Positions 1-64,000 are shown, numbered from the stretch's first letter. The stretch is DNA of 64,000 bases from Candidatus Sulfomarinibacteraceae bacterium (GCA_963714885.1 CAVQQV010000049.1:1177-65176); one strand, 5' to 3'. A program made the numbers and translations. Notes: generated by a model not told the origin, from the sequence alone.

Positions 1-1
1 C

Positions 2-1846
2 GACGTACTGGTCCTGACCGGGGGCGACTGGGTTGGAGTGACGGCCAACGGCGATGACGACGGCAACGTCGTGCTGGCCGCCTGGGAACGCAGCGGCCGT
101 CTGGACCTGTGGTCGTGGGACGCCGACGACGAGGTGTGGCAGCCGGTGCCAGCATCGGACATCATCACGAACGTGTCCCTGGCAGCGGTCGCCGAAGGCC
201 TCGAGGCGTTGGCGGTGATCGACACCACAGGAGGACTTCATCTCTACCGCCTGCCGGGTCTGGAGACGGTCGATGTGATCGGGGTCGAGGGACCGGTGGC
301 GGCCGTCCGCTTCCTCATCGGCGGCGGATCGTTGGCGGTCGCCGGCCGCGACGGGTCGGTCGGTGTGCTGCTCGAGATTCCGCGCGTCAAGGTCGTGAAC
401 AACGGGAGCCGGGCGCTGCGGGTGGAAGGGCTGGATATCGGCCCCGGCGAGGCGGCGCTGGTCGCCGACAACGAGGTCGGATCGAAGCTGGCTTCGCGCA
501 GTGACCTCGTGCTGGAGTCGGCGCCGCCGCGGTGGCGGCGGGTTCGGGATCTCGCAGGCGTCACCGGCGTGCCGACCGTGATCGCGCCGGAGGACCGGCG
601 CCGCGGATTTGCGGTCGGGACCAGCGACGGATCGGTGGCCCTCTACTACTCGACCTCCGCGCGGCGACTGCTCGAGGATCGCTGGACGAACCAGGCGGTG
701 CATGCCCTCACGGTCGATCCCAAGGGTGACGGAGCGGTGGTGGTGGCGGGCGGCGAGGTCCTGCGTCGTTCGATCGACAACCCCCACCCAGAAATCAGCC
801 TGCGAACCCTCTTCCTGCCGGTGTGGTACGAGGGTTACGCGGCGCCGCGGTTCGTGTGGCAGTCCACCGGCGGCTCCGACGCCTTCGAGCCCAAGCTCAG
901 CCTGTGGCCGCTGATCTTCGGGACGCTCAAGGCCACCCTGTACGCGATGCTGTTCTCGGTGCCACTGGCCTTGATGGCTGCGGTCTACGTTTCACAACTG
1001 GCACCGACGTGGTTGCAAACGATGGTCAAACCGACCATCGAGCTGATGGCCGCGGTGCCGTCGGTGGTCGTCGGTTTTCTTGCAGCGCTGTGGTTGGCGC
1101 CGCGTCTGGAGGCCGCGCTGCTGGCGGTGTTGCTGGGTGCGATCGGTCTTCCGTTGGTGGTGATTCTCTCGCTCACCGCCTGGCGGCTGGTCCCCGCACC
1201 GCTGCGGCGCCGGATGCCCGACGGCGCCGAGTTGCTGGTGCTGCTGGCCGCCGGCGCGGCGGTACTGGCCGCGGCAGCCGCGCTCGCCGGACCGATCGAG
1301 GTCCGCCTCTTCGGCGGGGACTTCCAACGCCACCTCTTCACCGAGTGGGGGCTGCGCTACGACCAGAGAAACGCCATCGTCGTCGGTCTCGGTCTCGGTT
1401 TTGCGGTCATCCCGGTGATCTTCACCATCGCCGAGGACGCCTGCTCGGCGGTACCGCGGGCCCTGGTCAACGCGAGCCGTGCCCTCGGCGCCACCCGCTG
1501 GCAGACGGCATTGAAACTGGTGGTGCCGGCCGCCAGCCCGGGTCTTTTCGCGGCGGTGATGTTGGGTCTCGGCCGCGCCGTCGGCGAGACCATGATCGTC
1601 CTCATGGCGGCGGGAAACACCCCGGTCCTCGATCTGTCGCTCTTCAACGGCATGCGGACCATGGCGGCAGCGATCGCAGTCGAGATCCCGGAGGCGCCGG
1701 TCGGCGGCACCCTGTTCCGGGTGCTCTTTCTCACCGGCATCCTGCTCTTCGCCTTCACCATGGTCCTCACGACCGCCGCCGATCTGGTCGGCAGTTATCT
1801 TGAGAAAACGCTATGCACGGTTCTGACGCCGCCAAGCCCGCCATGA
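2..1846 (+). CDS. pstC: Phosphate ABC transporter permease PstC, long form with N-terminal beta-propeller-like domain (5' end outside window; probable 1-nt insertion near 1800)
   Basis: Motifs [72 protein letters not shown]. Frame is open from position 2. Removing one T near 1800 gives the end GSYLRKRYARF* at 1826. Confidence 0.93.
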   Translation, partial: DVLVLTGGDWVGVTANGDDDGNVVLAAWERSGRLDLWSWDADDEVWQPVPASDIITNVSLAAVAEGLEALAVIDTTGGLHLYRLPGLETVDVIGVEGPVAAVRFLIGGGSLAVAGRDGSVGVLLEIPRVKVVNNGSRALRVEGLDIGPGEAALVADNEVGSKLASRSDLVLESAPPRWRRVRDLAGVTGVPTVIAPEDRRRGFAVGTSDGSVALYYSTSARRLLEDRWTNQAVHALTVDPKGDGAVVVAGGEVLRRSIDNPHPEISLRTLFLPVWYEGYAAPRFVWQSTGGSDAFEPKLSLWPLIFGTLKATLYAMLFSVPLALMAAVYVSQLAPTWLQTMVKPTIELMAAVPSVVVGFLAALWLAPRLEAALLAVLLGAIGLPLVVILSLTAWRLVPAPLRRRMPDGAELLVLLAAGAAVLAAAAALAGPIEVRLFGGDFQRHLFTEWGLRYDQRNAIVVGLGLGFAVIPVIFTIAEDACSAVPRALVNASRALGATRWQTALKLVVPAASPGLFAAVMLGLGRAVGETMIVLMAAGNTPVLDLSLFNGMRTMAAAIAVEIPEAPVGGTLFRVLFLTGILLFAFTMVLTTAADLVGSYLEKTLCTVLTPPSPP

Positions 1847-3483
1847 CCGGCACTCGAAGCGGTCTCCCCTCCGGGCTCGCCGGAGTATGGACGACGGCGC
1901 TCGCGACCCTCGCCGTGCTCGCGATGTTGGCGGCCCTCGTGTGGATCGTGGCGGTCAACGCCTTTGGCTGGTTCTGGCCGGCCCGGGTCACCGAGCTCAT
2001 TTTGGCCGACGGTTCGACGCTGGTCGGCAGCGTCGTGGCGCGGGAGGAGCGCCCGGTCGAAACCGGTGATCAGCTTGTGGTAAAGCACCGCATCCAGCTC
2101 AAGACCGGCAACCGCGAGCTCACCGGGGCGGATTTCGTGTGGGTCGACGAGAGCGAGATCGTCAGCCGATCCACCCCCCGCGATCTGGTGCGGGTGGTGC
2201 GCACGGAGTACGGCGACGCCTTCGGGCGCATCGCAGCGGCCCTGGCGGCGGACGGACGCTCGCTGAATGTGGCCTCCGAGGTTGAGATCGGCGAACTTCT
2301 GGATCGGGGAGAGCAGTGGCGGCGCGAGCGGCAGCGTCTGGAGAAGGAACGCGAGCACCTCCGCAGGCCGCTCTCCGAACTCGAGGAGCGGCTCGATACG
2401 GCGGAGCGTTCGGCGCGGGCGGCGACACCGGAAGGCGTCGCTGATCTGGCCGAACTCGAGGCCGCCGTGGATGGTGCGGCGGAGCGGCTCTCCGCCCAGC
2501 TCGATGCGCTGCAGCTCGAGATCGACGGCCTCGACGGGTTGATGCGCAGTGCACGGCTGGTCCTGCGGTCGGGGTCGGAGGATATCGAGGTGCCCATGGG
2601 CAACGTCCTCGAGGTTCTGTGGCCCAATCGATTGGGTTTCGCCGGCCGCGCCGTCCAGGCGGTGCGTGAAGGCGTGCTCTTCCTGTTCACTGAGCCGCGA
2701 GAGGCCAATACCGAGGGCGGCGTCTTTCCGGCTCTGTTCGGAACCGTGCTGCTGGTCCTCTTGATGAGCGTGGCGGTGGTTCCGCTGGGGGTGGTGACGG
2801 CGGTCTACATGACCGAGTACGCGCGCCCCGGGATCCTCCTGCGTCTCGCCAACCAGGCCGTCAACAACCTCGCGGGGGTGCCCTCCATCGTCTTCGGGAT
2901 GTTCGGCCTCGCCTTCTTCGTCTACGAGGTGGGCGGCGCCATCGACACCGCGTTCTTCGCCGACCGGTTGCCGACACCGACCTTTGGTACGGGCGGGTTG
3001 TTGTGGGCGGCGCTGACGCTCGCCATCATGACGGTCCCGGTGGTGGTGGTGGCGACCCGCGAGGGCTTGATGGCGGTGCCCCAGAGCTGGCGCGACGGCT
3101 CGCTGGCCCTCGGCGCCACCCGCTGGCAGACCCTCAAGAAGATCATCCTGCCGGCGGCGATGCCGGGCATCCTGACCGGGTTGATTCTGGCGGTGAGCCG
3201 CGCCGCCGGCGAGGTGGCGCCGCTGATGCTCACCGGCGCGGTCAAACTGGCGCCGAGCCTGCCGGTTGACGGCGTGCCGCCGTTTCTCCACCTGCAGCGA
3301 AAATTCATGCACCTCGGCTTCCACATCTACGATGTCTCCATGCAGTCGCCCAACGTCGAGGCCGCCAAACCCATGGCCTTTGCGACCACTCTGGTGTTGC
3401 TCGCCCTGGTGGTGCTCTTGAACCTGACGGCAATTATCGTGCGTCGTCGTCTGCGGCGAGCGTACAGAGGACAGGTTGTGTAA
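1843..3483 (+). CDS. pstA: Phosphate ABC transporter permease PstA, long form with coiled-coil periplasmic insert
   Basis: [53 protein letters not shown]; lies between pstC and pstB. ATG 1843 chosen over 1813. Confidence 0.94.
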
Positions 3484-4343
3484 TGGAAAGTCCACAGCAT
3501 TCGACCGATAGCCACGACGGCGGGCCAGGCGTGGGGACGACCGTCTCCGTAGTGCCATCCAACGCCAGGGCGGAAGAGTATTCGAGCTCTGACAACGCGC
3601 TCACAAGCCGGGATCTGCACCTCTACTACGGCGAGACCCACGCCCTCAAGGGCATCGACCTCGCCATGCCGGCGCGCCGGATCACCGCCCTGATCGGTCC
3701 CTCGGGGTGCGGCAAATCGACCTACCTCCGGTGCTTCAACCGGATGAACGACATGATCGATGGCGTGCGGGTCGAGGGCCGGGTCACGGTGGAGGGGGTC
3801 GACATTTTCAGCCCGGACATCGACCTCGAGAGTCTTCGCAAGCGGGTGGGGATGGTCTTCCAGAAGTCCAACCCCTTTCCCATGTCGATCCGCGAGAACA
3901 CCAGCTACGGCCCCCGCATGACCGGCGTGCGCGGACGCGGTCACCTCGATGACCTGGTGGAAAAGTCTCTCCGTCAGGCCGACCTCTGGGAGGAGGTTCG
4001 GGACCGGCTCGACAACTCCGCTCTCGACCTCTCCGGCGGCCAGCAACAGCGGTTGTGCATCGCCCGCGCCCTCGCCAACGAGCCGGATATCCTGCTCCTC
4101 GATGAACCCGCGTCGGCCCTCGACCCGATCTCCACCGCCAAGATCGAGGAGACCCTCCTCCAACTCAAGAAGAACTACACCATCGTCATCGTCACCCACA
4201 ATCTGCAGCAGGCCGCGCGGATCGCCGACCTCACGGCCTTCTTCATGCTCGGCGAGTTGGTCGAGGTCGACGACACCACCACCATGTTCACCAACCCGAA
4301 ACAGCGAATCACCGAGGAGTACATCACCGGACGATTCGGTTGA
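3483..4343 (+). CDS. pstB: Phosphate ABC transporter ATPase PstB
   Basis: Walker [39 protein letters not shown]-terminal [10 protein letters not shown]. Confidence 0.97.
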
Positions 4344-4382
4344 TGAGGATGTACTTTGAGATAAGCTCCTAGGAGACCACAG

Positions 4383-5054
4383 ATGCACCGGCAATTCGAA
4401 GTAGAGCTCGACGAAATCAAACGCACCATCCTGTCGATGGCGGGTCTGGTCGAAAAATGTCTGGACGATGTCTCCGCGGCGCTCGCCAACCAGGACAATG
4501 AACTGGCCGAGGCGGTCATCGCCATGGACGAGGAGATCGACCAGCGCGAAGTCGAAATCGACCGGCTGGCGACCGAGTTCATCGCCCGCTACCAGCCCAC
4601 CGCCACCGACCTCCGATTCGTCATTGTCGCCATCAAGCTCGGCCCCGAACTCGAACGCATCGCCGACAACGCGGTCAACATGGCGGAGCGGATCCTCCAC
4701 CTCTCGAAGTACCCCCTGGTCAAGCCCCTGATCGATCTGCCGCGGATGCTCGGTCTCGCCCACGCCATGGTCACCGACGCCATCGCCGCGTACGTGGCGC
4801 GCGACGGCAAGGCGGCGCGCGACGTCATCCGCCGCGATGACGAGGTGGATGCGCTGTATCTGCAGATCTTCCGTGAGCTCCTGAGTTATATGATCGAGGA
4901 CCCCAAGACCATCTCCCGGGCCATCGATCTCATCTTCATCGCGCGTTTTGTGGAACGGGTCGCCGACCAGGCCACCAATATCGCCGAGGAAGTGGTCTAC
5001 CTGGTCGAGGCGAAGCCCATCCGCCACGTCTACCCCATCCCCGAGAGCCTGTGA
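4383..5054 (+). CDS. phoU: Phosphate signalling protein PhoU
   Basis: QPTATDLR, ELERIADNAVN, DDEVDALY, ERVADQATNIAEEV; SD GGAG upstream. Confidence 0.96.
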   Translation: MHRQFEVELDEIKRTILSMAGLVEKCLDDVSAALANQDNELAEAVIAMDEEIDQREVEIDRLATEFIARYQPTATDLRFVIVAIKLGPELERIADNAVNMAERILHLSKYPLVKPLIDLPRMLGLAHAMVTDAIAAYVARDGKAARDVIRRDDEVDALYLQIFRELLSYMIEDPKTISRAIDLIFIARFVERVADQATNIAEEVVYLVEAKPIRHVYPIPESL

Positions 5055-5055
5055 G

Positions 5056-5742
5056 ATGGTTCGCGAACGCCTCACCCTCGTCGAAGACGACCCCGATCTC
5101 GCGACGTCCTTGACCCTGGCGCTCGAACGCGACGGCTTCGAGGTCTCGCGGTACGCCACCGGCCGCGCAGGCCTCGAGGGCATCCTCGAGAGTCCCCCCG
5201 ACCTGGTGTTGCTTGACCTCAACCTCCCCGACCTCGACGGGCTCGGGGTGTGCCGGGAGATCCGGGGCACCACGGCGGTGTCCGATCTGCCGATCATCAT
5301 CCTCACCGCGCGGGTGACCGAGAGCGACCGCGTTCTCGGGCTCGACCTCGGGGCCGATGACTACATCACCAAGCCCTTTTCGCTGCGCGAGCTCAAGAGC
5401 CGCATCCGGGCCCTGCTGCGGCGGCGGAGTCTCGACGGCGGGGTGCCCGAGGACGAGTACGGGGACGCGCGGCTCCACATCTCCCGCGGCGCGATGGAGA
5501 TCCTGCTCGACGGTCAGCCCGTCCGCCTCACCATGCGCGAGTTCGAGCTCTTGTGGTACCTGGTAGTGACGCGGCCGCGCGTCGCCTCGCGCGAGAGCAT
5601 TCTCGAACGGGTGTGGGGGCTGTCGAGCGACATCGAGACGCGAACCGTGGATGTCCACGTGCGGGCCCTCCGCAAAAAGCTCGGGTCCGTAGTCGTCGAG
5701 ACCGTCATCGGCGCGGGCTATCGTTTTCGCGGCTACCCATGA
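5056..5742 (+). CDS. phoB: OmpR/PhoB-family response regulator (PhoB)
   Basis: Receiver (VEDD, DLNLP, GADDYITKPFS) plus winged helix (TRTVDVHVRALRKKL, ETVIGAGY); true start ATG 5056; follows phoU. Confidence 0.85.
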   Translation: MVRERLTLVEDDPDLATSLTLALERDGFEVSRYATGRAGLEGILESPPDLVLLDLNLPDLDGLGVCREIRGTTAVSDLPIIILTARVTESDRVLGLDLGADDYITKPFSLRELKSRIRALLRRRSLDGGVPEDEYGDARLHISRGAMEILLDGQPVRLTMREFELLWYLVVTRPRVASRESILERVWGLSSDIETRTVDVHVRALRKKLGSVVVETVIGAGYRFRGYP

Positions 5743-7016
5743 AACGCCGCCGGCACCTCCTGACCGCCTTTTTCGCAGGGCTGCCGCTGTTGGTGCTGGT
5801 TCTGTTCGAGGCCGGGGGCCGGGGTGGTGTTTCAATCGGGTTGGCGGTGGCGCTGTGGGCGGGTGCGGTGCTGATCCTCGAGACCTTGACCTGGCGGTTG
5901 CTGGCGGCGCCGGTGCGCGAGATCATGCGCGACCTCGGCGTCGACACCGTGCGCGAGGCTCGCGGGGTGCTGCAGAGGCTGCGGTCCGGCGCCGCCAGCT
6001 GCGAATCCGAGCGAGCGGAGATGAAGTCGCTGCTCGAAGACCTCACCTCGAGCCTCGGCGATGGCCTGTTGGTGGTCTCATCTGCGCTCGAAATCCGCTT
6101 GATCAACCGGGTGGCGCGGCGCTTCTGCGGCGTCGAAACGGTGGCGCTTGGAACCCACCTGTTGGAAATCCTCCGCAACCCGGGCGCGGTCCGGGCGGTG
6201 GAGGGTGCGGTTGCGGGCGATGCCACGGACGCCGTGATCATCGAAAACCGCCGCGGCCTGTGGGAGGTCCACGCCTTTCCGGTTCGCGGCGGCGGGGCGG
6301 TCGTGCTGCTCACCGACGTCGGGCTGGTCCGCCGCGCGGCCGAGCTTCGCCAGCGCTTCGTCCAGGACCTCTCGCACGAGCTGCGGTCGCCGCTGACCGT
6401 GCTGCGGACGACGGTCGAGGCGCTCGAGGACGAACTCGATCCGCGTCTCGCCGCGATGCTGGTTCACCAGGTGGAACGGCTCGACCGCCTCACCGTGGAA
6501 CTGTATGACCTCGCGACCATCGAGGCCGGGCAGATGGAGCTGCAACTCGAAGACCTGCCGGTTGCGAGCACGGTGGAGGAGGTGGTGAGGGACCTGCGGC
6601 CGGAGGCCGAGCGGGCGGAGGTCGGGGTGCGGATCGACGCCGACGAAAGTCTCAGGTGTTGGTGCGACCGGCGCGGGCTCTACCGGGTCCTGCGCAACCT
6701 GGTCGACAACGCCATCAAGTACAACCACCGCGGCGGGTGGGTCGAGATCAGAGCGTATGGCGATGCAGGTGTTCCCGTGTTCGAGGTCGAGGACAACGGC
6801 GAGGGTATCCCGGCGGCCGAGCTCAAGGCGGTGTTGCAGCGTTTCTACCGCGTCGATCGCGCGCGGACGCCGGGAGACGGCGGTCTCGGTCTCGGTCTCG
6901 CCATCGTCAAGCACATGGTGCAGGCCCTCGGCGGGAGCCTCGATCTCGATTCAAGAGAAGGCGTCGGCACCACCGTGACCGTGCGCCTCCTGCCGCCGCC
7001 GGACGGAAACGTGTAG
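5739..7016 (+). CDS. phoR: Sensor histidine kinase PhoR-like
   Basis: N-terminal TM, PAS-like region, H-box DLSHELRSPLT, NLVDNAIKYN, RFYRVDRAR, GLGLGLAIVKH; ATGA overlap with phoB. Confidence 0.85.
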   Translation: MKRRRHLLTAFFAGLPLLVLVLFEAGGRGGVSIGLAVALWAGAVLILETLTWRLLAAPVREIMRDLGVDTVREARGVLQRLRSGAASCESERAEMKSLLEDLTSSLGDGLLVVSSALEIRLINRVARRFCGVETVALGTHLLEILRNPGAVRAVEGAVAGDATDAVIIENRRGLWEVHAFPVRGGGAVVLLTDVGLVRRAAELRQRFVQDLSHELRSPLTVLRTTVEALEDELDPRLAAMLVHQVERLDRLTVELYDLATIEAGQMELQLEDLPVASTVEEVVRDLRPEAERAEVGVRIDADESLRCWCDRRGLYRVLRNLVDNAIKYNHRGGWVEIRAYGDAGVPVFEVEDNGEGIPAAELKAVLQRFYRVDRARTPGDGGLGLGLAIVKHMVQALGGSLDLDSREGVGTTVTVRLLPPPDGNV

Positions 7017-7129
7017 GGCCAGTCTCCCCAGTTTTTCGGGCGGGACAGGTCCCGCCCCTACAGCCGAATAGTGACATCCTGGCAGGGGCGGCAAACATGC
7101 CGCCCGCGTGTGATGTCGAATTTTCGGAA

Positions 7130-7825
7130 TCACTCGTCGTCGGTCATGTTCCCCAGGTCGTCCTCGCGAAAACCGATGCGGTCGAAGGGGTTGACGACGC
7201 TCGATGCGATGTTCATGAGGTGGGCCGAGATCCGTTTGAGAAAGCGCACGTAAAGCGCGGTGCTCACCGCCTCGCTGCACACCAGATCGGGGTTGGCGCG
7301 CACGATGAGGGCGTTGAGGATCGCGTCGGCGCGGCGGGCGATCCACCAGTGCTCCGACATGACCTCCTTGGCCTTGGCCTCGTCGGCCTTCGGCAGCGCC
7401 TCGATGAGCAGGGTGAACATGGTCTTGACCGTGGTCTCGATCTTGCGGACATCGGGCTCGAGGGTGCCGCAGTCGAGCTTGCCGGGGTGGCGCAGGGCGA
7501 GATCGACGATGTTTTTGGTGAGATCGCCGATGCGTTCGATGTCGATGACGATGCTGACCAGGGCCAACCCGGCGGCGATGCTGCGGCTCTCGGACAGCGC
7601 GAGATGGGTCAGAACCTTGCGCCGCACCTCACGCTCGTAGGCGTTGATCATCTGGTCCTTGGCGTAGATGTCGAGCTCGATCCTCGCGTCGTTGTGTTCG
7701 CGCAACGAGCTCGCGGCCGCGAGAAACATCTCACGGTCCTCCTTGAGCATCTCGAGCGATCGGTCGTACGCCTGCTGAAGCATGTTTTCCTTGCGGAACA
7801 ATTCAAAAAATTGTTTGAACATCAT
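7130..7825 (-). CDS. PhoU-domain phosphate transport regulator
   Basis: DQMINAYEREVRRKV, DIERIGDLTKNI, RFLKRISAHLMNIASSVVNP; abuts the Na/Pi cotransporter gene. Confidence 0.85.
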   Translation of the reverse strand: MMFKQFFELFRKENMLQQAYDRSLEMLKEDREMFLAAASSLREHNDARIELDIYAKDQMINAYEREVRRKVLTHLALSESRSIAAGLALVSIVIDIERIGDLTKNIVDLALRHPGKLDCGTLEPDVRKIETTVKTMFTLLIEALPKADEAKAKEVMSEHWWIARRADAILNALIVRANPDLVCSEAVSTALYVRFLKRISAHLMNIASSVVNPFDRIGFREDDLGNMTDDE

Positions 7826-8959
7826 TCACCTCAAAATCAGGATCGCACCCAGGGGCACGGCGTAAAAGCACACCAGGACATAGGCGATGGCCAACCACCG
7901 GTGGGAGGCCGCGACGACCGCGAAACGCCGTGCGAGATTCAGGGGTATCCGCCGAATGGCCGGAATCGGCCAGATCAACGCGATTCCGCAGATATTGAAG
8001 AGCAGGTGGGCGAAGGCAACCGTGACCGCGCTGACCTCGCCGACGGCGAGCGCCGCAAGCATGGCCGTGATGGTGGTGCCGATGTTGGCGCCGAGGGTAT
8101 AGGGGAAGATCTGAATCAGGCTGAGGATCCCGGCGCCGGCGAGCGGAACGGCGAGCGAGGTCGTGATGCTCGAAGACTGCACGAGAACGGTAATCAACAG
8201 TCCGAAGATCATGGCGCGGCCGGCGTTGGCGAACAACGTGCTGTCGAAGAACGACTCGACGCGCCCGATGACCAGGGCCTTGAGGAAAACCACCAGGTAG
8301 CGAAGCGAGGAGAACATGATGACGAGGGCGAAGATCAACATCAGCCAGGGGTGGCCCTCGAGGGCATCGGCTGCGGCCTTCACGGCCGGACCGGTGAGCA
8401 TTTTCAAGGGGCTTGCGAAGGTCAGACCGCCGACCTCGGCGAAGAGTTCGGCCATACGTGACGACAAGACCCCCAGAAAATTCGTCGTCACCTGCAACGG
8501 GAAGAGCATGACGACCGCGAAGATGTTGAAGAAGTCGTGGATGGTCGAAGCGGAAAAGGCGCGTTCGAATTCTCGACCACGGCCGATGTGACCGAGGCTG
8601 ACGAGGGTGTTGGTGACCGAGGTGCCGATGTTGGCGCCCATGACGATCGGGATCGCGGTCTCGATGGGCATGCTGCCGCCGCCGACCATGGCCACGACCA
8701 ACGAGGTGGTCGTTGATGACGATTGGACGAGGGTGGTGGCCAGAATGCCGACGAAGAGGCCCAGCAGGGGGGCGGACGCGCTCTCGATGAGGTTGCCGAC
8801 CATGCCCCCGGAAAACATCTTGAACGCTCTGCCAAGCATCCCGATGCTGACCAAAAAACCGTAAAGGAGGAGGAGAAGCGTGAAGACCCGTGGGGCCAGC
8901 GCGCCCCACCTTCTGGTCGTTGATTCAGTCGAGTCTCGCATTGAGTCGGTGGCCGTCAT
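7826..8959 (-). CDS. Na+/phosphate cotransporter (NptA/SLC34-like)
   Basis: Two repeats of the QSSS and GANIGT signature (LVQSSSTTTS...MGANIGTSVTN; LVQSSSITTS...LGANIGTT). Confidence 0.93.
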   Translation of the reverse strand: MTATDSMRDSTESTTRRWGALAPRVFTLLLLLYGFLVSIGMLGRAFKMFSGGMVGNLIESASAPLLGLFVGILATTLVQSSSTTTSLVVAMVGGGSMPIETAIPIVMGANIGTSVTNTLVSLGHIGRGREFERAFSASTIHDFFNIFAVVMLFPLQVTTNFLGVLSSRMAELFAEVGGLTFASPLKMLTGPAVKAAADALEGHPWLMLIFALVIMFSSLRYLVVFLKALVIGRVESFFDSTLFANAGRAMIFGLLITVLVQSSSITTSLAVPLAGAGILSLIQIFPYTLGANIGTTITAMLAALAVGEVSAVTVAFAHLLFNICGIALIWPIPAIRRIPLNLARRFAVVAASHRWLAIAYVLVCFYAVPLGAILILR

Positions 8960-9047
8960 TGCCTGAACTATCTCCAGACCACCGGTCGTTGATGGCCAGG
9001 TTCGGTCACCGTATGGTAGCAGCCTCTTCCCCGTGAAGGCGGGCCCC

Positions 9048-11327
9048 TCAGGCCGAGAGGGCGGAGTCAACAGCGGCGCCGCCCCCGTTCTCCTGGCCCG
9101 GTCTGAACGGGTCGTCAAAGACCGACAGCAGACTCTGCGTCTGTTCGGCGATCTTGAGGCAGTCCCACGCCAGGGAGTAGGAAAGGATGCTCAACCGGGT
9201 CTTTGACGAGTTGTCCTGGATGCGACGGATCTGGTTGTGGTCGAACTCCTCCACCAGCCGGCGGAGCTCCGCGGTCAGGTCAGAGATCGATTCAACATTC
9301 GGTTTGGCCTTCTGCGACATCGCCTCCGAGGTGCGATCGAGAATCTCGAAAACGATGTGCGTCATGCGGTCGAGTTCCTCGATCTGACTTGGCAGCAATC
9401 CCGAGTGCTGGTTGACGACGTGAACGTAGGCCCGCATGACGACGTCGCGGACGCTCTCGCTCATCTCCTGGAGCGAGCTGATGGTCTTGGCGAACCTCGC
9501 GGTCTCGGCGGTCGTGTTCTGGCGGCTGAGCAGACGGAGGACCTTGAAGATGTTGGCGGCGATGATGTTGGACCACCGCTGAAGCTCGCGCTGCCGCTCG
9601 CGGGCGACCTTGATGGTCGGACGGTCGAGGGTGAAGAGACCCCTGAACGCCGCGTCCAGAATTCCGCGGACCTCGCGCAAGAAGATCGACGTGTGTTCGA
9701 AGGTGGTGCGGGCCGCCGCCTGGGCGTCGGTGATCTTACGCAGGTTGAAGACGTCGAGGGCCTTCTCCTCCTTCTCGCGAACCTTGTGGAGGCGGTGGGT
9801 ACCCATCAGCAGGGCGACTGCGAGGATCCCGATGGCAATCACCGCCAGCACGCCGCCGAAGTGGATGGCGACCGCGAAGACCGCCGCCACCGTAAAGGCC
9901 ATCATGGCGGTGAAGAACCAGCCGCCGATCACCGCCAGCACCCCGCTGACCCGATAAACGGCGCTCTCGCGGCCCCACGCCTGGTCCGAAAACGAGGTGC
10001 CCATAGCCACCATGAAGGTCACGTAGGTTGTCGACAAGGGCAGTTTCAGGGATGTTGCCAGCGAGATCAGTGCGCTGGCAACCATCAAATTGACCGCGGC
10101 GCGCACCATGTCGAACGAGGGCACGGTGCCGTCGGCCGCCGGCGCGGGTCGATACCGCGACCGGTCGAGACGGTGATTCGCCCACTTGCGGATCGGGCGC
10201 GGGGCGACGCGCGAGGCGATCTCGAAGATCGAGGACACCAGCCGCACGATGGAGCGGGACAGAGCCGTCGACTCGAACCGTTCGTATCCTTCCTCCTGGC
10301 GCCCGAGCCGAACCTCGGTTCGGGTCACGGTCTGAGCCTTGCGGGAGACCCACAGGGTGATGACCATGATGACGCCGGCCAACAGGAGAAAGAGGGTGTT
10401 GGAGTGAACCGGCTTGGTCAGCGCCTCCATGGTCGCCGTCAGCGGATCGGCGGTAGCGTTGGCCACGACGTAGGCGCTGAGACCGGCGAGGGGTACCCCG
10501 ATGAAGTTGACGAGGTCGTTGGCGGCAAAGGCCATGGCGAGAGCGAATGTGCCGACCAGAACCACCACCTTGAGGGCGTTGACCCGCGCCACCATCGCCA
10601 GCAGCTGGAGGAGGATGGCAGACGCCACGAACGAGCCCATCAGGATGGTCCCGGTGTGGGTCTTGATCCACGCCAGGGTCTCTGGAGTGATGAAGGAGGC
10701 CCCTTTCGCGCCCTTGATGATGATGAAGTAGGTGATGGCCGCCAGGGCTGCGCCGCCCCACAGGGCGCCGTACTTCTTGAGCCGCTTTTCGAAATCGAAG
10801 GTGAAGAGCAGACGGGTGGCGATCTGGACGATGGCGCCGACCGCGAACGCGATCACCACCGACAACAGGATCCCGGAAATGATGGCCAGAGCCTTGCTGG
10901 TGTTGATGTAGGTGACCACGTCGGCGATGCTGGCCCCGGCCTGGACGATCTTGAGGAGCGAAACGGCGACCGCTGCGCCGAGCAGTTCGAAGACGATGGA
11001 AACCGTGGTCGACGTCGGCAGCCCGAACGTGTTGTAGAGGTCGAGCAGGATGATATCGGTGAGCATGACGGCGAGAAATATCGTCATCAACTCGGGCATG
11101 GTGAAGAACTGGGGGTTGAAGATGCCCTTGCGCGCCACCTCCATCATGCCGCTCGAAAAGGTCACGCCGGCCATCATGCCGAGGCTGGCGATGATCATGA
11201 TGACCTGGCGGGGGGCCACCTTCGAACCGATCGACGAGTTGAGGAAGTTGACCGCGTCGTTGGAGACGCCGACGACGAGATCGGAGATGGCAAGAGCGAA
11301 CAGGACGACGATTGCGAACTCGAACAT
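9048..11327 (-). CDS. Inorganic phosphate transporter (PiT/PHO4 family) with C-terminal PhoU-like helical domain
   Basis: VGVSNDAVNFLNSSIGS, GLPTSTT, AFAANDLVNFIG, LPLSTTYVTFMVAMG; start at MFEFAIVV (11327). Confidence 0.9.
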   Translation of the reverse strand: MFEFAIVVLFALAISDLVVGVSNDAVNFLNSSIGSKVAPRQVIMIIASLGMMAGVTFSSGMMEVARKGIFNPQFFTMPELMTIFLAVMLTDIILLDLYNTFGLPTSTTVSIVFELLGAAVAVSLLKIVQAGASIADVVTYINTSKALAIISGILLSVVIAFAVGAIVQIATRLLFTFDFEKRLKKYGALWGGAALAAITYFIIIKGAKGASFITPETLAWIKTHTGTILMGSFVASAILLQLLAMVARVNALKVVVLVGTFALAMAFAANDLVNFIGVPLAGLSAYVVANATADPLTATMEALTKPVHSNTLFLLLAGVIMVITLWVSRKAQTVTRTEVRLGRQEEGYERFESTALSRSIVRLVSSIFEIASRVAPRPIRKWANHRLDRSRYRPAPAADGTVPSFDMVRAAVNLMVASALISLATSLKLPLSTTYVTFMVAMGTSFSDQAWGRESAVYRVSGVLAVIGGWFFTAMMAFTVAAVFAVAIHFGGVLAVIAIGILAVALLMGTHRLHKVREKEEKALDVFNLRKITDAQAAARTTFEHTSIFLREVRGILDAAFRGLFTLDRPTIKVARERQRELQRWSNIIAANIFKVLRLLSRQNTTAETARFAKTISSLQEMSESVRDVVMRAYVHVVNQHSGLLPSQIEELDRMTHIVFEILDRTSEAMSQKAKPNVESISDLTAELRRLVEEFDHNQIRRIQDNSSKTRLSILSYSLAWDCLKIAEQTQSLLSVFDDPFRPGQENGGGAAVDSALSA

Positions 11328-11456
11328 GGTCACCTCGATCGATAAAGTGGTACGACCCCAGATTGTCGGTGTCCGACGCCCAGATTCTACAGGGTGCGGG
11401 GACGCCCTGTCGCCCCCAAGAGTGACTTTCCCAACGATGCGGGCTAGGCTCGCGAA

Positions 11457-12335
11457 GTGAGGATCATCGTCAATCCGGCAGCGGCGGGCGGCCGCCTGGG
11501 TCGTGAGTGGCCGCAGCTGGAGAAGAAGCTGGCCGGATGGGGCTTGGAGGCGGACACGGTTTTCACCGACGCGCCCGGGCACGCTACCGAATTGGCGTTT
11601 GCGGCTGCGAGCGACGGTGTGGAGCGGATCGTCGTCGCCGGCGGGGACGGCACCGTGTGCGAGGCGGCGGAGGGGCTGCATCGGGCGGGAGGTGGTGAGC
11701 TCGGGATCCTCCCGTTGGGAACCGGAAACGACGGCGCGCGCACGCTCGGGGTACCGCTGGACCTCGAAGATGCTGTTCGCGCCGCAGCCAACGGTCGGAC
11801 CCGGGCGGTCGATCTCATCCGCGTCGGCGACCGGGTGGTGTTGAACGCCATCGGCATCGGATTGACGGGCGACATCAACGACCGCGCCGCCTCGATCAAG
11901 TGGGTGCGCGGGATCGCGGTGTACCTCGTTGCCGCAGTTTGGGCGCTCTTCCGCTATCGCATGCAGGTGGTGCGGATGGTCACCGACTGCCAGGAGTATC
12001 AGGGTTCGATGGTGATTCTGGCGGTCCACGGCGGCCCCACCACCGGTGGTGGCTTTGCCCTCACCCCGGCGGCGGTGATCGACGACGGTCTGGTGGACGC
12101 CTGCCTGGTGCCCGATGTGGGTGTTGCCGGAAGGCTGGCACGCCTTGTTGCAGCCATGAAAGGCACCCTTGGCGGCAAGAGCGGCACCCTCGAGCTGCAG
12201 GCGCCGTGGCTCGAGCTCCACTTCGAGCGCCCCTTGCCCGCCCACCTCGACGGCAACTCGGTGACGCTGGAGCCGCCGATGGTGCGCTTCGAGGTCCTGC
12301 CCGGCGCCCTGAAAGTCGTCGTCCCGGCGGAGTGA
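11457..12335 (+). CDS. Diacylglycerol kinase-family lipid kinase (YegS/Rv2252/BmrU)
   Basis: IIVNPAAAGG, AGGDGT, LPLGTGND, HLDGN motifs. Confidence 0.92.
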   Translation: MRIIVNPAAAGGRLGREWPQLEKKLAGWGLEADTVFTDAPGHATELAFAAASDGVERIVVAGGDGTVCEAAEGLHRAGGGELGILPLGTGNDGARTLGVPLDLEDAVRAAANGRTRAVDLIRVGDRVVLNAIGIGLTGDINDRAASIKWVRGIAVYLVAAVWALFRYRMQVVRMVTDCQEYQGSMVILAVHGGPTTGGGFALTPAAVIDDGLVDACLVPDVGVAGRLARLVAAMKGTLGGKSGTLELQAPWLELHFERPLPAHLDGNSVTLEPPMVRFEVLPGALKVVVPAE

Positions 12336-12346
12336 TCCAGGAGAAA

Positions 12347-12462
12347 CCGCAGATCACGCAGATGAACGCAGATCCATCCCACCGTCGCAACCACGAAGAC
12401 ACAAAGCCACAAAGCCGTCACAAAGGCCACGGCCTCGGAATGCAACGCAAAGGCGCCGCGCC
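12347..12462. repeat. Cluster of short imperfect 8-9-mer tandem repeats
   Basis: ccgcagat-cacgcagat-gaacgcagat and ccacgaag-acacaaag-ccacaaag just after the kinase stop codon. Confidence 0.6.
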
Positions 12463-12472
12463 GAGTGGTTTC

Positions 12473-12569
12473 GTAGGGTGGGCTTCAGCCCACCATCAGA
12501 GGCGTTGGCGTACGTGACGAACTCGAGAAACCCGAAGCTGCTCTGAAGGTGGGCCGAGGCCCACCCTAC
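12473..12569. repeat. GTAG-type REP doublet (inverted pair)
   Basis: GTAGGGTGGGCTTCAGCCCACC (12473-12494) and an inverted copy (12541-12569); near-identical copies at 45502-45578. Confidence 0.85.
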
Positions 12570-12613
12570 CTCCGGACAGGCCGGGTTGGATCGAACCTGC
12601 GGAAACGAGGCGC

Positions 12614-12808
12614 GTGCGGTGGAGGTGCCTGGCTCCCACAATGATGTTGTCCTCAACATCATTGTGGCGTGCTTGGCTCCTCTCGGGAAGTGAGTGCGGA
12701 AAGTCAGCGTGCAGCGGAGGTGCCATTTTCAACATTGTCTGGCTCTCGCACCCGCACGCCGGGAACGCCTCTCGGGCAGACAATGTTGAAGGTGACTCCT
12801 CCCAGGTA
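12614..12808 (-). repeat. Two tandem units of a dispersed hairpin element (76 bp and 100 bp)
   Basis: Ends like TTCCCGAGAGGAGCC...GGCACCTCCGCCGCAC on the minus strand, each enclosing an internal inverted repeat; homologous to 14468-14567 and 38996-39095. Confidence 0.8.
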
Positions 12809-12879
12809 TGCCGCGGGGAAAGGCATGTCAACGGAGGCGCCCCCTTCATCGTCGTACTACCATGTTGCGGGCTGGAGCC

Positions 12880-13464
12880 ATGAACCCCTCTCGAATCGAT
12901 CACGGCGTCGAGGACGACGCGCTCGTCATGCGGGCGCGCAACGGCGATCGCGACGCCTTCGGCGAGCTCGTTGAGCGCCACCAACGGCGGGTGTGGATGG
13001 TGTGCCGCCAATATGTCGGGGTCGACGAGGCCGACGCCCTCGCCCAGGACAGCCTGGTCAAGGCCTTCACAGGGATTGCGAATTTCGACGGCCGGGCGGC
13101 CTTCTCCACCTGGTTGACCCGCATCGCCATCAACACCTGTCTCGATCAGCTTCGCCGCCGGCGCCGCGAGCATGTGGTCGACGAAGCGGTGGACGACGAT
13201 CAAAAGAGCGGTCCCGCCCTCCAGGTGGCCGACGACCGGGCGGGGCCGGAAGATCGCAGCATGCAGAGACAGGCGATGGCATCGCTCGACGCCCGGGAAC
13301 GAGATCTGCCGCCGCGGCAACGGGAGATTTTTCGCCTGCGCTTTTATGCGGAGATGGAGCTCGAGGAGATCGCCGAGGCCCTTGGCGTGCACGTGGGAAC
13401 GGTCAAGACGCAGCTGCACCGGGCGGTGCACCGGCTGCGCCAGGAGTTGGGAGCTTATCGATGA
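12880..13464 (+). CDS. ECF RNA polymerase sigma-70 factor
   Basis: GDRDAFGELVERHQ, FSTWLTRIAINTCLD, LPPRQREIFRL, EIAEALGVHVGTVKTQLHRA; SD GGAG before ATG 12880. Confidence 0.94.
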   Translation: MNPSRIDHGVEDDALVMRARNGDRDAFGELVERHQRRVWMVCRQYVGVDEADALAQDSLVKAFTGIANFDGRAAFSTWLTRIAINTCLDQLRRRRREHVVDEAVDDDQKSGPALQVADDRAGPEDRSMQRQAMASLDARERDLPPRQREIFRLRFYAEMELEEIAEALGVHVGTVKTQLHRAVHRLRQELGAYR

Positions 13465-13934
13465 ACACGCATCTGACGGATGATGATTTTACGGCTGTGG
13501 TCGCGGGCCACGAGGTAACTTCGCAGGCGGCGGAGCACCTGGCTTCCTGCGTGAGTTGCCGGCAGGAGGTGAGCGAGTTGCAGCGGTCAATCTCCGAACG
13601 CCGCCAGGGCATGGAGGCGGAGACCCCTGACTGGCAGCAGCAGCGGCGCGAGGTCATGGCGCGTCTGGCGGATCAACCGTCGCCCCAATTGGCCCCAGCG
13701 GGACGGTGGCTACGCCCTCTCCTGGCTGCAGCTGCGGTGCTGGTGGTGGCGGTGGGCCTGGGATTGTTGATGCCGCCTGGGGCAGTGACTCCGCCTGCAA
13801 CCGACGACCTGGCGATCGAACAGATTCTGGCCGAGGTGGACGCGGTTCTGGCCGATGACTCGCTGCCTGGCTTCGAATCCATCGACCCCGGGGTCGACGA
13901 TCCTGCGAGCATTTTCGAAAACGGGGCATCATGA
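13461..13934 (+). CDS. Zinc-binding anti-sigma factor (ZAS-type), single TM
   Basis: HLASCVSC (HxxxCxxC) plus one TM helix; ATGA overlap with the ECF sigma gene. Confidence 0.82.
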   Translation: MNTHLTDDDFTAVVAGHEVTSQAAEHLASCVSCRQEVSELQRSISERRQGMEAETPDWQQQRREVMARLADQPSPQLAPAGRWLRPLLAAAAVLVVAVGLGLLMPPGAVTPPATDDLAIEQILAEVDAVLADDSLPGFESIDPGVDDPASIFENGAS

Positions 13935-13950
13935 ACGGGCGGAACTGGAG

Positions 13951-14424
13951 ATGATCATGAAGAAGTGGCTGATCACCTGTGCACTCCTGGCTGCGGTCCT
14001 GCCGCTGGCGGCGCAAGAGTTCGAGCTTCCACCGGGCAAGTGGTGGGAGGACCAGCGTCTTGCCGAGCGGGTTGGGCTCAGTGCCGAGCAACAGCAACAG
14101 ATCCGCGACCTCGTCTACGAGGGAGCCCGCCGGATGATCGATCTCAAGGCAGCCGTCGATCTCGCCGGCCTTGACCTCGCCGAAGTGGTCAACAGCAGTG
14201 ACTTTGATCCCCAGGTGGTGAGGGAAGCTTACGCCGTATTTCAGACCGCCCGTAAGAAACTGGAGAACGAGCGCTTCGAAATGCTGCTCGATGTGCGACA
14301 GGTGTTGACCACCGAGCAGTGGCAGAAGCTCCAGGAGCTGAAACGTCGCATGCAGCAGATGCGGCAGCAACGGCGCCCCGGCGAACGACCGCAGGGAGGG
14401 CAGCAGCCGCAAGGCGGGCTGTAG
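13951..14424 (+). CDS. Periplasmic Spy/CpxP-like (heavy-metal sensor) protein
   Basis: Signal peptide, GKWW, LSAEQQQQI and VLTTEQWQKL (LTxxQ-like motifs). Confidence 0.8.
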   Translation: MIMKKWLITCALLAAVLPLAAQEFELPPGKWWEDQRLAERVGLSAEQQQQIRDLVYEGARRMIDLKAAVDLAGLDLAEVVNSSDFDPQVVREAYAVFQTARKKLENERFEMLLDVRQVLTTEQWQKLQELKRRMQQMRQQRRPGERPQGGQQPQGGL

Positions 14425-14467
14425 GGGAGGTCAGAACCTCCTGCGCAGGATGACTTTCATCACTCCC

Positions 14468-14567
14468 TTCCCGAGAGGAGCCATCCCTGACATTGTTTGC
14501 CCGTACATTGGTGGGTGGTCCAGCATTCTCGAATCAAACAATGTCAAAAATGGCACCTCCGCCGCAC
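14468..14567 (+). repeat. 100-bp dispersed hairpin element
   Basis: TTCCCGAGAGGAGCC...TGACATTGTTTG-loop-CAAACAATGTCA...TGGCACCTCCGCCGCAC. Confidence 0.8.
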
Positions 14568-14723
14568 AGGGTCCTCGCGCCGACCAAAGCCGCTGATGCC
14601 AGTTCGACCGTGCCGTCACTGCCTCCCTGCCTCACTGCGATTCCTCTGGGCGGGTGGTTCTATTGACAGCAAACGACCTGTCTGGTACAAGTAACGCCCC
14701 TTTGTGTTGGGGAGAGGTGTGGA

Positions 14724-15047
14724 ATGACTGATTACGCAATCGTTGAACATGGCGGCAAACAGTACCGGGTGAGTCCGGGCGATGAGCTGGTTGTCGAGCG
14801 CACGCAACCCGATCTCAAAAAGGGCGATGACCTGGTCTTCGATCGGGTGATGCTGGTGAGCCAGGGCGAGGCCGTTCGCGTGGGCCAGCCGGTGGTTGAC
14901 GGCGCGTCGGTGAAGAGCCAGGTCGTGGCGCCGGTGCGTGGCGATAAAATCATTGTCTTCAAGAAGAAACGCCGCAAGGGCTACAAAAAGACGCAGGGTC
15001 ACCGACAGGACTACTATCGGGTCCGCGTCGAGTCCATCACGGCTTAG
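14724..15047 (+). CDS. rplU: 50S ribosomal protein L21
   Basis: [13 protein letters not shown]...[21 protein letters not shown]. Confidence 0.98.
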
Positions 15048-15055
15048 GGGGAGTC

Positions 15056-15310
15056 ATGGCGCATAAAAAAGGACAGGGATCGAGCCGTAACGGTCGTGAC
15101 TCGAACGCTCAGCGTCTCGGCACCAAGGTCGGTGATGGCCAGACGGTCCCGGCCGGGACCATTCTGGTTCGCCAGCGTGGCACCCGTTTCAAGCCTGGCC
15201 TCAACGTCATGCGCGGGGGAGACGACACGCTGTTCGCCACCGCAACCGGGCTGGTCAAGTTCCAGAATCGCGGCCGCCTCGGCCGGTTCATCAACATCGT
15301 GGCCAACTGA
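15056..15310 (+). CDS. rpmA: 50S ribosomal protein L27
   Basis: [30 protein letters not shown]. Confidence 0.99.
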
Positions 15311-15398
15311 TCTCAAAGACATCCACCATGACAGCCAGATCCGAGCGAACGCGCGCACCTGCGTGGCGGCGTAGTTACGTCCCTTCGGGGTGGGCCAG

Positions 15399-16412
15399 AT
15401 GCTGATCGACTCAGCCCGGGTCAAGGTGCGAGCGGGTGCCGGCGGCAACGGCTGCGTTTCCTTCAGGCGTGAGAAGTTCGTCCCTCGCGGCGGCCCCAAC
15501 GGCGGCGACGGCGGCAGCGGCGGCAGCGTGGTCCTCGAGGTCGACGAGGGGCACAACACGCTGCTCCACCTCCACCACCGGCGGCTGGTCAAGGCCGAGA
15601 GCGGCCATAACGGTCTCGGCTCGAACAAGACCGGCGCCGGCAGCCCCGATGCTGTTCTCCTGGTGCCGCCCGGAACCGTGGTGCGAAATGCCGAGACCGG
15701 TGAGGTGTTGGGCGACCTCGTCGAACCCGGGCAACGGCTCGTCGTGGCGCGGGGCGGCCGCGGCGGGCGCGGCAACGTCCGCTTCTCGAGCGCCACCAAC
15801 CGCGTGCCCCGGACCGCCGAGGACGGCCTACCCGGTGAAGAACTCGAGCTCGAGTTCGAGCTCAAGCTTCTGGCCGACGTTGGGCTGGTGGGTCTCCCCA
15901 ACGCGGGCAAGTCGACCCTGTTGTCGCGGCTGTCGGCGGCTCGGCCCAAGGTGGCGGATTATCCCTTTACCACCCTCGAGCCGTATCTCGGCGTGGTCGC
16001 AAGCCCGGACGACGTGCATCGGACCCTGGTGATGGCCGACATCCCCGGGATCATCGAAGGCGCCCACCATGGCGCGGGGCTCGGCACGCAGTTTCTCCGA
16101 CACGTGGAACGCTGCCCGGTGCTTCTGCAGCTGGTGGACCTCTCCGCCGATGAACCGGTGGAGGCGGGTGTTGATACCATTCGGGGAGAGCTCGAGGCCC
16201 ACGAGGCGCCGCTCGAGAATCGACCGTGGGTTCTGGTGGGCACAAAGCTCGACGCGGTGGCGGATCGCGAGCGCGCGCTCGCCGACCTCGAGGCAGTGGC
16301 AGAGGGCTACGGTGTTCGCTGGACCGCCATTTCGGCGGTGACCGGCGAAGGCGTCGACCCACTCGTGCGTTTGCTGCTCGAAAATGTAGAGGAGGCCAGG
16401 AAAACGCCATGA
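15399..16412 (+). CDS. obgE: GTPase ObgE/CgtA
   Basis: GGNGCVSFRREKFVPRGGPNGGDGG, GLPNAGKST, YPFTTLEP, DIPG; follows rplU-rpmA. Confidence 0.97.
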   Translation: MLIDSARVKVRAGAGGNGCVSFRREKFVPRGGPNGGDGGSGGSVVLEVDEGHNTLLHLHHRRLVKAESGHNGLGSNKTGAGSPDAVLLVPPGTVVRNAETGEVLGDLVEPGQRLVVARGGRGGRGNVRFSSATNRVPRTAEDGLPGEELELEFELKLLADVGLVGLPNAGKSTLLSRLSAARPKVADYPFTTLEPYLGVVASPDDVHRTLVMADIPGIIEGAHHGAGLGTQFLRHVERCPVLLQLVDLSADEPVEAGVDTIRGELEAHEAPLENRPWVLVGTKLDAVADRERALADLEAVAEGYGVRWTAISAVTGEGVDPLVRLLLENVEEARKTP

Positions 16413-17080
16413 CACGGCGCATCGCGATCTACGGAGGAAGCTTCGATCCATTCCATCTCGGCCACCTGGTGCCGACCGTGAGGGCGCAGGAGACCTTTCA
16501 CTTCGAGGCCGTGTATTTCGTGCCTGCGGGATCGCCGCCCCACAAGAACTCCGGTCCGCTGACTGCGGTCACCCACCGGTTGGCGATGGTGGCCATGGCC
16601 ACCCTGCCCTACGACAATTTTTTTACCTCCGACGACGAGGTTTTTGCCCCCCAACCGACCTATTCGGTGGAGACCGTCCATCGGTTTCGTGATCGTTTTC
16701 CGGATGCCACCCTCTTTTTCGTCCTGGGGTCCGACTCCTTTTCGCAGATCGCCACATGGGACCGGTGGGAGGAGCTGGTGGACTCGGTTCACCTGGTGGT
16801 GCTGCACCGCGCCCACATGTGGGACGACGAGCTCGCCAGCAAGGTGCCGGAACGCCTGCTCAGTCGAATGCAGGAGGTCGAGGTGTTTGCTGAGGTCCCG
16901 GACCCGAAGGAACTGACCGTCTACCTCCTCAACCACGAGCCCTTTCCCATCTCCGGGACCTCGATCCGCGCCCGCCAGAGCCGGGGTCTGCCGATCCGCG
17001 AACTGGTGCCCCACGAGGTCCACTCCTATATCGAAAAGTACGGCCTCTACGGGCCCACTGGAGAGGGCGTTGCCACATGA
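16409..17080 (+). CDS. nadD: Nicotinate-nucleotide adenylyltransferase
   Basis: GGSFDPFHLGH, PPHK, LGSDS, ISGTSIR; conserved obgE-nadD-rsfS order. Confidence 0.95.
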   Translation: MTRRIAIYGGSFDPFHLGHLVPTVRAQETFHFEAVYFVPAGSPPHKNSGPLTAVTHRLAMVAMATLPYDNFFTSDDEVFAPQPTYSVETVHRFRDRFPDATLFFVLGSDSFSQIATWDRWEELVDSVHLVVLHRAHMWDDELASKVPERLLSRMQEVEVFAEVPDPKELTVYLLNHEPFPISGTSIRARQSRGLPIRELVPHEVHSYIEKYGLYGPTGEGVAT

Positions 17081-17457
17081 CCAACCTTGACACCATCTCG
17101 ACGCTTCGCACCGCAGCCCGCGCCGCCGCCGACAAGAAGGCCTTTCAGATCGTCGCTCTCCAGGTATCCGCGCTCTCCTCGTACGCTGACGGCCTTCTCA
17201 TCTGTTCCGGCGGCAGCGACCGCCAGGTTGCCGCGATCGCGGGCGAGGTACAGAGCCAACTTCGGGACCACGGCCGCAAACCGCTGCACGTGGAAGGCGA
17301 GCGCCGCGCCGAGTGGGTCTTGATGGACTACGGCGATGTGGTGATTCACGTCTTTACCGAAGAGCGCCGCGCCTACTACGGTCTCGAGAGCCTGTGGGGC
17401 GATGCTCCGCGGCTCGACGCCGAAGCGCTCGCGGTCGGCAACGGCGACGCTTCGTGA
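17077..17457 (+). CDS. rsfS: Ribosome silencing factor RsfS
   Basis: DKKA, WVLMDYGDVVIHVF, RAYYGLESLW. Confidence 0.96.
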   Translation: MTNLDTISTLRTAARAAADKKAFQIVALQVSALSSYADGLLICSGGSDRQVAAIAGEVQSQLRDHGRKPLHVEGERRAEWVLMDYGDVVIHVFTEERRAYYGLESLWGDAPRLDAEALAVGNGDAS

Positions 17458-17936
17458 GGGTTCGGGTGGCGTGGCTCGGCCGTCCGTCGGCGAGCCCATA
17501 TGAAGAACAGGTGGAGACTTATCGCAAGCGGGTGACGCGCCGGTGGCCTGCCGAAGATCGCCCGTCGCGACCGACCAGCGGCGGGCGCAGCCAAGATCCC
17601 GACCGCGCGATCCGCCTCGAGGCCGAGGCGCTCGAGCGCCAGTGTGAGTCGGGTTGGCGATTGGTGGCCCTCGATGAGCGGGGCCGCGGCCGCGACAGTC
17701 AAGACCTGGCAAACTGGTTGGCGGGCCTCGAGGACGGTGGGACGCCGGGTGTGGTGTTCGCCGTCGGCAGCGACCTCGGTCTCCACAGGGCCATTGTCGA
17801 CCGTGCGGACGAGCGGTTGTCACTGAGTGCGATGACGCTGCCACACCTTCTGGCACGACTCGTGTTGTGGGAACAGCTCTTTCGCGCCACCCAGATTCTC
17901 GGAGGTGGTGCCTATCACCGGGACGTAATACAATGA
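17454..17936 (+). CDS. rlmH: 23S rRNA (pseudouridine1915-N3)-methyltransferase RlmH
   Basis: LDERG, LSLSAMTLPHLLARLVLWEQLFRA, YH; GTG start overlapping the rsfS stop. Confidence 0.93.
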   Translation: MRVRVAWLGRPSASPYEEQVETYRKRVTRRWPAEDRPSRPTSGGRSQDPDRAIRLEAEALERQCESGWRLVALDERGRGRDSQDLANWLAGLEDGGTPGVVFAVGSDLGLHRAIVDRADERLSLSAMTLPHLLARLVLWEQLFRATQILGGGAYHRDVIQ

Positions 17937-18009
17937 GGAACGGTCGCCCATTGGAGTGGGTGGTCACTATTTGTGAGCGGCCTTCAGCCGCATTACAGAG
18001 GAGCCACGA

Positions 18010-18363
18010 ATGAACAAAAGACAGCTGGCACGCTATCGCAAGGAGCTCGAGGCGAAGCGGGACGAGCTGCTGGAACTGGTCCGGTCTGCACGAGCAAGCG
18101 AGCAGGAAGGTGGCGAGAAGCAAGCCCCCGATCTCGGGGACCGTGCGCTTTCGACCGTCATCAGGGACTTGAGCTATCAGCTGAGCGCCGCTGAACGGGA
18201 GATCATGCGCCGCATCGACGAGGCACTCGATCGTATGGATCGCAACGAGTATGGTGTTTGCGTCGAATGTGAGAAAAAGATGCAGATCGGTCGTCTTGAT
18301 GCCGTGCCCTGGGCCCGCCACTGTATTCAGTGTCAGGAGCTGCAGGACCGTGGAGAGATCTGA
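18010..18363 (+). CDS. dksA: DksA/TraR C4-type zinc finger protein
   Basis: Coiled coil with DLGDRA (DxxDxA) tip; YGVCVEC...RLDAVPWARHCIQCQE. Confidence 0.85.
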   Translation: MNKRQLARYRKELEAKRDELLELVRSARASEQEGGEKQAPDLGDRALSTVIRDLSYQLSAAEREIMRRIDEALDRMDRNEYGVCVECEKKMQIGRLDAVPWARHCIQCQELQDRGEI

Positions 18364-18397
18364 CCGGAATTTCGCGCACGACCGCAGCGTCTGACCC

Positions 18398-19573
18398 GTG
18401 GCGCCGGTCCACCTCATCGCCTCGTCGGACGACTTTCTTCTTGAAGAACAGGTTAGGGAGATCACGCGTGCCGCGAGCGAAAGCTTTGGCGGCGTCGAGC
18501 CCGAGGTCTTGCCGTCGGAGATCACCCCCTCAGACCTCGCGACCGAGCTCTGTTCCCCATCGTTGTTTGCGCCGCAACGGGTGTTCGTGATCCCCGACCT
18601 GCGCACGTGGGTGGGAGCGCCCGCGAAGGGCAAGGCGAAGAAGTCAGCCGAGCCCGAACCGGTGGATGTCACGCCGGTGGTGGGGGTGCTCGAAGAGGGT
18701 CTTTCGCAGGACATTGCCCTGGTCATGGGCGCGTGGTGCAAGAGCAACCCGAAAGGGCCCCTCGTCAAGGCCGTCAGCCAAGCGGGCACCTTCGAGTGGC
18801 TGCCCGGCCCGGACGAGGTCAAACCGTGGGAAGACCTCGAACTGTCCGCAGAACAGGAAAAGGTCCTGCGCGGAGTCCTGGCGCGGACGGCGGGCGACGT
18901 GAAGTTCTCCGAGGGCGCCAAGAAGTTGTTGCTGCACCGCCTCGGCTATGCGCCGCGGCTGTTGATTCAGGAGGCGAAGAAGCTGGTTGCCGCCCACGTC
19001 GACAACAGAGTGGACGAAGACCTGGTGCGGGCCCTCTGTTTTCCCAGGGAGCGCTCTTTGGAGGCGGTCAGGGACGCCGTGTTCGACCGAAAGGTGGCCC
19101 CGATTCTCGATCTCCTCGCCGCGGTCGAGACCGGGGTCCCGGTGCGCGACTGGCGGGGGCAGCTTTTAACCGAGGACAACGTGCCGTTCATGATCGCAGC
19201 CCAGGTCGGTTCATTGTGCCAGCAGATGCTCTATCTCCGCCGGTTGGCGGTGCGTATCGGGATGGAGCGCGAACTGGCGCCGGAACGGACGGCCGAGCCG
19301 AAATGGTATCCCTACCGATTCAAGAACGGAATGGGGCCGGATCTTCTGGAGCATCTCAAGACCGACGCTCCATCGCCGATGTTCGGGTCGGGCAGAAAAC
19401 CGCCCTCGCTCTTCATCCTCGGGCAGGTCTTCAAGGGCGCGAGCCGCTGGACCGACGACGAGCTCGTCGACGCCCTCGCCGAGTTCGGCGAGACGGAGGC
19501 TGGATTGCGGGGCACGATGTCCACCCAGGGGCTTTCGGTGTGGTTGACGCGGGCCCTGGGAGGGGCTCGATAG
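18398..19573 (+). CDS. holA: Probable DNA polymerase III delta subunit (divergent)
   Basis: N-terminal HLIASSDDFLL, SPSLFAPQRVFVI, and LLIQEAKKL resemble HolA; size and housekeeping context fit. Confidence 0.6.
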   Translation: MAPVHLIASSDDFLLEEQVREITRAASESFGGVEPEVLPSEITPSDLATELCSPSLFAPQRVFVIPDLRTWVGAPAKGKAKKSAEPEPVDVTPVVGVLEEGLSQDIALVMGAWCKSNPKGPLVKAVSQAGTFEWLPGPDEVKPWEDLELSAEQEKVLRGVLARTAGDVKFSEGAKKLLLHRLGYAPRLLIQEAKKLVAAHVDNRVDEDLVRALCFPRERSLEAVRDAVFDRKVAPILDLLAAVETGVPVRDWRGQLLTEDNVPFMIAAQVGSLCQQMLYLRRLAVRIGMERELAPERTAEPKWYPYRFKNGMGPDLLEHLKTDAPSPMFGSGRKPPSLFILGQVFKGASRWTDDELVDALAEFGETEAGLRGTMSTQGLSVWLTRALGGAR

Positions 19574-19607
19574 CCCGCATTCTCCTTTTCCAGTACACTC
19601 AAGAGAG

Positions 19608-20988
<1,381 letters not shown>

Positions 20989-20990
<2 letters not shown>

Positions 20991-21222
20991 TTCTTAATTC
21001 TCAATTTTGAATTTTGAATTCCCACCCCCTGCACGCCACTGTGCTTGAACGCCCATAGCGTTCAGGGTGGGTGGCATCGCGTGAGGCGTCGGAACGGCGT
21101 AGGCGGGTCGTTTACGGCCCGCCCGCGTGAGGCTGAATGAAGCCTTTGTGGTGGCACGCTTTCAGAGGAGCCGCTGACGGTCGGGCGCGCAATTCAAAAT
21201 TCAAAATTGAGAATTCAAAATT
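20989..21222. repeat. 32-bp inverted repeat built from AATTNNN heptamers, enclosing 170 bp
   Basis: 20989-21020 versus 21191-21222 are 30/32 reverse-complementary; each arm abuts the stop codon of a convergent gene. Confidence 0.85.
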
Positions 21223-22296
21223 TTAAAGAACGTCATCCCAGCCCAGCTCGCTAAGCCGATCGACGACATCCTTGACCCGCTGCGCCTGGTCCTTCGGGAC
21301 CACCAGCACCGCGTCGGGGGTGGCCACCACCACCAGATTGTTCACCCCCGCGACCGCCACCACCGGACCGGTCGTGACAAGGACGTTGCCGGCCGCATCG
21401 ACGGCCGCGGTCCGGCCGCGGGTCGCGTTGCCTTGGTCGTCGGTCGGCAGCTTGTCGGCGAGAGCCTGCCACGAACCCACGTCCGACCACGGAAAATCCA
21501 CCGGCACCACCCAACAGCGCTCGGCACCTTCCATGATGCCGAAGTCCACCGAGGTGGACAGCAGGGACGGATAGACCTCGGCCAGGACCGCAGCGGCGTC
21601 GGGGCCTGAAAGGGCCTTGCCGATGCGGGAGAGACCGGCCGCGAGGTCGGGGAGTTGCCGCTCCATCTCCGCCAGCAGATCGCGCGCGCGCCAGGCGAAG
21701 ATGCCGGCGTTCCACAAGTAGCGGCCGTTTTCGAGATACTCCTGCGCGCGCTCCAGATCCGGTTTCTCGACGAAGGCCTCGAGCCGGCGGATCGGCCACC
21801 GCCCGATCCGAGTTCCCACGTCGCCGATCTCGAGATAGCCGTAGCCGGTCTCCGGCCGGTCGGGTTGGATGCCGAAGGTGAGCAGCCCGCCGTCACGAGC
21901 GACCGCTTCCGCTCCTGCCGACATGGCGGACCGGAAGAGCTCTTCATCGCCGATGAGGTGGTCGGCTGGGAGAACCAGGCACACGGCGTCGTCGTCGCCG
22001 GCGCCGACCGCGTGGGCGGCGAGCCCGACGCAGGCGGCAGTGTTGCGGCCGACGGGTTCGGCGAGGATGTTCCCGTCGGGCACCTCCGGCAACACCTTCC
22101 GGCACGCTATTGCGGTGGTCTGGTTGGTGATGACCCACACCCGTTCGGGAGGCACCAGCCCCACCAGACGTTCGTAGGTCAACCGCAAGAGCGGCGCCCC
22201 GCTGACCAGATCCAAGAGTTGTTTGGGGCGGTCCCGGCGCGACGCGGGCCAGAACCTCGTCCCCGACCCACCGGCCATGATCACAGCGTGCAGCAT
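21223..22296 (-). CDS. Mannose-1-phosphate guanylyltransferase
   Basis: IMAGGSGTRFWPASR..PKQ, EPVGRNTA, PETGYGY, FVEKP, WSDVGSW; no cupin isomerase domain. Confidence 0.95.
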   Translation of the reverse strand: MLHAVIMAGGSGTRFWPASRRDRPKQLLDLVSGAPLLRLTYERLVGLVPPERVWVITNQTTAIACRKVLPEVPDGNILAEPVGRNTAACVGLAAHAVGAGDDDAVCLVLPADHLIGDEELFRSAMSAGAEAVARDGGLLTFGIQPDRPETGYGYLEIGDVGTRIGRWPIRRLEAFVEKPDLERAQEYLENGRYLWNAGIFAWRARDLLAEMERQLPDLAAGLSRIGKALSGPDAAAVLAEVYPSLLSTSVDFGIMEGAERCWVVPVDFPWSDVGSWQALADKLPTDDQGNATRGRTAAVDAAGNVLVTTGPVVAVAGVNNLVVVATPDAVLVVPKDQAQRVKDVVDRLSELGWDDVL

Positions 22297-22339
22297 GTGG
22301 CTATCTTATCGCACGACCTCGCATGAACGACGCTTCGAT

Positions 22340-22375
22340 TCCTCTGCCCCTCTGCTCCTCTGCTCCTCTGCTCCC
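22340..22375. repeat. Octamer tandem repeat (TCCTCTGC)x4
   Basis: tcctctgc ccctctgc tcctctgc tcctctgc in the intergenic gap. Confidence 0.7.
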
Positions 22376-22385
22376 TTTCCCCTGG

Positions 22386-23096
22386 TCAGCCGACCAGCTC
22401 GAGAACCTCCGCCAGGCTCGCCACTCGCCGGTAGGGCTGACCGGCAAAGAGATTGCGGCGGTCGATCAGCGCGGCGCCGAGGCCGGCGCTCTCGGCCCCC
22501 GTGTAGTCCTCGAGGGGAGAGTCACCCACGTGCAGGGTTTCGTGGGGGGCGACCCCGAGCTCGTCCAGGGTCCTTGAGAAGATCCCCGGCGCCGGTTTCT
22601 CGATCCCGGCGATGGCGGACACCGTGACGACCTTGAAATATTTCATCAGATCGAGGCCCCCCAGGATCTCCGGCAGACGACGATCCCAGTTGGAGATGAC
22701 TGCGAGCTCGAGGCCGCGGTCGGTAAGCCCGTCCAGGGTCTGGATGGCATGGGGGTAGGTGCGCCAGACGCTGTCCTCGGCGAAGGCCCGGTACAGATCG
22801 TCGAGGAGGGTCTCCCAGGGAGCTTCATGATCGAGGCGGTCCAGGACCTCGCGCACAAACTCTCCCCACCACGCGCGCTCGCCACCCGCTACCGAGTTGT
22901 AGCGGTCGCGCCCGGGGGCGGTCCGGCCCTGCATCTCGGCCCAGGCGGAGGCGAAGACCGGGCCAACCTCGTCGGGACGCACCGCGCGGCCCAGGCGGCT
23001 GAGGTGGGTGGCATAGATCTCGGCGGGGGTCGGGTCGCTGTAGAGCAGCGTGCCCCCGATGTCGAACGTGACTGCTGCGTAGCCGCTGGAATTCAT
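22386..23096 (-). CDS. HAD-IA family hydrolase (REG-2-like)
   Basis: FDIGGTL, VISNWD, EKP, HVGDS..EDY motifs. Confidence 0.92.
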   Translation of the reverse strand: MNSSGYAAVTFDIGGTLLYSDPTPAEIYATHLSRLGRAVRPDEVGPVFASAWAEMQGRTAPGRDRYNSVAGGERAWWGEFVREVLDRLDHEAPWETLLDDLYRAFAEDSVWRTYPHAIQTLDGLTDRGLELAVISNWDRRLPEILGGLDLMKYFKVVTVSAIAGIEKPAPGIFSRTLDELGVAPHETLHVGDSPLEDYTGAESAGLGAALIDRRNLFAGQPYRRVASLAEVLELVG

Positions 23097-23199
23097 CGCG
23101 CGAGCATAACGGGATTGCGACTGGATCTGCCATACTCCCTCGGTGCGACCGGAGTTTTTTGTCGGTGTCTTTTCATCCCGGCCGGGCATACCACCAGTG

Positions 23200-26100
23200 A
23201 TGGTGATCCGCCGGGGCCTGTTGACGTGCGCTGCGGTCATCCTCGCCCTGTGGGCGGGGCTGGCGAGTGCGGGGTCCATCGAAGACCGGGTGAACCGACA
23301 CATCGACCAGGCGATCGAGGGCGGGGTGGCGCCCGCGGATTTCCACCACCTCTTCATGGCGTTCAGTTGGCGCGCCACCCTGAGCGACTGGACCGAGGTC
23401 GAGAGGAACCTGGATCGGCTGGCCGGGGTTCGCCACGTCGATCCTTTGATGGTTGACGAGCTGCGGTTGATCCGCGCCCGCACCCTGGTCGAACGCGGCC
23501 GCTGGGCGGCGGCGACCGAGCTCTTCCGCACCATGGGCGGTCTCGAGGCGTGGTGGATCGCGGGGCCGCGGCCCCTCGAGGAACTGGCTGACTTCGATGC
23601 CGCTGCGATCCCTCCCTCGGCTGAGTTTTCGTGGCGGGCGGTGCCCGGTACAGATCCCCTCGGCTGGGTGCAGCTCTCCGGTCTGGCGTGGCCGCCGCAG
23701 CGTCAGATGGCCTATCTCGCAACCACGGTCATGAGCGATCGCGAACAACAGGTGGCCCTCAGGGTGGGGACTGCCCAGGTCGCGCGGGCGTGGCTCAACG
23801 GCGACGAAGTCCTGACCACCCAACAACCGCTGCGCCTCGGCGAGGACCAGGCGTCGGGCGGGGGCTGGCTGCGCAAGGGCCGCAACACGGTGGTGGTGGC
23901 GGTTGCCTCCGAGGACCGCCAGTGGTGGCTCCGCGCGCGCCTCACCCGGCCCGACGGGGAGCCGATCGCAGGGGTCCGGGAAGTCCGGGAATCACCGGTG
24001 GTGCTGGATGGGGTCGGCCGCAAGACACCCTCCGTTCGCGATCTCGAGACCGAGATCCGGACCGCGGTGGCAGGGGGTGTGCCGGGCGCCAGAGTCGCCA
24101 TGGCGGCGTACCTGGTGGCCCGCCAGCCGCAACCTATCGGCGGCGGCGGCATCCAGGCGGCGTGCACGGCGGCGCGTGCCGAAGCCCCCGGTGAAGCGCG
24201 GCTCCTTGAGTGGATCGGCACGACCGAGCCGGGTCTGGCCCGCGAGCTGTTGGTCGACGCCATCGCTGCGGAGCCGGATCTGGTGTGGGCGCGCCTCGAG
24301 CTGGCAGGCTGGCTCGGGGAACGCGGCCTCTATGACGAGGCCCACGGGGTGCTTGCCGACTGGATTGACGACGATCCGGCGGTGGCCGGCACCAGCCTCG
24401 AATTGGACGGCTTTCTGTGGGGCCCCCTCATTCTGCCGGAGCTTGCCGAGCTGGCGCGGGCCTATCCGAAGTGTCTGAAGGTCAACCTGATCCTCGGCGA
24501 GACCGCCGAACAGGGCCGCCGGTGGGACCTTGCCGGAGAGGCGGCGCTGCGGCTGGCGGCCCTGACCCCGGATGTCCCGCAGGTGTCTGATCTCCGGCAG
24601 AGGTTGGCCGAAAACTGTGGCGACGGTGGGTTGTTGCGCGCGATCGTCAGCGATTTCGTGGAGCAGGACCCCAACCAACCGGATCAGAAGCTCCGACTCG
24701 CCCGTCTGTTTGCCGCGGATGACGATCTCGAAGCGGCGCGCTTGATTCTCGATGTGGGGCTTGAGCGCTCACCGACGAACATCGATCTGATGATGGAGCT
24801 CGCGCGTCTCGAGAACGAGGGCGGTGACCACCAACGAGCGGTCGAACTTGCCCGCTCGGTGCTCGCTCTCCGCCCCCAGGACCGGCGCGCGCAGCGGTTG
24901 CTCCAGCTTCTCGGGGAGGGGTCTGAAAGCCTCGACTGGCTGCGATCGGAGAGCGAGCTGTGGGAAATGACGGCAGGCGCCCCGGCTGGAGAACCCGCCG
25001 TCGCCCTGCTCGACCACCGCGAGATCCGCTTCCTGCCCTCCAATCTGACCGAGGAAAGGGTTCAGCAGGCGTTCTTGATCACGGCGGCGGACCGCGCCCG
25101 CGATTTTCTTGTCCACACCCTGCCGTTCGTGGCGGAGTCCGAACGACTGCGCGTCCTGCACGCCCGGATCCTCCGTCGCGACGGGTCCGAGGTGGCCGCC
25201 CGCCAGGGCGACACGCCCCGCCTTTCGGAGCCCGAGTTCAGCCTCTACTACGACACCCGGTTGCGGGTGCTCCGGTTCTCCGAAGTCGAGGACGGCGACC
25301 TCATCGAGATCGCCTACGTGCTCTCGGAGACCGAGGAGGCCAACGAGACCGGTCCCTACAACGGTGGGCTGGTGCCCCTGGGCCGGTCGATCCCGGTGGC
25401 GTTGATGGAAGTCGAGCTGGTCGGTCCGCAGGCTTCGATTCCGGCGTGGGAGCTGGTGGACCTGGAGGGCGTGCCGGTCGTCGAGGAGGGGGCCGACGGC
25501 GAAATCTCCCTGCGCTGGCAGTGGCGCGACCTTCCGGCCGTCCCCAAAGACGTTCCCGCCGCCCCGCCCCTCCTGGTGAGCCCGTATCTGGTGTACTCGA
25601 ACCACCCCGAGTGGGGCGATCTCGCGGACTGGTACGGCCGTCACGTGGCGCCGCGGGTGCGGGTGTCGGAACAGGTGGAGGAGACCGCACACCGTCTCGT
25701 CGACGGCCACGCAGGACCGCCTCGACCGGATCAACCGCATCTACCGCTTTGTGACCAACGAGATCCGCTATGTCGGTCTCGAGTTCGGCGAGCACCGGTT
25801 CCGGCCCTTTTCGGCCGATTGGGTCCTCCACCACCGGATCGGCGACTGCAAGGACAAGGCGGCCCTGCTGGTGGCGCTTCTCGACGTGGTCGGCGTGCCG
25901 GCGAACATGGTCATGATCCGGACCGCGGATCTGGGGCCGGTCGGCAATGAGCTGGCGGTGCTCGAGATCTTCAACCACGCGATCGCCTACCTGCCCGAGG
26001 ACGATCTGTGGCTCGACGGCACGGCGGCAGGGCACGCCATGTTCCCGCCGCCGAGTATGGATCAGGACGCGGTGGCCCTGGTGGTCGACGGTCCGTCGAG

Positions 26101-26741
26101 CGTGCTCCGGACAACGCCCGTGGTCGGCGCGGGTCTGTCTTCGCGTCGTTACCGGGTCACTGCGGCGGGCGACGACAGGGTCGACATCGAGGTGCGGAGT
26201 GAGGATTCCGGCGATGCTGCGGACATGCGTCGCGCGCAGTTTGCCGGCAGCCGCGAACCGCAGAGATTCGCGCGCTGGCTGCGCGGCCAGTTCCCCGGGG
26301 TCCAGGTGGTGGGCGAGCCCATTGCCCAGGTCTTTCCCAGTCGCGACCCGACCCTCATCGAGGTCAAGGGCTCGATCGCCCGCAGCGGGCTGCAGAGCAG
26401 CGGGGGCGTGCGCGTCTACCCCGGCGAGCTCGAGTGGAAGGCAAGCTCGGTGCCCGGCGGAACCCGGCACGGGCCCCTGATGGTGGTGGTCAAACCGGAC
26501 CTCGAGTGGACGCTGGAGGTGGAGCTCGGCCGGCCGCCGGGAACCCTCCCGGAGTCGTCCGCCCTCGAGACCCCCTTCGGCGTGCTCCGCCTCGAGGTGG
26601 AGGCGGGCGACTTCGGGTTATCGGATCGAGGGTTTCCTGCACCTGGCGCCGGGACTGGTGGCGGCCGAGGATGTGGGCGGGCTGCGTGATTTTCTGGTCA
26701 CGATCGAGCGCCGTCTGAGTCGAAATCTGGAGTCGCCATGA
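23200..26741 (+). CDS. Secreted TPR + DUF3857 + transglutaminase-like protein (frameshifts near 25710 and 26612)
   Basis: Signal peptide, TPR-like repeats, DUF3857-like FSEVEDGDLIEIAY, then IRYVGLEFG, GDCKDKA, FNHAI, WLDGT. Joined from ORFs 23143-25950, 25751-26689 and a tail ending ..RNLESP* at 26741. Confidence 0.8.
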
Positions 26742-29700
26742 AGATGCATCGGCGACTGACGGCGGTGTTGGCGGCGGCCCTCTTCGCGGCCCTTCCGGCC
26801 GCGGCGGGTTGGTTCGAAGTCTGGCAGGCCGACGAGAACATGGATCTCCCGGCTGCCCGCGAGCTCGCCCTTGCCACCATGGCGGACGATCCTGCCGGCG
26901 CCGACGCCGTGGCTGCGGCCATGTGGTGGCTGGCCAACCTCGAGAACCTGTCGGATCCCGAGGAGCCCTTGACCCTGAACCGGACCGGCCGCGATGCCGA
27001 GCTCGGTTTCGTGCTCGCGCGAATCGAGGCCGGCTTGGGTTTCGAGCCCCCGGATGGCGCCCTGGTTCCGGCCGAACTGTCGGGTCCGTACGGGGTCTTC
27101 AGCAGCCTCGATCTCGAGCGCTCGGTGGTGCCGCCTGACGATCAACTGCCGGCGGCCGGCACGGTGTGGCTCGACCCGACGCAGCCGTTCCGCCTGACGC
27201 TCAGGACCCGCGACGGATTTTTCGGCCCGCCGATGAGCATGGCGGCCGACGGCGTATTTCTGGTGGGGTGGACCATCGAGGTGGCCGAGGACACGACGGG
27301 TTGGTTGGTGGTGGAGGCTCGCGGCGGCTACAACCTCGAGGTCGACGGCAAGAATGTGGATGCGCGCCGCGAGTGCGGCGTCATCGACCCCGCCACCAAC
27401 TGGTACTCGCTCGAACTCGGCAGCGGCACCCACCGGATCCGGTTGGAAACGGCCGCCCCCGAATCACCCGAGGTGAGGGTCAGCCTGATCGACGACCGGG
27501 GCGCCCGTCTCGACGGCGTGACGGTGGTCGAGGGCCTGCCGTCGCTCCTGGGACGGTCCGTGGTCGAGCCCTCGTTGCCGCCGGCATCGCACGCACTTCA
27601 AGACCGCGTACAGGCCGCCGGGGCGTCGCCGGCGGATCTGTTGCTGGCCGCCCGCCTGGCCGGGGGGCGCTGCAAATCGGATGCTCGAGGTCCTGCTTGA
27701 CGAACGGGCCCTCGCGGCGAGCCCGGACGACCCCTGGGCCGCCTTTGCCCTGGCGCAGAGCCTGTACTTGGAAAGCGGCGCCGCCGTTGCCGGTGAACCC
27801 GCGCGCCGGATCGGCAAGCTCCTGCGCGAGGCCGCATCGATCCCCAGTTCGCGCTTTGTCGAGCGCGCCCTCGCTCTGCGCGAAGGGCGCGGTGAGGACG
27901 CCGAGAGGATCCTCGACGCCCTCGCCGACGAATACCCCACCGATGTCCGGGTGCTGCGGGTCCGGGTCCGGGAGGCGGTGCGGCGTGGGTGGGCGAGAGA
28001 GGGAGAGGAAGAGCTCGAACTCCTCGAAACCGCGTTGCCGGGATCTCACGATGTCACCGGTCTGCGGCTCGAGGTCCTGGCGGCCCTCGAACGGTGGGAT
28101 GAACGGGAAGAGCTGCTGAGGGCGCTGGCGGCGATCACCCCGGTCGACACCCGATGGATCGGGCAGCTCGCATCGGGCTGCCTGGTGGGAGAGGCCGTCG
28201 GTCTGACGGAAGGGCTCCATGCGATCGGTCGACGATCCGGACTTCGACGTGCAGCTGGTGCGGCTGATGCTCGAAAACGGCGACCTCGAGGGAGCGCTGG
28301 CGGCCCTCGGTCGTGCGCGGGAGCGGTGGGGGGACCTCGGGGTCTTCGATCAACTGGCGCTGGTGCTCGCCGCGGGCGATGAGGCGGCGATGGATCGGGC
28401 CCTGGCCGGGGCGCTCGAGAGGAATCCATCGGACCTCGAACTCCTGACCCTCGCCTGGCGGGGCGGCGCAGTGCCGTTCTACGCCTCGTTCGTGGTCGAG
28501 GCCCGCGACTTCGCGGCCGCCCACCGCGACCTCGGCAACGATGGGGATGTGGTGCTGCTCCTCGATCAGGCGGTCGAGCGGATCTTCGCCGATGGTTCGA
28601 GCCTGTACTACTACCACGGTCTGACCCGCGCCAACACACCGGTGGGGGTCCGTCGCGCCTCCATTCTGCAGCCGTTGCCCGACGCCTACTTCATCAAGAT
28701 CCGGATCCTCAAACCCGACGGCTCGGTGGTGATTCCCAGCGATGTGCGTGAAGGCGAGGGGTTCATCTCGCTCAACCAGGTGGAGCCGGGCGATCTGGTC
28801 GAGGAGGAGTACGTGGCGCAGGTGGCGGCGACCGGGGCGTCCCGCGACGGCCATCTCCCTCCCTATCTCTATCGCTTTGCCGATGAAAACCGCACCTTCG
28901 GTCTGTCGGAGTACGTGCTTCTGGTGCCGCCGGAGATCGACCTTCTGGTGGACGGAAACTTCGAAGGTCTGGAGCGCAGCGAACAGGAGTGGCAGGGGTT
29001 GCGGATGCTCAACTGGCGCGCCGAGCGCGTCCCGCCGATGGCCACAGAGCCCTTCGCCCCGCCCGCACAGGATCTCATGCCGTGGCTCAACTACGGTTTC
29101 GGCGTGACCTGGCAGGATGTCGGCGACATCGTGCGCGACCGGGTCCTGCCGGTTCTGCGGACCTCCGCCGAACTGCGTGCGTGGAGTCTCACTGCGCTCA
29201 CCGGGGAGGACGCGGAGGAGCAGGTGCGGTCGCTGGTCGACGCCCTCATCGACACCGTCGAATCAGGTGACGGCGACTTCGCCATCGGCACTGCTGCGGG
29301 TGAGAGTTTTGCAAACCGCCGCGGCAACCGGCTCGGCATTCTCGCAGCGGTGCTGGCGGAGGCGGGGTGGCAGGTGGACCTGGTGCTGACGCGGGCGTGG
29401 AACGAACGCGGCAACCGGTTGACGGTCCCCACCCTCGACGCGTTCCCGGTGGCCGTGTTGCGGGTCAGCCGCGGCGACGACGAGATCTGGATCGACATGC
29501 GCGAGGAGCGCCGCGGCGTCAACCACATCAACCCCCTCTTCCAGGGCGCCGACGGGCTCGTCCTGCCGCTGAGCGAACCGCAGATACCGGTGACGCTGAT
29601 CGACCGTCTCCCGACCTTCGCCAACCCCGATCTGGTCGAGGAGGTGACGGTCAAGGCGGTGGTGTCGCCATCGGGCGATGCCCGCATCACCTTCCGGTTG

Positions 29701-30261
29701 CCGCTGCGCGGGGGCCAGGCGGAGCAGCTCCTCGAGCGGGTGGACAGCGTGCCGTCGGACCAGATCGCCATGATCTACCGTCAGATGGCGGTGTCCCTCT
29801 TCCCCGGCGCCGACGAGATCTCGGGTGAGATCGAGCGCGGCGACGGCGGTGCGGTGATCCTCCTCGAGCTGACCGCGCCGCGCGCCTGCGAAGGGGAGGC
29901 CGGTCAGTTGGTGTGCCGCAGCCTGGTGCTCGCGAACCCGGTGGTGCCGGTGTTGGCGTCGCTGCCCGAACGCCGGTACCCGCTGGTTCTCAGGCTCCCG
30001 ATCGAGCGCCGGCTGGAGCTCGATCTGGTGGCACCCGACGGGTGGTCGGTGGTTGCGCGGCCTCCGCGTCGGCTCAGCGCGGACTGGGGGTCGGTCGAGG
30101 AGACGCTCTCGACGGCTGACGGGGCGCAAACGTCCATGCTCCACATCCTGATTCCGCCGCAGAGAGTCGAGCCCGCGGACTACGCGGCCTTCGCCCGCTT
30201 CTGCCAGGCGCTTGACGAGCTCACCACCCGTCCGCCGCGGCTCGAGCCCCTACCCCAATAG
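26738..30261 (+). CDS. Secreted DUF3857/transglutaminase-fold paralog lacking catalytic residues (frameshifts near 27670 and 28228)
   Basis: Signal peptide; joined from ORFs 26738-27700, 27681-28382 and 28219-30261; VEPGDLVEEEY; C-terminal VEPADYAAFARFC; ATGA overlap with the upstream gene. Confidence 0.72.
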
Positions 30262-30320
30262 GGCGGTTTGACCGGGACCCCCATGAATCACAGGGGTTCG
30301 TGGTTATACTCGGCGCTGGC

Positions 30321-31217
30321 ATGGAGATCGTCGAAGGGACCGTCATCGCGATGCATGGCCCGCTGGTGCGGGTGCAGGTGGGTGTCAACACCCTCGTGGT
30401 GGCCTCGCGCCGGCGTCTGAACTGGGAGGGTGGGACGCCCGCGGCGGCCCGTCTGGTGGTCGGCGACCGGGTGTCGGTCGAGATGCGGGGCGAGGACGGC
30501 GTCATCATCGCGGTGCACGTTCGCCGCAACAGCCTCCTGCGGAAGGCGCCGTCGAAGAACCGCGCACAGATCCTGGCCGCCAATGTCGACCAGGCGCTTG
30601 TGGTGTTCGCGGCGCGCGAACCGGTTCCGAAACAGGGGCTTGTCGATCGTTTTCTGGTGGCCTGCGAGCTCGCTGGCATCCACGCTGTCATCACGATCAA
30701 CAAGCTCGACCAGGGCCTTGCCGAGGTCGAGCAGTGGTTGCCGGTGTATGAGGCACTGGGTTTCGATGTCATCCGGGTGTCGGCACGCAGCGGGTGGGGA
30801 TTGGGCACCATCAAGCGGCTGCTGGTCGACCGCACCACGCTCTTCTGCGGACCATCTGGCGCCGGCAAGTCGTCACTCTTGAACGCGGTCTATCCGGGCT
30901 TTCGACTCAAGGTCGGCGAGCTTTCGGAGAGCACCGGCAAGGGCCGCCACACGACCTCTCTCGCGGAGCTCATGCCTCTGCCCTACGGCGGGTTTGTGGT
31001 CGACACGCCCGGGCTCAGGGAGTTCGGTGTCTGGGAGGCAACCGGCGACGAACTCGCTCAGGCCTTTCCCGATATCGCCTCCCACGCCGCCGCCTGCCGC
31101 TTTCCGGACTGCAGCCACCAGATCGAACCGGACTGTGCGGTCACGGACGCGGTCGAGAACGGAGAGATCGACGCGGTCCGTTACGCCAGCTACCGGAAGA
31201 TCCTCGAGGAAGCCTAG
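30321..31217 (+). CDS. rsgA: Ribosome small subunit-dependent GTPase A
   Basis: ANVDQ, NKLD, GPSGAGKSS, GRHTT, DTPG, CRFPDCSH..EPDC. Confidence 0.96.
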   Translation: MEIVEGTVIAMHGPLVRVQVGVNTLVVASRRRLNWEGGTPAAARLVVGDRVSVEMRGEDGVIIAVHVRRNSLLRKAPSKNRAQILAANVDQALVVFAAREPVPKQGLVDRFLVACELAGIHAVITINKLDQGLAEVEQWLPVYEALGFDVIRVSARSGWGLGTIKRLLVDRTTLFCGPSGAGKSSLLNAVYPGFRLKVGELSESTGKGRHTTSLAELMPLPYGGFVVDTPGLREFGVWEATGDELAQAFPDIASHAAACRFPDCSHQIEPDCAVTDAVENGEIDAVRYASYRKILEEA

Positions 31218-31313
31218 TGGAAGGGATTAGAATTCGGAATTCGCGCAATGCTGACCTGGGTCCTCCGGAGACGTGTGAAACGTCGTCGCAACGTCGGAAT
31301 ATCTCGAATCGGT

Positions 31314-33648
31314 CTATCCGAGCGCGCGGTGGGGGGCGGCGAGGAAACAGGCGAGATAGCCGGGACGGCTGCGCAGGGTCGAGAGCGGAATCAGGATGCC
31401 CTGCGACTCCCGTCTCAAGCCCTCGTACATCTGCGAGAGATCAAAACGGTTCCGGAACAACCACATCTCCATCGGTTCAACGGGGTCGAGCTCTGGGGTC
31501 TGAATCGGCACCTGCAGGCAGTGGAGCAGGACGTCATCGGTGTCCCGGTACTCGCCGAAGAGCCACTTCCGGGTGCCGTCCTCGAGCACATAGGTGATGA
31601 CGAGCAGACTGTCTTCGATCTCCTGGGTTCTGCCTGGGGTCGAGACCGGCGTCGTGGTCTCCGTCGATGACAACGAGACGGCGGAGGCAGTCGATCAACG
31701 GGCGTTCGAAGGGGATGGATCGGGCATCGGGTGGCAGCTCTGTCCACACCGCCGCCTCGGCCAGTTCCTGGGAAGGCAGACCCTTGAGCCGCGCGACGCC
31801 CAGATACCGGAGGCCGACATAGAGGGTGTCGGGCATCCCGGGGTCGATCGGAAACAGCAGACACTGGAGGTCGTCGATCTCGGCCACCGCCAGGCTTTCG
31901 AGGTCGAGTTCGAGATCCAGTTCCTCGAGAAAGGGCAGGGCGACGACGATGCCCTCGTTGACCAGTTCGCCGTGGGCGTCGAGGGTGGCGGCGTAGCGGC
32001 GGGAGGATTGCCGTTGCCGGCTGCTGCGAACCTCGGACAGCGGCGCCAGGAAGGCGTCGACCTCACCCAGATCGTAGCCGGAACGGATAAGGATCTCGGC
32101 GAGGTCCGAGATCTCGCGAGTGCTCTTGCCGGTGGTCAGACGCGCGAGCTCAACGATGCCGTGACCGAAGAACTCGAACCTCTTGGCTTCGGGGCCGGGG
32201 TGGAGCATCGGCAGCAGGCGGTAGACCCCATAGTTGAGGGCGATGCGGATGCCGTGGTTGAACGGAAAGCCAATGTTGCGCAGTTGCTCGTACACGTGCT
32301 GGATCTCGCACGCTGCCGCGATCACCCGCAGAGCGCGGCGCGAGGTGTAGAAGGCGCCGTCGCCGAGGAATTTTTCGAAGGTCAGCCGCCGCCGCAACCT
32401 GATCGCCTCGAGCCGGTTCTGGAACACGTACATGAACTGGAGCGCCCGCTCCTCTGCCATCCGGCCTTCCTTCCGCATCTCCTCGAGGACGGTGGTGAAG
32501 TTGGAGAGGTCGTAGATGAGACCGAAACGGCGGACCGCCGAATCGACGACACCGGGCGCCGTGAAGTCGTAGGGGCGGGTGGTCTTGGCGATGGGAGTCG
32601 CCGAGGAGGGCCCGGCGAACACCAGGGTCGTGCCCTGGCGCTGCATGGGGAGGATCCGTCGCCTCAGCGCGGACAGGAGCTCGAAGGTCTTGAGGCGCAG
32701 ACCGAGCTCGCGCAGCAGATCGAGCTGGACCGCCGACAGGTGGAGGGTCTCCGCGAGACCGGAGCTGCGGATGGCGTCGAGCAGGCGGGGTTGCAGCAGG
32801 GCCTCTGGACGGTCGAATCTGAGGTTCGAGCCCACCGCCATACGCAGCAGGCTGGCGACCTCGGGTCGCCGGGCGACGAGGTCGTTGAGCCGTTCGAGCA
32901 CCATCCGGTTGGCAGCTTGAAGGGCTTCTGCATTCTGCCGGAAGCGCGTCTGGAGGTAGCCGCTGAGCTGCATCAGATCGCTGGGCGGGCGGTTTTCGAC
33001 CAGCAACAGCTGATCCTGGCAGATGATCCCCAACAACGGCGTCAGGGCCGGGATGACCTGCACTTGCGCGAGCTGGCGAAGCTTGTCGACGGCGGTCATT
33101 GCAGCCCGCCTCAGGAGGTCCGCGACCACCGACGCGACGTGCTCACGCTTCTCGGCGGCGGCGCCGGGTGAGCCGGTCGGAAGGCCCTCGATCTTCGAGA
33201 CCTGGGCCAGAGAACGGATGACCTCACCCGAGTGGAACAACAGAAAGAGGTCCACCAACCCGCGGTGGTAGTCGTTCATGAAGACGTTTTCAAGGGTGGT
33301 CGCGATGCTGTTGTGGTACTTCTCGCGGTGGGCGAGAACGGTCCGCTTGAGTTCGCTGTTTGCCGGCTGCTGCTGGAACCGCATCTGAATCTCGGAGCGG
33401 ATGAGATTGTCGAGGTCGCGGCGCAGCTTGCGGACGCCGTCGGACAGAAGGATCGGGTAGCCCCAGGTGACCACATGCTCCTCGTCGCGGCCGAAAATCG
33501 GGAACGGCGCGGGCAGGGAGGTGGCGAGAGCGGGGAAGATCTCGCACCACCCGCCGCTCACCTCTTCCGGCGTCAGATACAGCGGGTGCTGGAGGTCCTC
33601 CTTGAGCACATGTCGAAAGGCATCGAGGCTCTTCTCGTCGCGCATCAT
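31314..33648 (-). CDS. Divergent class III nucleotide cyclase-like protein (frameshift near 31675)
   Basis: GLIYDLSNFT, EKFLGDGAF, GIRIALNYG, FFGHGIVELARL in canonical cyclase order; C-terminus continues in ORF 31314-31673. Confidence 0.72.
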
Positions 33649-33764
33649 CACTCCATTGTATCCGCGAGCCGATCCGACCACAGCCGGCACACCCTCCGGA
33701 CGGGCGCCGACCGCTGGGTTGCGACCATTGAACGGTAGTCGAGATGGTGGGATAATCGAGGCTC

Positions 33765-34802
33765 ATGCTGTTTGACGATATGGTGAAGGCGATCAGGGAG
33801 AGTCCGTTTTTTCACGGGATGCCCTCCCATGAACAGGTGACGCTGGCGCGTCTCGGCGCGGTGGATGTGCACGCTCCGGGAACGGTGCTGTTCCGCCCGG
33901 GTGAAGTGCCGGCGGCGCTTTACCTGGTTCTCGACGGCGTGGTGGAGATCTCGCGCGAGGAGAGCATCGAACTCGGAATGCGCCCAGTGGCCTACATGGG
34001 CGCCGGATCCACGATTTTGGAGAGCAAGGTCATTACCGGTTCGGTCTTGACATCGCTGGCACAGTTTCCCGAGGGTGGCGTCACCCTCACCTGGCCGCGC
34101 CCTGTCCTCCTGCGCCAGCTCTATTCCTCGCAGGATCTCGCCCTGCACTACCTGCAGAGCCTCGCCCGCCGTCTCGAGGGGACCATCGTCAACCTCGGCG
34201 CCAACGAAGGCAGCAATTTGGGCGGCCGCCTCGAGCATTTCGACCTGCCGGCGATCCTGCAGACGGTCGTCGACTCGGGGGGGGCCGGGGTGCTCGAGAT
34301 CCTCGACGCCGACGGGCTCAACTTCGGCGCGATCCACACCCAGAAAAACAACATCGGTCGCATGCACTGCGGCCGACTGAAGGGCCGCGAGGCGTTTCTC
34401 CAGATCATGGCGGCGCCCCCCAAACGCGGGACCTTCCGGTTCTCGAGTCTCGCCGCGCCCCAGGACGACACCGGTTTTCAACCGCTCCAACCGTTGCTGA
34501 TGGAGGCCGCGCGCATCCAGGACGAGTTCGCACATTTCGCCGTGACAGTGCCCGCGGACGCGATCCTCCAGCCGTCGTCGCGGCAGCTGGTATGGGGTGG
34601 CGGCAACGACTCCCAACTCGTCGAACAGATCTGGCATCAGCTTTCCGTCGAACCGTGCGGGTGGGGGGAGCTGGCGGAGATCCTGCCCTTCAGCCATGGC
34701 CAGGTCGGTCTCGCGGTTCGGGACATGCTGCTGGCCGGGGTCGTCAACGTCGACCGCAGCTACGAGGCGCCGCCGGGCGGGGTCCGCCTTCGCGGCATTT
34801 GA
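33765..34802 (+). CDS. Cyclic nucleotide-binding domain + DUF4388 (PatA-N-like) protein
   Basis: LFRPGE..ALYLVLDGVVEI (cNMP fold); LGGRLEHFDLPAILQ..GVLEI..GTFRF..LLMEAARIQDE (DUF4388 pattern). Confidence 0.85.
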   Translation: MLFDDMVKAIRESPFFHGMPSHEQVTLARLGAVDVHAPGTVLFRPGEVPAALYLVLDGVVEISREESIELGMRPVAYMGAGSTILESKVITGSVLTSLAQFPEGGVTLTWPRPVLLRQLYSSQDLALHYLQSLARRLEGTIVNLGANEGSNLGGRLEHFDLPAILQTVVDSGGAGVLEILDADGLNFGAIHTQKNNIGRMHCGRLKGREAFLQIMAAPPKRGTFRFSSLAAPQDDTGFQPLQPLLMEAARIQDEFAHFAVTVPADAILQPSSRQLVWGGGNDSQLVEQIWHQLSVEPCGWGELAEILPFSHGQVGLAVRDMLLAGVVNVDRSYEAPPGGVRLRGI

Positions 34803-34887
34803 ATCGAAGCAGTGATGAACCCCTGCGGATGATCGAAGTTCGAACCGTGAACAAATGAACGCAGCGGATCTTCTCTATACTTGAACG

Positions 34888-37563
34888 ATGCGTTCCCGCC
34901 GTGTTCTGCTGACCCTGATCGCGATCGTTGCCGTGGTCGTGTCGGGGTCGTCCATCGCGCGCACCGTTCGCAGCTTTTACCGGCTGGATTTTCGGGTGTC
35001 GTGGGTGGAGGCCGGGCTGCTCGTGGACGGCGTGCCCGAGGGTTCCAGCGCGGCCGTCGCCGGGCTCGCCAAAGGCGACATGATCATCAAGGTGGATGGC
35101 GTCGCCATCGAGCAGTTCGAGGACCCGGCCTTCGTGCTGGCGGGCGGCGACGAGCACGGCATCACGGTGCTGCAGAGCGACGGCGGCGTCGAGGAACTGC
35201 GGTTTCGTTCGCCGCCGCCGGCGATCAACTCGGTTTATCTGGCGCGGACCGCGGTCGGGCTGATCGGTCTCGCCCTCGCGCTCTATACCGTGTGGTCAAC
35301 GCCGCGGCGTGAGGCCGCGACCTTCCTCCTCCTGGCGGCCGCCGCCCTCCTGATGGGAGCGGTCCCGAACCGGATCGCGGCCGCGGAGCTCACCCTGCAG
35401 GTGGTTCGTCGCGCGGCGGGCGCCGCCCTGCCGTTTCTGATCGCACGGTTTTTTGCCATCTTTCCCGAGCGGACACGGTCGATGCGGAACCTCGATCTGT
35501 TGACGCTGGTGGCGGTGGCGGGTTCGGGCGCCACCGCCTTTCTCCGCGGCGCGGAGGCGTGGTGGCCCGCGGTGGCGTCGCTGGTCCGGGTGTTGTTCGT
35601 GCTGTCGCTGATCGTCGGCTTCATCGTTCAGGTGTGGCGGTGGCGGGAATCCGCGCGTGAGGCCAGGATTCGGCGCCAGATCGAATGGGCGGCCCTCGGT
35701 CTCTTCGTGGGTCTGGCGCCTTTTGTCTCCCTGGTCATGGTGCCGCGCTGGATCGGGATCAGCTTCGAGCCCTTTTCGTGGCTGGCGGTCTTCCCGATGG
35801 TGGCGATGCCGCTGACGCTGGTGGCCGCCCTTCGCGAGTACCGTCTGTGGGACCTCGAGCCCATCGCCCGGGACCTTTTGTCGGCGACTCTCGTGGTGGT
35901 GACGGGCGCCTTTATCTTTGCCGTCACCAACCACCTCCTGCTTCGCTACACCGGCGGGCTCGGCTCGCTCCGCAACCTCTTCGCCTTTGCAACGGGCGTG
36001 CTGCTGGTGGTTCTGCTGCAACCGGTTCGGGTGCGGGTCGAGCGGTTCCTCGATGCTTTTCTTCACCACGGGAGGCAGGCGCCGCGCTCCCTGCTCACCG
36101 GCGCAAGCCGCGACCTGGCCACGGTGACCAACCCCCGAGAGCTGCTCGAACGACTCTCCGAGACCCTCCATCAGGGGTTGGAGTTCGATCTCGTTGCCAC
36201 CTATCTCCGGGTCGCGGGGGAGATCTTCGAGCGGATCACGGGGAACCCCGAAACCCTGCCGGATTTTCTGCCGGCGATGGCGGCGGAAACTCCTTTCCCG
36301 GGTCGACACGAGAACCCCCTCCAACTCGCCGGGTTTGCGGTGAGGATCCCATTGGAGCGCGTCGGCACTGTCCACGGTCTGCTCTACCTGGGCCTCCGGC
36401 GCGGCGTCTTCCCGCTCGGCAGCGAGGGCGAGGCGGTGGTGGGCGCGTTTGCCGCGCAGGCAGCGCTGGCATTGGAAAGCGCGCGCTACCTCGATGACCT
36501 GCGCCGTCAGGCGGAGGAGTACCGCATCCTCCACGCCAACACCCAACGCATCATCGAGTCCTCGGCGGCGGCCATCCTGGTGTGTGACGCTTCGGCCCAC
36601 ATCCTCACCGCGAATCGGCACGCGGCGAACATCTTCGGGCGCGAGGCGCAGGCCCTGGTCGGCCTGCCCTTGGATGAGCTGGTCGAGCTGCCCGAGGCTT
36701 GGCACATCGAGCTCCCCATGCACGCGGTCAACACCGAGGCGCGCACCCATTCCGCCCCGCCGCGGCGGGTCATCCTCGCGGTGTCGGTGCTCGAGCTCGA
36801 CAGCGGGAGCTTCAACGGCCGCGTGGTGGTGCTTCAGGACGTCACCGAGCTGCGTGAGCTTCAGGACAGGATCCTGGAACAAGAACGGTTGGCCGGTTTG
36901 GGGCGGCTGGCGTCGGGGCTGGCCCACGAGATCAACACGCCGCTGACGGGGATTTCATCCTACGCCCAGATGTTGGGTGAGATGACCCCGGACAGCGACC
37001 CGCGCGCAGGGCTCATCACCAAGCTGGTCGACCAGAGCTTTCGGGTGTCGAGCATCGTCTCCAACCTGCGCTCGATGGTCAGGGGCTCGAGCGACAGCCG
37101 GATGGTGCTCGACATCAACGGGGTGGTCGAACGGGCCGCTCGCGAGGCAGCCAGATCGCTGGGCAGGGACGCCGCCCTCGAAATCGAGGTGAGCGGCGAA
37201 CCGGTCATGGTCTGGGCATCGGTGGCGCCGCTCGAACTGTCGGTCGGCAATATCGTGCGCAACGCCATCGAGGCGTCACACTCCGGAGGGACCGTGCGCC
37301 TGTCTATCAGCTGCGAGGGCGAGTGGGCGGAGATTCGGGTCGACGATTCGGGCCCCGGGCTGGCGGGCAACACCGAGGAACGCGTGTTCGAACCGTTCTA
37401 CTCGACCAAGACCGACCGCGGCGGCAGCGGTCTCGGTCTCGCCATCACGCGTGATATGATCGCCCAACTCGGCGGCAGGGTCAGACTCGAGAACAGGGCG
37501 GATGGCGGGGCCCGTGCCACGATCAGGCTACAGAGATGGCAGGATCCAAATCAATCCTCGTAA
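34888..37563 (+). CDS. Membrane sensor histidine kinase (PDZ + multi-TM + GAF + PAS + HisKA/HATPase)
   Basis: PDZ (SSAAVAGLAKGDMIIKVDG), many TM helices, AAQAALALESA, GLAHEINTPL, DDSGPG, FEPFYSTK, GLGL. Confidence 0.9.
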   Translation: MRSRRVLLTLIAIVAVVVSGSSIARTVRSFYRLDFRVSWVEAGLLVDGVPEGSSAAVAGLAKGDMIIKVDGVAIEQFEDPAFVLAGGDEHGITVLQSDGGVEELRFRSPPPAINSVYLARTAVGLIGLALALYTVWSTPRREAATFLLLAAAALLMGAVPNRIAAAELTLQVVRRAAGAALPFLIARFFAIFPERTRSMRNLDLLTLVAVAGSGATAFLRGAEAWWPAVASLVRVLFVLSLIVGFIVQVWRWRESAREARIRRQIEWAALGLFVGLAPFVSLVMVPRWIGISFEPFSWLAVFPMVAMPLTLVAALREYRLWDLEPIARDLLSATLVVVTGAFIFAVTNHLLLRYTGGLGSLRNLFAFATGVLLVVLLQPVRVRVERFLDAFLHHGRQAPRSLLTGASRDLATVTNPRELLERLSETLHQGLEFDLVATYLRVAGEIFERITGNPETLPDFLPAMAAETPFPGRHENPLQLAGFAVRIPLERVGTVHGLLYLGLRRGVFPLGSEGEAVVGAFAAQAALALESARYLDDLRRQAEEYRILHANTQRIIESSAAAILVCDASAHILTANRHAANIFGREAQALVGLPLDELVELPEAWHIELPMHAVNTEARTHSAPPRRVILAVSVLELDSGSFNGRVVVLQDVTELRELQDRILEQERLAGLGRLASGLAHEINTPLTGISSYAQMLGEMTPDSDPRAGLITKLVDQSFRVSSIVSNLRSMVRGSSDSRMVLDINGVVERAAREAARSLGRDAALEIEVSGEPVMVWASVAPLELSVGNIVRNAIEASHSGGTVRLSISCEGEWAEIRVDDSGPGLAGNTEERVFEPFYSTKTDRGGSGLGLAITRDMIAQLGGRVRLENRADGGARATIRLQRWQDPNQSS

Positions 37564-38915
37564 TTGACGACGAGCCCGTCCTCCAGGATGTGCTCGGGTC
37601 CCTCCTCAAGGGCAATGGCTTCGATTGTCACCAGGCCATGACGGCCGCCGACGGAATGCGCGTGCTCCGCGAAGAAGAGATCGATGTCGTGCTCCTCGAT
37701 CTCATGCTTCCAGATCGCAGCGGCCTCGACCTGTTGCCGGAGATCAAGATCCTCGACCCGCACCTGCCGGTGGTCGTCATCACCGCCTACTCGTCGGTGG
37801 AGTCAGCGATCGAGGCGATGCGGCGCGGCGCCTTCCACTACGTGCCGAAGCCCTTCAAAAACGAAGAGGTCCTGCACCTGGTGCGGCGCGCCGCCGAGCA
37901 GCGGGCGCTGCAGGTCGAAAACGTGCAACTCCGGAGCCGGCTCGAGGGGATGGGCGAGATCGTCGGCAAGAGCCGCCGCCTCGAAGAGGTCTTCGAGCTG
38001 ATCCGCAGGGCGGCGCCCGCCCGTTCCAACATCCTGCTGGTAGGAGAATCCGGAACGGGCAAGGAACTGGCGGCGCGGGCGATCCACCGGCTCAGCCCCC
38101 GCAGCGACGGCCCCTTCGTGCCCGTCCACACCAGCGCCATCCCGGCCGATCTTCTGGAATCGACCCTGTTCGGTCATGTCAAGGGCGCGTTCACGGGCGC
38201 GATCAACAATCGCAAGGGCCTCTTCGAGGCTGCCCACGAGGGCACCCTGTTTCTCGACGAGGTGGGCACCATCTCGCCGGAGACCCAGACCAAGCTGTTG
38301 CGGGTGATCCAGGAACGTGAGATCCGCCGGGTCGGCAGCGTCGAGGCGAGAAAGGTCGACACCCGGCTGGTGGTCGCCACCAACAGCGATCTGTGGCAGG
38401 AGGTCCAGTCGGGCCGCTTCCGCGAGGACCTCTACTATCGCCTCAACGTGATCTCCATCGAGTTGCCGCCGCTGCGCGAACGGCGCGACGACATCCCTCT
38501 GCTCGCGACCCATTTTCTACGCATCTACGCCGAGGAGAACAAACGCAACGTGCAGGGGTTGTCGTCCTCGGCGATGGACGCTCTCGCCGAGTACCACTGG
38601 CCGGGCAATGTCCGTGAGCTCGAAAACGCGGTCGAGCGCGCCGTGGTTCTGTGTCAGGCGGACACCATCGACGTCGACGAGCTGCCGCTGGCGGTGCGCG
38701 GCGAGGGGCTGACCGCGGCCCCCGGGATCGATTTTCCGGCCGCCGGGGTCGATCTCCGCGAGGCCGTGAACGAGTATCAGACGAAGCTCATCCGCGAGGC
38801 CCTCCACCGCAGCGGTGGCGTCCAGCGCCGCGCCGCCAAGCTCCTCAAACTGAGCCCCACGACCCTCAACGAGATGATCCACCGGCTCGGGGTGGATGTC
38901 TCCGGAGACGACTGA
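37536..38915 (+). CDS. Sigma-54-dependent response regulator (NtrC family)
   Basis: Receiver domain; GESGTGKE, LFGHVKGAFTGA, WPGNVREL, HTH; overlaps the kinase gene. Confidence 0.95.
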   Translation: MAGSKSILVIDDEPVLQDVLGSLLKGNGFDCHQAMTAADGMRVLREEEIDVVLLDLMLPDRSGLDLLPEIKILDPHLPVVVITAYSSVESAIEAMRRGAFHYVPKPFKNEEVLHLVRRAAEQRALQVENVQLRSRLEGMGEIVGKSRRLEEVFELIRRAAPARSNILLVGESGTGKELAARAIHRLSPRSDGPFVPVHTSAIPADLLESTLFGHVKGAFTGAINNRKGLFEAAHEGTLFLDEVGTISPETQTKLLRVIQEREIRRVGSVEARKVDTRLVVATNSDLWQEVQSGRFREDLYYRLNVISIELPPLRERRDDIPLLATHFLRIYAEENKRNVQGLSSSAMDALAEYHWPGNVRELENAVERAVVLCQADTIDVDELPLAVRGEGLTAAPGIDFPAAGVDLREAVNEYQTKLIREALHRSGGVQRRAAKLLKLSPTTLNEMIHRLGVDVSGDD

Positions 38916-38995
38916 CTCGTATCAGGACGCGCTTCCCGAGAGGCTGCCAGGCGCGTCCGCAGCATCTGAGACATAGCCCGCCTTTCCGACCGGCA

Positions 38996-39095
38996 TTCCC
39001 GGGAGGAGCCCCCCTATGCATTGTTTGCCCGCACCGTCCTGCCTGCCGGTAGGGTCCCGAATCAAACAATGCAAAGGACGGCACCTCCGCCGCAC
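38996..39095 (+). repeat. 100-bp dispersed hairpin element
   Basis: TTCCCGGGAGGAGCC...TGCATTGTTTG-loop-CAAACAATGCA...GGCACCTCCGCCGCAC. Confidence 0.8.
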
Positions 39096-39303
39096 ATTGA
39101 TCGGTAGATATGCCGACGGCCCCGTGGGGGGAACGGGGCCGCCGACTCGAGGAGGTTGTGATGCGATTGATTCTACGAATCACCCGCAAAAAGGTTTCAT
39201 TCCACGTCGGTCGGGTTCACAAAAGAGCTGTGTTCCCCGTGGCAACGCTTTGTCGCTGCTCGTGAGCTCCCCATTCTGCAATGATGTGGGGGAGGTTGGG
39301 CCG

Positions 39304-39338
39304 GAATTCCGAAATCCGAATTCCGAATTCCGAAATCA
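39304..39338. repeat. Heptamer tandem repeat GAA(A/T)TCC x5 overlapping the mnmA stop
   Basis: gaattcc gaaatcc gaattcc gaattcc gaaatca. Confidence 0.8.
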
Positions 39339-40394
39339 CTCCATCACCCCGCCCCCCAGACACTCCTCGCCATCGTAGAGGGCGGCGAACTGTCCGGGCG
39401 CGATGCCGGGGTCCTGGGTCTCCACCAACTCCACTGAGAGCCCTCCGTCATCGTCGAAGACCGCCGCGCATAGGTCCATGTGCTGGCCGTGCCGGATCTT
39501 GACCTCGAGTCGACTCGCGGAGGGCGGGCCCGCGATCCAGTGCGGTAGGGGTATGCGGAAGTGGCGGCGCTGGAACTGGGCGAGCCGGTCGGCGTGGACG
39601 ACCGTGACGATGTTGTTCGGGTGGTCCTTGTCGACGACGTACCACGGGCCCGAACCGAGACCGAGGCCCCGCCGTTGGCCGATGGTGTGAAACCATGTGC
39701 CGCGGTGGGTGCCGAGCAACTCGCCCGTCACGGCCTCGCGGATCTCGCCCGGCCTCTCGCCGAGGTGGTGGTGGACGAAATCGTCAAACGGCACCCGGCC
39801 GAGAAAACAGATGCCCTGGCTGTCGGGCCGGTCGGCGTTGGCGAGCCCGAGGCGGCGGGCCTCGTCGCGCACCTGGGCCTTGGTCAGATCGCCGATGGGG
39901 AAGAGCGCTCGTGTCAGCTGGTCCTGGCGCAGCTGGCACAGAAAGTAGGTCTGGTCCTTGTGGGCGTCCGCGGCGCGCAACAGCCTGGCGAGGCCGTCCC
40001 GGGCGCCGACCCGTGCGTGGTGTCCCGAGGCGACGAAGTCGAACTTCTCGCCGATGCGATCGACAAAGGCGCCGAACTTGATCATCCGGTTGCACATGAC
40101 ATCGGGGCTCGGCGTGTGGCCGGACTTGAGCTCGTCGAGGGCGTAGGCGACGACGGTGTCGAGGTACTCCCTCTGGAGCGAAACCACCTCGAGCGGGATG
40201 CCGGCGGTGTCGCAGGCCTGGCGGACGTATTCGAGGTCCTCCTCCCACGGGCAGCTGCCGAGGAAGGCCATGTCGTCCTCGAGCCAGATCTTGAGGTAGA
40301 ACGCCGTCAGGTCGTGCCGCCCCTCCTCGGCGAGACGCAGCAACGCCACCGACGAATCCACACCACCCGACGCGAGAACGGCAACCCTGCTCAT
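39336..40394 (-). CDS. mnmA: tRNA 2-thiouridine(34) synthase MnmA
   Basis: SGGVDS, TPSPDVMCNRMIKFG, KDQTYFL, DSQGICFLG, TIGQRRGLG, APGQFA. Confidence 0.97.
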   Translation of the reverse strand: MSRVAVLASGGVDSSVALLRLAEEGRHDLTAFYLKIWLEDDMAFLGSCPWEEDLEYVRQACDTAGIPLEVVSLQREYLDTVVAYALDELKSGHTPSPDVMCNRMIKFGAFVDRIGEKFDFVASGHHARVGARDGLARLLRAADAHKDQTYFLCQLRQDQLTRALFPIGDLTKAQVRDEARRLGLANADRPDSQGICFLGRVPFDDFVHHHLGERPGEIREAVTGELLGTHRGTWFHTIGQRRGLGLGSGPWYVVDKDHPNNIVTVVHADRLAQFQRRHFRIPLPHWIAGPPSASRLEVKIRHGQHMDLCAAVFDDDGGLSVELVETQDPGIAPGQFAALYDGEECLGGGVME

Positions 40395-40409
40395 GGGATC
40401 AGGATAGAA

Positions 40410-40506
40410 GATTTCGGATTTCGGAATGCGGATTTCGGATTTATCTTTCCGTCTTCGCTGGATCGATGGGCGGAAATCCGAAATTCGAAATCCGCAAATC
40501 CGAAAT
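40410..40506. repeat. Inverted heptamer arrays (GATTTCG)n...(CGAAATC)n
   Basis: 40410-40442 and 40474-40506 are roughly reverse-complementary arrays around a 31-bp spacer. Confidence 0.8.
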
Positions 40507-40532
40507 TGAAGCCCACCGGCAATACGGTCAAA

Positions 40533-40931
40533 TCAGCGCATATATTTGTTATGCACCATGTGTTCCACGTACCGGTCGGTGTGGATGCCGTAGTCCTTGA
40601 GCAGACCCTCGGCCGAGACCACGAAGGTCGCCTCCTCGCCGGCCGTGCGGGAGAAGTAGACGCGGTGGGTCTCGCCGGACATGTGCACATCGAGGGCGCA
40701 CAGGCCATCAGAGAGTTCGGACACCAGGCTCTGGTCGCACACCGGACAGAAGAAATTCCAGGTGGTCCCCGGCGGCATTTCCTCACCCGGTGGCAGATCG
40801 ACTTCGTAGTTTCCTGGTTGTGGGTGGAAACCGGCCAGGAAACGGTGATCGTCTCGTTCGGCGCAGAGCACGACCCGTTCCCCGGGGTTGAGCAGGGATG
40901 CGCAGTGGGGGCAGGAATAGGTCCAGTGCAT
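40533..40931 (-). CDS. Small Cys-rich hypothetical protein (two CxxC motifs)
   Basis: YSCPHC and FFCPVC; SD GGAG; GC3-biased codons. Confidence 0.7.
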   Translation of the reverse strand: MHWTYSCPHCASLLNPGERVVLCAERDDHRFLAGFHPQPGNYEVDLPPGEEMPPGTTWNFFCPVCDQSLVSELSDGLCALDVHMSGETHRVYFSRTAGEEATFVVSAEGLLKDYGIHTDRYVEHMVHNKYMR

Positions 40932-40996
40932 GTCTCACTCTCCCAGGCTTCAGGATAGCGAAAAACCCCCCCGGTCGGGGAAAGGAGGTCTCGATC

Positions 40997-41710
40997 TCAG
41001 AGCAGCGCCACGCCCAGCTCTCGCAGTTGGCGGGTGGCCACGTCCGCCCACCCCCGGTTGGCGGCGGGGCTTGCCGGGCTCGGGTGGAGAATGCGGCCGA
41101 TCGCGATGCCGCTGCCCTCGAGGGCAGTCGTGGCCCGCCCTTCGGCAAAGGCGCCGATTCCGACCACGAGCTGCGGCCGCAGGTGCTCCACCGTTCGCCG
41201 CAGGGCGAGATCGCAGGCCGCGAACAGCAGTTCACGTTCGGCTGCGGGTAACTTGTCCGGGGTTCGATTGCGGCCGGTTGATTCCATGAAGGTCAACGGA
41301 CAGTAGTTGCCGATAAAGAAGTCCTCGAAAAACCGTTCGGGGGTGTGGAAGAGCTCTCGTGCCCAACCCCACAATCGTGCTCCGCTGACCTCGGAGCGCG
41401 TGCAGGCGAGGCCGACTATCGGCCGCTTCGGGTGCTCGACGATGGGGCGCCCGATCTCGGCGGAAATCCTCAGCCAATCGCGGACGGCAGCCACCTCGCC
41501 GAAGGGCACCCCGGTCTGCGCCATCCCCCAGGGCCCGGGGTTCATACCGAGGAAGAGGATCTCCTTGGGGCCTCGGCCGTACAACTCCAGGTACTGGCGG
41601 TGCGCCGGCCACGCGTAGTCGAGCGGGTTGTAAACATGAGTCACCGGCGGCGCGAACTTCAGGTGATCAACCTCGGACGAGAGGTCTCGTGCAATTTCTA
41701 CCAGGTTCAC
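40997..41710 (-). CDS. SMUG1-type (family 3) uracil-DNA glycosylase
   Basis: VYNPLDYA, GMNPGPWGMAQTGVPFGE, SEVSGARLW, NYCPL, HPSP. GTG start at 41710; the upstream ORF extension is only translated repeat. Confidence 0.93.
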   Translation of the reverse strand: MNLVEIARDLSSEVDHLKFAPPVTHVYNPLDYAWPAHRQYLELYGRGPKEILFLGMNPGPWGMAQTGVPFGEVAAVRDWLRISAEIGRPIVEHPKRPIVGLACTRSEVSGARLWGWARELFHTPERFFEDFFIGNYCPLTFMESTGRNRTPDKLPAAERELLFAACDLALRRTVEHLRPQLVVGIGAFAEGRATTALEGSGIAIGRILHPSPASPAANRGWADVATRQLRELGVALL

Positions 41711-41745
41711 TGCAACCGCCCCCAGTGACAGAGAGTAGCAGTTTG

Positions 41746-41821
41746 CCGAAATCCGAAATCCGAAATCCGAAATCCGAAATCCGAAATCCGAAATCCGAAA
41801 TCCGAAATCCGAAATCCGAAA
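41746..41821. repeat. Perfect simple sequence repeat (CCGAAAT)x10
   Basis: Ten perfect units plus CCGAAA in the divergent gap between the UDG gene and ggt. Confidence 0.95.
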
Positions 41822-41856
41822 CCGCAGTTCGCGTACCATATGGGCCGGAGGTCGCC

Positions 41857-43554
41857 ATGCATCGGTTTGTCGTCCTGTCTCTGATCCTCGTCGCCGCTTC
41901 CATGACGTGTGCCGCCGACCGCCCCGAGGGCCGCGCCTTTGCCACCAGGTCGGTGACCTACGCCCGCCACGGGATGGTGGGCGCGGCCCACCCGCTGGCA
42001 GTGCAGATCGGTCTTGACGTGCTCAAGGCCGGCGGCTCTGCGGTGGATGCGGCGATCGCCACCAACGCGGCTCTCGGTTTTCTGGAGCCCGTGTCGTGCG
42101 GTCTCGGCGGCGACCTCTTTGCCATGGTGTGGGACCCGGCAAGTGAAAAACTCTACGGTCTCAACGCGTCAGGCCGCGCACCGGCATCGTTGACGATCGA
42201 CAAGGTTCCGGCGACCGAACGCGGAACCATCCCGGTGTACTCGCCCTACTCGTGGACGGTCCCGGGGTGCGCCGACGGGTGGTTCGCCCTCCATGAAAAG
42301 TTCGGTCGATTGCCGATGAAAGACCTCCTCGAACCGGTGGCTCAGATGGCGCGCGAGGGCGCACCGGTCCCTCAGGTGATCGCAGGATCGTGGGCCCGCG
42401 GCGCCGAGCGCTTCGCCGACTCGCCGGGATTCGCCGAGGTTTTCATGCCCGGGGGCGTGGTTCCGGCCGAAGGTGATGTCTTTGCCAACCCGGCGCTCGC
42501 CAATACCCTCGAGGTGCTGGCCGCGGGAGGGCGCGATGCCTTTTACGAAGGCGAGATCGCCCGCGAGATCGTCGCCTTTTCAAACGAGAACGGCGGGTTC
42601 TTCACGATGGAGGACTTCGCCAACCACACCAGTGAGTGGGTGGAGCCGATCTCGACCACTTACCGCGGGCTGACGGTGTGGGAGCTCCCGCCCAACCCAC
42701 AGGGCCTGGCGGCGCTGCAGATGCTCAACATCCTCGAAGGCTTCGACCTCACCGCCATGGGGCGTTCGAGCACCGACTTCTGGCACGTGATGGTGGAGGC
42801 CAAGAAGCTCGCCTACGAAGACCGTGCGCGGTACTACGCCGACATGCAGTTCTCCGAGGTGCCGGTCGAGGCCCTTCTCGACAAGGGCTACGCAGCCGAA
42901 CGGGCGAAGCTCATCGACATGCAACACGCTGCCAGGAGCTATGAGCCCGGCAACCCGGCTCTCAACCACGGCGATACCACATTCCTGGTCGCCGCCGACT
43001 CCAGCGGCATGCTGGTGTCGCTGATCCAGTCCAATTACACGGGTTTCGGGTCGGGATACGTGGTGCCGTCCGTCGGTATCGGCATCCAGGACCGGGGAGC
43101 GCTGTTTTCCCTGGACCCCGACCACCCCAATGCGCTCGAACCCGGCAAGCGTCCTTTCCACACCATCATTCCCGCGTTCATGGGGTGGAACGGAGTGCCC
43201 GACACCGCCTTCGGTCTCATGGGCGGCGACATGCAGCCCCAGGGCCACGTCCAGATCGTCGTCAACCTCGTCGACTTCGGGATGAACCTCCAGGAGGCGG
43301 GCGACGCGCCGCGCTTCCACCACGGCGGGTCGTCGGAGCCCACCGGGACGGTGATGACCTCGGGCGGCGAGCTCAACCTCGAATCGGGTCTCCCGATGGA
43401 GGTCTACCGCGATCTCAACCAACGCGGCCACACCATCGTCGAGACCAGCCCGGGCACCTTCGGCGGCTACCAGATCATCCACCGCGACCCCAAGACCGGG
43501 GTCCTCGCCGGCGCTACCGAGTCGCGCAAGGACGGGATGGCAGCCGGCTATTGA
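41857..43554 (+). CDS. ggt: Gamma-glutamyltransferase
   Basis: Signal peptide, GGSAVDAAIA, GLGGDLF, GDTT (nucleophile Thr), SLIQSNY.GFGSG, KRPFHTIIP, GGDMQPQGH; SD GGAGG. Confidence 0.95.
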   Translation: MHRFVVLSLILVAASMTCAADRPEGRAFATRSVTYARHGMVGAAHPLAVQIGLDVLKAGGSAVDAAIATNAALGFLEPVSCGLGGDLFAMVWDPASEKLYGLNASGRAPASLTIDKVPATERGTIPVYSPYSWTVPGCADGWFALHEKFGRLPMKDLLEPVAQMAREGAPVPQVIAGSWARGAERFADSPGFAEVFMPGGVVPAEGDVFANPALANTLEVLAAGGRDAFYEGEIAREIVAFSNENGGFFTMEDFANHTSEWVEPISTTYRGLTVWELPPNPQGLAALQMLNILEGFDLTAMGRSSTDFWHVMVEAKKLAYEDRARYYADMQFSEVPVEALLDKGYAAERAKLIDMQHAARSYEPGNPALNHGDTTFLVAADSSGMLVSLIQSNYTGFGSGYVVPSVGIGIQDRGALFSLDPDHPNALEPGKRPFHTIIPAFMGWNGVPDTAFGLMGGDMQPQGHVQIVVNLVDFGMNLQEAGDAPRFHHGGSSEPTGTVMTSGGELNLESGLPMEVYRDLNQRGHTIVETSPGTFGGYQIIHRDPKTGVLAGATESRKDGMAAGY

Positions 43555-43661
43555 TTTCGGATTTCGGATTTCGGATTTCGGATTTTCCCTCGGCCCACCC
43601 CGTGCTCAATAAACAGGGGAGTTGGGCAAATCCGAAATTCCGCAATTCCGAAATCCGAAAT
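43553..43661. repeat. Inverted heptamer arrays (GATTTCG)4...(CGAAATC)n
   Basis: Array starts inside the ggt stop codon; reverse-complement array at 43628-43661. Confidence 0.82.
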
Positions 43662-43694
43662 GGGAACGCCGAGGCATTCCGCTAAGATGCCCCC

Positions 43695-45422
43695 ATGTTG
43701 GACCCGATCCTCAGTGATGAACAGCGACAACTGCTGACCGGCGAGCGCGAGCTGTTGGCCGAGGTCAAGACCGGCCTCGAGCGTTCGGACGCCGCGGCTG
43801 ACGATCTGCGGGCGCTCAACGACTCGGTGCGGCAGCTTGACGAGCTCTTTTTGTTGGTGGTGGTCGGTGAGTTCAACGCCGGCAAGTCGGCGCTGATCAA
43901 CGCCCTCCTCGGTGAGCGGGTGCTCGCCGAAGGCGTCACACCGACCACCTCGAAGATCCACCACATCACCTGGGGCGAGGAGCTCACCCGCCAACCCATG
44001 GGCGCCGTCGGCGAACGGATCACGGCCCCGATCGAGAGCCTCCGCCAACTCGCTGTCGTCGACACCCCCGGCACCAACGCCCTCGACCGCGCCCACGAGG
44101 CCCTGACTACCGACTACGTACCGCGGGCCGATCTGGTGCTCTTCATCACCTCCGCCGATCGCCCGATGTCGGAGAGCGAGCGCATCTTCCTCGAGACTAT
44201 CCGCCGCTGGGGCAAGAAGGTGGCAATGGTCGTCAATAAGGTCGACATCCTCAAGAGCGATGACGAACGGGCGGAGGTCGTGGCCTACGTGGTGACCAAT
44301 GCCACTCGCCTGTTGGGCGTGGCACCCGAGGTGTTCGCGGTTTCTGCCCTGCGCGCCGCCGAGGCCGAAACCGACGATGAACGAGTGGCGAGCGGGCTGC
44401 CCGCGGTCGAGGCCTTTCTGCACGGGACCCTGGACAGCGGAGAACTGCTACGGCTCAAGCTGGTCAACCCTCTCGGCGTGGCTCGACACCTCTTGAAAGG
44501 GTCGCTCGAAACGGTTGAGGCCAGGCTCGGCCTGCTGACTGAGGACCGCCGTACAATCGGCGATATCGGTCAGCAAACCGAAACCTGGACGGCCGACGTC
44601 CGGCGGGAGTTCGACCTTCGCCTGTCGGACATCGACAACAGCCTCTATGGCATGGAACAGCGGGGTATGGAGTTCTTCGACGATACCGTGCGCATTGCGA
44701 AATTGCCGAAGCTCTTCGACACCTCCGGGCTCAAACAGACATTCGAGTCCGAGGTCGTCGCCGACGCACCTGAACAGGTCGAGGAAAAGGTCGACTCACT
44801 GATCGATTGGCTAGTGGACTCGGAGCTCGCTCACTGGCAGAACGTGGTCAACCACGTCAACCGGCGGACCTCGGCGCACGCCGATCGTATGGTGGGCGAG
44901 GTCGGCGGACGCTTTGAGACCGATCGCGCCCGATTGCTCGAAACGGTCGGTCGCGCGGCCCGCGATGGAATGGCGTCCTATGACCGGGTGGCGGAGGCGC
45001 GCCGGATGGCTGAGGACCTCCAGAAGGCGGTCACCTCCACCGCCCTCCTCGAGGTCGGTGCGGTGGGTCTCGGCGCCGCGGTGGCCCTGGCCGCCAGTTC
45101 CACCGCCGCTGACATCACCGGTCTGACCGCGGCCGGGTTGATGGCGGTACTCGGTCTGTTCATCCTGCCGCACCGCCGCCGCCGCGCCAAGGCCGATCTC
45201 AAACAGAAGATCTCCACCCTTCGCACCGAGCTGATGACGGGCTTGACAGGGCACTTCGAAAAAGAGGCCGAGCGCGGCCGCCGTCGTCTCGAGGAGACCA
45301 TCGCGCCCTACACCCGTTTCGTGCGTTCGGAATCCGACCGGCTCGAGGGAGAACGAAACACCCTCGCCGCCCTGTCGGAACGCGTCGGCGAAATGACGGC
45401 GCAGGTGGACGCGCTCCGCTAG
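43695..45422 (+). CDS. Bacterial dynamin-like GTPase with C-terminal TM hairpin
   Basis: VGEFNAGKS, PTT, DTPG, NKVD; long helical stalk; two hydrophobic segments near the C-terminus. Confidence 0.9.
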   Translation: MLDPILSDEQRQLLTGERELLAEVKTGLERSDAAADDLRALNDSVRQLDELFLLVVVGEFNAGKSALINALLGERVLAEGVTPTTSKIHHITWGEELTRQPMGAVGERITAPIESLRQLAVVDTPGTNALDRAHEALTTDYVPRADLVLFITSADRPMSESERIFLETIRRWGKKVAMVVNKVDILKSDDERAEVVAYVVTNATRLLGVAPEVFAVSALRAAEAETDDERVASGLPAVEAFLHGTLDSGELLRLKLVNPLGVARHLLKGSLETVEARLGLLTEDRRTIGDIGQQTETWTADVRREFDLRLSDIDNSLYGMEQRGMEFFDDTVRIAKLPKLFDTSGLKQTFESEVVADAPEQVEEKVDSLIDWLVDSELAHWQNVVNHVNRRTSAHADRMVGEVGGRFETDRARLLETVGRAARDGMASYDRVAEARRMAEDLQKAVTSTALLEVGAVGLGAAVALAASSTAADITGLTAAGLMAVLGLFILPHRRRRAKADLKQKISTLRTELMTGLTGHFEKEAERGRRRLEETIAPYTRFVRSESDRLEGERNTLAALSERVGEMTAQVDALR

Positions 45423-45459
45423 ACGTTAAAACGTTGGAACGTTGAAACGTTAGAACGTT
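45423..45459. repeat. Octamer-periodic AACGTT repeat x5
   Basis: acgtt-aaaacgtt-ggaacgtt-gaaacgtt-agaacgtt directly after the stop codon. Confidence 0.75.
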
Positions 45460-45501
45460 CGGTTCATCCCGAATTTCTGGGCCGGGGGTTTCATCTCAGA
45501 A

Positions 45502-45578
45502 GGTGGGCTGAAGCCCACCCTACGAACCCTTCCGGTATGTGGGTCCGAAGTAGGGTGGGCCTTGGCCCACCTTCAGAG
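45502..45578. repeat. GTAG-type REP doublet
   Basis: 45502-45523 is the exact reverse complement of 12473-12494; 45550-45578 matches the reverse complement of 12541-12569 at 28/29. Confidence 0.85.
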
Positions 45579-45618
45579 TCGCTGTGAATGTGAGGAACCT
45601 GCAACTTCAAACGATGAT

Positions 45619-48600
45619 TCAGTCTTCCATGTTGACGCTCACGACCGGCAACGGCCTGCCCGGGGTCCACGGCACGCCCTCCGCGTCCATCGCGGCCTCG
45701 AGCGCGGGGAGATCGACGTCGAGCAGCTGCCGCAGCCGGGGCTCGAGGGTCGCGAACTCCGCGGTGGCGATTTCGAATGCGCGGCGGTGGGTCGCGGTGG
45801 GACCGTAGTCCGACTGGCCGTCGGTCATCGAGGCCACCCGCAGGCGGCCGGCCACGGTTGGCACCCGCGGTTCGCCGAGGGAGCGTATGGATCGATTGCC
45901 CTCGAGCGCCTCGTCGAGAACATAAAGCCGCTGTTTGAGGGTCTCGAGCGTGGTGTCCAGGGTGCCCGGGGCGCCGGGTGAGCGGGCCAGTGCCTTCTCC
46001 AGAGTCGCGATCCGGTCAAAACCCAGACTGACCGCCTGCGACGCGGCGCTGACCGCGCGGTTGAGCGCGGCCACCTGGCGCATGAAGGCTGCAGTGCTCT
46101 CCGGTGCCGCGCCCTCGAGCACGCCCTCGAACACCCGCTCCACAGTGAAATTCAACGGGCCGCCGACCGCACTCACCACACCGTCGATCCTGGTAGCGAG
46201 CGTCACCGAGTAGACTCCTGGCGGCGCCATGAAACCGCTGTCGCCCCGGTTGCGCCGGTCGCCGCCCTCATCCGCTGATGCGCTGCTGACGGCCGAGGTC
46301 GTCGGATAGGTGAGGTCCCAGGCGACCCGGTGGAAACCCTTGGCCGCCGGCCCGGTCAGGCTCCGGACCACGTTGTCGTCGGCATCGCGAACCGTCAGCA
46401 CCACCGCCGGTTCGGGCTGGCGGCGTTCCTTCTCCAGCGCCTCATACCCGACGTACGGAGTGTCCTTTCCGTCCTTTTCGAGCTTCTTCTGTTGCTCACG
46501 CCGAGCCTCTTTGAGGGTCTTGAGATCGTCAGCGAGGTGGTAGGTGAAGACCGCGCCGAAGGGAGGGTTGTCGGCGATGAAATAGGCGCCTCCCTGTGAG
46601 GCCTGCCCGTCGTCGCCGAGGGGGCGGCGTTGGATGTACCACGGCGCCGTGCGGATCGGGAACTGCACGATTTCGCGTTCCATCACCTCGGTGGTGATCT
46701 GGCGCAGCGGGGAATAGTCGTCAAGGACGTAGAACCCGCGTCCGAACGAAGCGCCCACGAGGTCGTTGTCGCGGCGCTGGATGGCGAGGTCGCGGAAGGA
46801 GATGGTCGGCACGCCGCCCTCGAGTTCGATCCAGGCGCTCCCGCCGTCGACGGTGAAGAAGATCCCGAACTCGGTGGCCACAAAAAGAAGGTCTCTTTTG
46901 ACGTGGTCCTGCACCAGCCGCCACACCAGGTGGCGGTCCGGGAGGTCGCCGGCGATGGAGACCCAGGTCCGCCCGCCGTCGGTCGTCTTCACGAGATAGG
47001 GTTTGAAATCGCCGTACTTGTGGTTGTCGAGACAGACGTAGGCGGTGGTGGCGTCGTAGAGATCCGCCTTGATGTCGTTGACGAAGGCGGTGGCCGGGAC
47101 TCCGGGAAGTTGGCCCACCGGGATTGCCTTCCAGGTCCGCCCTCCGTTGATGCTCACCTGCAGCAGCCCGTCGTCGGTGCCGGCCCACAGCACGCCTTCC
47201 TCGATGGGCGACTCGGCGAGCGAGGTGATGGTGTTGTAGTTCGACATCGCGGTGAGGTCCCACGGTGCGGTGGAGCTCCACTGGCGGCCCATCACCGGCA
47301 GTAGGATGCGGTCCTCGTTCTTGGTCAGGTCGGGGCTCACCGGAGTCCAGCTGTCGCCACGGTCATCCGACCGCCACACCCGCTGCGAAGCGTAGTAGAG
47401 CCGGGTCGGCGAGTGGGGGCTGATGAGGATCGGCGCGTCCCAGTTGAAGCGCTCGGGCGGGTCGCCCGGTTCGGGCTGGGGCTGGATGTAGACGATGCCG
47501 CCGGTGGTGCGGTCGGTGCGGACGAGGTTGCCCTGCTGCCACTCCGAGTAGACGATGTCGGGGTTGCCGGGCTCGACCGCGGGCTGGTGGCCGTCGGCAT
47601 ACAGGGTGATGAACCAGTCGGCGTTGCGAATCCCATTGACGTTGTCGGTGCGGGTGGGACCGCCCTGGGTGTTGTTGTCCTGGGTGCCGCCGTAGACGTT
47701 GTAAAAGGGCGCGGAGTCGTCGAGCGCGAGCTTGTAGAACTGGGTCACCGGCAGATTGGCCACGAAGCGCCAGCTCTCGGCGAGGTCGAACGACTCGTAG
47801 AGACCGCCGTCGGTGCCGGCGAGCAACCAGTCGGCGTCGTCGGGGCGGAAGGCGAGGGCGTGGTTGTCGGAGTGTTTGGCCGTCTCGTTGAGTCGCCGGA
47901 AGGTGGTGCCGCCGTCGTCCGAAACCTGCATCCGGACATCGATGATGTAGAGGCGATCAAAGGCGTGCGGACTGGCCTCGAGCTCCTGGTAATAGTGGGG
48001 TCCGGTGCCCCCGGACACCGCGTCGGAGCGTTTTTCCCAGCTCGCGCCGCGGTTTGACGATCGCCACACTCCGCCCTTGCGGTTGTCGAGTTCGATGACC
48101 GCGTATACGACGTCGGGCTGTTGCGGCGAGACGGCGAGACCGATCTTGCCCATGTTGCCCTCGGGCAGACCGCTCTCGAGCCGGGTCCAGGTGGCGCCGC
48201 CGTCGGTGGTCTTGTGGATCCCCGACTCCGGCCCGCCGTCGATGACCGCCGCTATCGTCCGGTGGTGCTGCCAGGTGGCGGCGTACAGGACTGCGGGATC
48301 GCGAGGGTCTATCACCAGGTCGGTGACGCCGGTCCACTCGCCAGATGACAAGATATTCGACCATGTGGCGCCGCCGTCGGTGGTCTTGTAGAGACCGCGA
48401 TCGCCGCCCGCTGACCACAGCGGGCCCTGCGAGGCCACATAGACCGTGTTGGAGTCGGTCGGGTCGACGATGATCTTGGAGATGTGCTGCGATTCGGCGA
48501 GCCCCATGTTCTTCCAGCTCGCGCCGCCGTCGAGGCTCTTATACACACCGTCGCCAAAGCCGACGTGACGGCCGCCGACGTTTTCCCCGCTTCCCACCCA

Positions 48601-48923
48601 GACCACCTCGGGATTCGAGGGGTCGAGGGTGACGCAGCCGATGGAGTACGACTCTTCTTTGTCGAAGATCGGTTTCCAGGTGGTGCCGGAGTTGGTGGTC
48701 TTCCACACCCCGCCGGAGCCCACCGCCACGTACCAGGTGCTGAAATCGGTGGGGTGGATGGCGATGTCGGCGATCCGCCCCGACATCAGGGCCGGGCCGA
48801 TGCTGCGGAACTCGAGACCCTTGAAAGCCTTGGCTGACATCGGGCGTAGTTGGTCTCCTCCTCAGCAGCCGGACACGGGTAGGCCATTGCACACAGGATG
48901 ATCAGGATGGCCAGTTTCTTCAT
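45619..48923 (-). CDS. Secreted VPS10/sortilin-like (BNR repeat) protein, 'glycosyl hydrolase' (frameshift near 48845)
   Basis: FRSIGPALMSGRIAD, repeated S/T-x-D-G-G-x-T-W Asp boxes, GGTQDN; the signal peptide MKKLAILIIL is in another frame starting at 48923. Confidence 0.88.
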
Positions 48924-49083
48924 GAGATTCCCCCCCACAGTGAAATGCTCCCCCGGAGACACACAGCCCGCATATCTTACCGGTTTTCGCAGCCCAGGCG
49001 GCGAAACGCCTGCGCCGGTCGCAGGACCGGTTCGTGCCTCTTGCGCTGGGACGACGGTCTTCACCGTCCCCCGGGGCCACCCA

Positions 49084-50085
49084 TCAGAGCGAAAACGACG
49101 CCACGAAGAGGAGGACGAAAGCCGCCGGGAACAGCCACCTCGAAACACGATTGACCCGTGCCGCCTTTTCGAGGTGGTGTCCGTCGTTCATGGCGCTGGT
49201 CAGCGTCACCTGCACCAGGGCCACGAACACCAGCAGGGTCGCGCCGAGAAGAAAATGATCGAGCCGGGTGAGGTAGGAAACCGGCGGCAGCGACTGGTCG
49301 AGCAGGAAGCGGTAGGCGACCAGAGTCAGCATTGAGGTGACGGCGACGCTGATCCGCGGCCCGACGTGGACGGTGTTGATCCAGAACACGATCCACGACA
49401 TGAAGATGATGATCGCCACCGAGATGACGGCCTTGCCGAGAAAGAAGCCGAGATGGCGTTTCGCCTGGAAATCCCCCTCCAGCCCGGCGACTTGCCGCCC
49501 GCCAGGCACCACCTGGTAAGGCTTGGTGCGCAGATCAAATCTTCCGATCGTCCAATCGGAGACCGTCATTTCGGGCGAATGACCGATGCCTTCCCCTTCC
49601 GTTGCGGGGACGAAATCGATCTCGTCGGGGCCGTAACCGAGGACCGCCAGCTGCAGTCTGAAACGGTGTTGGTCAAGTGGAAAGTCGTGGAAGTCGAGCC
49701 GCGAAGTGAAGTCCCCGTTATACCGCTGCCGGTAGGTCACCGTGCCGTCCGGCTCCACGTCCACGATGTCGTCAAAGGTCTTGACCACGCGGCGCTGGTT
49801 GACGAGCTGGATTTGCGGGTTCCAGACGCTGTCGAGCGGCAGTCGGCGCACGCCGTCGCCCTCCATGACGAGTCGTTCATCGCGCCACTGCAGCATCAAA
49901 AAGACGTCAGCGGTGAAGCTCTGCTCGGCCCCGTCGATCTTCGATACGTCGAGGAGAACGAGCGTCCCCGTCAATCTCAGCGGTTGCTCGCCGGCCCCCG
50001 GGCGCGTTCCCGCGAACTCCTCGTCCCCGACTGCGGGTGTGGCCGCCACCAGCACCGTCAGCACGAGCAGGACCAGTTGTTTCAT
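49084..50085 (-). CDS. Prokaryotic pentameric ligand-gated ion channel (GLIC/ELIC-like)
   Basis: Signal peptide, WRDERL, WNPQI, Pro-loop DFHDFPLD, four TM helices, LPPVSYLTRLD M2-M3 loop. Confidence 0.9.
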   Translation of the reverse strand: MKQLVLLVLTVLVAATPAVGDEEFAGTRPGAGEQPLRLTGTLVLLDVSKIDGAEQSFTADVFLMLQWRDERLVMEGDGVRRLPLDSVWNPQIQLVNQRRVVKTFDDIVDVEPDGTVTYRQRYNGDFTSRLDFHDFPLDQHRFRLQLAVLGYGPDEIDFVPATEGEGIGHSPEMTVSDWTIGRFDLRTKPYQVVPGGRQVAGLEGDFQAKRHLGFFLGKAVISVAIIIFMSWIVFWINTVHVGPRISVAVTSMLTLVAYRFLLDQSLPPVSYLTRLDHFLLGATLLVFVALVQVTLTSAMNDGHHLEKAARVNRVSRWLFPAAFVLLFVASFSL

Positions 50086-50163
50086 TGACGTCATCTCCAT
50101 CTGCGCTATCCTACGGGCCGCGATCATAGGGAATCCCGTTCGCCGGGGAAATGTCTGAATTCC

Positions 50164-50418
50164 ATGATGCCGGCCGACGCCCTGGTCGCCGATTTCCCGA
50201 TCTGCGCCCTGACGCAGATGCGTTTTCCGGACGCGGGTCTGGCCACGCTCTCCGAGCCCCTGACCATCGAGCCCATCGGTATCGCCCTCGCCCCCGGCGA
50301 CTCGCTGTTCCTGAACATGGTCACCAACTACCTCAGCGCTCTCGAGGGCATCGGCCTGCTCGACGCGCTCGAGAAGAAGTGGTTTGAAGACGGCGGGTGG
50401 CTGATTCAGCTTCCGTAG
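50164..50418 (+). pseudogene. C-terminal remnant of a polar amino-acid ABC substrate-binding protein
   Basis: ADALVADFP..EPLTIEPIGIALAPGD..LEKKWF matches SBP family 3 C-termini; no 5' part or signal peptide present. Confidence 0.65.
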
Positions 50419-50462
50419 CAATGTGTCGTGGCGGAACGCCACCAACACATTCCTGAGAGCTC

Positions 50463-50497
50463 AAAGACGGTGGCGCCTTGGCGTCACCGTTTTTGTT
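50463..50497 (+). terminator. Rho-independent terminator
   Basis: ACGGTGGCGCC/GGCGTCACCGT hairpin followed by TTTTGTT. Confidence 0.7.
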
Positions 50498-50534
50498 GGG
50501 CTATGATTCCCGGACGATATCAGGAGGCGAAGGG

Positions 50535-51848
50535 ATGAGTTCAGAAAACCCGAAGAGCGGCGTTCGCGGCTACTTCGAGTGGTTCGTTCACTCGGAAGTG
50601 ACGGGCAGCATCCTCCTTCTGGCGTGCACTGTCCTTGCCCTGGTGTGGGCCAACTCACCGTGGGCTGATTCGTACTTTGAGATCCTCCACACCTACGTTG
50701 GTGTGTCCTGGGGCGACGCATACTTCAAGCTTTCGCTCCACCACTGGATCAACGATGGCCTGATGGTGGTCTTCTTCTTTGTCGTCGGTCTCGAGATCAA
50801 ACGCGAGCTGGTGGTCGGCGAGCTGTCATCGTTTCACAAGGCGGCGCTGCCGGTTGCCGCCGCGGTCGGCGGCATGGTGGTTCCAGCTATGCTGTTCGCC
50901 GCCATCAACCTGGGCGGAGCCGGTTTGCGGGGATGGGGCATCCCCATGGCCACCGACATCGCGTTCGCGCTTGGAGTGTTGGCGATGTTCGGGACCCGGG
51001 CGCCGCTCGGTCTCAAGGTCTTTCTCACCGCCCTCGCTATCGCCGACGACCTCGGTGCGGTGGCGGTGATTGCGATTTTCTACACCGAACAGATCAACGT
51101 CGGGTCGTTGGTGGTGGCTGCGGTTCTTCTCGTGCTGCTGTTTGCTGCGATTCGGGCGGGTGTTCGACGGCGCGGCATTCTCTACCTGATGATCGTCGGC
51201 GTGTGGCTCGCCGTCTTCTCGTCGGGCGTGCACGCCACGGTGGCGGGAATTCTGGTGGCGATGGTTGTCCCTGTCCGTCCGAGGGTCGATCCTCACAGTT
51301 TCATCGACGAGACCGAAGAGCGGCTGGAACGCATCAAACGGATGGAGCTGTCGGCGGATAGCCTGCTCGGCGACCGCGAGCAGCTCGAGATCGTCGACCA
51401 TATTCACACTCGGGCGGGGGAGGCGTTGCCGACGGGTCTGGTCCTCGAGCACTTCCTGCACCCGATCCAGGTATGGTTGATCCTGCCGCTGTTCGCACTG
51501 GCCAATGCGGGTGTTGCCATCGGCGGCGACCTGATGTCTGTATTGGCCGATCCGCTCGCCCTCGGCGTCATCATCGGGCTGGTGGTGGGCAAACCGGCCG
51601 GTATCACTCTTTTGAGTTGGGTCGCCGTCAAGAGTGGCCGAGGTGCGCTGCCGGCAGGCGTGACCTGGGCGCAGGTCACCGGCGCCGGGTGTCTGGCGGG
51701 CATCGGCTTTACGATGTCGCTCTTCGTGACCGATCTGGCCTTCAACGATGAGCTCCTGATAGCCACCGCCAAGGTGGGTATTCTGGCGGCGTCGCTCGCG
51801 TCCGGCTTCATCGGGTTTGTACTTCTTTCGAGATCGTTGCCAAGGTGA
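50535..51848 (+). CDS. nhaA: Na+/H+ antiporter NhaA
   Basis: WINDGLM, GLEIKRE, GWGIPMATDIAFA, ALAIADDLGA, GVHAT, GIGFTMSLF. Confidence 0.96.
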   Translation: MSSENPKSGVRGYFEWFVHSEVTGSILLLACTVLALVWANSPWADSYFEILHTYVGVSWGDAYFKLSLHHWINDGLMVVFFFVVGLEIKRELVVGELSSFHKAALPVAAAVGGMVVPAMLFAAINLGGAGLRGWGIPMATDIAFALGVLAMFGTRAPLGLKVFLTALAIADDLGAVAVIAIFYTEQINVGSLVVAAVLLVLLFAAIRAGVRRRGILYLMIVGVWLAVFSSGVHATVAGILVAMVVPVRPRVDPHSFIDETEERLERIKRMELSADSLLGDREQLEIVDHIHTRAGEALPTGLVLEHFLHPIQVWLILPLFALANAGVAIGGDLMSVLADPLALGVIIGLVVGKPAGITLLSWVAVKSGRGALPAGVTWAQVTGAGCLAGIGFTMSLFVTDLAFNDELLIATAKVGILAASLASGFIGFVLLSRSLPR

Positions 51849-51987
51849 GTCGACCCTGCGATAGACCGGTGAACCGAAACCGTACGCAACAGGGAGGCGA
51901 CGTTTCACCTCGCGTAGAATGAGGCTGGCGCGCACCGGGCTCCGGGAGAGCGCCGACATCGCGAGATGAAATGAGGGTGAAGCCGGC

Positions 51988-54564
51988 GTGAAACCAGTGG
52001 CAGACCAAACCGTTGTCCGCTTGACCGGTGGAGTGGTGCTCGCGCTCGCCCTGGTCGGTGCGCTTGTCTGGACTGGACACCTCGCCGCGCAGGAGCCACA
52101 GGCTGTTGCCCTATCCCCGACCCCGACCCCAGCTCCGACGCCGATCGCAGCGGCGGAGATTTCCGATCAGTCGATGGCGGTCGCGACCATGCTCCATCGG
52201 GTCGCTCGGACCACGCGAATTGGCGATGATTTCGAGAAAATCAAGAGCGAGTTCGACGAGGAACGGCACAACGTCGACGCGCTTGCAGCCGAGACCTCGC
52301 GCCGCCTCGAGATCGAGCGGCCCAGCGTCAGTCCTCGAGGATACCGAGAGGGCCTGGAGACGAATCGCGAGCCGGATCGACGGATGGCAGCAGACGCTGA
52401 CGAACAGTGCAGAGGCCATCGACGCGGTGATCGAAACCATCAAAGAATCGAGGGCCGTCTGGGAGCTGACCCTGTCGACGGCGGACGAGGTCGAGTTGCC
52501 GCCGATGGTGCGCCAGGAGGTCGAGGACGTCCTGCAGGACCTGGCTGAGGCGGAACGTGTATCGCTGACCAACCGCGACCTGGTGCTGACGCTCCAATCC
52601 CGGCTCGCCACGTCTGGAGCGAGAGTGGCCGAGGTCCAGGCCGAGCTTGGCGACGAGATCCAGCGCCGGCGGCGCGGGATCCTGGGCATCGACAGCCCGG
52701 CCTTGTGGAACGCCTTTGGCCTGCCCGGCGTCGACGGTCTGCCGTCGGAGCAGATCGCGGCGATCTGGACCGGCAACTCGCAGACCGTGCGAAGCTATAT
52801 CTCCGGGCACGGCAGGCTCCTTGCCCGCCACGTCGCGCTGCTGATCGGCCTCGTGACGCTGTTGACGGTGCTTCGCCGACGGGCCGATCTCTGGACTGGG
52901 CAGGATGCTTCCCTGGAGCGCACCGTCCGGGTGCTCGATCGCCCGATCTCGGCTTCGCTGGTGATCACCATCCTGCTCGCGGATGTGCTCTACCCGGCTG
53001 CGCCGGCGGCGTGGTTCGAGGTCCTCGGTCTGGTGCTGCTCCTCTCCATGCTGCGGATCCTTCCGCTGATGGTCCCCGACGTCTCTGCAGCCGATGGCCT
53101 ACGTCGCCGGCTCTTCTCTACTTCCTGGAGGGGGCGACTCATTTGGCGCCGGACGGCAACCTGGTCGATCGGCTGCTGCTCCTGACGCTGTCGGTGTCAG
53201 CGACCATAGCCTGTTGGTGGGTCGACCGCAGGCTGAATCGGGAGCATCTCATCCCCTCGGAGAACTGGTCCCGGGTCGTCGAATTCGGTGTCAGGATCGC
53301 GCTCGTGACCTTCGTGATCGGGTCGCTGGCCAACATCATCGGCGCCGTCGGTTTCGCCGCGCTCGTGATCGAAGGGAATCTGAACAGTGCTTTCTCGGCG
53401 ATCCTGGTGTGGGTGGTCGCGGTGCTGACGAGAGCTGTGGTGCGGGTCGTCCTGCTCACCGGGGCCGCGAAGACGTTCGGCATCGTCCGACTCCATGCCG
53501 ACGAGGTTCGCACGACCGTCTTCAAGGTCATCACGTGGGTCGCGGTGGCAGTGTGGGTGATCTGGACGCTCAAGAAGTTCACTCTCTACGACGGCCTGAG
53601 GGCCTGGGTCGGCGCGAAGCTTGACGCCGCAATCTCGTTCGGCGAGTTCTCCGTCGTGCCCGGCACCGTCCTCCTTTTCGTTCTGCTGATCTGGTTGACC
53701 TTCAAGCTGTCACAGGTGATTCAGTTCGGGCTCGAAACCGATGTCCTGCCGCGGATGGACCTGCCCCGGGGGGTGCCCGGCGCCATCACGAGGCTCACCC
53801 ACTACGCGGTGATCGTGGTCGGCGTCATGGTCGCCGCGACCGCGGCAGGTTTAGATTTCAGCCGCGTCAACCTTATTGTCGGCGCCCTCGGTGTCGGTAT
53901 CGGTTTTGGTCTGCAGAACGTAGTCAACAACTTTGTGTCGGGTCTGATCCTGCTTTTCGAGCGACCGATCCGGGTCGGCGACCGCGTCCAGCTCAATCAG
54001 CTCTCGGGCGTCGTCACCGACATCGGGATGCGAGCGAGCATCGTCCGCACCTGGCAGGGCGCCGACGTGATCGTCCCGAACGCCAACCTGATCTCGTCCG
54101 AAGTGATCAACTGGACGCTTCACGACGACAGCCACCGGATGGAGATCTGTCGGGGTCGCCTATGGGACCGATCCGCAGACGGTCATCGATCTCTTGGAAT
54201 CCGTCGCGGTGAAGCATCCGGAGGTGCTTTCGCGATCCCGCGCCGGTGGCGCTCTTCCTCGGCTTCGGCGAGAGCTCGCTCGACTTCGAGCTTCGCGCCT
54301 GGACCGGCAGCGATTTCGTACAGGTGGCGAGCGACCTGCGCGTCGCCGTCAACACCGCCTTGGTCGAGGCCGGGTATCGAAATACCCTTTCCGCAGCGTG
54401 ATCTCCACCTCCGCTCGGTGGACTCTGCGTCGCACGGCGGCAGCGACTCGAACCGCACCCGGCCGACCGGAACCCGAGGTGGACACGACGCGCTGTCAGA
54501 CCGGAAAAACCCAAAGAAGACAAATTCTCCCAACGCTGGAAATCACGATCTGATTGTGCGATAA
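51988..54564 (+). CDS. Large MscS/MscK-like mechanosensitive channel (about 6 frameshifts)
   Basis: GALGVGIGFGLQNVVNNFVSGLILLFERPIRVGD, IVPNA, INWT, IEIPFPQRDLHL; N-terminal coiled coil; pieces in all three frames (shifts near 52320, 53078, 53108, 54150, 54235, 54378). Confidence 0.85.
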
Positions 54565-54627
54565 TGTCTCGACTTTTGACACGCTCGGCGCGGCTCACCC
54601 GCGGCTCGAGCTCTCGGGGAGAACGAC

Positions 54628-54969
54628 ATGGAAATCAAAAAACGTTCGTTTGGTGACGTGACCATCCTCGATCTCGACGGCAAACTCACCATTGGCAAAG
54701 GTGATGTGGTCCTGCGGGATGCGCTGGTCGAGGAACTCAACAAGGGCGGAAAGAAAGTGGTCATCAACCTCGACAAGGTCACCACGATTGATTCGTCGGG
54801 TCTTGGTGAGCTCATCCGTTGCAGGGTGACGGCAGCCTCGAGCGAGGCCGCGATCAAGCTGTTGCACGTCAACATCAAGGCGCGAAAGCTCCTGACCATG
54901 GCCCAGTTGGTCGGCGTCTTCGAGATGTTCGACGACGAGGCCTTGGCGGTGGAGTCTTTTGGCGCCTGA
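54628..54969 (+). CDS. STAS-domain anti-sigma factor antagonist
   Basis: VTILDLDGKLTIG, IDSSGLGELI (phosphoacceptor Ser). Confidence 0.92.
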   Translation: MEIKKRSFGDVTILDLDGKLTIGKGDVVLRDALVEELNKGGKKVVINLDKVTTIDSSGLGELIRCRVTAASSEAAIKLLHVNIKARKLLTMAQLVGVFEMFDDEALAVESFGA

Positions 54970-54991
54970 TCCTCGAAGACCCGGTCGTATG

Positions 54992-55274
54992 TAGCCCGCA
55001 CTTCTCACCAAGCGTCGACTGCGGCCGACGATGCATCCTACCCAGCCGTGTTTTCTCAACCTTGGGTGCTCTCCCCGCCGACAGCTGCGCAATGTGACTG
55101 AAGGCTCGCCTTGGGGCGAGCCCATCGGACACGCGCTGATGGCGGTGAGACACAAGCGCCGAAGGCACGCCGTAACGTACTGCAAAGCACAAGCCACGCC
55201 CTAAGGTGAGAAGACCCACCTGGCAAACGCGCCTTGTGGCCCTCGTGACGAAACCTGGTGAGAAGTGCGGGTTA
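54992..55274. mobile_element. Putative MITE / IS remnant with 19-bp terminal inverted repeats
   Basis: TAGCCCGCACTTCTCACCA (54992-55010) and TGGTGAGAAGTGCGGGTTA (55256-55274) match 18/19; no credible internal ORF. Confidence 0.55.
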
Positions 55275-55288
55275 GAACTTGACGCACG

Positions 55289-55317
55289 AAAAACGGGCAG
55301 GGGTGACTCCCTGCCCG
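55289..55317 (-). terminator. Rho-independent terminator
   Basis: CGGGCAGGG/CCCTGCCCG hairpin plus U5 on the minus strand, downstream of 55349-55813. Confidence 0.75.
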
Positions 55318-55348
55318 ATTGCTTGCCGGCGATGTCGGGAACGACACT

Positions 55349-55813
55349 CTACTTGGCGAGCGGAATGTCCTTGGCGATCTCCATCATCATCGTGGTCTCG
55401 AGCTTGTTCTCGGCCTGGAACAGTCGAACGACCTTGTTGAGTGGAATCACGTCGTCAAAGAGGTCCGCGTACTCGCGCTCGAGAGCGAGCATCTTGCCCT
55501 CGATCTCGAAGCTGGCGCTCAACAGACCGCGTGCGATCTCGGGCCCCATGGTGTCGTAGCCCGTAAGAAACATGGCGATGACGTCGATCCGTTCCGCCCA
55601 CAAGACGCCCTTGAGTTTGGAATACTCTTCGTAAAGAGGCCAGAAACCGGCCGCTTCCTCTTCGCTGAGATCGAGGACGCCGGCGATGAGGTCGTCCCAC
55701 TCCTCGGTCAGAACCTGGTAGGTGAGAATCGTCTCGTCCCGGATCTGGGCTTGAGCGTTGCCGAGTGTGAACAGGATCAGTGTGAGGGCGAACACAGCGG
55801 TTTTCGTTTTCAT
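55349..55813 (-). CDS. Secreted helical hypothetical protein (LxLSEEE..FWPLY motif)
   Basis: Signal peptide ending AQA; SD GGAG; own terminator. Confidence 0.75.
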   Translation of the reverse strand: MKTKTAVFALTLILFTLGNAQAQIRDETILTYQVLTEEWDDLIAGVLDLSEEEAAGFWPLYEEYSKLKGVLWAERIDVIAMFLTGYDTMGPEIARGLLSASFEIEGKMLALEREYADLFDDVIPLNKVVRLFQAENKLETTMMMEIAKDIPLAK

Positions 55814-55883
55814 TTTCTCTCCCCGTGACCTTCGCGGTCAGGCTATTCTAACCCGCTTTTTTCACCGCGACAGTCACAGAAAC

Positions 55884-55906
55884 GCCCCTCCCTGACCGGG
55901 AGGGGC
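55884..55906 (-). terminator. Probable terminator hairpin
   Basis: GCCCCTCCC/GGGAGGGGC 9-bp stem downstream of the CarboxypepD-repeat gene. Confidence 0.5.
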
Positions 55907-55932
55907 ATTTGACTGGATCGCGTGGCCGGTCT

Positions 55933-58900
55933 TCAGTTGAGATCGAGTTCGGTGGGTTCGCCTTCCCGGATACGGACCTGGCCCTGCCGCGGCCCGTTTT
56001 CGGTCCCCACCGAGATGATGTAGTCGTCGGCCTGCAACGGACCGATACGGACGCCGCCACCGATGGGTCGTGGCGGGCTGGCCATGGTCAACAGACTGGT
56101 GATGTCGACGCCGTCGGAGGTCATGACCCGCACCGACGGTCCGCGTTTGCTGACACCGGCTGTCGAGCCCGCCTTGGCACCGACGGAGGAACCGACCCAG
56201 ACATCCACATAACCACCTCGACCGAGGTCGAGTTGGGCCTGAAGCCGGTCACCGTCGTCGACAAACAAGATTCTCACCGCACCCGGTGGCTCCGCCGTAG
56301 GCAAAACCACAGGCGCGATAGGAACCGGCGGAGATGCCGGAAAAGGTGGCGAGCCCGCCGCCGTCGGTGAAACCGGTCGAGGTTTCGGGGCCCACCAGAT
56401 AGACCGGTGCGCCACCCGCGGACCCGGCGGCCGCGTGGACCGCCAACATGATATTGGCCCCGTCAGGCGGCTGCAGTTCGAGGACCAGCGGGCCCTCGAC
56501 GGAGCCGTCGCGGAGATCCAGCTCGGAAGGTTCCGAGGGAGAGAACTCAGTGTGGTCGGCAGTCAGGACCAGCCGTCCGGGCTCGAGCCCGCGCACCGCG
56601 AAGCGACCTTCACCGTCGGTGAATGCCGACACCTCCTGGGCACCGTCGCCGGCACGAGCGACGACCGACGCTCCCGCCACCGGCCGGCCCCCGGTATCGA
56701 TGACCAGGCCCTCGACCGATGCGTCGGAGTACTGGATGGCGCACTGGAACGACTCCACCCGCGGTACGTCGAGGATCCGTGTTACCGGCGCCGCTCCCGC
56801 GTCCGGTGGCGTGTAGGCGGCGTAGTACCGGCCCGCATCCAGACCCTTGCCGGTGAACCGACCGTCGCCGCTGACCGCGAACTGGACCGGCTGGCTGTCG
56901 ATGCCGAAAATCTGGCGATCGGCGGTGAGGCGCTGCATCATGACCACCACGCCGGCAGCCTGTGAGTCATCGGTCGTGAGGACAAGCGTGCCGCCCTGGG
57001 CGCGATTGTTGCCGAGCCAGATCTCACCCTCGATCTGGATGCCGCCGAGCATGAGGTCGGCCTCGACCGTTTCGCGGGCATCGCCTTCCACGGTTTCCCG
57101 CGCCTTCTGCTCGCCGTGACTCGCGGTCACGTTCCACCGTCCAACCGGCAGTCTTTCGGCGCGGAAATACCCGTCGTGGTCGGTGCGTACGGTGGTCTCG
57201 GAGAAGTAGGCATAGGTCGCGGCCTCGGTGATTTCCACCACGGCGCCGGTGATCGGGCGCTCGGCGCGATCGTAGACCCTGCCGACGATCGTCATCCCGG
57301 CGTCCATTTCCACATCACCGATGTCGAAACCGACGTCGTCGGGCTCGACATCGTCCAGCCGCCAGGTGGCATAGCCGGCCGCACGAACCTGAGCCCTGCA
57401 CGGTCCGGCGTCGAGACCCTCGAGCAGAAAGAGCCCATCAGTATCGGTCAACACCGAGGGCACGTCCTGGACGGAGTCGGGGGCGCGAAAGACCGAGGGC
57501 GACCCCGGTTCGCAGCTCACCTCGGCCCCGGTGACAGGTTGCACCGTGTCGGCGTCGAGGATTCGACCGGCAATGGCGAGACCGCGCTCCGGCACGGCGG
57601 CGGGCAGGACGATTTGCTCGGTCACCGAGACCTCGACCCGCTCGCTGACGATGGTGGCCGCTCCGGGCAGGCGGACCGACAACGAATAGGTGCCGGCCTC
57701 GAGACCGGTGACCCGGGCGATTCCGATCTCAGCATCCCACGTGCCCTTGCCCGATCTCGTTTCGCGGCCCAGCGGGTCGTAGGCCTGCCACCGCACCTTG
57801 ACCTCGTCTGCGGCAAAGCGGCGGGCCGACAGTACCTGTTGTTCGATCACCGCGCCTCCGGGAACGATGATCACCACTTGAGCGCGGTCGACCGTAAAGC
57901 TGCCCTCCCACATCCCGAAGCCTTCACCGAAGATCTTGACCGGGATCGTCTCGCCCAGGGCCACTCCCTGAACCGCCAGTTGACCGCGGTGGTCGGCCAC
58001 GTGCAGGCGCTCGTTGAAGTACAGCATCGCGTCGGCGGCGGGGGTGTTGACCTCGTTCTTCACCACCAGCACGATGTCCCGCCCCGGCGCCAGTTCGAGG
58101 CTCACCGGTGTTGTCTCCTTGTCGGCTGCGATCTCGATCGCCGCCTCGTTGCAGGCCCGACCTGGCGCACAGGCGCGGACCCTGATGGCCCCCGGCAGCA
58201 GACCGCCGACGGTGAAAGACCCCTCGCCATCCGTCGTCGCGAACTGGCGATAGCGGAAGCTGTCGAGCTCGGAAATCTCTCCCATCGCCTCGATGGATGC
58301 GCCGGCGAGGGGGTTGCCCTCGGCGTCGCGGACAGTTCCACCGACAGTCATCCCGTCCTCGAGCGGGAGTTTCTGAACCAAAGGCAGACCCTGAAACGCG
58401 CCCACGAGCGGCACTTTGCCCTGGGCGACGATGATGCCTACATATCCCGCCTCGCGATCGAGGTCCTGGACCTCGATGATGCCGGGGGCGTCGATCTGGT
58501 ACTTCTCGGCGACGTTGACAAAGAGGCTGGTGACGTTGATCTGGTCCTCGCGGGCGAGCCACATTCGGGCCTCGGTCGCCGGTTGCAGCTCGATTCTGAG
58601 GTCCCCGCGTGGCGTCAGGAGCACCGGGTGCCGCCGGCCGTCGGTTTGCGGATTGAATGTCTTCGGCCCATACCCCGGCGCCGAAACGGTCAGCCGTTCC
58701 GCGCCGCTGCAGATCAGATCGAGGTTTCCGTTGGACGCGGTCCACGAGGCCTCGGTCAGCTCCCGAGGGGCGTCAGCGATCTCCCACAAAAGGTTCCCGG
58801 CCGCGATGGGTTTGTTGGTTGCCGCATCGAGCACCACGTGTTGCGCGGTCGAAAGGGCCGGCAGTTGCAGGTTTCCGGCCTCGTCCGGTTTCACCAGAAG

Positions 58901-59065
58901 GGGTTCGCCCGGGCCCGTTCGGACCCACACACCGGCATTCGTCTGCACCGTGAGAACGTCAGCAGCCGTAGTACCGTCGGAAAGGACCACGTTCTGACCC
59001 GCTCCGGCCACGGCTACAACCATCGCCAACCCTGCAACGATGACGAACGTCGTGTGTTTCATCAT
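55933..59065 (-). CDS. Secreted carboxypeptidase-regulatory-like (CarboxypepD_reg) repeat protein (frameshift near 56265)
   Basis: Signal peptide; repeated G.V.D..G.P..GA.V / TD.EG.F...GL.PG units; continues into ORF 55933-56415. Confidence 0.82.
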
Positions 59066-59082
59066 GTTCTCCAGTGCTCTCG

Positions 59083-60156
59083 TTACCGCGGAACCTCCGC
59101 ATTCGACACATCCACCTGCCACACGATGGTTTTGGACGAAGGTTCCCATGTTTCTTGACCGACCAGAATCAGGCGGTCATTGTCAGCATCAGCCGCGATC
59201 AGGCGACCGGCGACGACGCCGGGCAACGGAAGCCCGACCGCCACAGGTTCGCCGCTCAGGTGGTACAGATCGAGCTCGTGACGCTGCCGAAGCGGCCCAT
59301 CGGGCAACCCGATGACAACGCCCACGAGATCGTCTCCCAGAATCACGGGTCGCTTGACCAGTGATTGCGCAAGTTCCCAACGCGCGTATTCCCTGAGCCC
59401 CGAGGGGTCGTGGACCGGCGTGTAGGCGTCCCAGTTCGGCGGGCGGAACTTCGGGTTCGTGCCGCGCCAGACCTTTTTCAGACGGTCGTGTTCGTCGAAG
59501 ACGAACACCGAGTAACTCCGCGGGTCGACAAAGACCCAACCGCCATCGGGCAGCGCGGCCAGACCGCCGCTGGTGATGCCCTGAAAATGGATGCGTTTGA
59601 TCGTGTCCGACATCGGCATCGATGCCGGGTACTCCTGCAGCGGGACGATCTCCCCGTCATCGTACTGGATGAAGAGGTAGGGCGTACCGCCGACAGACGC
59701 GTCCGGACGGGCAATACCGTAGAGCACCGTCCGGTCGCCAAACACCAGGGGCTGTCCGCTGGGCGAGCTCCGCATTCCCGGATACTCGAGCAGGAAACGC
59801 CAGCTGGTGTCGTAGTAGACCCAGAAATAACGGTCGCCGAAGATCAGGCAGCGCTCCGGTCCGCAGCCCAGATGCTGCGGACCGGTGACCTGACCTTTTT
59901 CGGTGCCTATCGGGAGAACTGAGCGCAGATCCTTCCCTGTCCGGAGATCGACCTCTCGGAGCCCGCTGGTGTAGTCGGGGAGAAAGAGCCGGTCGCCGCG
60001 GACCACTGCGTCCACGACCATGTACGCCGGTTTTTCGAGATCCACCGCGCGCGCCGAACACGCGCCACGGACAGGTTCAACCGGCGAAGCCAGAACCCAA
60101 GCACACAGCAGGGTCCCGAATAGTCCTTGCACAGCCACCCTCAGGGTGTGCTGCAT
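59083..60156 (-). CDS. Secreted putative 6-bladed beta-propeller protein
   Basis: Signal peptide; GTEKGQVTGP (NHL-like), short beta-strand repeats, YSVFVFD. Confidence 0.6.
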   Translation of the reverse strand: MQHTLRVAVQGLFGTLLCAWVLASPVEPVRGACSARAVDLEKPAYMVVDAVVRGDRLFLPDYTSGLREVDLRTGKDLRSVLPIGTEKGQVTGPQHLGCGPERCLIFGDRYFWVYYDTSWRFLLEYPGMRSSPSGQPLVFGDRTVLYGIARPDASVGGTPYLFIQYDDGEIVPLQEYPASMPMSDTIKRIHFQGITSGGLAALPDGGWVFVDPRSYSVFVFDEHDRLKKVWRGTNPKFRPPNWDAYTPVHDPSGLREYARWELAQSLVKRPVILGDDLVGVVIGLPDGPLRQRHELDLYHLSGEPVAVGLPLPGVVAGRLIAADADNDRLILVGQETWEPSSKTIVWQVDVSNAEVPR

Positions 60157-60203
60157 GACCTCAGCCTGACCAGACTACCTGTGGGTACCGACGTCTTGCC
60201 CCC

Positions 60204-60407
60204 TTACGGGCGAGACGGATACACCCAGATCACATAGCAGTCGTACGGCAGAGGTGCACATCCATTGGGATGATTCGGCGTATAGACCATCCACCCCATC
60301 TGGTAGACATCCGCCGCTTCGGCCAGCCCGGGTGCCAGTAGCGCCGGCACGATCGCGCCGACAATCATTAATGTGACGACTATGAACCCGATCTTCCTCT
60401 TTGACAT
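60204..60407 (-). CDS. Small secreted peptide (31-aa signal + 36-aa Cys-pair, aromatic-rich mature part)
   Basis: SD GGAGG; MSKRK + hydrophobic core + AEA cleavage site; mature ADVYQMGWMVYTPNHPNGCAPLPYDCYVIWVYPSRP. Confidence 0.7.
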   Translation of the reverse strand: MSKRKIGFIVVTLMIVGAIVPALLAPGLAEAADVYQMGWMVYTPNHPNGCAPLPYDCYVIWVYPSRP

Positions 60408-60754
60408 GTTCCACCCTCCATCATGAGTTAGGGACAACTTATCGACGAGGTTGCCTTGCTGTCAAGGGATATTCTCGATTTCGGAGCTCATTTGCATCAG
60501 GGCCAAGGAGGGACTGGAGGTGACGGAGGTGGCCTCCAAAGTCGTTCCATCGATGCCGCTTACGGGTGAGGAAGCTGGACAGTTGGTCGAAATAACTGTC
60601 CTTCACCGCCGATTTTTCGCAGGTTTCAGGCGTGTGATGTGCATCACAAAACACGAGGATTGACTGCGACCCAACCAGCCTTTCGCGGTTGGAAGTGAGG
60701 TTTCTCACACTCGAGGATCGTGTTAGTTTCATTTCATGCAGCGGGGAGTTTTTG

Positions 60755-61264
60755 ATGTTCCAGCGCCTGGTCCCTATGGTCTGTCTCGTCGTCCTGGTTG
60801 TTTCTCCGGCGGCGGCGTTCGATCTGAATCTCGCGATCGGCGCTGATTTCGCGGGTGATTTCGACGCCGGCAACATCAGTTTCAGCTCGGACACCGGCTA
60901 CACATTGGGCCTCGAGTTGGCATTCAAGATTCCTTTGATCGAGGCCGGCGTCGGGCTCGAGTACGGCTTTTCACGCGGTGCCGAGGCGGTCGATGTCGAT
61001 GGATCCTATTACCAGCTCTACGCCATCGGCCGGTTCTTTATTGGTCCGGCCTACATCGCGGGGCGTTTCGGCTACTCAGACGTCTCCTTTTCAGAAGCGG
61101 TTGACGGCACTTCCGACGGCGGCGCGTGGGGGTTGGGGGGCGGTGTGGAACTCTTCGGCAAGCTCAAGATCGAGCTCCTCTTCAACAGTCTTGGCGGCGA
61201 TTTTTCGTACGAAGGTTGGACGTTGCGCCTCCTCTACACGTTTCTAAAGTTGGGCGGGGCATGA
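60755..61264 (+). CDS. Small outer-membrane beta-barrel protein (probable extra T near 61242; true end ..LLYTF* at 61247)
   Basis: Signal peptide AAA-F; alternating aromatic/Gly strands; the corrected C-terminus has a terminal Phe beta-signal. Confidence 0.75.
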   Translation: MFQRLVPMVCLVVLVVSPAAAFDLNLAIGADFAGDFDAGNISFSSDTGYTLGLELAFKIPLIEAGVGLEYGFSRGAEAVDVDGSYYQLYAIGRFFIGPAYIAGRFGYSDVSFSEAVDGTSDGGAWGLGGGVELFGKLKIELLFNSLGGDFSYEGWTLRLLYTFLKLGGA

Positions 61265-61301
61265 AAACCGGTGCGGTGTTTCGGGCCCCAAGCCTCAAGC
61301 C

Positions 61302-62147
61302 CTAAATAGGGAATCCGAAGCTCAGGCGCCAGCCGTCGATGTTCGGCCCCCACCGATAGGCGATGCCGATCCGCGGCAGAGTGATGAACCATAGCTTGAT
61401 CCTCGGACGCGTGCCGAATGCGAGACCGATTTCGTTGTCGTACTGGATCCGGATCGGTTCTGCATCGGGCCTCGCGAGCAGGGCGTCGATGTACTGGCGA
61501 CGGATCGCATAGGGGCTCAGATACGCCTGGTTGCCGGAGATTTCAAAACCGAGGGGAAAACCGACGTCGAGCCCGACGAGAAGTTCGAAGAAGTCGTCCG
61601 AAAGCTCGAGATCCGCCTGAAAGGTGGACAGATATTGCACCATGGTCCCGAGGCGGAACCGGACCTCGCGTTGTTGCCATTCGGTCAGGGTGCGCATCCC
61701 GACCGACCAGACACCGAAATCGACATCCTGGTCGAAGTCCCTGGCATAGCCGATCTCGGTGAAGGGCTTGAGTGTCCAGCCCTTTCCGACCGGCACCAGA
61801 AATTCGACTCCCGGTGTGGCTGCCAGCGATTGGAATCGAAGATTGAGATCGGCCGCGTTGGCAAAGTTGAGGTCGTAAATTCCGGCGTAGACGATGAGCC
61901 GCAAGCGGAGGCCCCAACCCCGTTCATCGGGTTGGATGATGGTGTAGCCGATGGGGATGCGGACATCATTGACGGTGCCGTTCGAAACGGTTGAATCACT
62001 CATTCCGAGAGCGAAGAGCAAGGGCGCGGCCGGCGGCGTGCCGGTCTGGGCGTCCGCAAGCACCGGGAGGGCCAGCAAGACGACGGTTACCAGGACCCCC
62101 AACGCTGCCTTATCCGAAGATGGCAAGATCCTTCGCGAGGTCGTCAC
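61302..62147 (-). CDS. Putative outer-membrane protein
   Basis: Signal peptide; amphipathic beta-strand pattern; ends WRLSFGFPI. Confidence 0.6.
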   Translation of the reverse strand: MTTSRRILPSSDKAALGVLVTVVLLALPVLADAQTGTPPAAPLLFALGMSDSTVSNGTVNDVRIPIGYTIIQPDERGWGLRLRLIVYAGIYDLNFANAADLNLRFQSLAATPGVEFLVPVGKGWTLKPFTEIGYARDFDQDVDFGVWSVGMRTLTEWQQREVRFRLGTMVQYLSTFQADLELSDDFFELLVGLDVGFPLGFEISGNQAYLSPYAIRRQYIDALLARPDAEPIRIQYDNEIGLAFGTRPRIKLWFITLPRIGIAYRWGPNIDGWRLSFGFPI

Positions 62148-62167
62148 TCCGGAAGTATACGAAAGAC

Positions 62168-62197
62168 AAAAAACGACCCGGCGCGGGCCGGGTCGTT
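62168..62197 (-). terminator. Rho-independent terminator of the OmpA gene
   Basis: CGACCCGGC/GCCGGGTCG hairpin plus U6 on the minus strand. Confidence 0.8.
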
Positions 62198-62217
62198 GCA
62201 GAGAGCTGAATGAAAGA

Positions 62218-63645
62218 TCAGCGTTCGGTCGGAGCGAAATCCACGCGCCGGTTCATGGCGCGGCCTTCGGCCGTATTGTTGGGCGCGATGGGCTCGTTAG
62301 GCCCGAAGCCCTTGGTCGTCAACCGGTCGGCGGCGACGCCATTGGTGACAAGGAAGTCCCTGACGGAGTCCGCCCGCATCTTGGAGAGCTCCATGTTCCA
62401 GGCCATCGGCCCCGTGCTGTCGGTGTTGCCCTGGACCTCAACCGCGTATTGCTGGTTCTTGTTGAGGAACGTGGCGACCTTGATCAGCAGTTCCTGAGCT
62501 TCCGGGGTGAGTACCGCCTTGTTGACGGCGAACAGGATCTTGCCCCGCACGAACCACTCGTTGCCGGCGACCTCGATCCCCGCCAACTGGCAGCCGGTGT
62601 CGTCGACCGGGACGCCTCTGGGAGTGCCGGGGCACTTGTCGAGATTGTCGGGCACGCCGTCACCGTCGGTGTCGGGGCACCCGTTGGCGTCCACCGCCAT
62701 GCCCTTGGGGGTGCCGGGGCAAAGATCGAGAGTGTCGGGCACGCCGTCGCCGTCGGAGTCGAGAGGACAGCCGTTGGCGTCGACCTTGGTGCCCTTGGGG
62801 GTGCCGGGGCACTTGTCGAGGTAGTCCGGCACGCCGTCGCCGTCGCTGTCGAGCGGACACCCGTCGCTGTCGACCTTCACACCCTTCGGTGTGTCGGGGC
62901 ATTTGTCGAGGTAGTTCGGGACACCGTCGCTGTCGTCATCGGGGTAGAGAAAGACGTCGATCACGAAGGCTTCCATGTCCGCTGACGACAGCAGGTCGAA
63001 ATCGGACTTGACAAAGCCTTTTCCGCCGGCGGCCACGACCTGCTCGAGGAGGTGGCGGCCCTTCGCGGCATCGCCGATCTGAACGGCATAGATGGTGATG
63101 GCGTCACCGAATGCGGCCTTGAGGGACTCGACGGCCGCGATTTCCTTCTTGCCCATGTGCAGGCCGTCGCTGACGATTACGATCGCTGTCGGCAGCTTTT
63201 TGTTGCTGAGGTCGGTGCCGGCGGCGTCCAAAGCGAGGTTGAGGGGGCTGTTGCCGTTGGCGCACTGGACGCGAGCCACGCCATCGCCGAAGGCACTTGA
63301 AAGATAGTCGGCCACTTCGACGATGGAGACGGTCTTGCCCTTCGATTTGCACAGACCGCGGCCGAAGGACCTCAGTCCACCTTCGTAGCTGAGGCTCGGA
63401 ATCGTCTGGTTGAGGCTCGACAGCAGATCCTCTGCTATCGTCAACTTGCGTTCACCGTTGCTGCGATCGGCCATCGACAGCGAACCGTCGGTGATGACCA
63501 CAAACTGGTCCACCTTGGGCACGAACTTCTCGGCGTTGAGAGAGCCTGGTTCAAAAGTCATTGATTGGTGCGACGACGCGCAGCCCTGAAGCAGTGCGAC
63601 GGCTACGACGATCATCAGCGCGGACATCATTGTTTTCTTCATCAT
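62218..63645 (-). CDS. OmpA-family lipoprotein with vWA domain and thrombospondin type 3 (Ca-binding) repeats
   Basis: Lipobox LQGC; DGSLSM and IVSDG (vWA MIDAS); four DxDGDGVPD..D.CP repeats; GNTDSTG..N..LS..RA..V and NRRV. Confidence 0.92.
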   Translation of the reverse strand: MMKKTMMSALMIVVAVALLQGCASSHQSMTFEPGSLNAEKFVPKVDQFVVITDGSLSMADRSNGERKLTIAEDLLSSLNQTIPSLSYEGGLRSFGRGLCKSKGKTVSIVEVADYLSSAFGDGVARVQCANGNSPLNLALDAAGTDLSNKKLPTAIVIVSDGLHMGKKEIAAVESLKAAFGDAITIYAVQIGDAAKGRHLLEQVVAAGGKGFVKSDFDLLSSADMEAFVIDVFLYPDDDSDGVPNYLDKCPDTPKGVKVDSDGCPLDSDGDGVPDYLDKCPGTPKGTKVDANGCPLDSDGDGVPDTLDLCPGTPKGMAVDANGCPDTDGDGVPDNLDKCPGTPRGVPVDDTGCQLAGIEVAGNEWFVRGKILFAVNKAVLTPEAQELLIKVATFLNKNQQYAVEVQGNTDSTGPMAWNMELSKMRADSVRDFLVTNGVAADRLTTKGFGPNEPIAPNNTAEGRAMNRRVDFAPTER

Positions 63646-64000
63646 TCCTCCTCATGGTCGTATGTGGTGGCCGAATCCGTTGCCCGCTGCGAAACGACTC
63701 GCCTCGGTTCCCCGGTTCCGTTTTCATCGGTTTTCGGCTCGTTGAAAAACGTCATCGAAGTCTGCCACAGGTGTTGCGGTTCCGCAACTCTCGACGAGAG
63801 CGCGGGGTGATGCCGGGGATTGCGCCTTCGTGGGCGTTTGGATAGGCTGACCTCGAAACCCCCCCCGACGCATGTCGCGATTGCCTGGGCGACATGGGCG
63901 GATCTGAGTTTCCGAAGGTGGATCATGACAAGGACGCGAGTCATTGGAACGCTGATGTTTTTTCTCATCGTGACTTGCACCGTTGTCGGCGCTGCCGCCG

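Follow-up and report, generated by a model that had tools for sequence, protein, structure and literature searches.

A hidden class III cyclase homology domain and its divergent cNMP-like-PATAN neighbour in a Candidatus Sulfomarinibacteraceae genome

Do two divergent genes, one for a cyclase-like protein and the other for a protein resembling a cyclic-nucleotide receptor, form a dedicated signalling pair? The question is raised by a locus in a 64,000-nucleotide stretch of DNA (hereafter the window) from a Candidatus Sulfomarinibacteraceae bacterium, an acidobacterium of marine sediment, for which an initial annotation had proposed that enzyme and receptor diverged in parallel, possibly towards an unusual messenger. 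The reading that we favour, at somewhat better than even chances, is that the cyclase-like protein, soluble and multidomain, belongs to a class III branch that has diverged deeply and is a predicted purine cyclase, and that the gene beside it does not encode its dedicated receptor.

The cyclase-like protein and its family

The features of the locus are collected in Table 1. The cyclase motifs are carried by a main minus-strand open reading frame (ORF; 31534..33690), within which we place the start codon at ATG 33648, as in homologs; with this start the divergent spacing of 116 bp initially given is correct. Homologs are 770-810 aa long, and in the window the reading frame of 31314..31673 differs from that of the rest of the gene. 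The frameshift suspected here is real: the region holds 13 codons plus one base, compared with 13 residues in the 93%-identical homolog P0002, and in 4/4 public runs the bridging contigs are one base shorter, at 31643, 31648 or 31649. Since near-identical DNA in other samples is without the extra base, its likeliest source is an assembly error or a private mutation. From one RNA run (X15) came a contig that spans 31315-32088 and differs at 27 letters, contigs from RNA libraries being no proof of transcription.

Table 1. Features of the locus, in window coordinates
Feature	Coordinates	Strand	Basis
Gene for ~777-aa cytosolic protein with hidden class III cyclase homology domain	31314..33648	minus	Two frames in the window
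C-terminal alpha/beta domain, ~100 aa, second frame	31314..31622	minus	ORFs, homologs, AF2 model
Single extra base (frameshift), variable linker	31641..31650	minus	Comparison with P0002 and public-run contigs
Cyclase homology domain, residues 373-636 (homolog P0002 numbering)	31741..32532	minus	VIA, Foldseek, hhalign
Helical insertion splitting the cyclase domain	31999..32136	minus	Alignments span 373-636, targets 167-200 residues
E-F-F-G-H-G-I-V-E-L-A-R	32140..32175	minus	Glu, Val and Arg invariant in 72 sequences
K-F-L-G-D of EKFLGDG	32359..32373	minus	Aligned to K-F-I-G-D of canonical cyclase; Lys and Asp invariant
First metal-binding Asp, in IYDLSNFT	32509..32511	minus	hhalign alignment; invariant in 72 sequences
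N-terminal, mostly helical domain, ~335 aa, modelled confidently, conserved	32644..33648	minus	AF2 blocks mostly pLDDT 80-95
Divergent intergenic region, 116 bp	33649..33764		
Sigma-70-like site	33728-33756	plus	Consensus match only; 1 found vs 0.4 expected
Partner, 345-aa soluble protein: cNMP-binding-like, PATAN (DUF4388) and C-terminal helix-turn-helix-like tail	33765..34802	plus	Pfam, family profile
Remodelled phosphate-binding-cassette loop LESKVITGSVLTS	34017..34055	plus	Conservation in 42 homologs
PATAN / DUF4388 domain	34224..34526	plus	PF14332, 35.4 bits vs cut-off 25
PDZ-membrane-PAS histidine kinase	34888..37563	plus	Pfam; co-oriented with partner
NtrC-type sigma-54 activator	37536..38915	plus	Pfam; co-oriented with partner

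As initially stated, the protein has no membrane helix, no 19-residue window being hydrophobic enough (Kyte-Doolittle maximum 1.35, versus 2.65 in the neighbouring kinase). Structure searches with the full-length model gave only weak, non-specific helical matches for the N-terminal domain (Z 7-8), and a protein-atlas look-up returned no usable match for the N-terminal part and, for the C-terminal part, a best score of 0.80 that lies within the range reached by shuffled proteins. Some 250 C-terminal aa had been described as unrecognised; part of these belongs to the insertion-interrupted cyclase domain. The C-terminal alpha/beta domain of ~100 aa is missing from a branch of ~670 aa, in which representatives of ~665-690 aa match profile positions ~35-640 only.

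Neither Pfam nor NCBIfam matched any family to the cyclase-like protein, and PF00211 matched 0/72 family members even at E <= 10, in a search where HMMER filters drop most matches above ~0.1. Searching the PDB by sequence and by profile retrieved only NRho (0.034) and TFIIE (0.1), which we regard as chance matches. When 1.84 billion representatives were searched exhaustively with a profile, 202 proteins reached E <= 0.001, all family members and fragments, with no bridge to canonical cyclases among them.

In the predicted structures, the middle of the protein shows the entire cyclase fold, interrupted by a helical insertion. A domain-only model was required for significant Foldseek matches, of which there were 137 at E <= 0.001, the top ones listed all being class III cyclases and the best being 2w01_B (E 1.3e-7, rmsd 3.3 over 148 columns); the full-length model had 0 matches at this threshold, its weak top matches already being cyclases. 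With VIA-align, the domain model reached Z 13.8 to 1cs4_A (mammalian adenylyl cyclase C1; rmsd 2.4, 131 aligned) and 13.5 to CyaB, and the top 23 rows were all cyclase-fold entries, with GGDEF at most 9.6. The full-length model reached Z 14.0 to the cyclase domain of Rv1900c in VIA, 156/167 residues being aligned over 373-636, and an hhalign comparison with canonical PF00211 domains drawn from this genome and related ones gave a probability of 90.6% (E 1.3e-6, 116 columns). The class III fold that had been proposed is borne out by these scores. Parts of the active-site region (residues 366-378, 426-430 and 474-512) fall below pLDDT 50 in the full-length AF2 model, and the domain-only AF2 model is better there yet still at pLDDT 55-65; helices at residues 510-522 and 527-541 of the full-length model lie within the insertion region. 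A homodimer prediction with two copies of residues 300-650 scored 0.05 (mark 0.42), which counts neither for nor against a dimer.

In class III cyclases the two metal-binding Asp lie on strand 1 and at the Gly-Asp turn, and the transition-state Asn and Arg on helix 4. The base-specifying pair consists of Lys and Asp/Thr for ATP, and of Glu and Cys or similar for GTP; this pairing rule is stated in part in PMC4886424. We assigned residues by the hhalign profile-profile alignment to these PF00211 domains, and assessed conservation in 72 sequences, down to 43% identity. Of the 261 columns in alignment A2, 37 are invariant, and they include Asp81, Lys127, Asp131, Glu193, Val200 and Arg204 (numbered as in that alignment). 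Both metal-binding Asp motifs and the transition-state Arg are present as first described; the Phe-Thr of the phosphate loop after the first metal Asp is also kept. Within EKFLGDG, the adenine-specifying Lys lies at 32371-32373 and the second metal-binding Asp at 32359-32361. GHGIVELARL retains the transition-state Arg (32140-32142) and carries Val (32152-32154) at the catalytic Asn position. The loss of this Asn, reported before, is therefore confirmed, and the invariant Val supports its interpretation as a conserved, family-wide feature rather than decay. The Glu of RFEFF (32173-32175) sits exactly at the Asp/Thr purine position: this region has indeed changed, as claimed, yet conservatively to Glu, and the position is not lost. 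The Lys-Glu pair is more suggestive of an ordinary purine than of an exotic substrate, although reading base choice from two residues only is a guess. The accessible text of PMC4886424 describes Rv1900c as an active cyclase without the Asn, which suggests that this residue is not strictly needed, and we infer catalysis by the cyclase-like family from conservation only.

Set beside the soluble homodimeric PF00211 cyclases (CyaB 3r5g, Cya2 2w01, Rv1900c 1ybt), nearly the whole target domain aligns at Z 13-14, with the metal Asp pair, the Phe-Thr loop, the Lys four before Gly-Asp and the Arg eight after Gly all in register. Unlike these enzymes, which PF00211 recognises, the family carries Val for Asn, Glu for Asp/Thr, a helical insertion of ~45 residues after the Arg helix, and new N- and C-terminal flanking domains. 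The same combination of Lys-Glu pair, aliphatic residue for Asn, and retained Arg characterizes DUF2652 (PF10851), which PMC4886424, in its accessible text, presents as cyclase-like proteins of ~250 aa from Mycobacterium, Bacteroidetes and Proteobacteria and as a cyclase family by prediction; activity is a prediction in both groups. Three acidobacterial DUF2652 sequences, when read directly, also show this signature. DUF2652 proteins differ in being single-domain (203-226 aa in fetched open frames, versus ~777 aa here), PF10851 matched 0/72 members at E <= 10 and nothing in the organism's own genome in a phylum scan, and hhalign against a thin two-sequence DUF2652 profile gave 2.5%, a comparison that carries no weight, as the same profile reached only 8.9% against canonical cyclases. 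The common signature may be convergent. A cyclase fold within a larger multidomain protein is also seen in 6yii from Pseudomonas aeruginosa (Z 11.1 and 9.5), a class III adenylyl cyclase-like ATP-binding protein by its entry title only.

Thermoanaerobaculia are an acidobacterial class that is abundant in marine sediments, and the cyclase-like domain was detected in 91/151 sampled genomes of this class, including every sampled genome of three GTDB families (20/20, 16/16 and 35/35), mostly as one match per genome (two or three in 8/91). Among the best 120 listed database proteins, one is named cyclase and every other given name is "hypothetical protein"; no published description of the family was found in open-access papers. 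The rest of the genome holds four PF00211 matches and seven cNMP-binding matches over the cut-off, i.e. an ordinary cAMP toolkit, and elsewhere in it a canonical receptor gene overlaps an FHA-cyclase gene.

The divergent neighbour and the reach of the pairing

The phosphate-binding cassette of cNMP-binding domains has the motif Gly-Glu ... Arg-Ser/Thr-Ala. In the partner, PF00027 (cNMP_binding) scores 22.3 bits, below the cut-off of 27.5, with coverage limited to positions 5-60 of the 89 in the model; the genome scan gave 24.9 bits, and many partner homologs have a precomputed PF00027 match. The partner family profile finds cNMP-binding domains, those of PKG from E 1.3e-5 upwards and those of CRP-family chains from 1.4e-4 upwards (query positions 10-156); the alignments to PKG end at the loop Glu. 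At least 70% of sequences retain this Glu, the residue at the Gly position varies, and a conserved Arg after the Glu is found in none of the 42 homologs, among which a Lys and a Val are at least 90% conserved and a Thr-Gly is invariant. PF14332 covers model positions 2-120 of 122. The earlier description of a cNMP-like fold with a replaced cassette, fused to DUF4388, thus stands, and the conservation supports a remodelled cassette that is a family-wide feature of the partner, not decay. No hydrophobic segment or membrane domain was found in the partner, and its tail has a weak MarR-type match (E 0.16, profile positions 284-334). Among the 11 PATAN and 8 cNMP-binding matches of the genome, it is the only cNMP-like-PATAN fusion.

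Some CRP/FNR-type effector domains have the cNMP-binding fold but bind other ligands, or none. Like them, the partner has a barrel recognisable by profile and no canonical cyclic-phosphate contacts; its output, however, runs through PATAN rather than the CRP DNA-binding domain. According to the accessible part of bioRxiv 10.1101/2021.06.11.447907, DUF4388 is the PATAN domain, which serves as an output domain, has PilB1 and PilC as binding partners and contacts the type IV pilus motor in cyanobacteria. PatA-type and other PATAN proteins (REC-PATAN PixE and PixG; ComFB-PATAN) resemble the partner in fusing a small-signal input domain to a PATAN output; the partner is distinguished by an input that is a cNMP-like barrel without the phosphate Arg, by a PATAN domain C-terminal to the input, and by the extra helix-turn-helix-like tail.

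A spacing of 86 bp separates the partner gene from the kinase gene, with no terminator-like site in between, and kinase and activator genes overlap by 28 bp. A sigma-54 promoter scan gave 50 matches versus 56.6 expected, none of them in 33649-33764. The neighbourhood consists of housekeeping genes (e.g. RsgA, MnmA, Obg), and no pilus genes occur among the scanned ORFs of the window.

Whether homologs keep the head-to-head arrangement bears directly on the proposed pair, and the expectation that they would do so fails outside one sub-lineage. The partner adjoins the cyclase-like gene in 39/72 testable loci, all from this sub-lineage: with a split at 52% identity that was chosen after seeing the data, it is adjacent in 39/40 loci at or above that value and in 0/32 more distant ones. 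In 38 sub-lineage loci the gap between the aligned parts is 34-325 bp. The histidine kinase is syntenic in 40/40, and RsgA, kinase and activator are likewise kept in the sub-lineage loci, so that adjacency adds nothing beyond general synteny. In regions fetched from other genera, the partner was adjacent in 0/16, and in the class sample a full-length partner was found in 10/151 genomes, versus 91 for the cyclase-like domain. Even inside the syntenic sub-lineage, one locus (L032) has a DeoC aldolase gene (deoC) in the partner's slot. No cNMP-binding or PATAN gene was found by Pfam among 33 flanking ORFs of 17 distant loci, whose neighbours are inconsistent (a ComM/ChlI-like ATPase upstream in six, purC downstream in two, a PilZ protein downstream in two), and no conserved alternative partner emerged across these 17 loci. 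It is probable that the two genes do not make up a dedicated pair of enzyme and receptor, their adjacency reflecting sub-lineage synteny. Nor does the idea of parallel divergence hold, since the unusual residues of the enzyme are family-wide and include many genomes in which no partner was found. Within the sub-lineage, the very stable pairing and the conserved partner loop leave room for a local functional link.

Competing explanations

In the purine-cyclase reading that we favour, the cyclase-like protein would act as a dimer (class III cyclases are head-to-tail dimers whose active sites lie at the interface), its product would be a purine 3',5'-cyclic nucleotide, most likely cAMP and possibly with a relaxed choice between ATP and GTP, and its N- and C-terminal domains would control the cyclase. 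The partner would be grouped functionally with the co-oriented kinase and sigma-54 activator genes, sensing a small ligand, not necessarily a cyclic nucleotide, and passing the signal on via PATAN. A pseudo-cyclase, in which the fold is kept and nucleotide and metal are bound but not cyclised, so that the domain serves as an NTP sensor or scaffold in a large protein, is possible though doubtful. The replacement of the catalytic Asn by Val in 72/72 sequences would fit such a role, as would the drift of the domain past Pfam recognition, its ~45-residue insertion, and the match at Z 11.1 to 6yii with its ATP-binding title; yet neither metal Asp changes across deep divergence, nor do the Lys, the Glu and the Arg, which is more than nucleotide binding by itself would be expected to require, and active Asn-less cyclases exist, Rv1900c being the case given in the accessible text of PMC4886424.

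We consider it unlikely that, within the sub-lineage, a remodelled cyclase makes an unusual messenger which the remodelled cNMP-like pocket reads and PATAN converts into an output. The head-to-head arrangement in 39/40 loci with its short gaps (34-325 bp in 38), the conserved rather than decayed non-canonical sites of both proteins, and the status of the partner as the genome's sole fusion of its kind among 11 PATAN and 8 cNMP-binding matches all speak for it, but the same loci also keep RsgA, kinase and activator, the partner is adjacent in none of the 32 distant loci or 16 regions of other genera, the domain far exceeds the full-length partner in genomes (91 versus 10 of 151), deoC can occupy the partner's slot, the unusual enzyme residues are common to the whole family including many genomes where the partner was not found, and Lys-Glu resembles an adenine-reading pair. 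A related reading, in which the Lys-Glu, Val-for-Asn branch makes a messenger other than cAMP or cGMP and the Arg-less E-S-K...T-G pocket was recruited in the Sulfomarinibacteraceae sub-lineage to read it, strikes us as very unlikely; if true, this would link a class-wide orphan cyclase with a PATAN output, e.g. the type IV pilus motor, as well as with the neighbouring kinase/sigma-54 activator pair.

Pycsar systems are co-oriented two-gene operons in which a cyclase is joined by a cNMP-binding effector that kills through a membrane or TIR domain. That the locus is a system of this type, making cCMP or cUMP on infection, is extremely improbable, and the analogy drawn initially found no support. 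The fold is common to Pycsar cyclases (cUMP synthase 7r65, Z 11.8; cytidylate cyclase 8jsf, Z 10.6) and the partner carries a cNMP-binding-like domain; adenylyl and guanylyl cyclases score higher, however (Z 13-14), PADLOC gave 0 matches for three proteins (the window protein, the partner and P0002), the genes point away from each other and form no operon, the only output domain of the partner is PATAN, with no killing domain of the membrane or any other type, housekeeping genes (RsgA, MnmA, Obg) surround the locus, and the gene is present in all sampled genomes of several families, mostly in single copy, rather than being patchy or island-like.

Implications for the family

What produced the tidy picture of an enzyme beside its receptor at this locus was probably synteny limited to one lineage, not a functional module, which is a caution for similar loci. 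Standard annotation is blind to the cyclase-like protein, which was found in 91/151 sampled Thermoanaerobaculia genomes. If active, the protein would represent an extra conserved source of second messenger in these bacteria, equipped with two uncharacterised regulatory domains, and, together with DUF2652, the family would show that a Lys-Glu, Asn-less class III active site works.

Gene structure and predicted fold of the cyclase-like protein

The window is chromosomal; the genome it belongs to was assembled from a metagenome (72 contigs, 4.09 Mb in all, 82% complete). The initial annotation had read the minus-strand cyclase-like gene as frameshifted, and in the window it is indeed split between two frames, with one base too many relative to P0002, an intact homolog of 93% identity. 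Homologs of the encoded protein are single proteins of about 770–810 aa, which start at the position of the window ATG at 33648 and whose final ~100 residues match the shorter ORF; the 116 bp between this ATG and the divergent partner gene, as first described, were confirmed. The reading frame breaks within a variable linker, in which 13 residues of P0002 face 13 codons and one additional base in the window. Contigs of four public sequencing runs were compared with the window over 31300-32300; one of the runs is a metatranscriptome, and the other three are DNA runs, each from a different study. The extra base is private to the window assembly, because the bridging contigs of all four runs lack exactly one base, at 31648 (X1, X2), 31649 (X3) or 31643 (X15); the X1 contig, of 775 bases, shows just 6 further differences from the window. 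An assembly error is the most likely origin of this base, and a recent mutation less likely; the best DNA runs share 0.81 of sampled words with the window, so that none is shown to be its source sample. In P0016, a homolog from another genome, the final ~110 residues cannot be aligned with the family and resemble the window's out-of-frame reading, and a second assembly therefore seems, at the protein level, to be frameshifted in the same linker.

Coordinates of features in the window and at related loci
Feature	Position	Strand	Remarks
Cyclase-like gene, ORF in first frame	31534..33690	-	718 aa
Cyclase-like gene, ORF in second frame	31314..31673	-	119 aa, other frame
Partner gene	33765..34802	+	345 aa
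NtrC-type sigma-54 activator	19608-20990		second in window
TPR/DUF3857 protein	23143-25950	+	large; upstream of rsgA
TPR/DUF3857 protein	28219-30261	+	large; upstream of rsgA
Bacterial dynamin-like GTPase	43695-45422	+	Dynamin_N, 82.5 bits
Prokaryotic pentameric ligand-gated ion channel homolog	49084-50448	-	Neur_chan_LBD + Neur_chan_memb
cNMP-binding and FHA-cyclase genes	L082:138-2073		own genome, contig C3, about 40475-42410
DeoC-family aldolase gene	L032:5050-5778		
ComM/ChlI-type AAA+ ATPase genes	L045:4379-5962; L053:3917-5974		
PilZ-domain proteins	L077:8244-9758; L078:8145-9212		

Pfam and NCBIfam scans of the cyclase-like protein returned no family match, PDB searches by sequence and by family profile returned none either, and even at E <= 10 none of the 72 family members was matched by PF00211. 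Searched exhaustively with the family profile, 1.84 billion representatives yielded only 202 proteins at E <= 0.001, with canonical cyclases absent among the matches listed (150 of 202). Predicted structures gave a clear answer, pointing to a class III cyclase fold in the middle region, as had been proposed. For an AF2 model of a full-length homolog (pLDDT 77), Foldseek matches were weak, with the top ones all class III cyclases, while a core model (pLDDT 75), built from the window's own residues and the 72-sequence alignment A2, yielded 137 PDB matches at E <= 0.001, led by the guanylyl cyclase Cya2 (E 1.3e-7) and the adenylyl cyclases CyaB and CyaC. When the core model was compared with 48,161 chains by VIA-align, the adenylyl cyclase C1 domain scored Z 13.8 (rmsd 2.4, 131 residues aligned), C2 and CyaB 13.5, CyaC and Cya2 13.3, the Pycsar-type cUMP and cCMP synthases 11.8 and 10.6, and GGDEF domains and CRISPR polymerase palms 10.2 at most. 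Cyclase alignments to the full-length model span residues 373-636 and cover nearly the whole target domain (Rv1900c: Z 14.0, 156/167 residues aligned), so the cyclase domain is complete, with a helical insertion that splits it at about residues 505-550. The C-terminal sequence, earlier regarded as unrecognised, is thus in part the second half of the cyclase domain; its last ~100 residues form a small alpha/beta domain absent from a branch of the family of ~665-690 aa. The N-terminal ~335 residues make up a mostly helical, confidently modelled domain with non-specific structural matches only, and protein-atlas searches with the N- and C-terminal parts gave no lead. No segment of the protein reaches the hydrophobicity expected of a membrane helix, in agreement with the initial annotation. 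At the loci L077 and L078, PilZ-domain proteins are encoded just downstream of a short (~670 aa) cyclase-like gene, on the opposite strand.

Active-site residues

A canonical PF00211 profile, built from the window's genome and its relatives, was compared with A2 by hhalign (probability 90.6%, E 1.3e-6, 116 columns). In this register, L-I-Y-D-L-S-N-F-T in the window corresponds to canonical L-F-A-D-I-V-G-F-T (first metal Asp and Phe-Thr loop), F-E-K-F-L-G-D-G to L-D-K-F-I-G-D-A (Lys and second metal Asp), and E-F-F-G-H-G-I-V-E-L-A-R-L to T-V-L-G-N-A-V-N-V-T-A-R-L (base position, Asn position and Arg). The Asp/Thr base-reading position is occupied by Glu, three residues ahead of the Gly, the Asn position by Val, and the Arg is retained. 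All six mapped residues (two Asp, Lys, Glu, Val, Arg) are invariant in 72/72 sequences, with identity in the region down to 43% and just 37/261 columns of A2 invariant. Retention of both metal Asp residues and the Arg, and loss of the Asn, were thus upheld; the purine-specifying position is changed, as had been noted, though not lost, since Glu is a conservative substitution there. For the predicted cyclase family DUF2652, PMC4886424 describes a Lys-Glu pair together with replacement of the Asn by an aliphatic residue and retention of the Arg; it also notes His in place of Asn in the active cyclase Rv1900c. Three acidobacterial DUF2652 sequences, read by eye, show the same Lys-Glu/aliphatic/Arg pattern. 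The active-site signatures of the two families are alike, within a shared fold class; a two-sequence DUF2652 profile has no power to show homology beyond it.

The partner protein and its genomic setting

In Pfam, the partner matches PATAN/DUF4388 above the cut-off and cNMP_binding under it. Built from 42 partner homologs, a profile finds the cNMP-binding domains of PKG (E 1.3e-5), PKA and CRP-type regulators; its alignments to PKG do not extend past the phosphate-binding cassette's Glu. The family's loop reads x-E-S-K-V-I-T-G-T/S, with Glu conserved in at least 70%, Lys and Val in at least 90% and Thr-Gly invariant, and none of the 42 homologs has a conserved Arg after the loop Glu. The altered cassette and the fusion to DUF4388 noticed earlier are real, and by its pattern of conservation the putative ligand pocket has been remodelled but stays under constraint and has not decayed. 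According to bioRxiv 10.1101/2021.06.11.447907 and PMC12448109, PATAN serves as an output domain, occurs in fusions with input domains of many types and, in Synechocystis, binds PilB1 and PilC, proteins of the pilus motor. The partner may also carry a helix-turn-helix-like tail, to judge from a weak MarR-type match. A co-oriented histidine kinase gene (PDZ-membrane-PAS) follows 86 bp downstream, with no terminator-like site found between the two, and is overlapped by a co-oriented NtrC-type activator gene. A PADLOC search for defence systems, run on the cyclase-like protein, the partner and P0002, found nothing; nearby genes encode Obg, RsgA, MnmA, gamma-glutamyltranspeptidase and the like.

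The window's genome also carries an ordinary toolkit, with four PF00211 matches, seven cNMP-binding matches above the cut-off and PATAN/DUF4388 matches in eleven places (82%-complete, 4.1-Mb genome). PATAN/DUF4388 is an expanded family there, and only one of the eleven matches, the window's partner, is fused to a cNMP-binding-like domain. L082, on another contig, holds an ordinary enzyme-plus-receptor pair, in which a canonical cNMP-binding gene (PF00027, 75 bits) shares 26 bp with a co-oriented gene that combines FHA with a class III cyclase domain (PF00211, 29.8 bits).

Distribution of the gene pair

The initial annotation proposed a non-canonical signalling module in which enzyme and receptor had diverged in parallel. 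Among 79 related loci, 72 had enough upstream DNA for an adjacency test, and the partner was adjacent and divergent in 39. All 39 belong to a group of 40 loci that share 52% identity or more, a threshold set after the data had been seen, and in which the kinase is syntenic as well (40/40); the sole exception, L032, has a DeoC-family aldolase gene in place of the partner, between the kinase and cyclase-like genes. In the 32 more distant loci the partner was found in none, so head-to-head pairing is not a general property of the homologs. A Pfam scan of 33 flanking ORFs from 17 distant loci likewise found no cNMP-binding or PATAN gene, these flanks holding instead a ComM/ChlI-like ATPase, purC, PilZ or unrelated genes. 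At L045, L053 and four other distant loci, the ATPase gene lies directly upstream of the cyclase-like gene, co-oriented; a 4-bp overlap with the greedy-ORF start of the cyclase-like gene, seen at L045 and L053, suggests that the two genes may form an operon in those lineages.

Class-wide scans, scoring 14-17 first-look candidates per genome, placed the cyclase-like domain in 91/151 genomes of an even sample of the class Thermoanaerobaculia, mostly in single copy, including every genome sampled from several GTDB families. A partner of full length (E <= 1e-150) occurred in 10 of the sampled genomes, from three genera; in the remaining 66 genomes with matches, these reach PATAN level only, or barrel level in two cases. 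Each of the two tallies counts one unpublished genome (G141 and G016), and nothing rests on either. In 16 regions around the cyclase-like gene from other genera, the partner was present in none and the kinase and activator in one. The unusual enzyme residues also occur in the many lineages where these scans detected no partner, so enzyme and receptor did not diverge in parallel, and the module reading, resting on synteny limited to one sub-lineage, is unlikely. The cyclase-like family, which is unannotated, is a class III cyclase variant that has diverged deeply and, judging from its conserved residues, has probably retained the cyclisation of a purine nucleotide.
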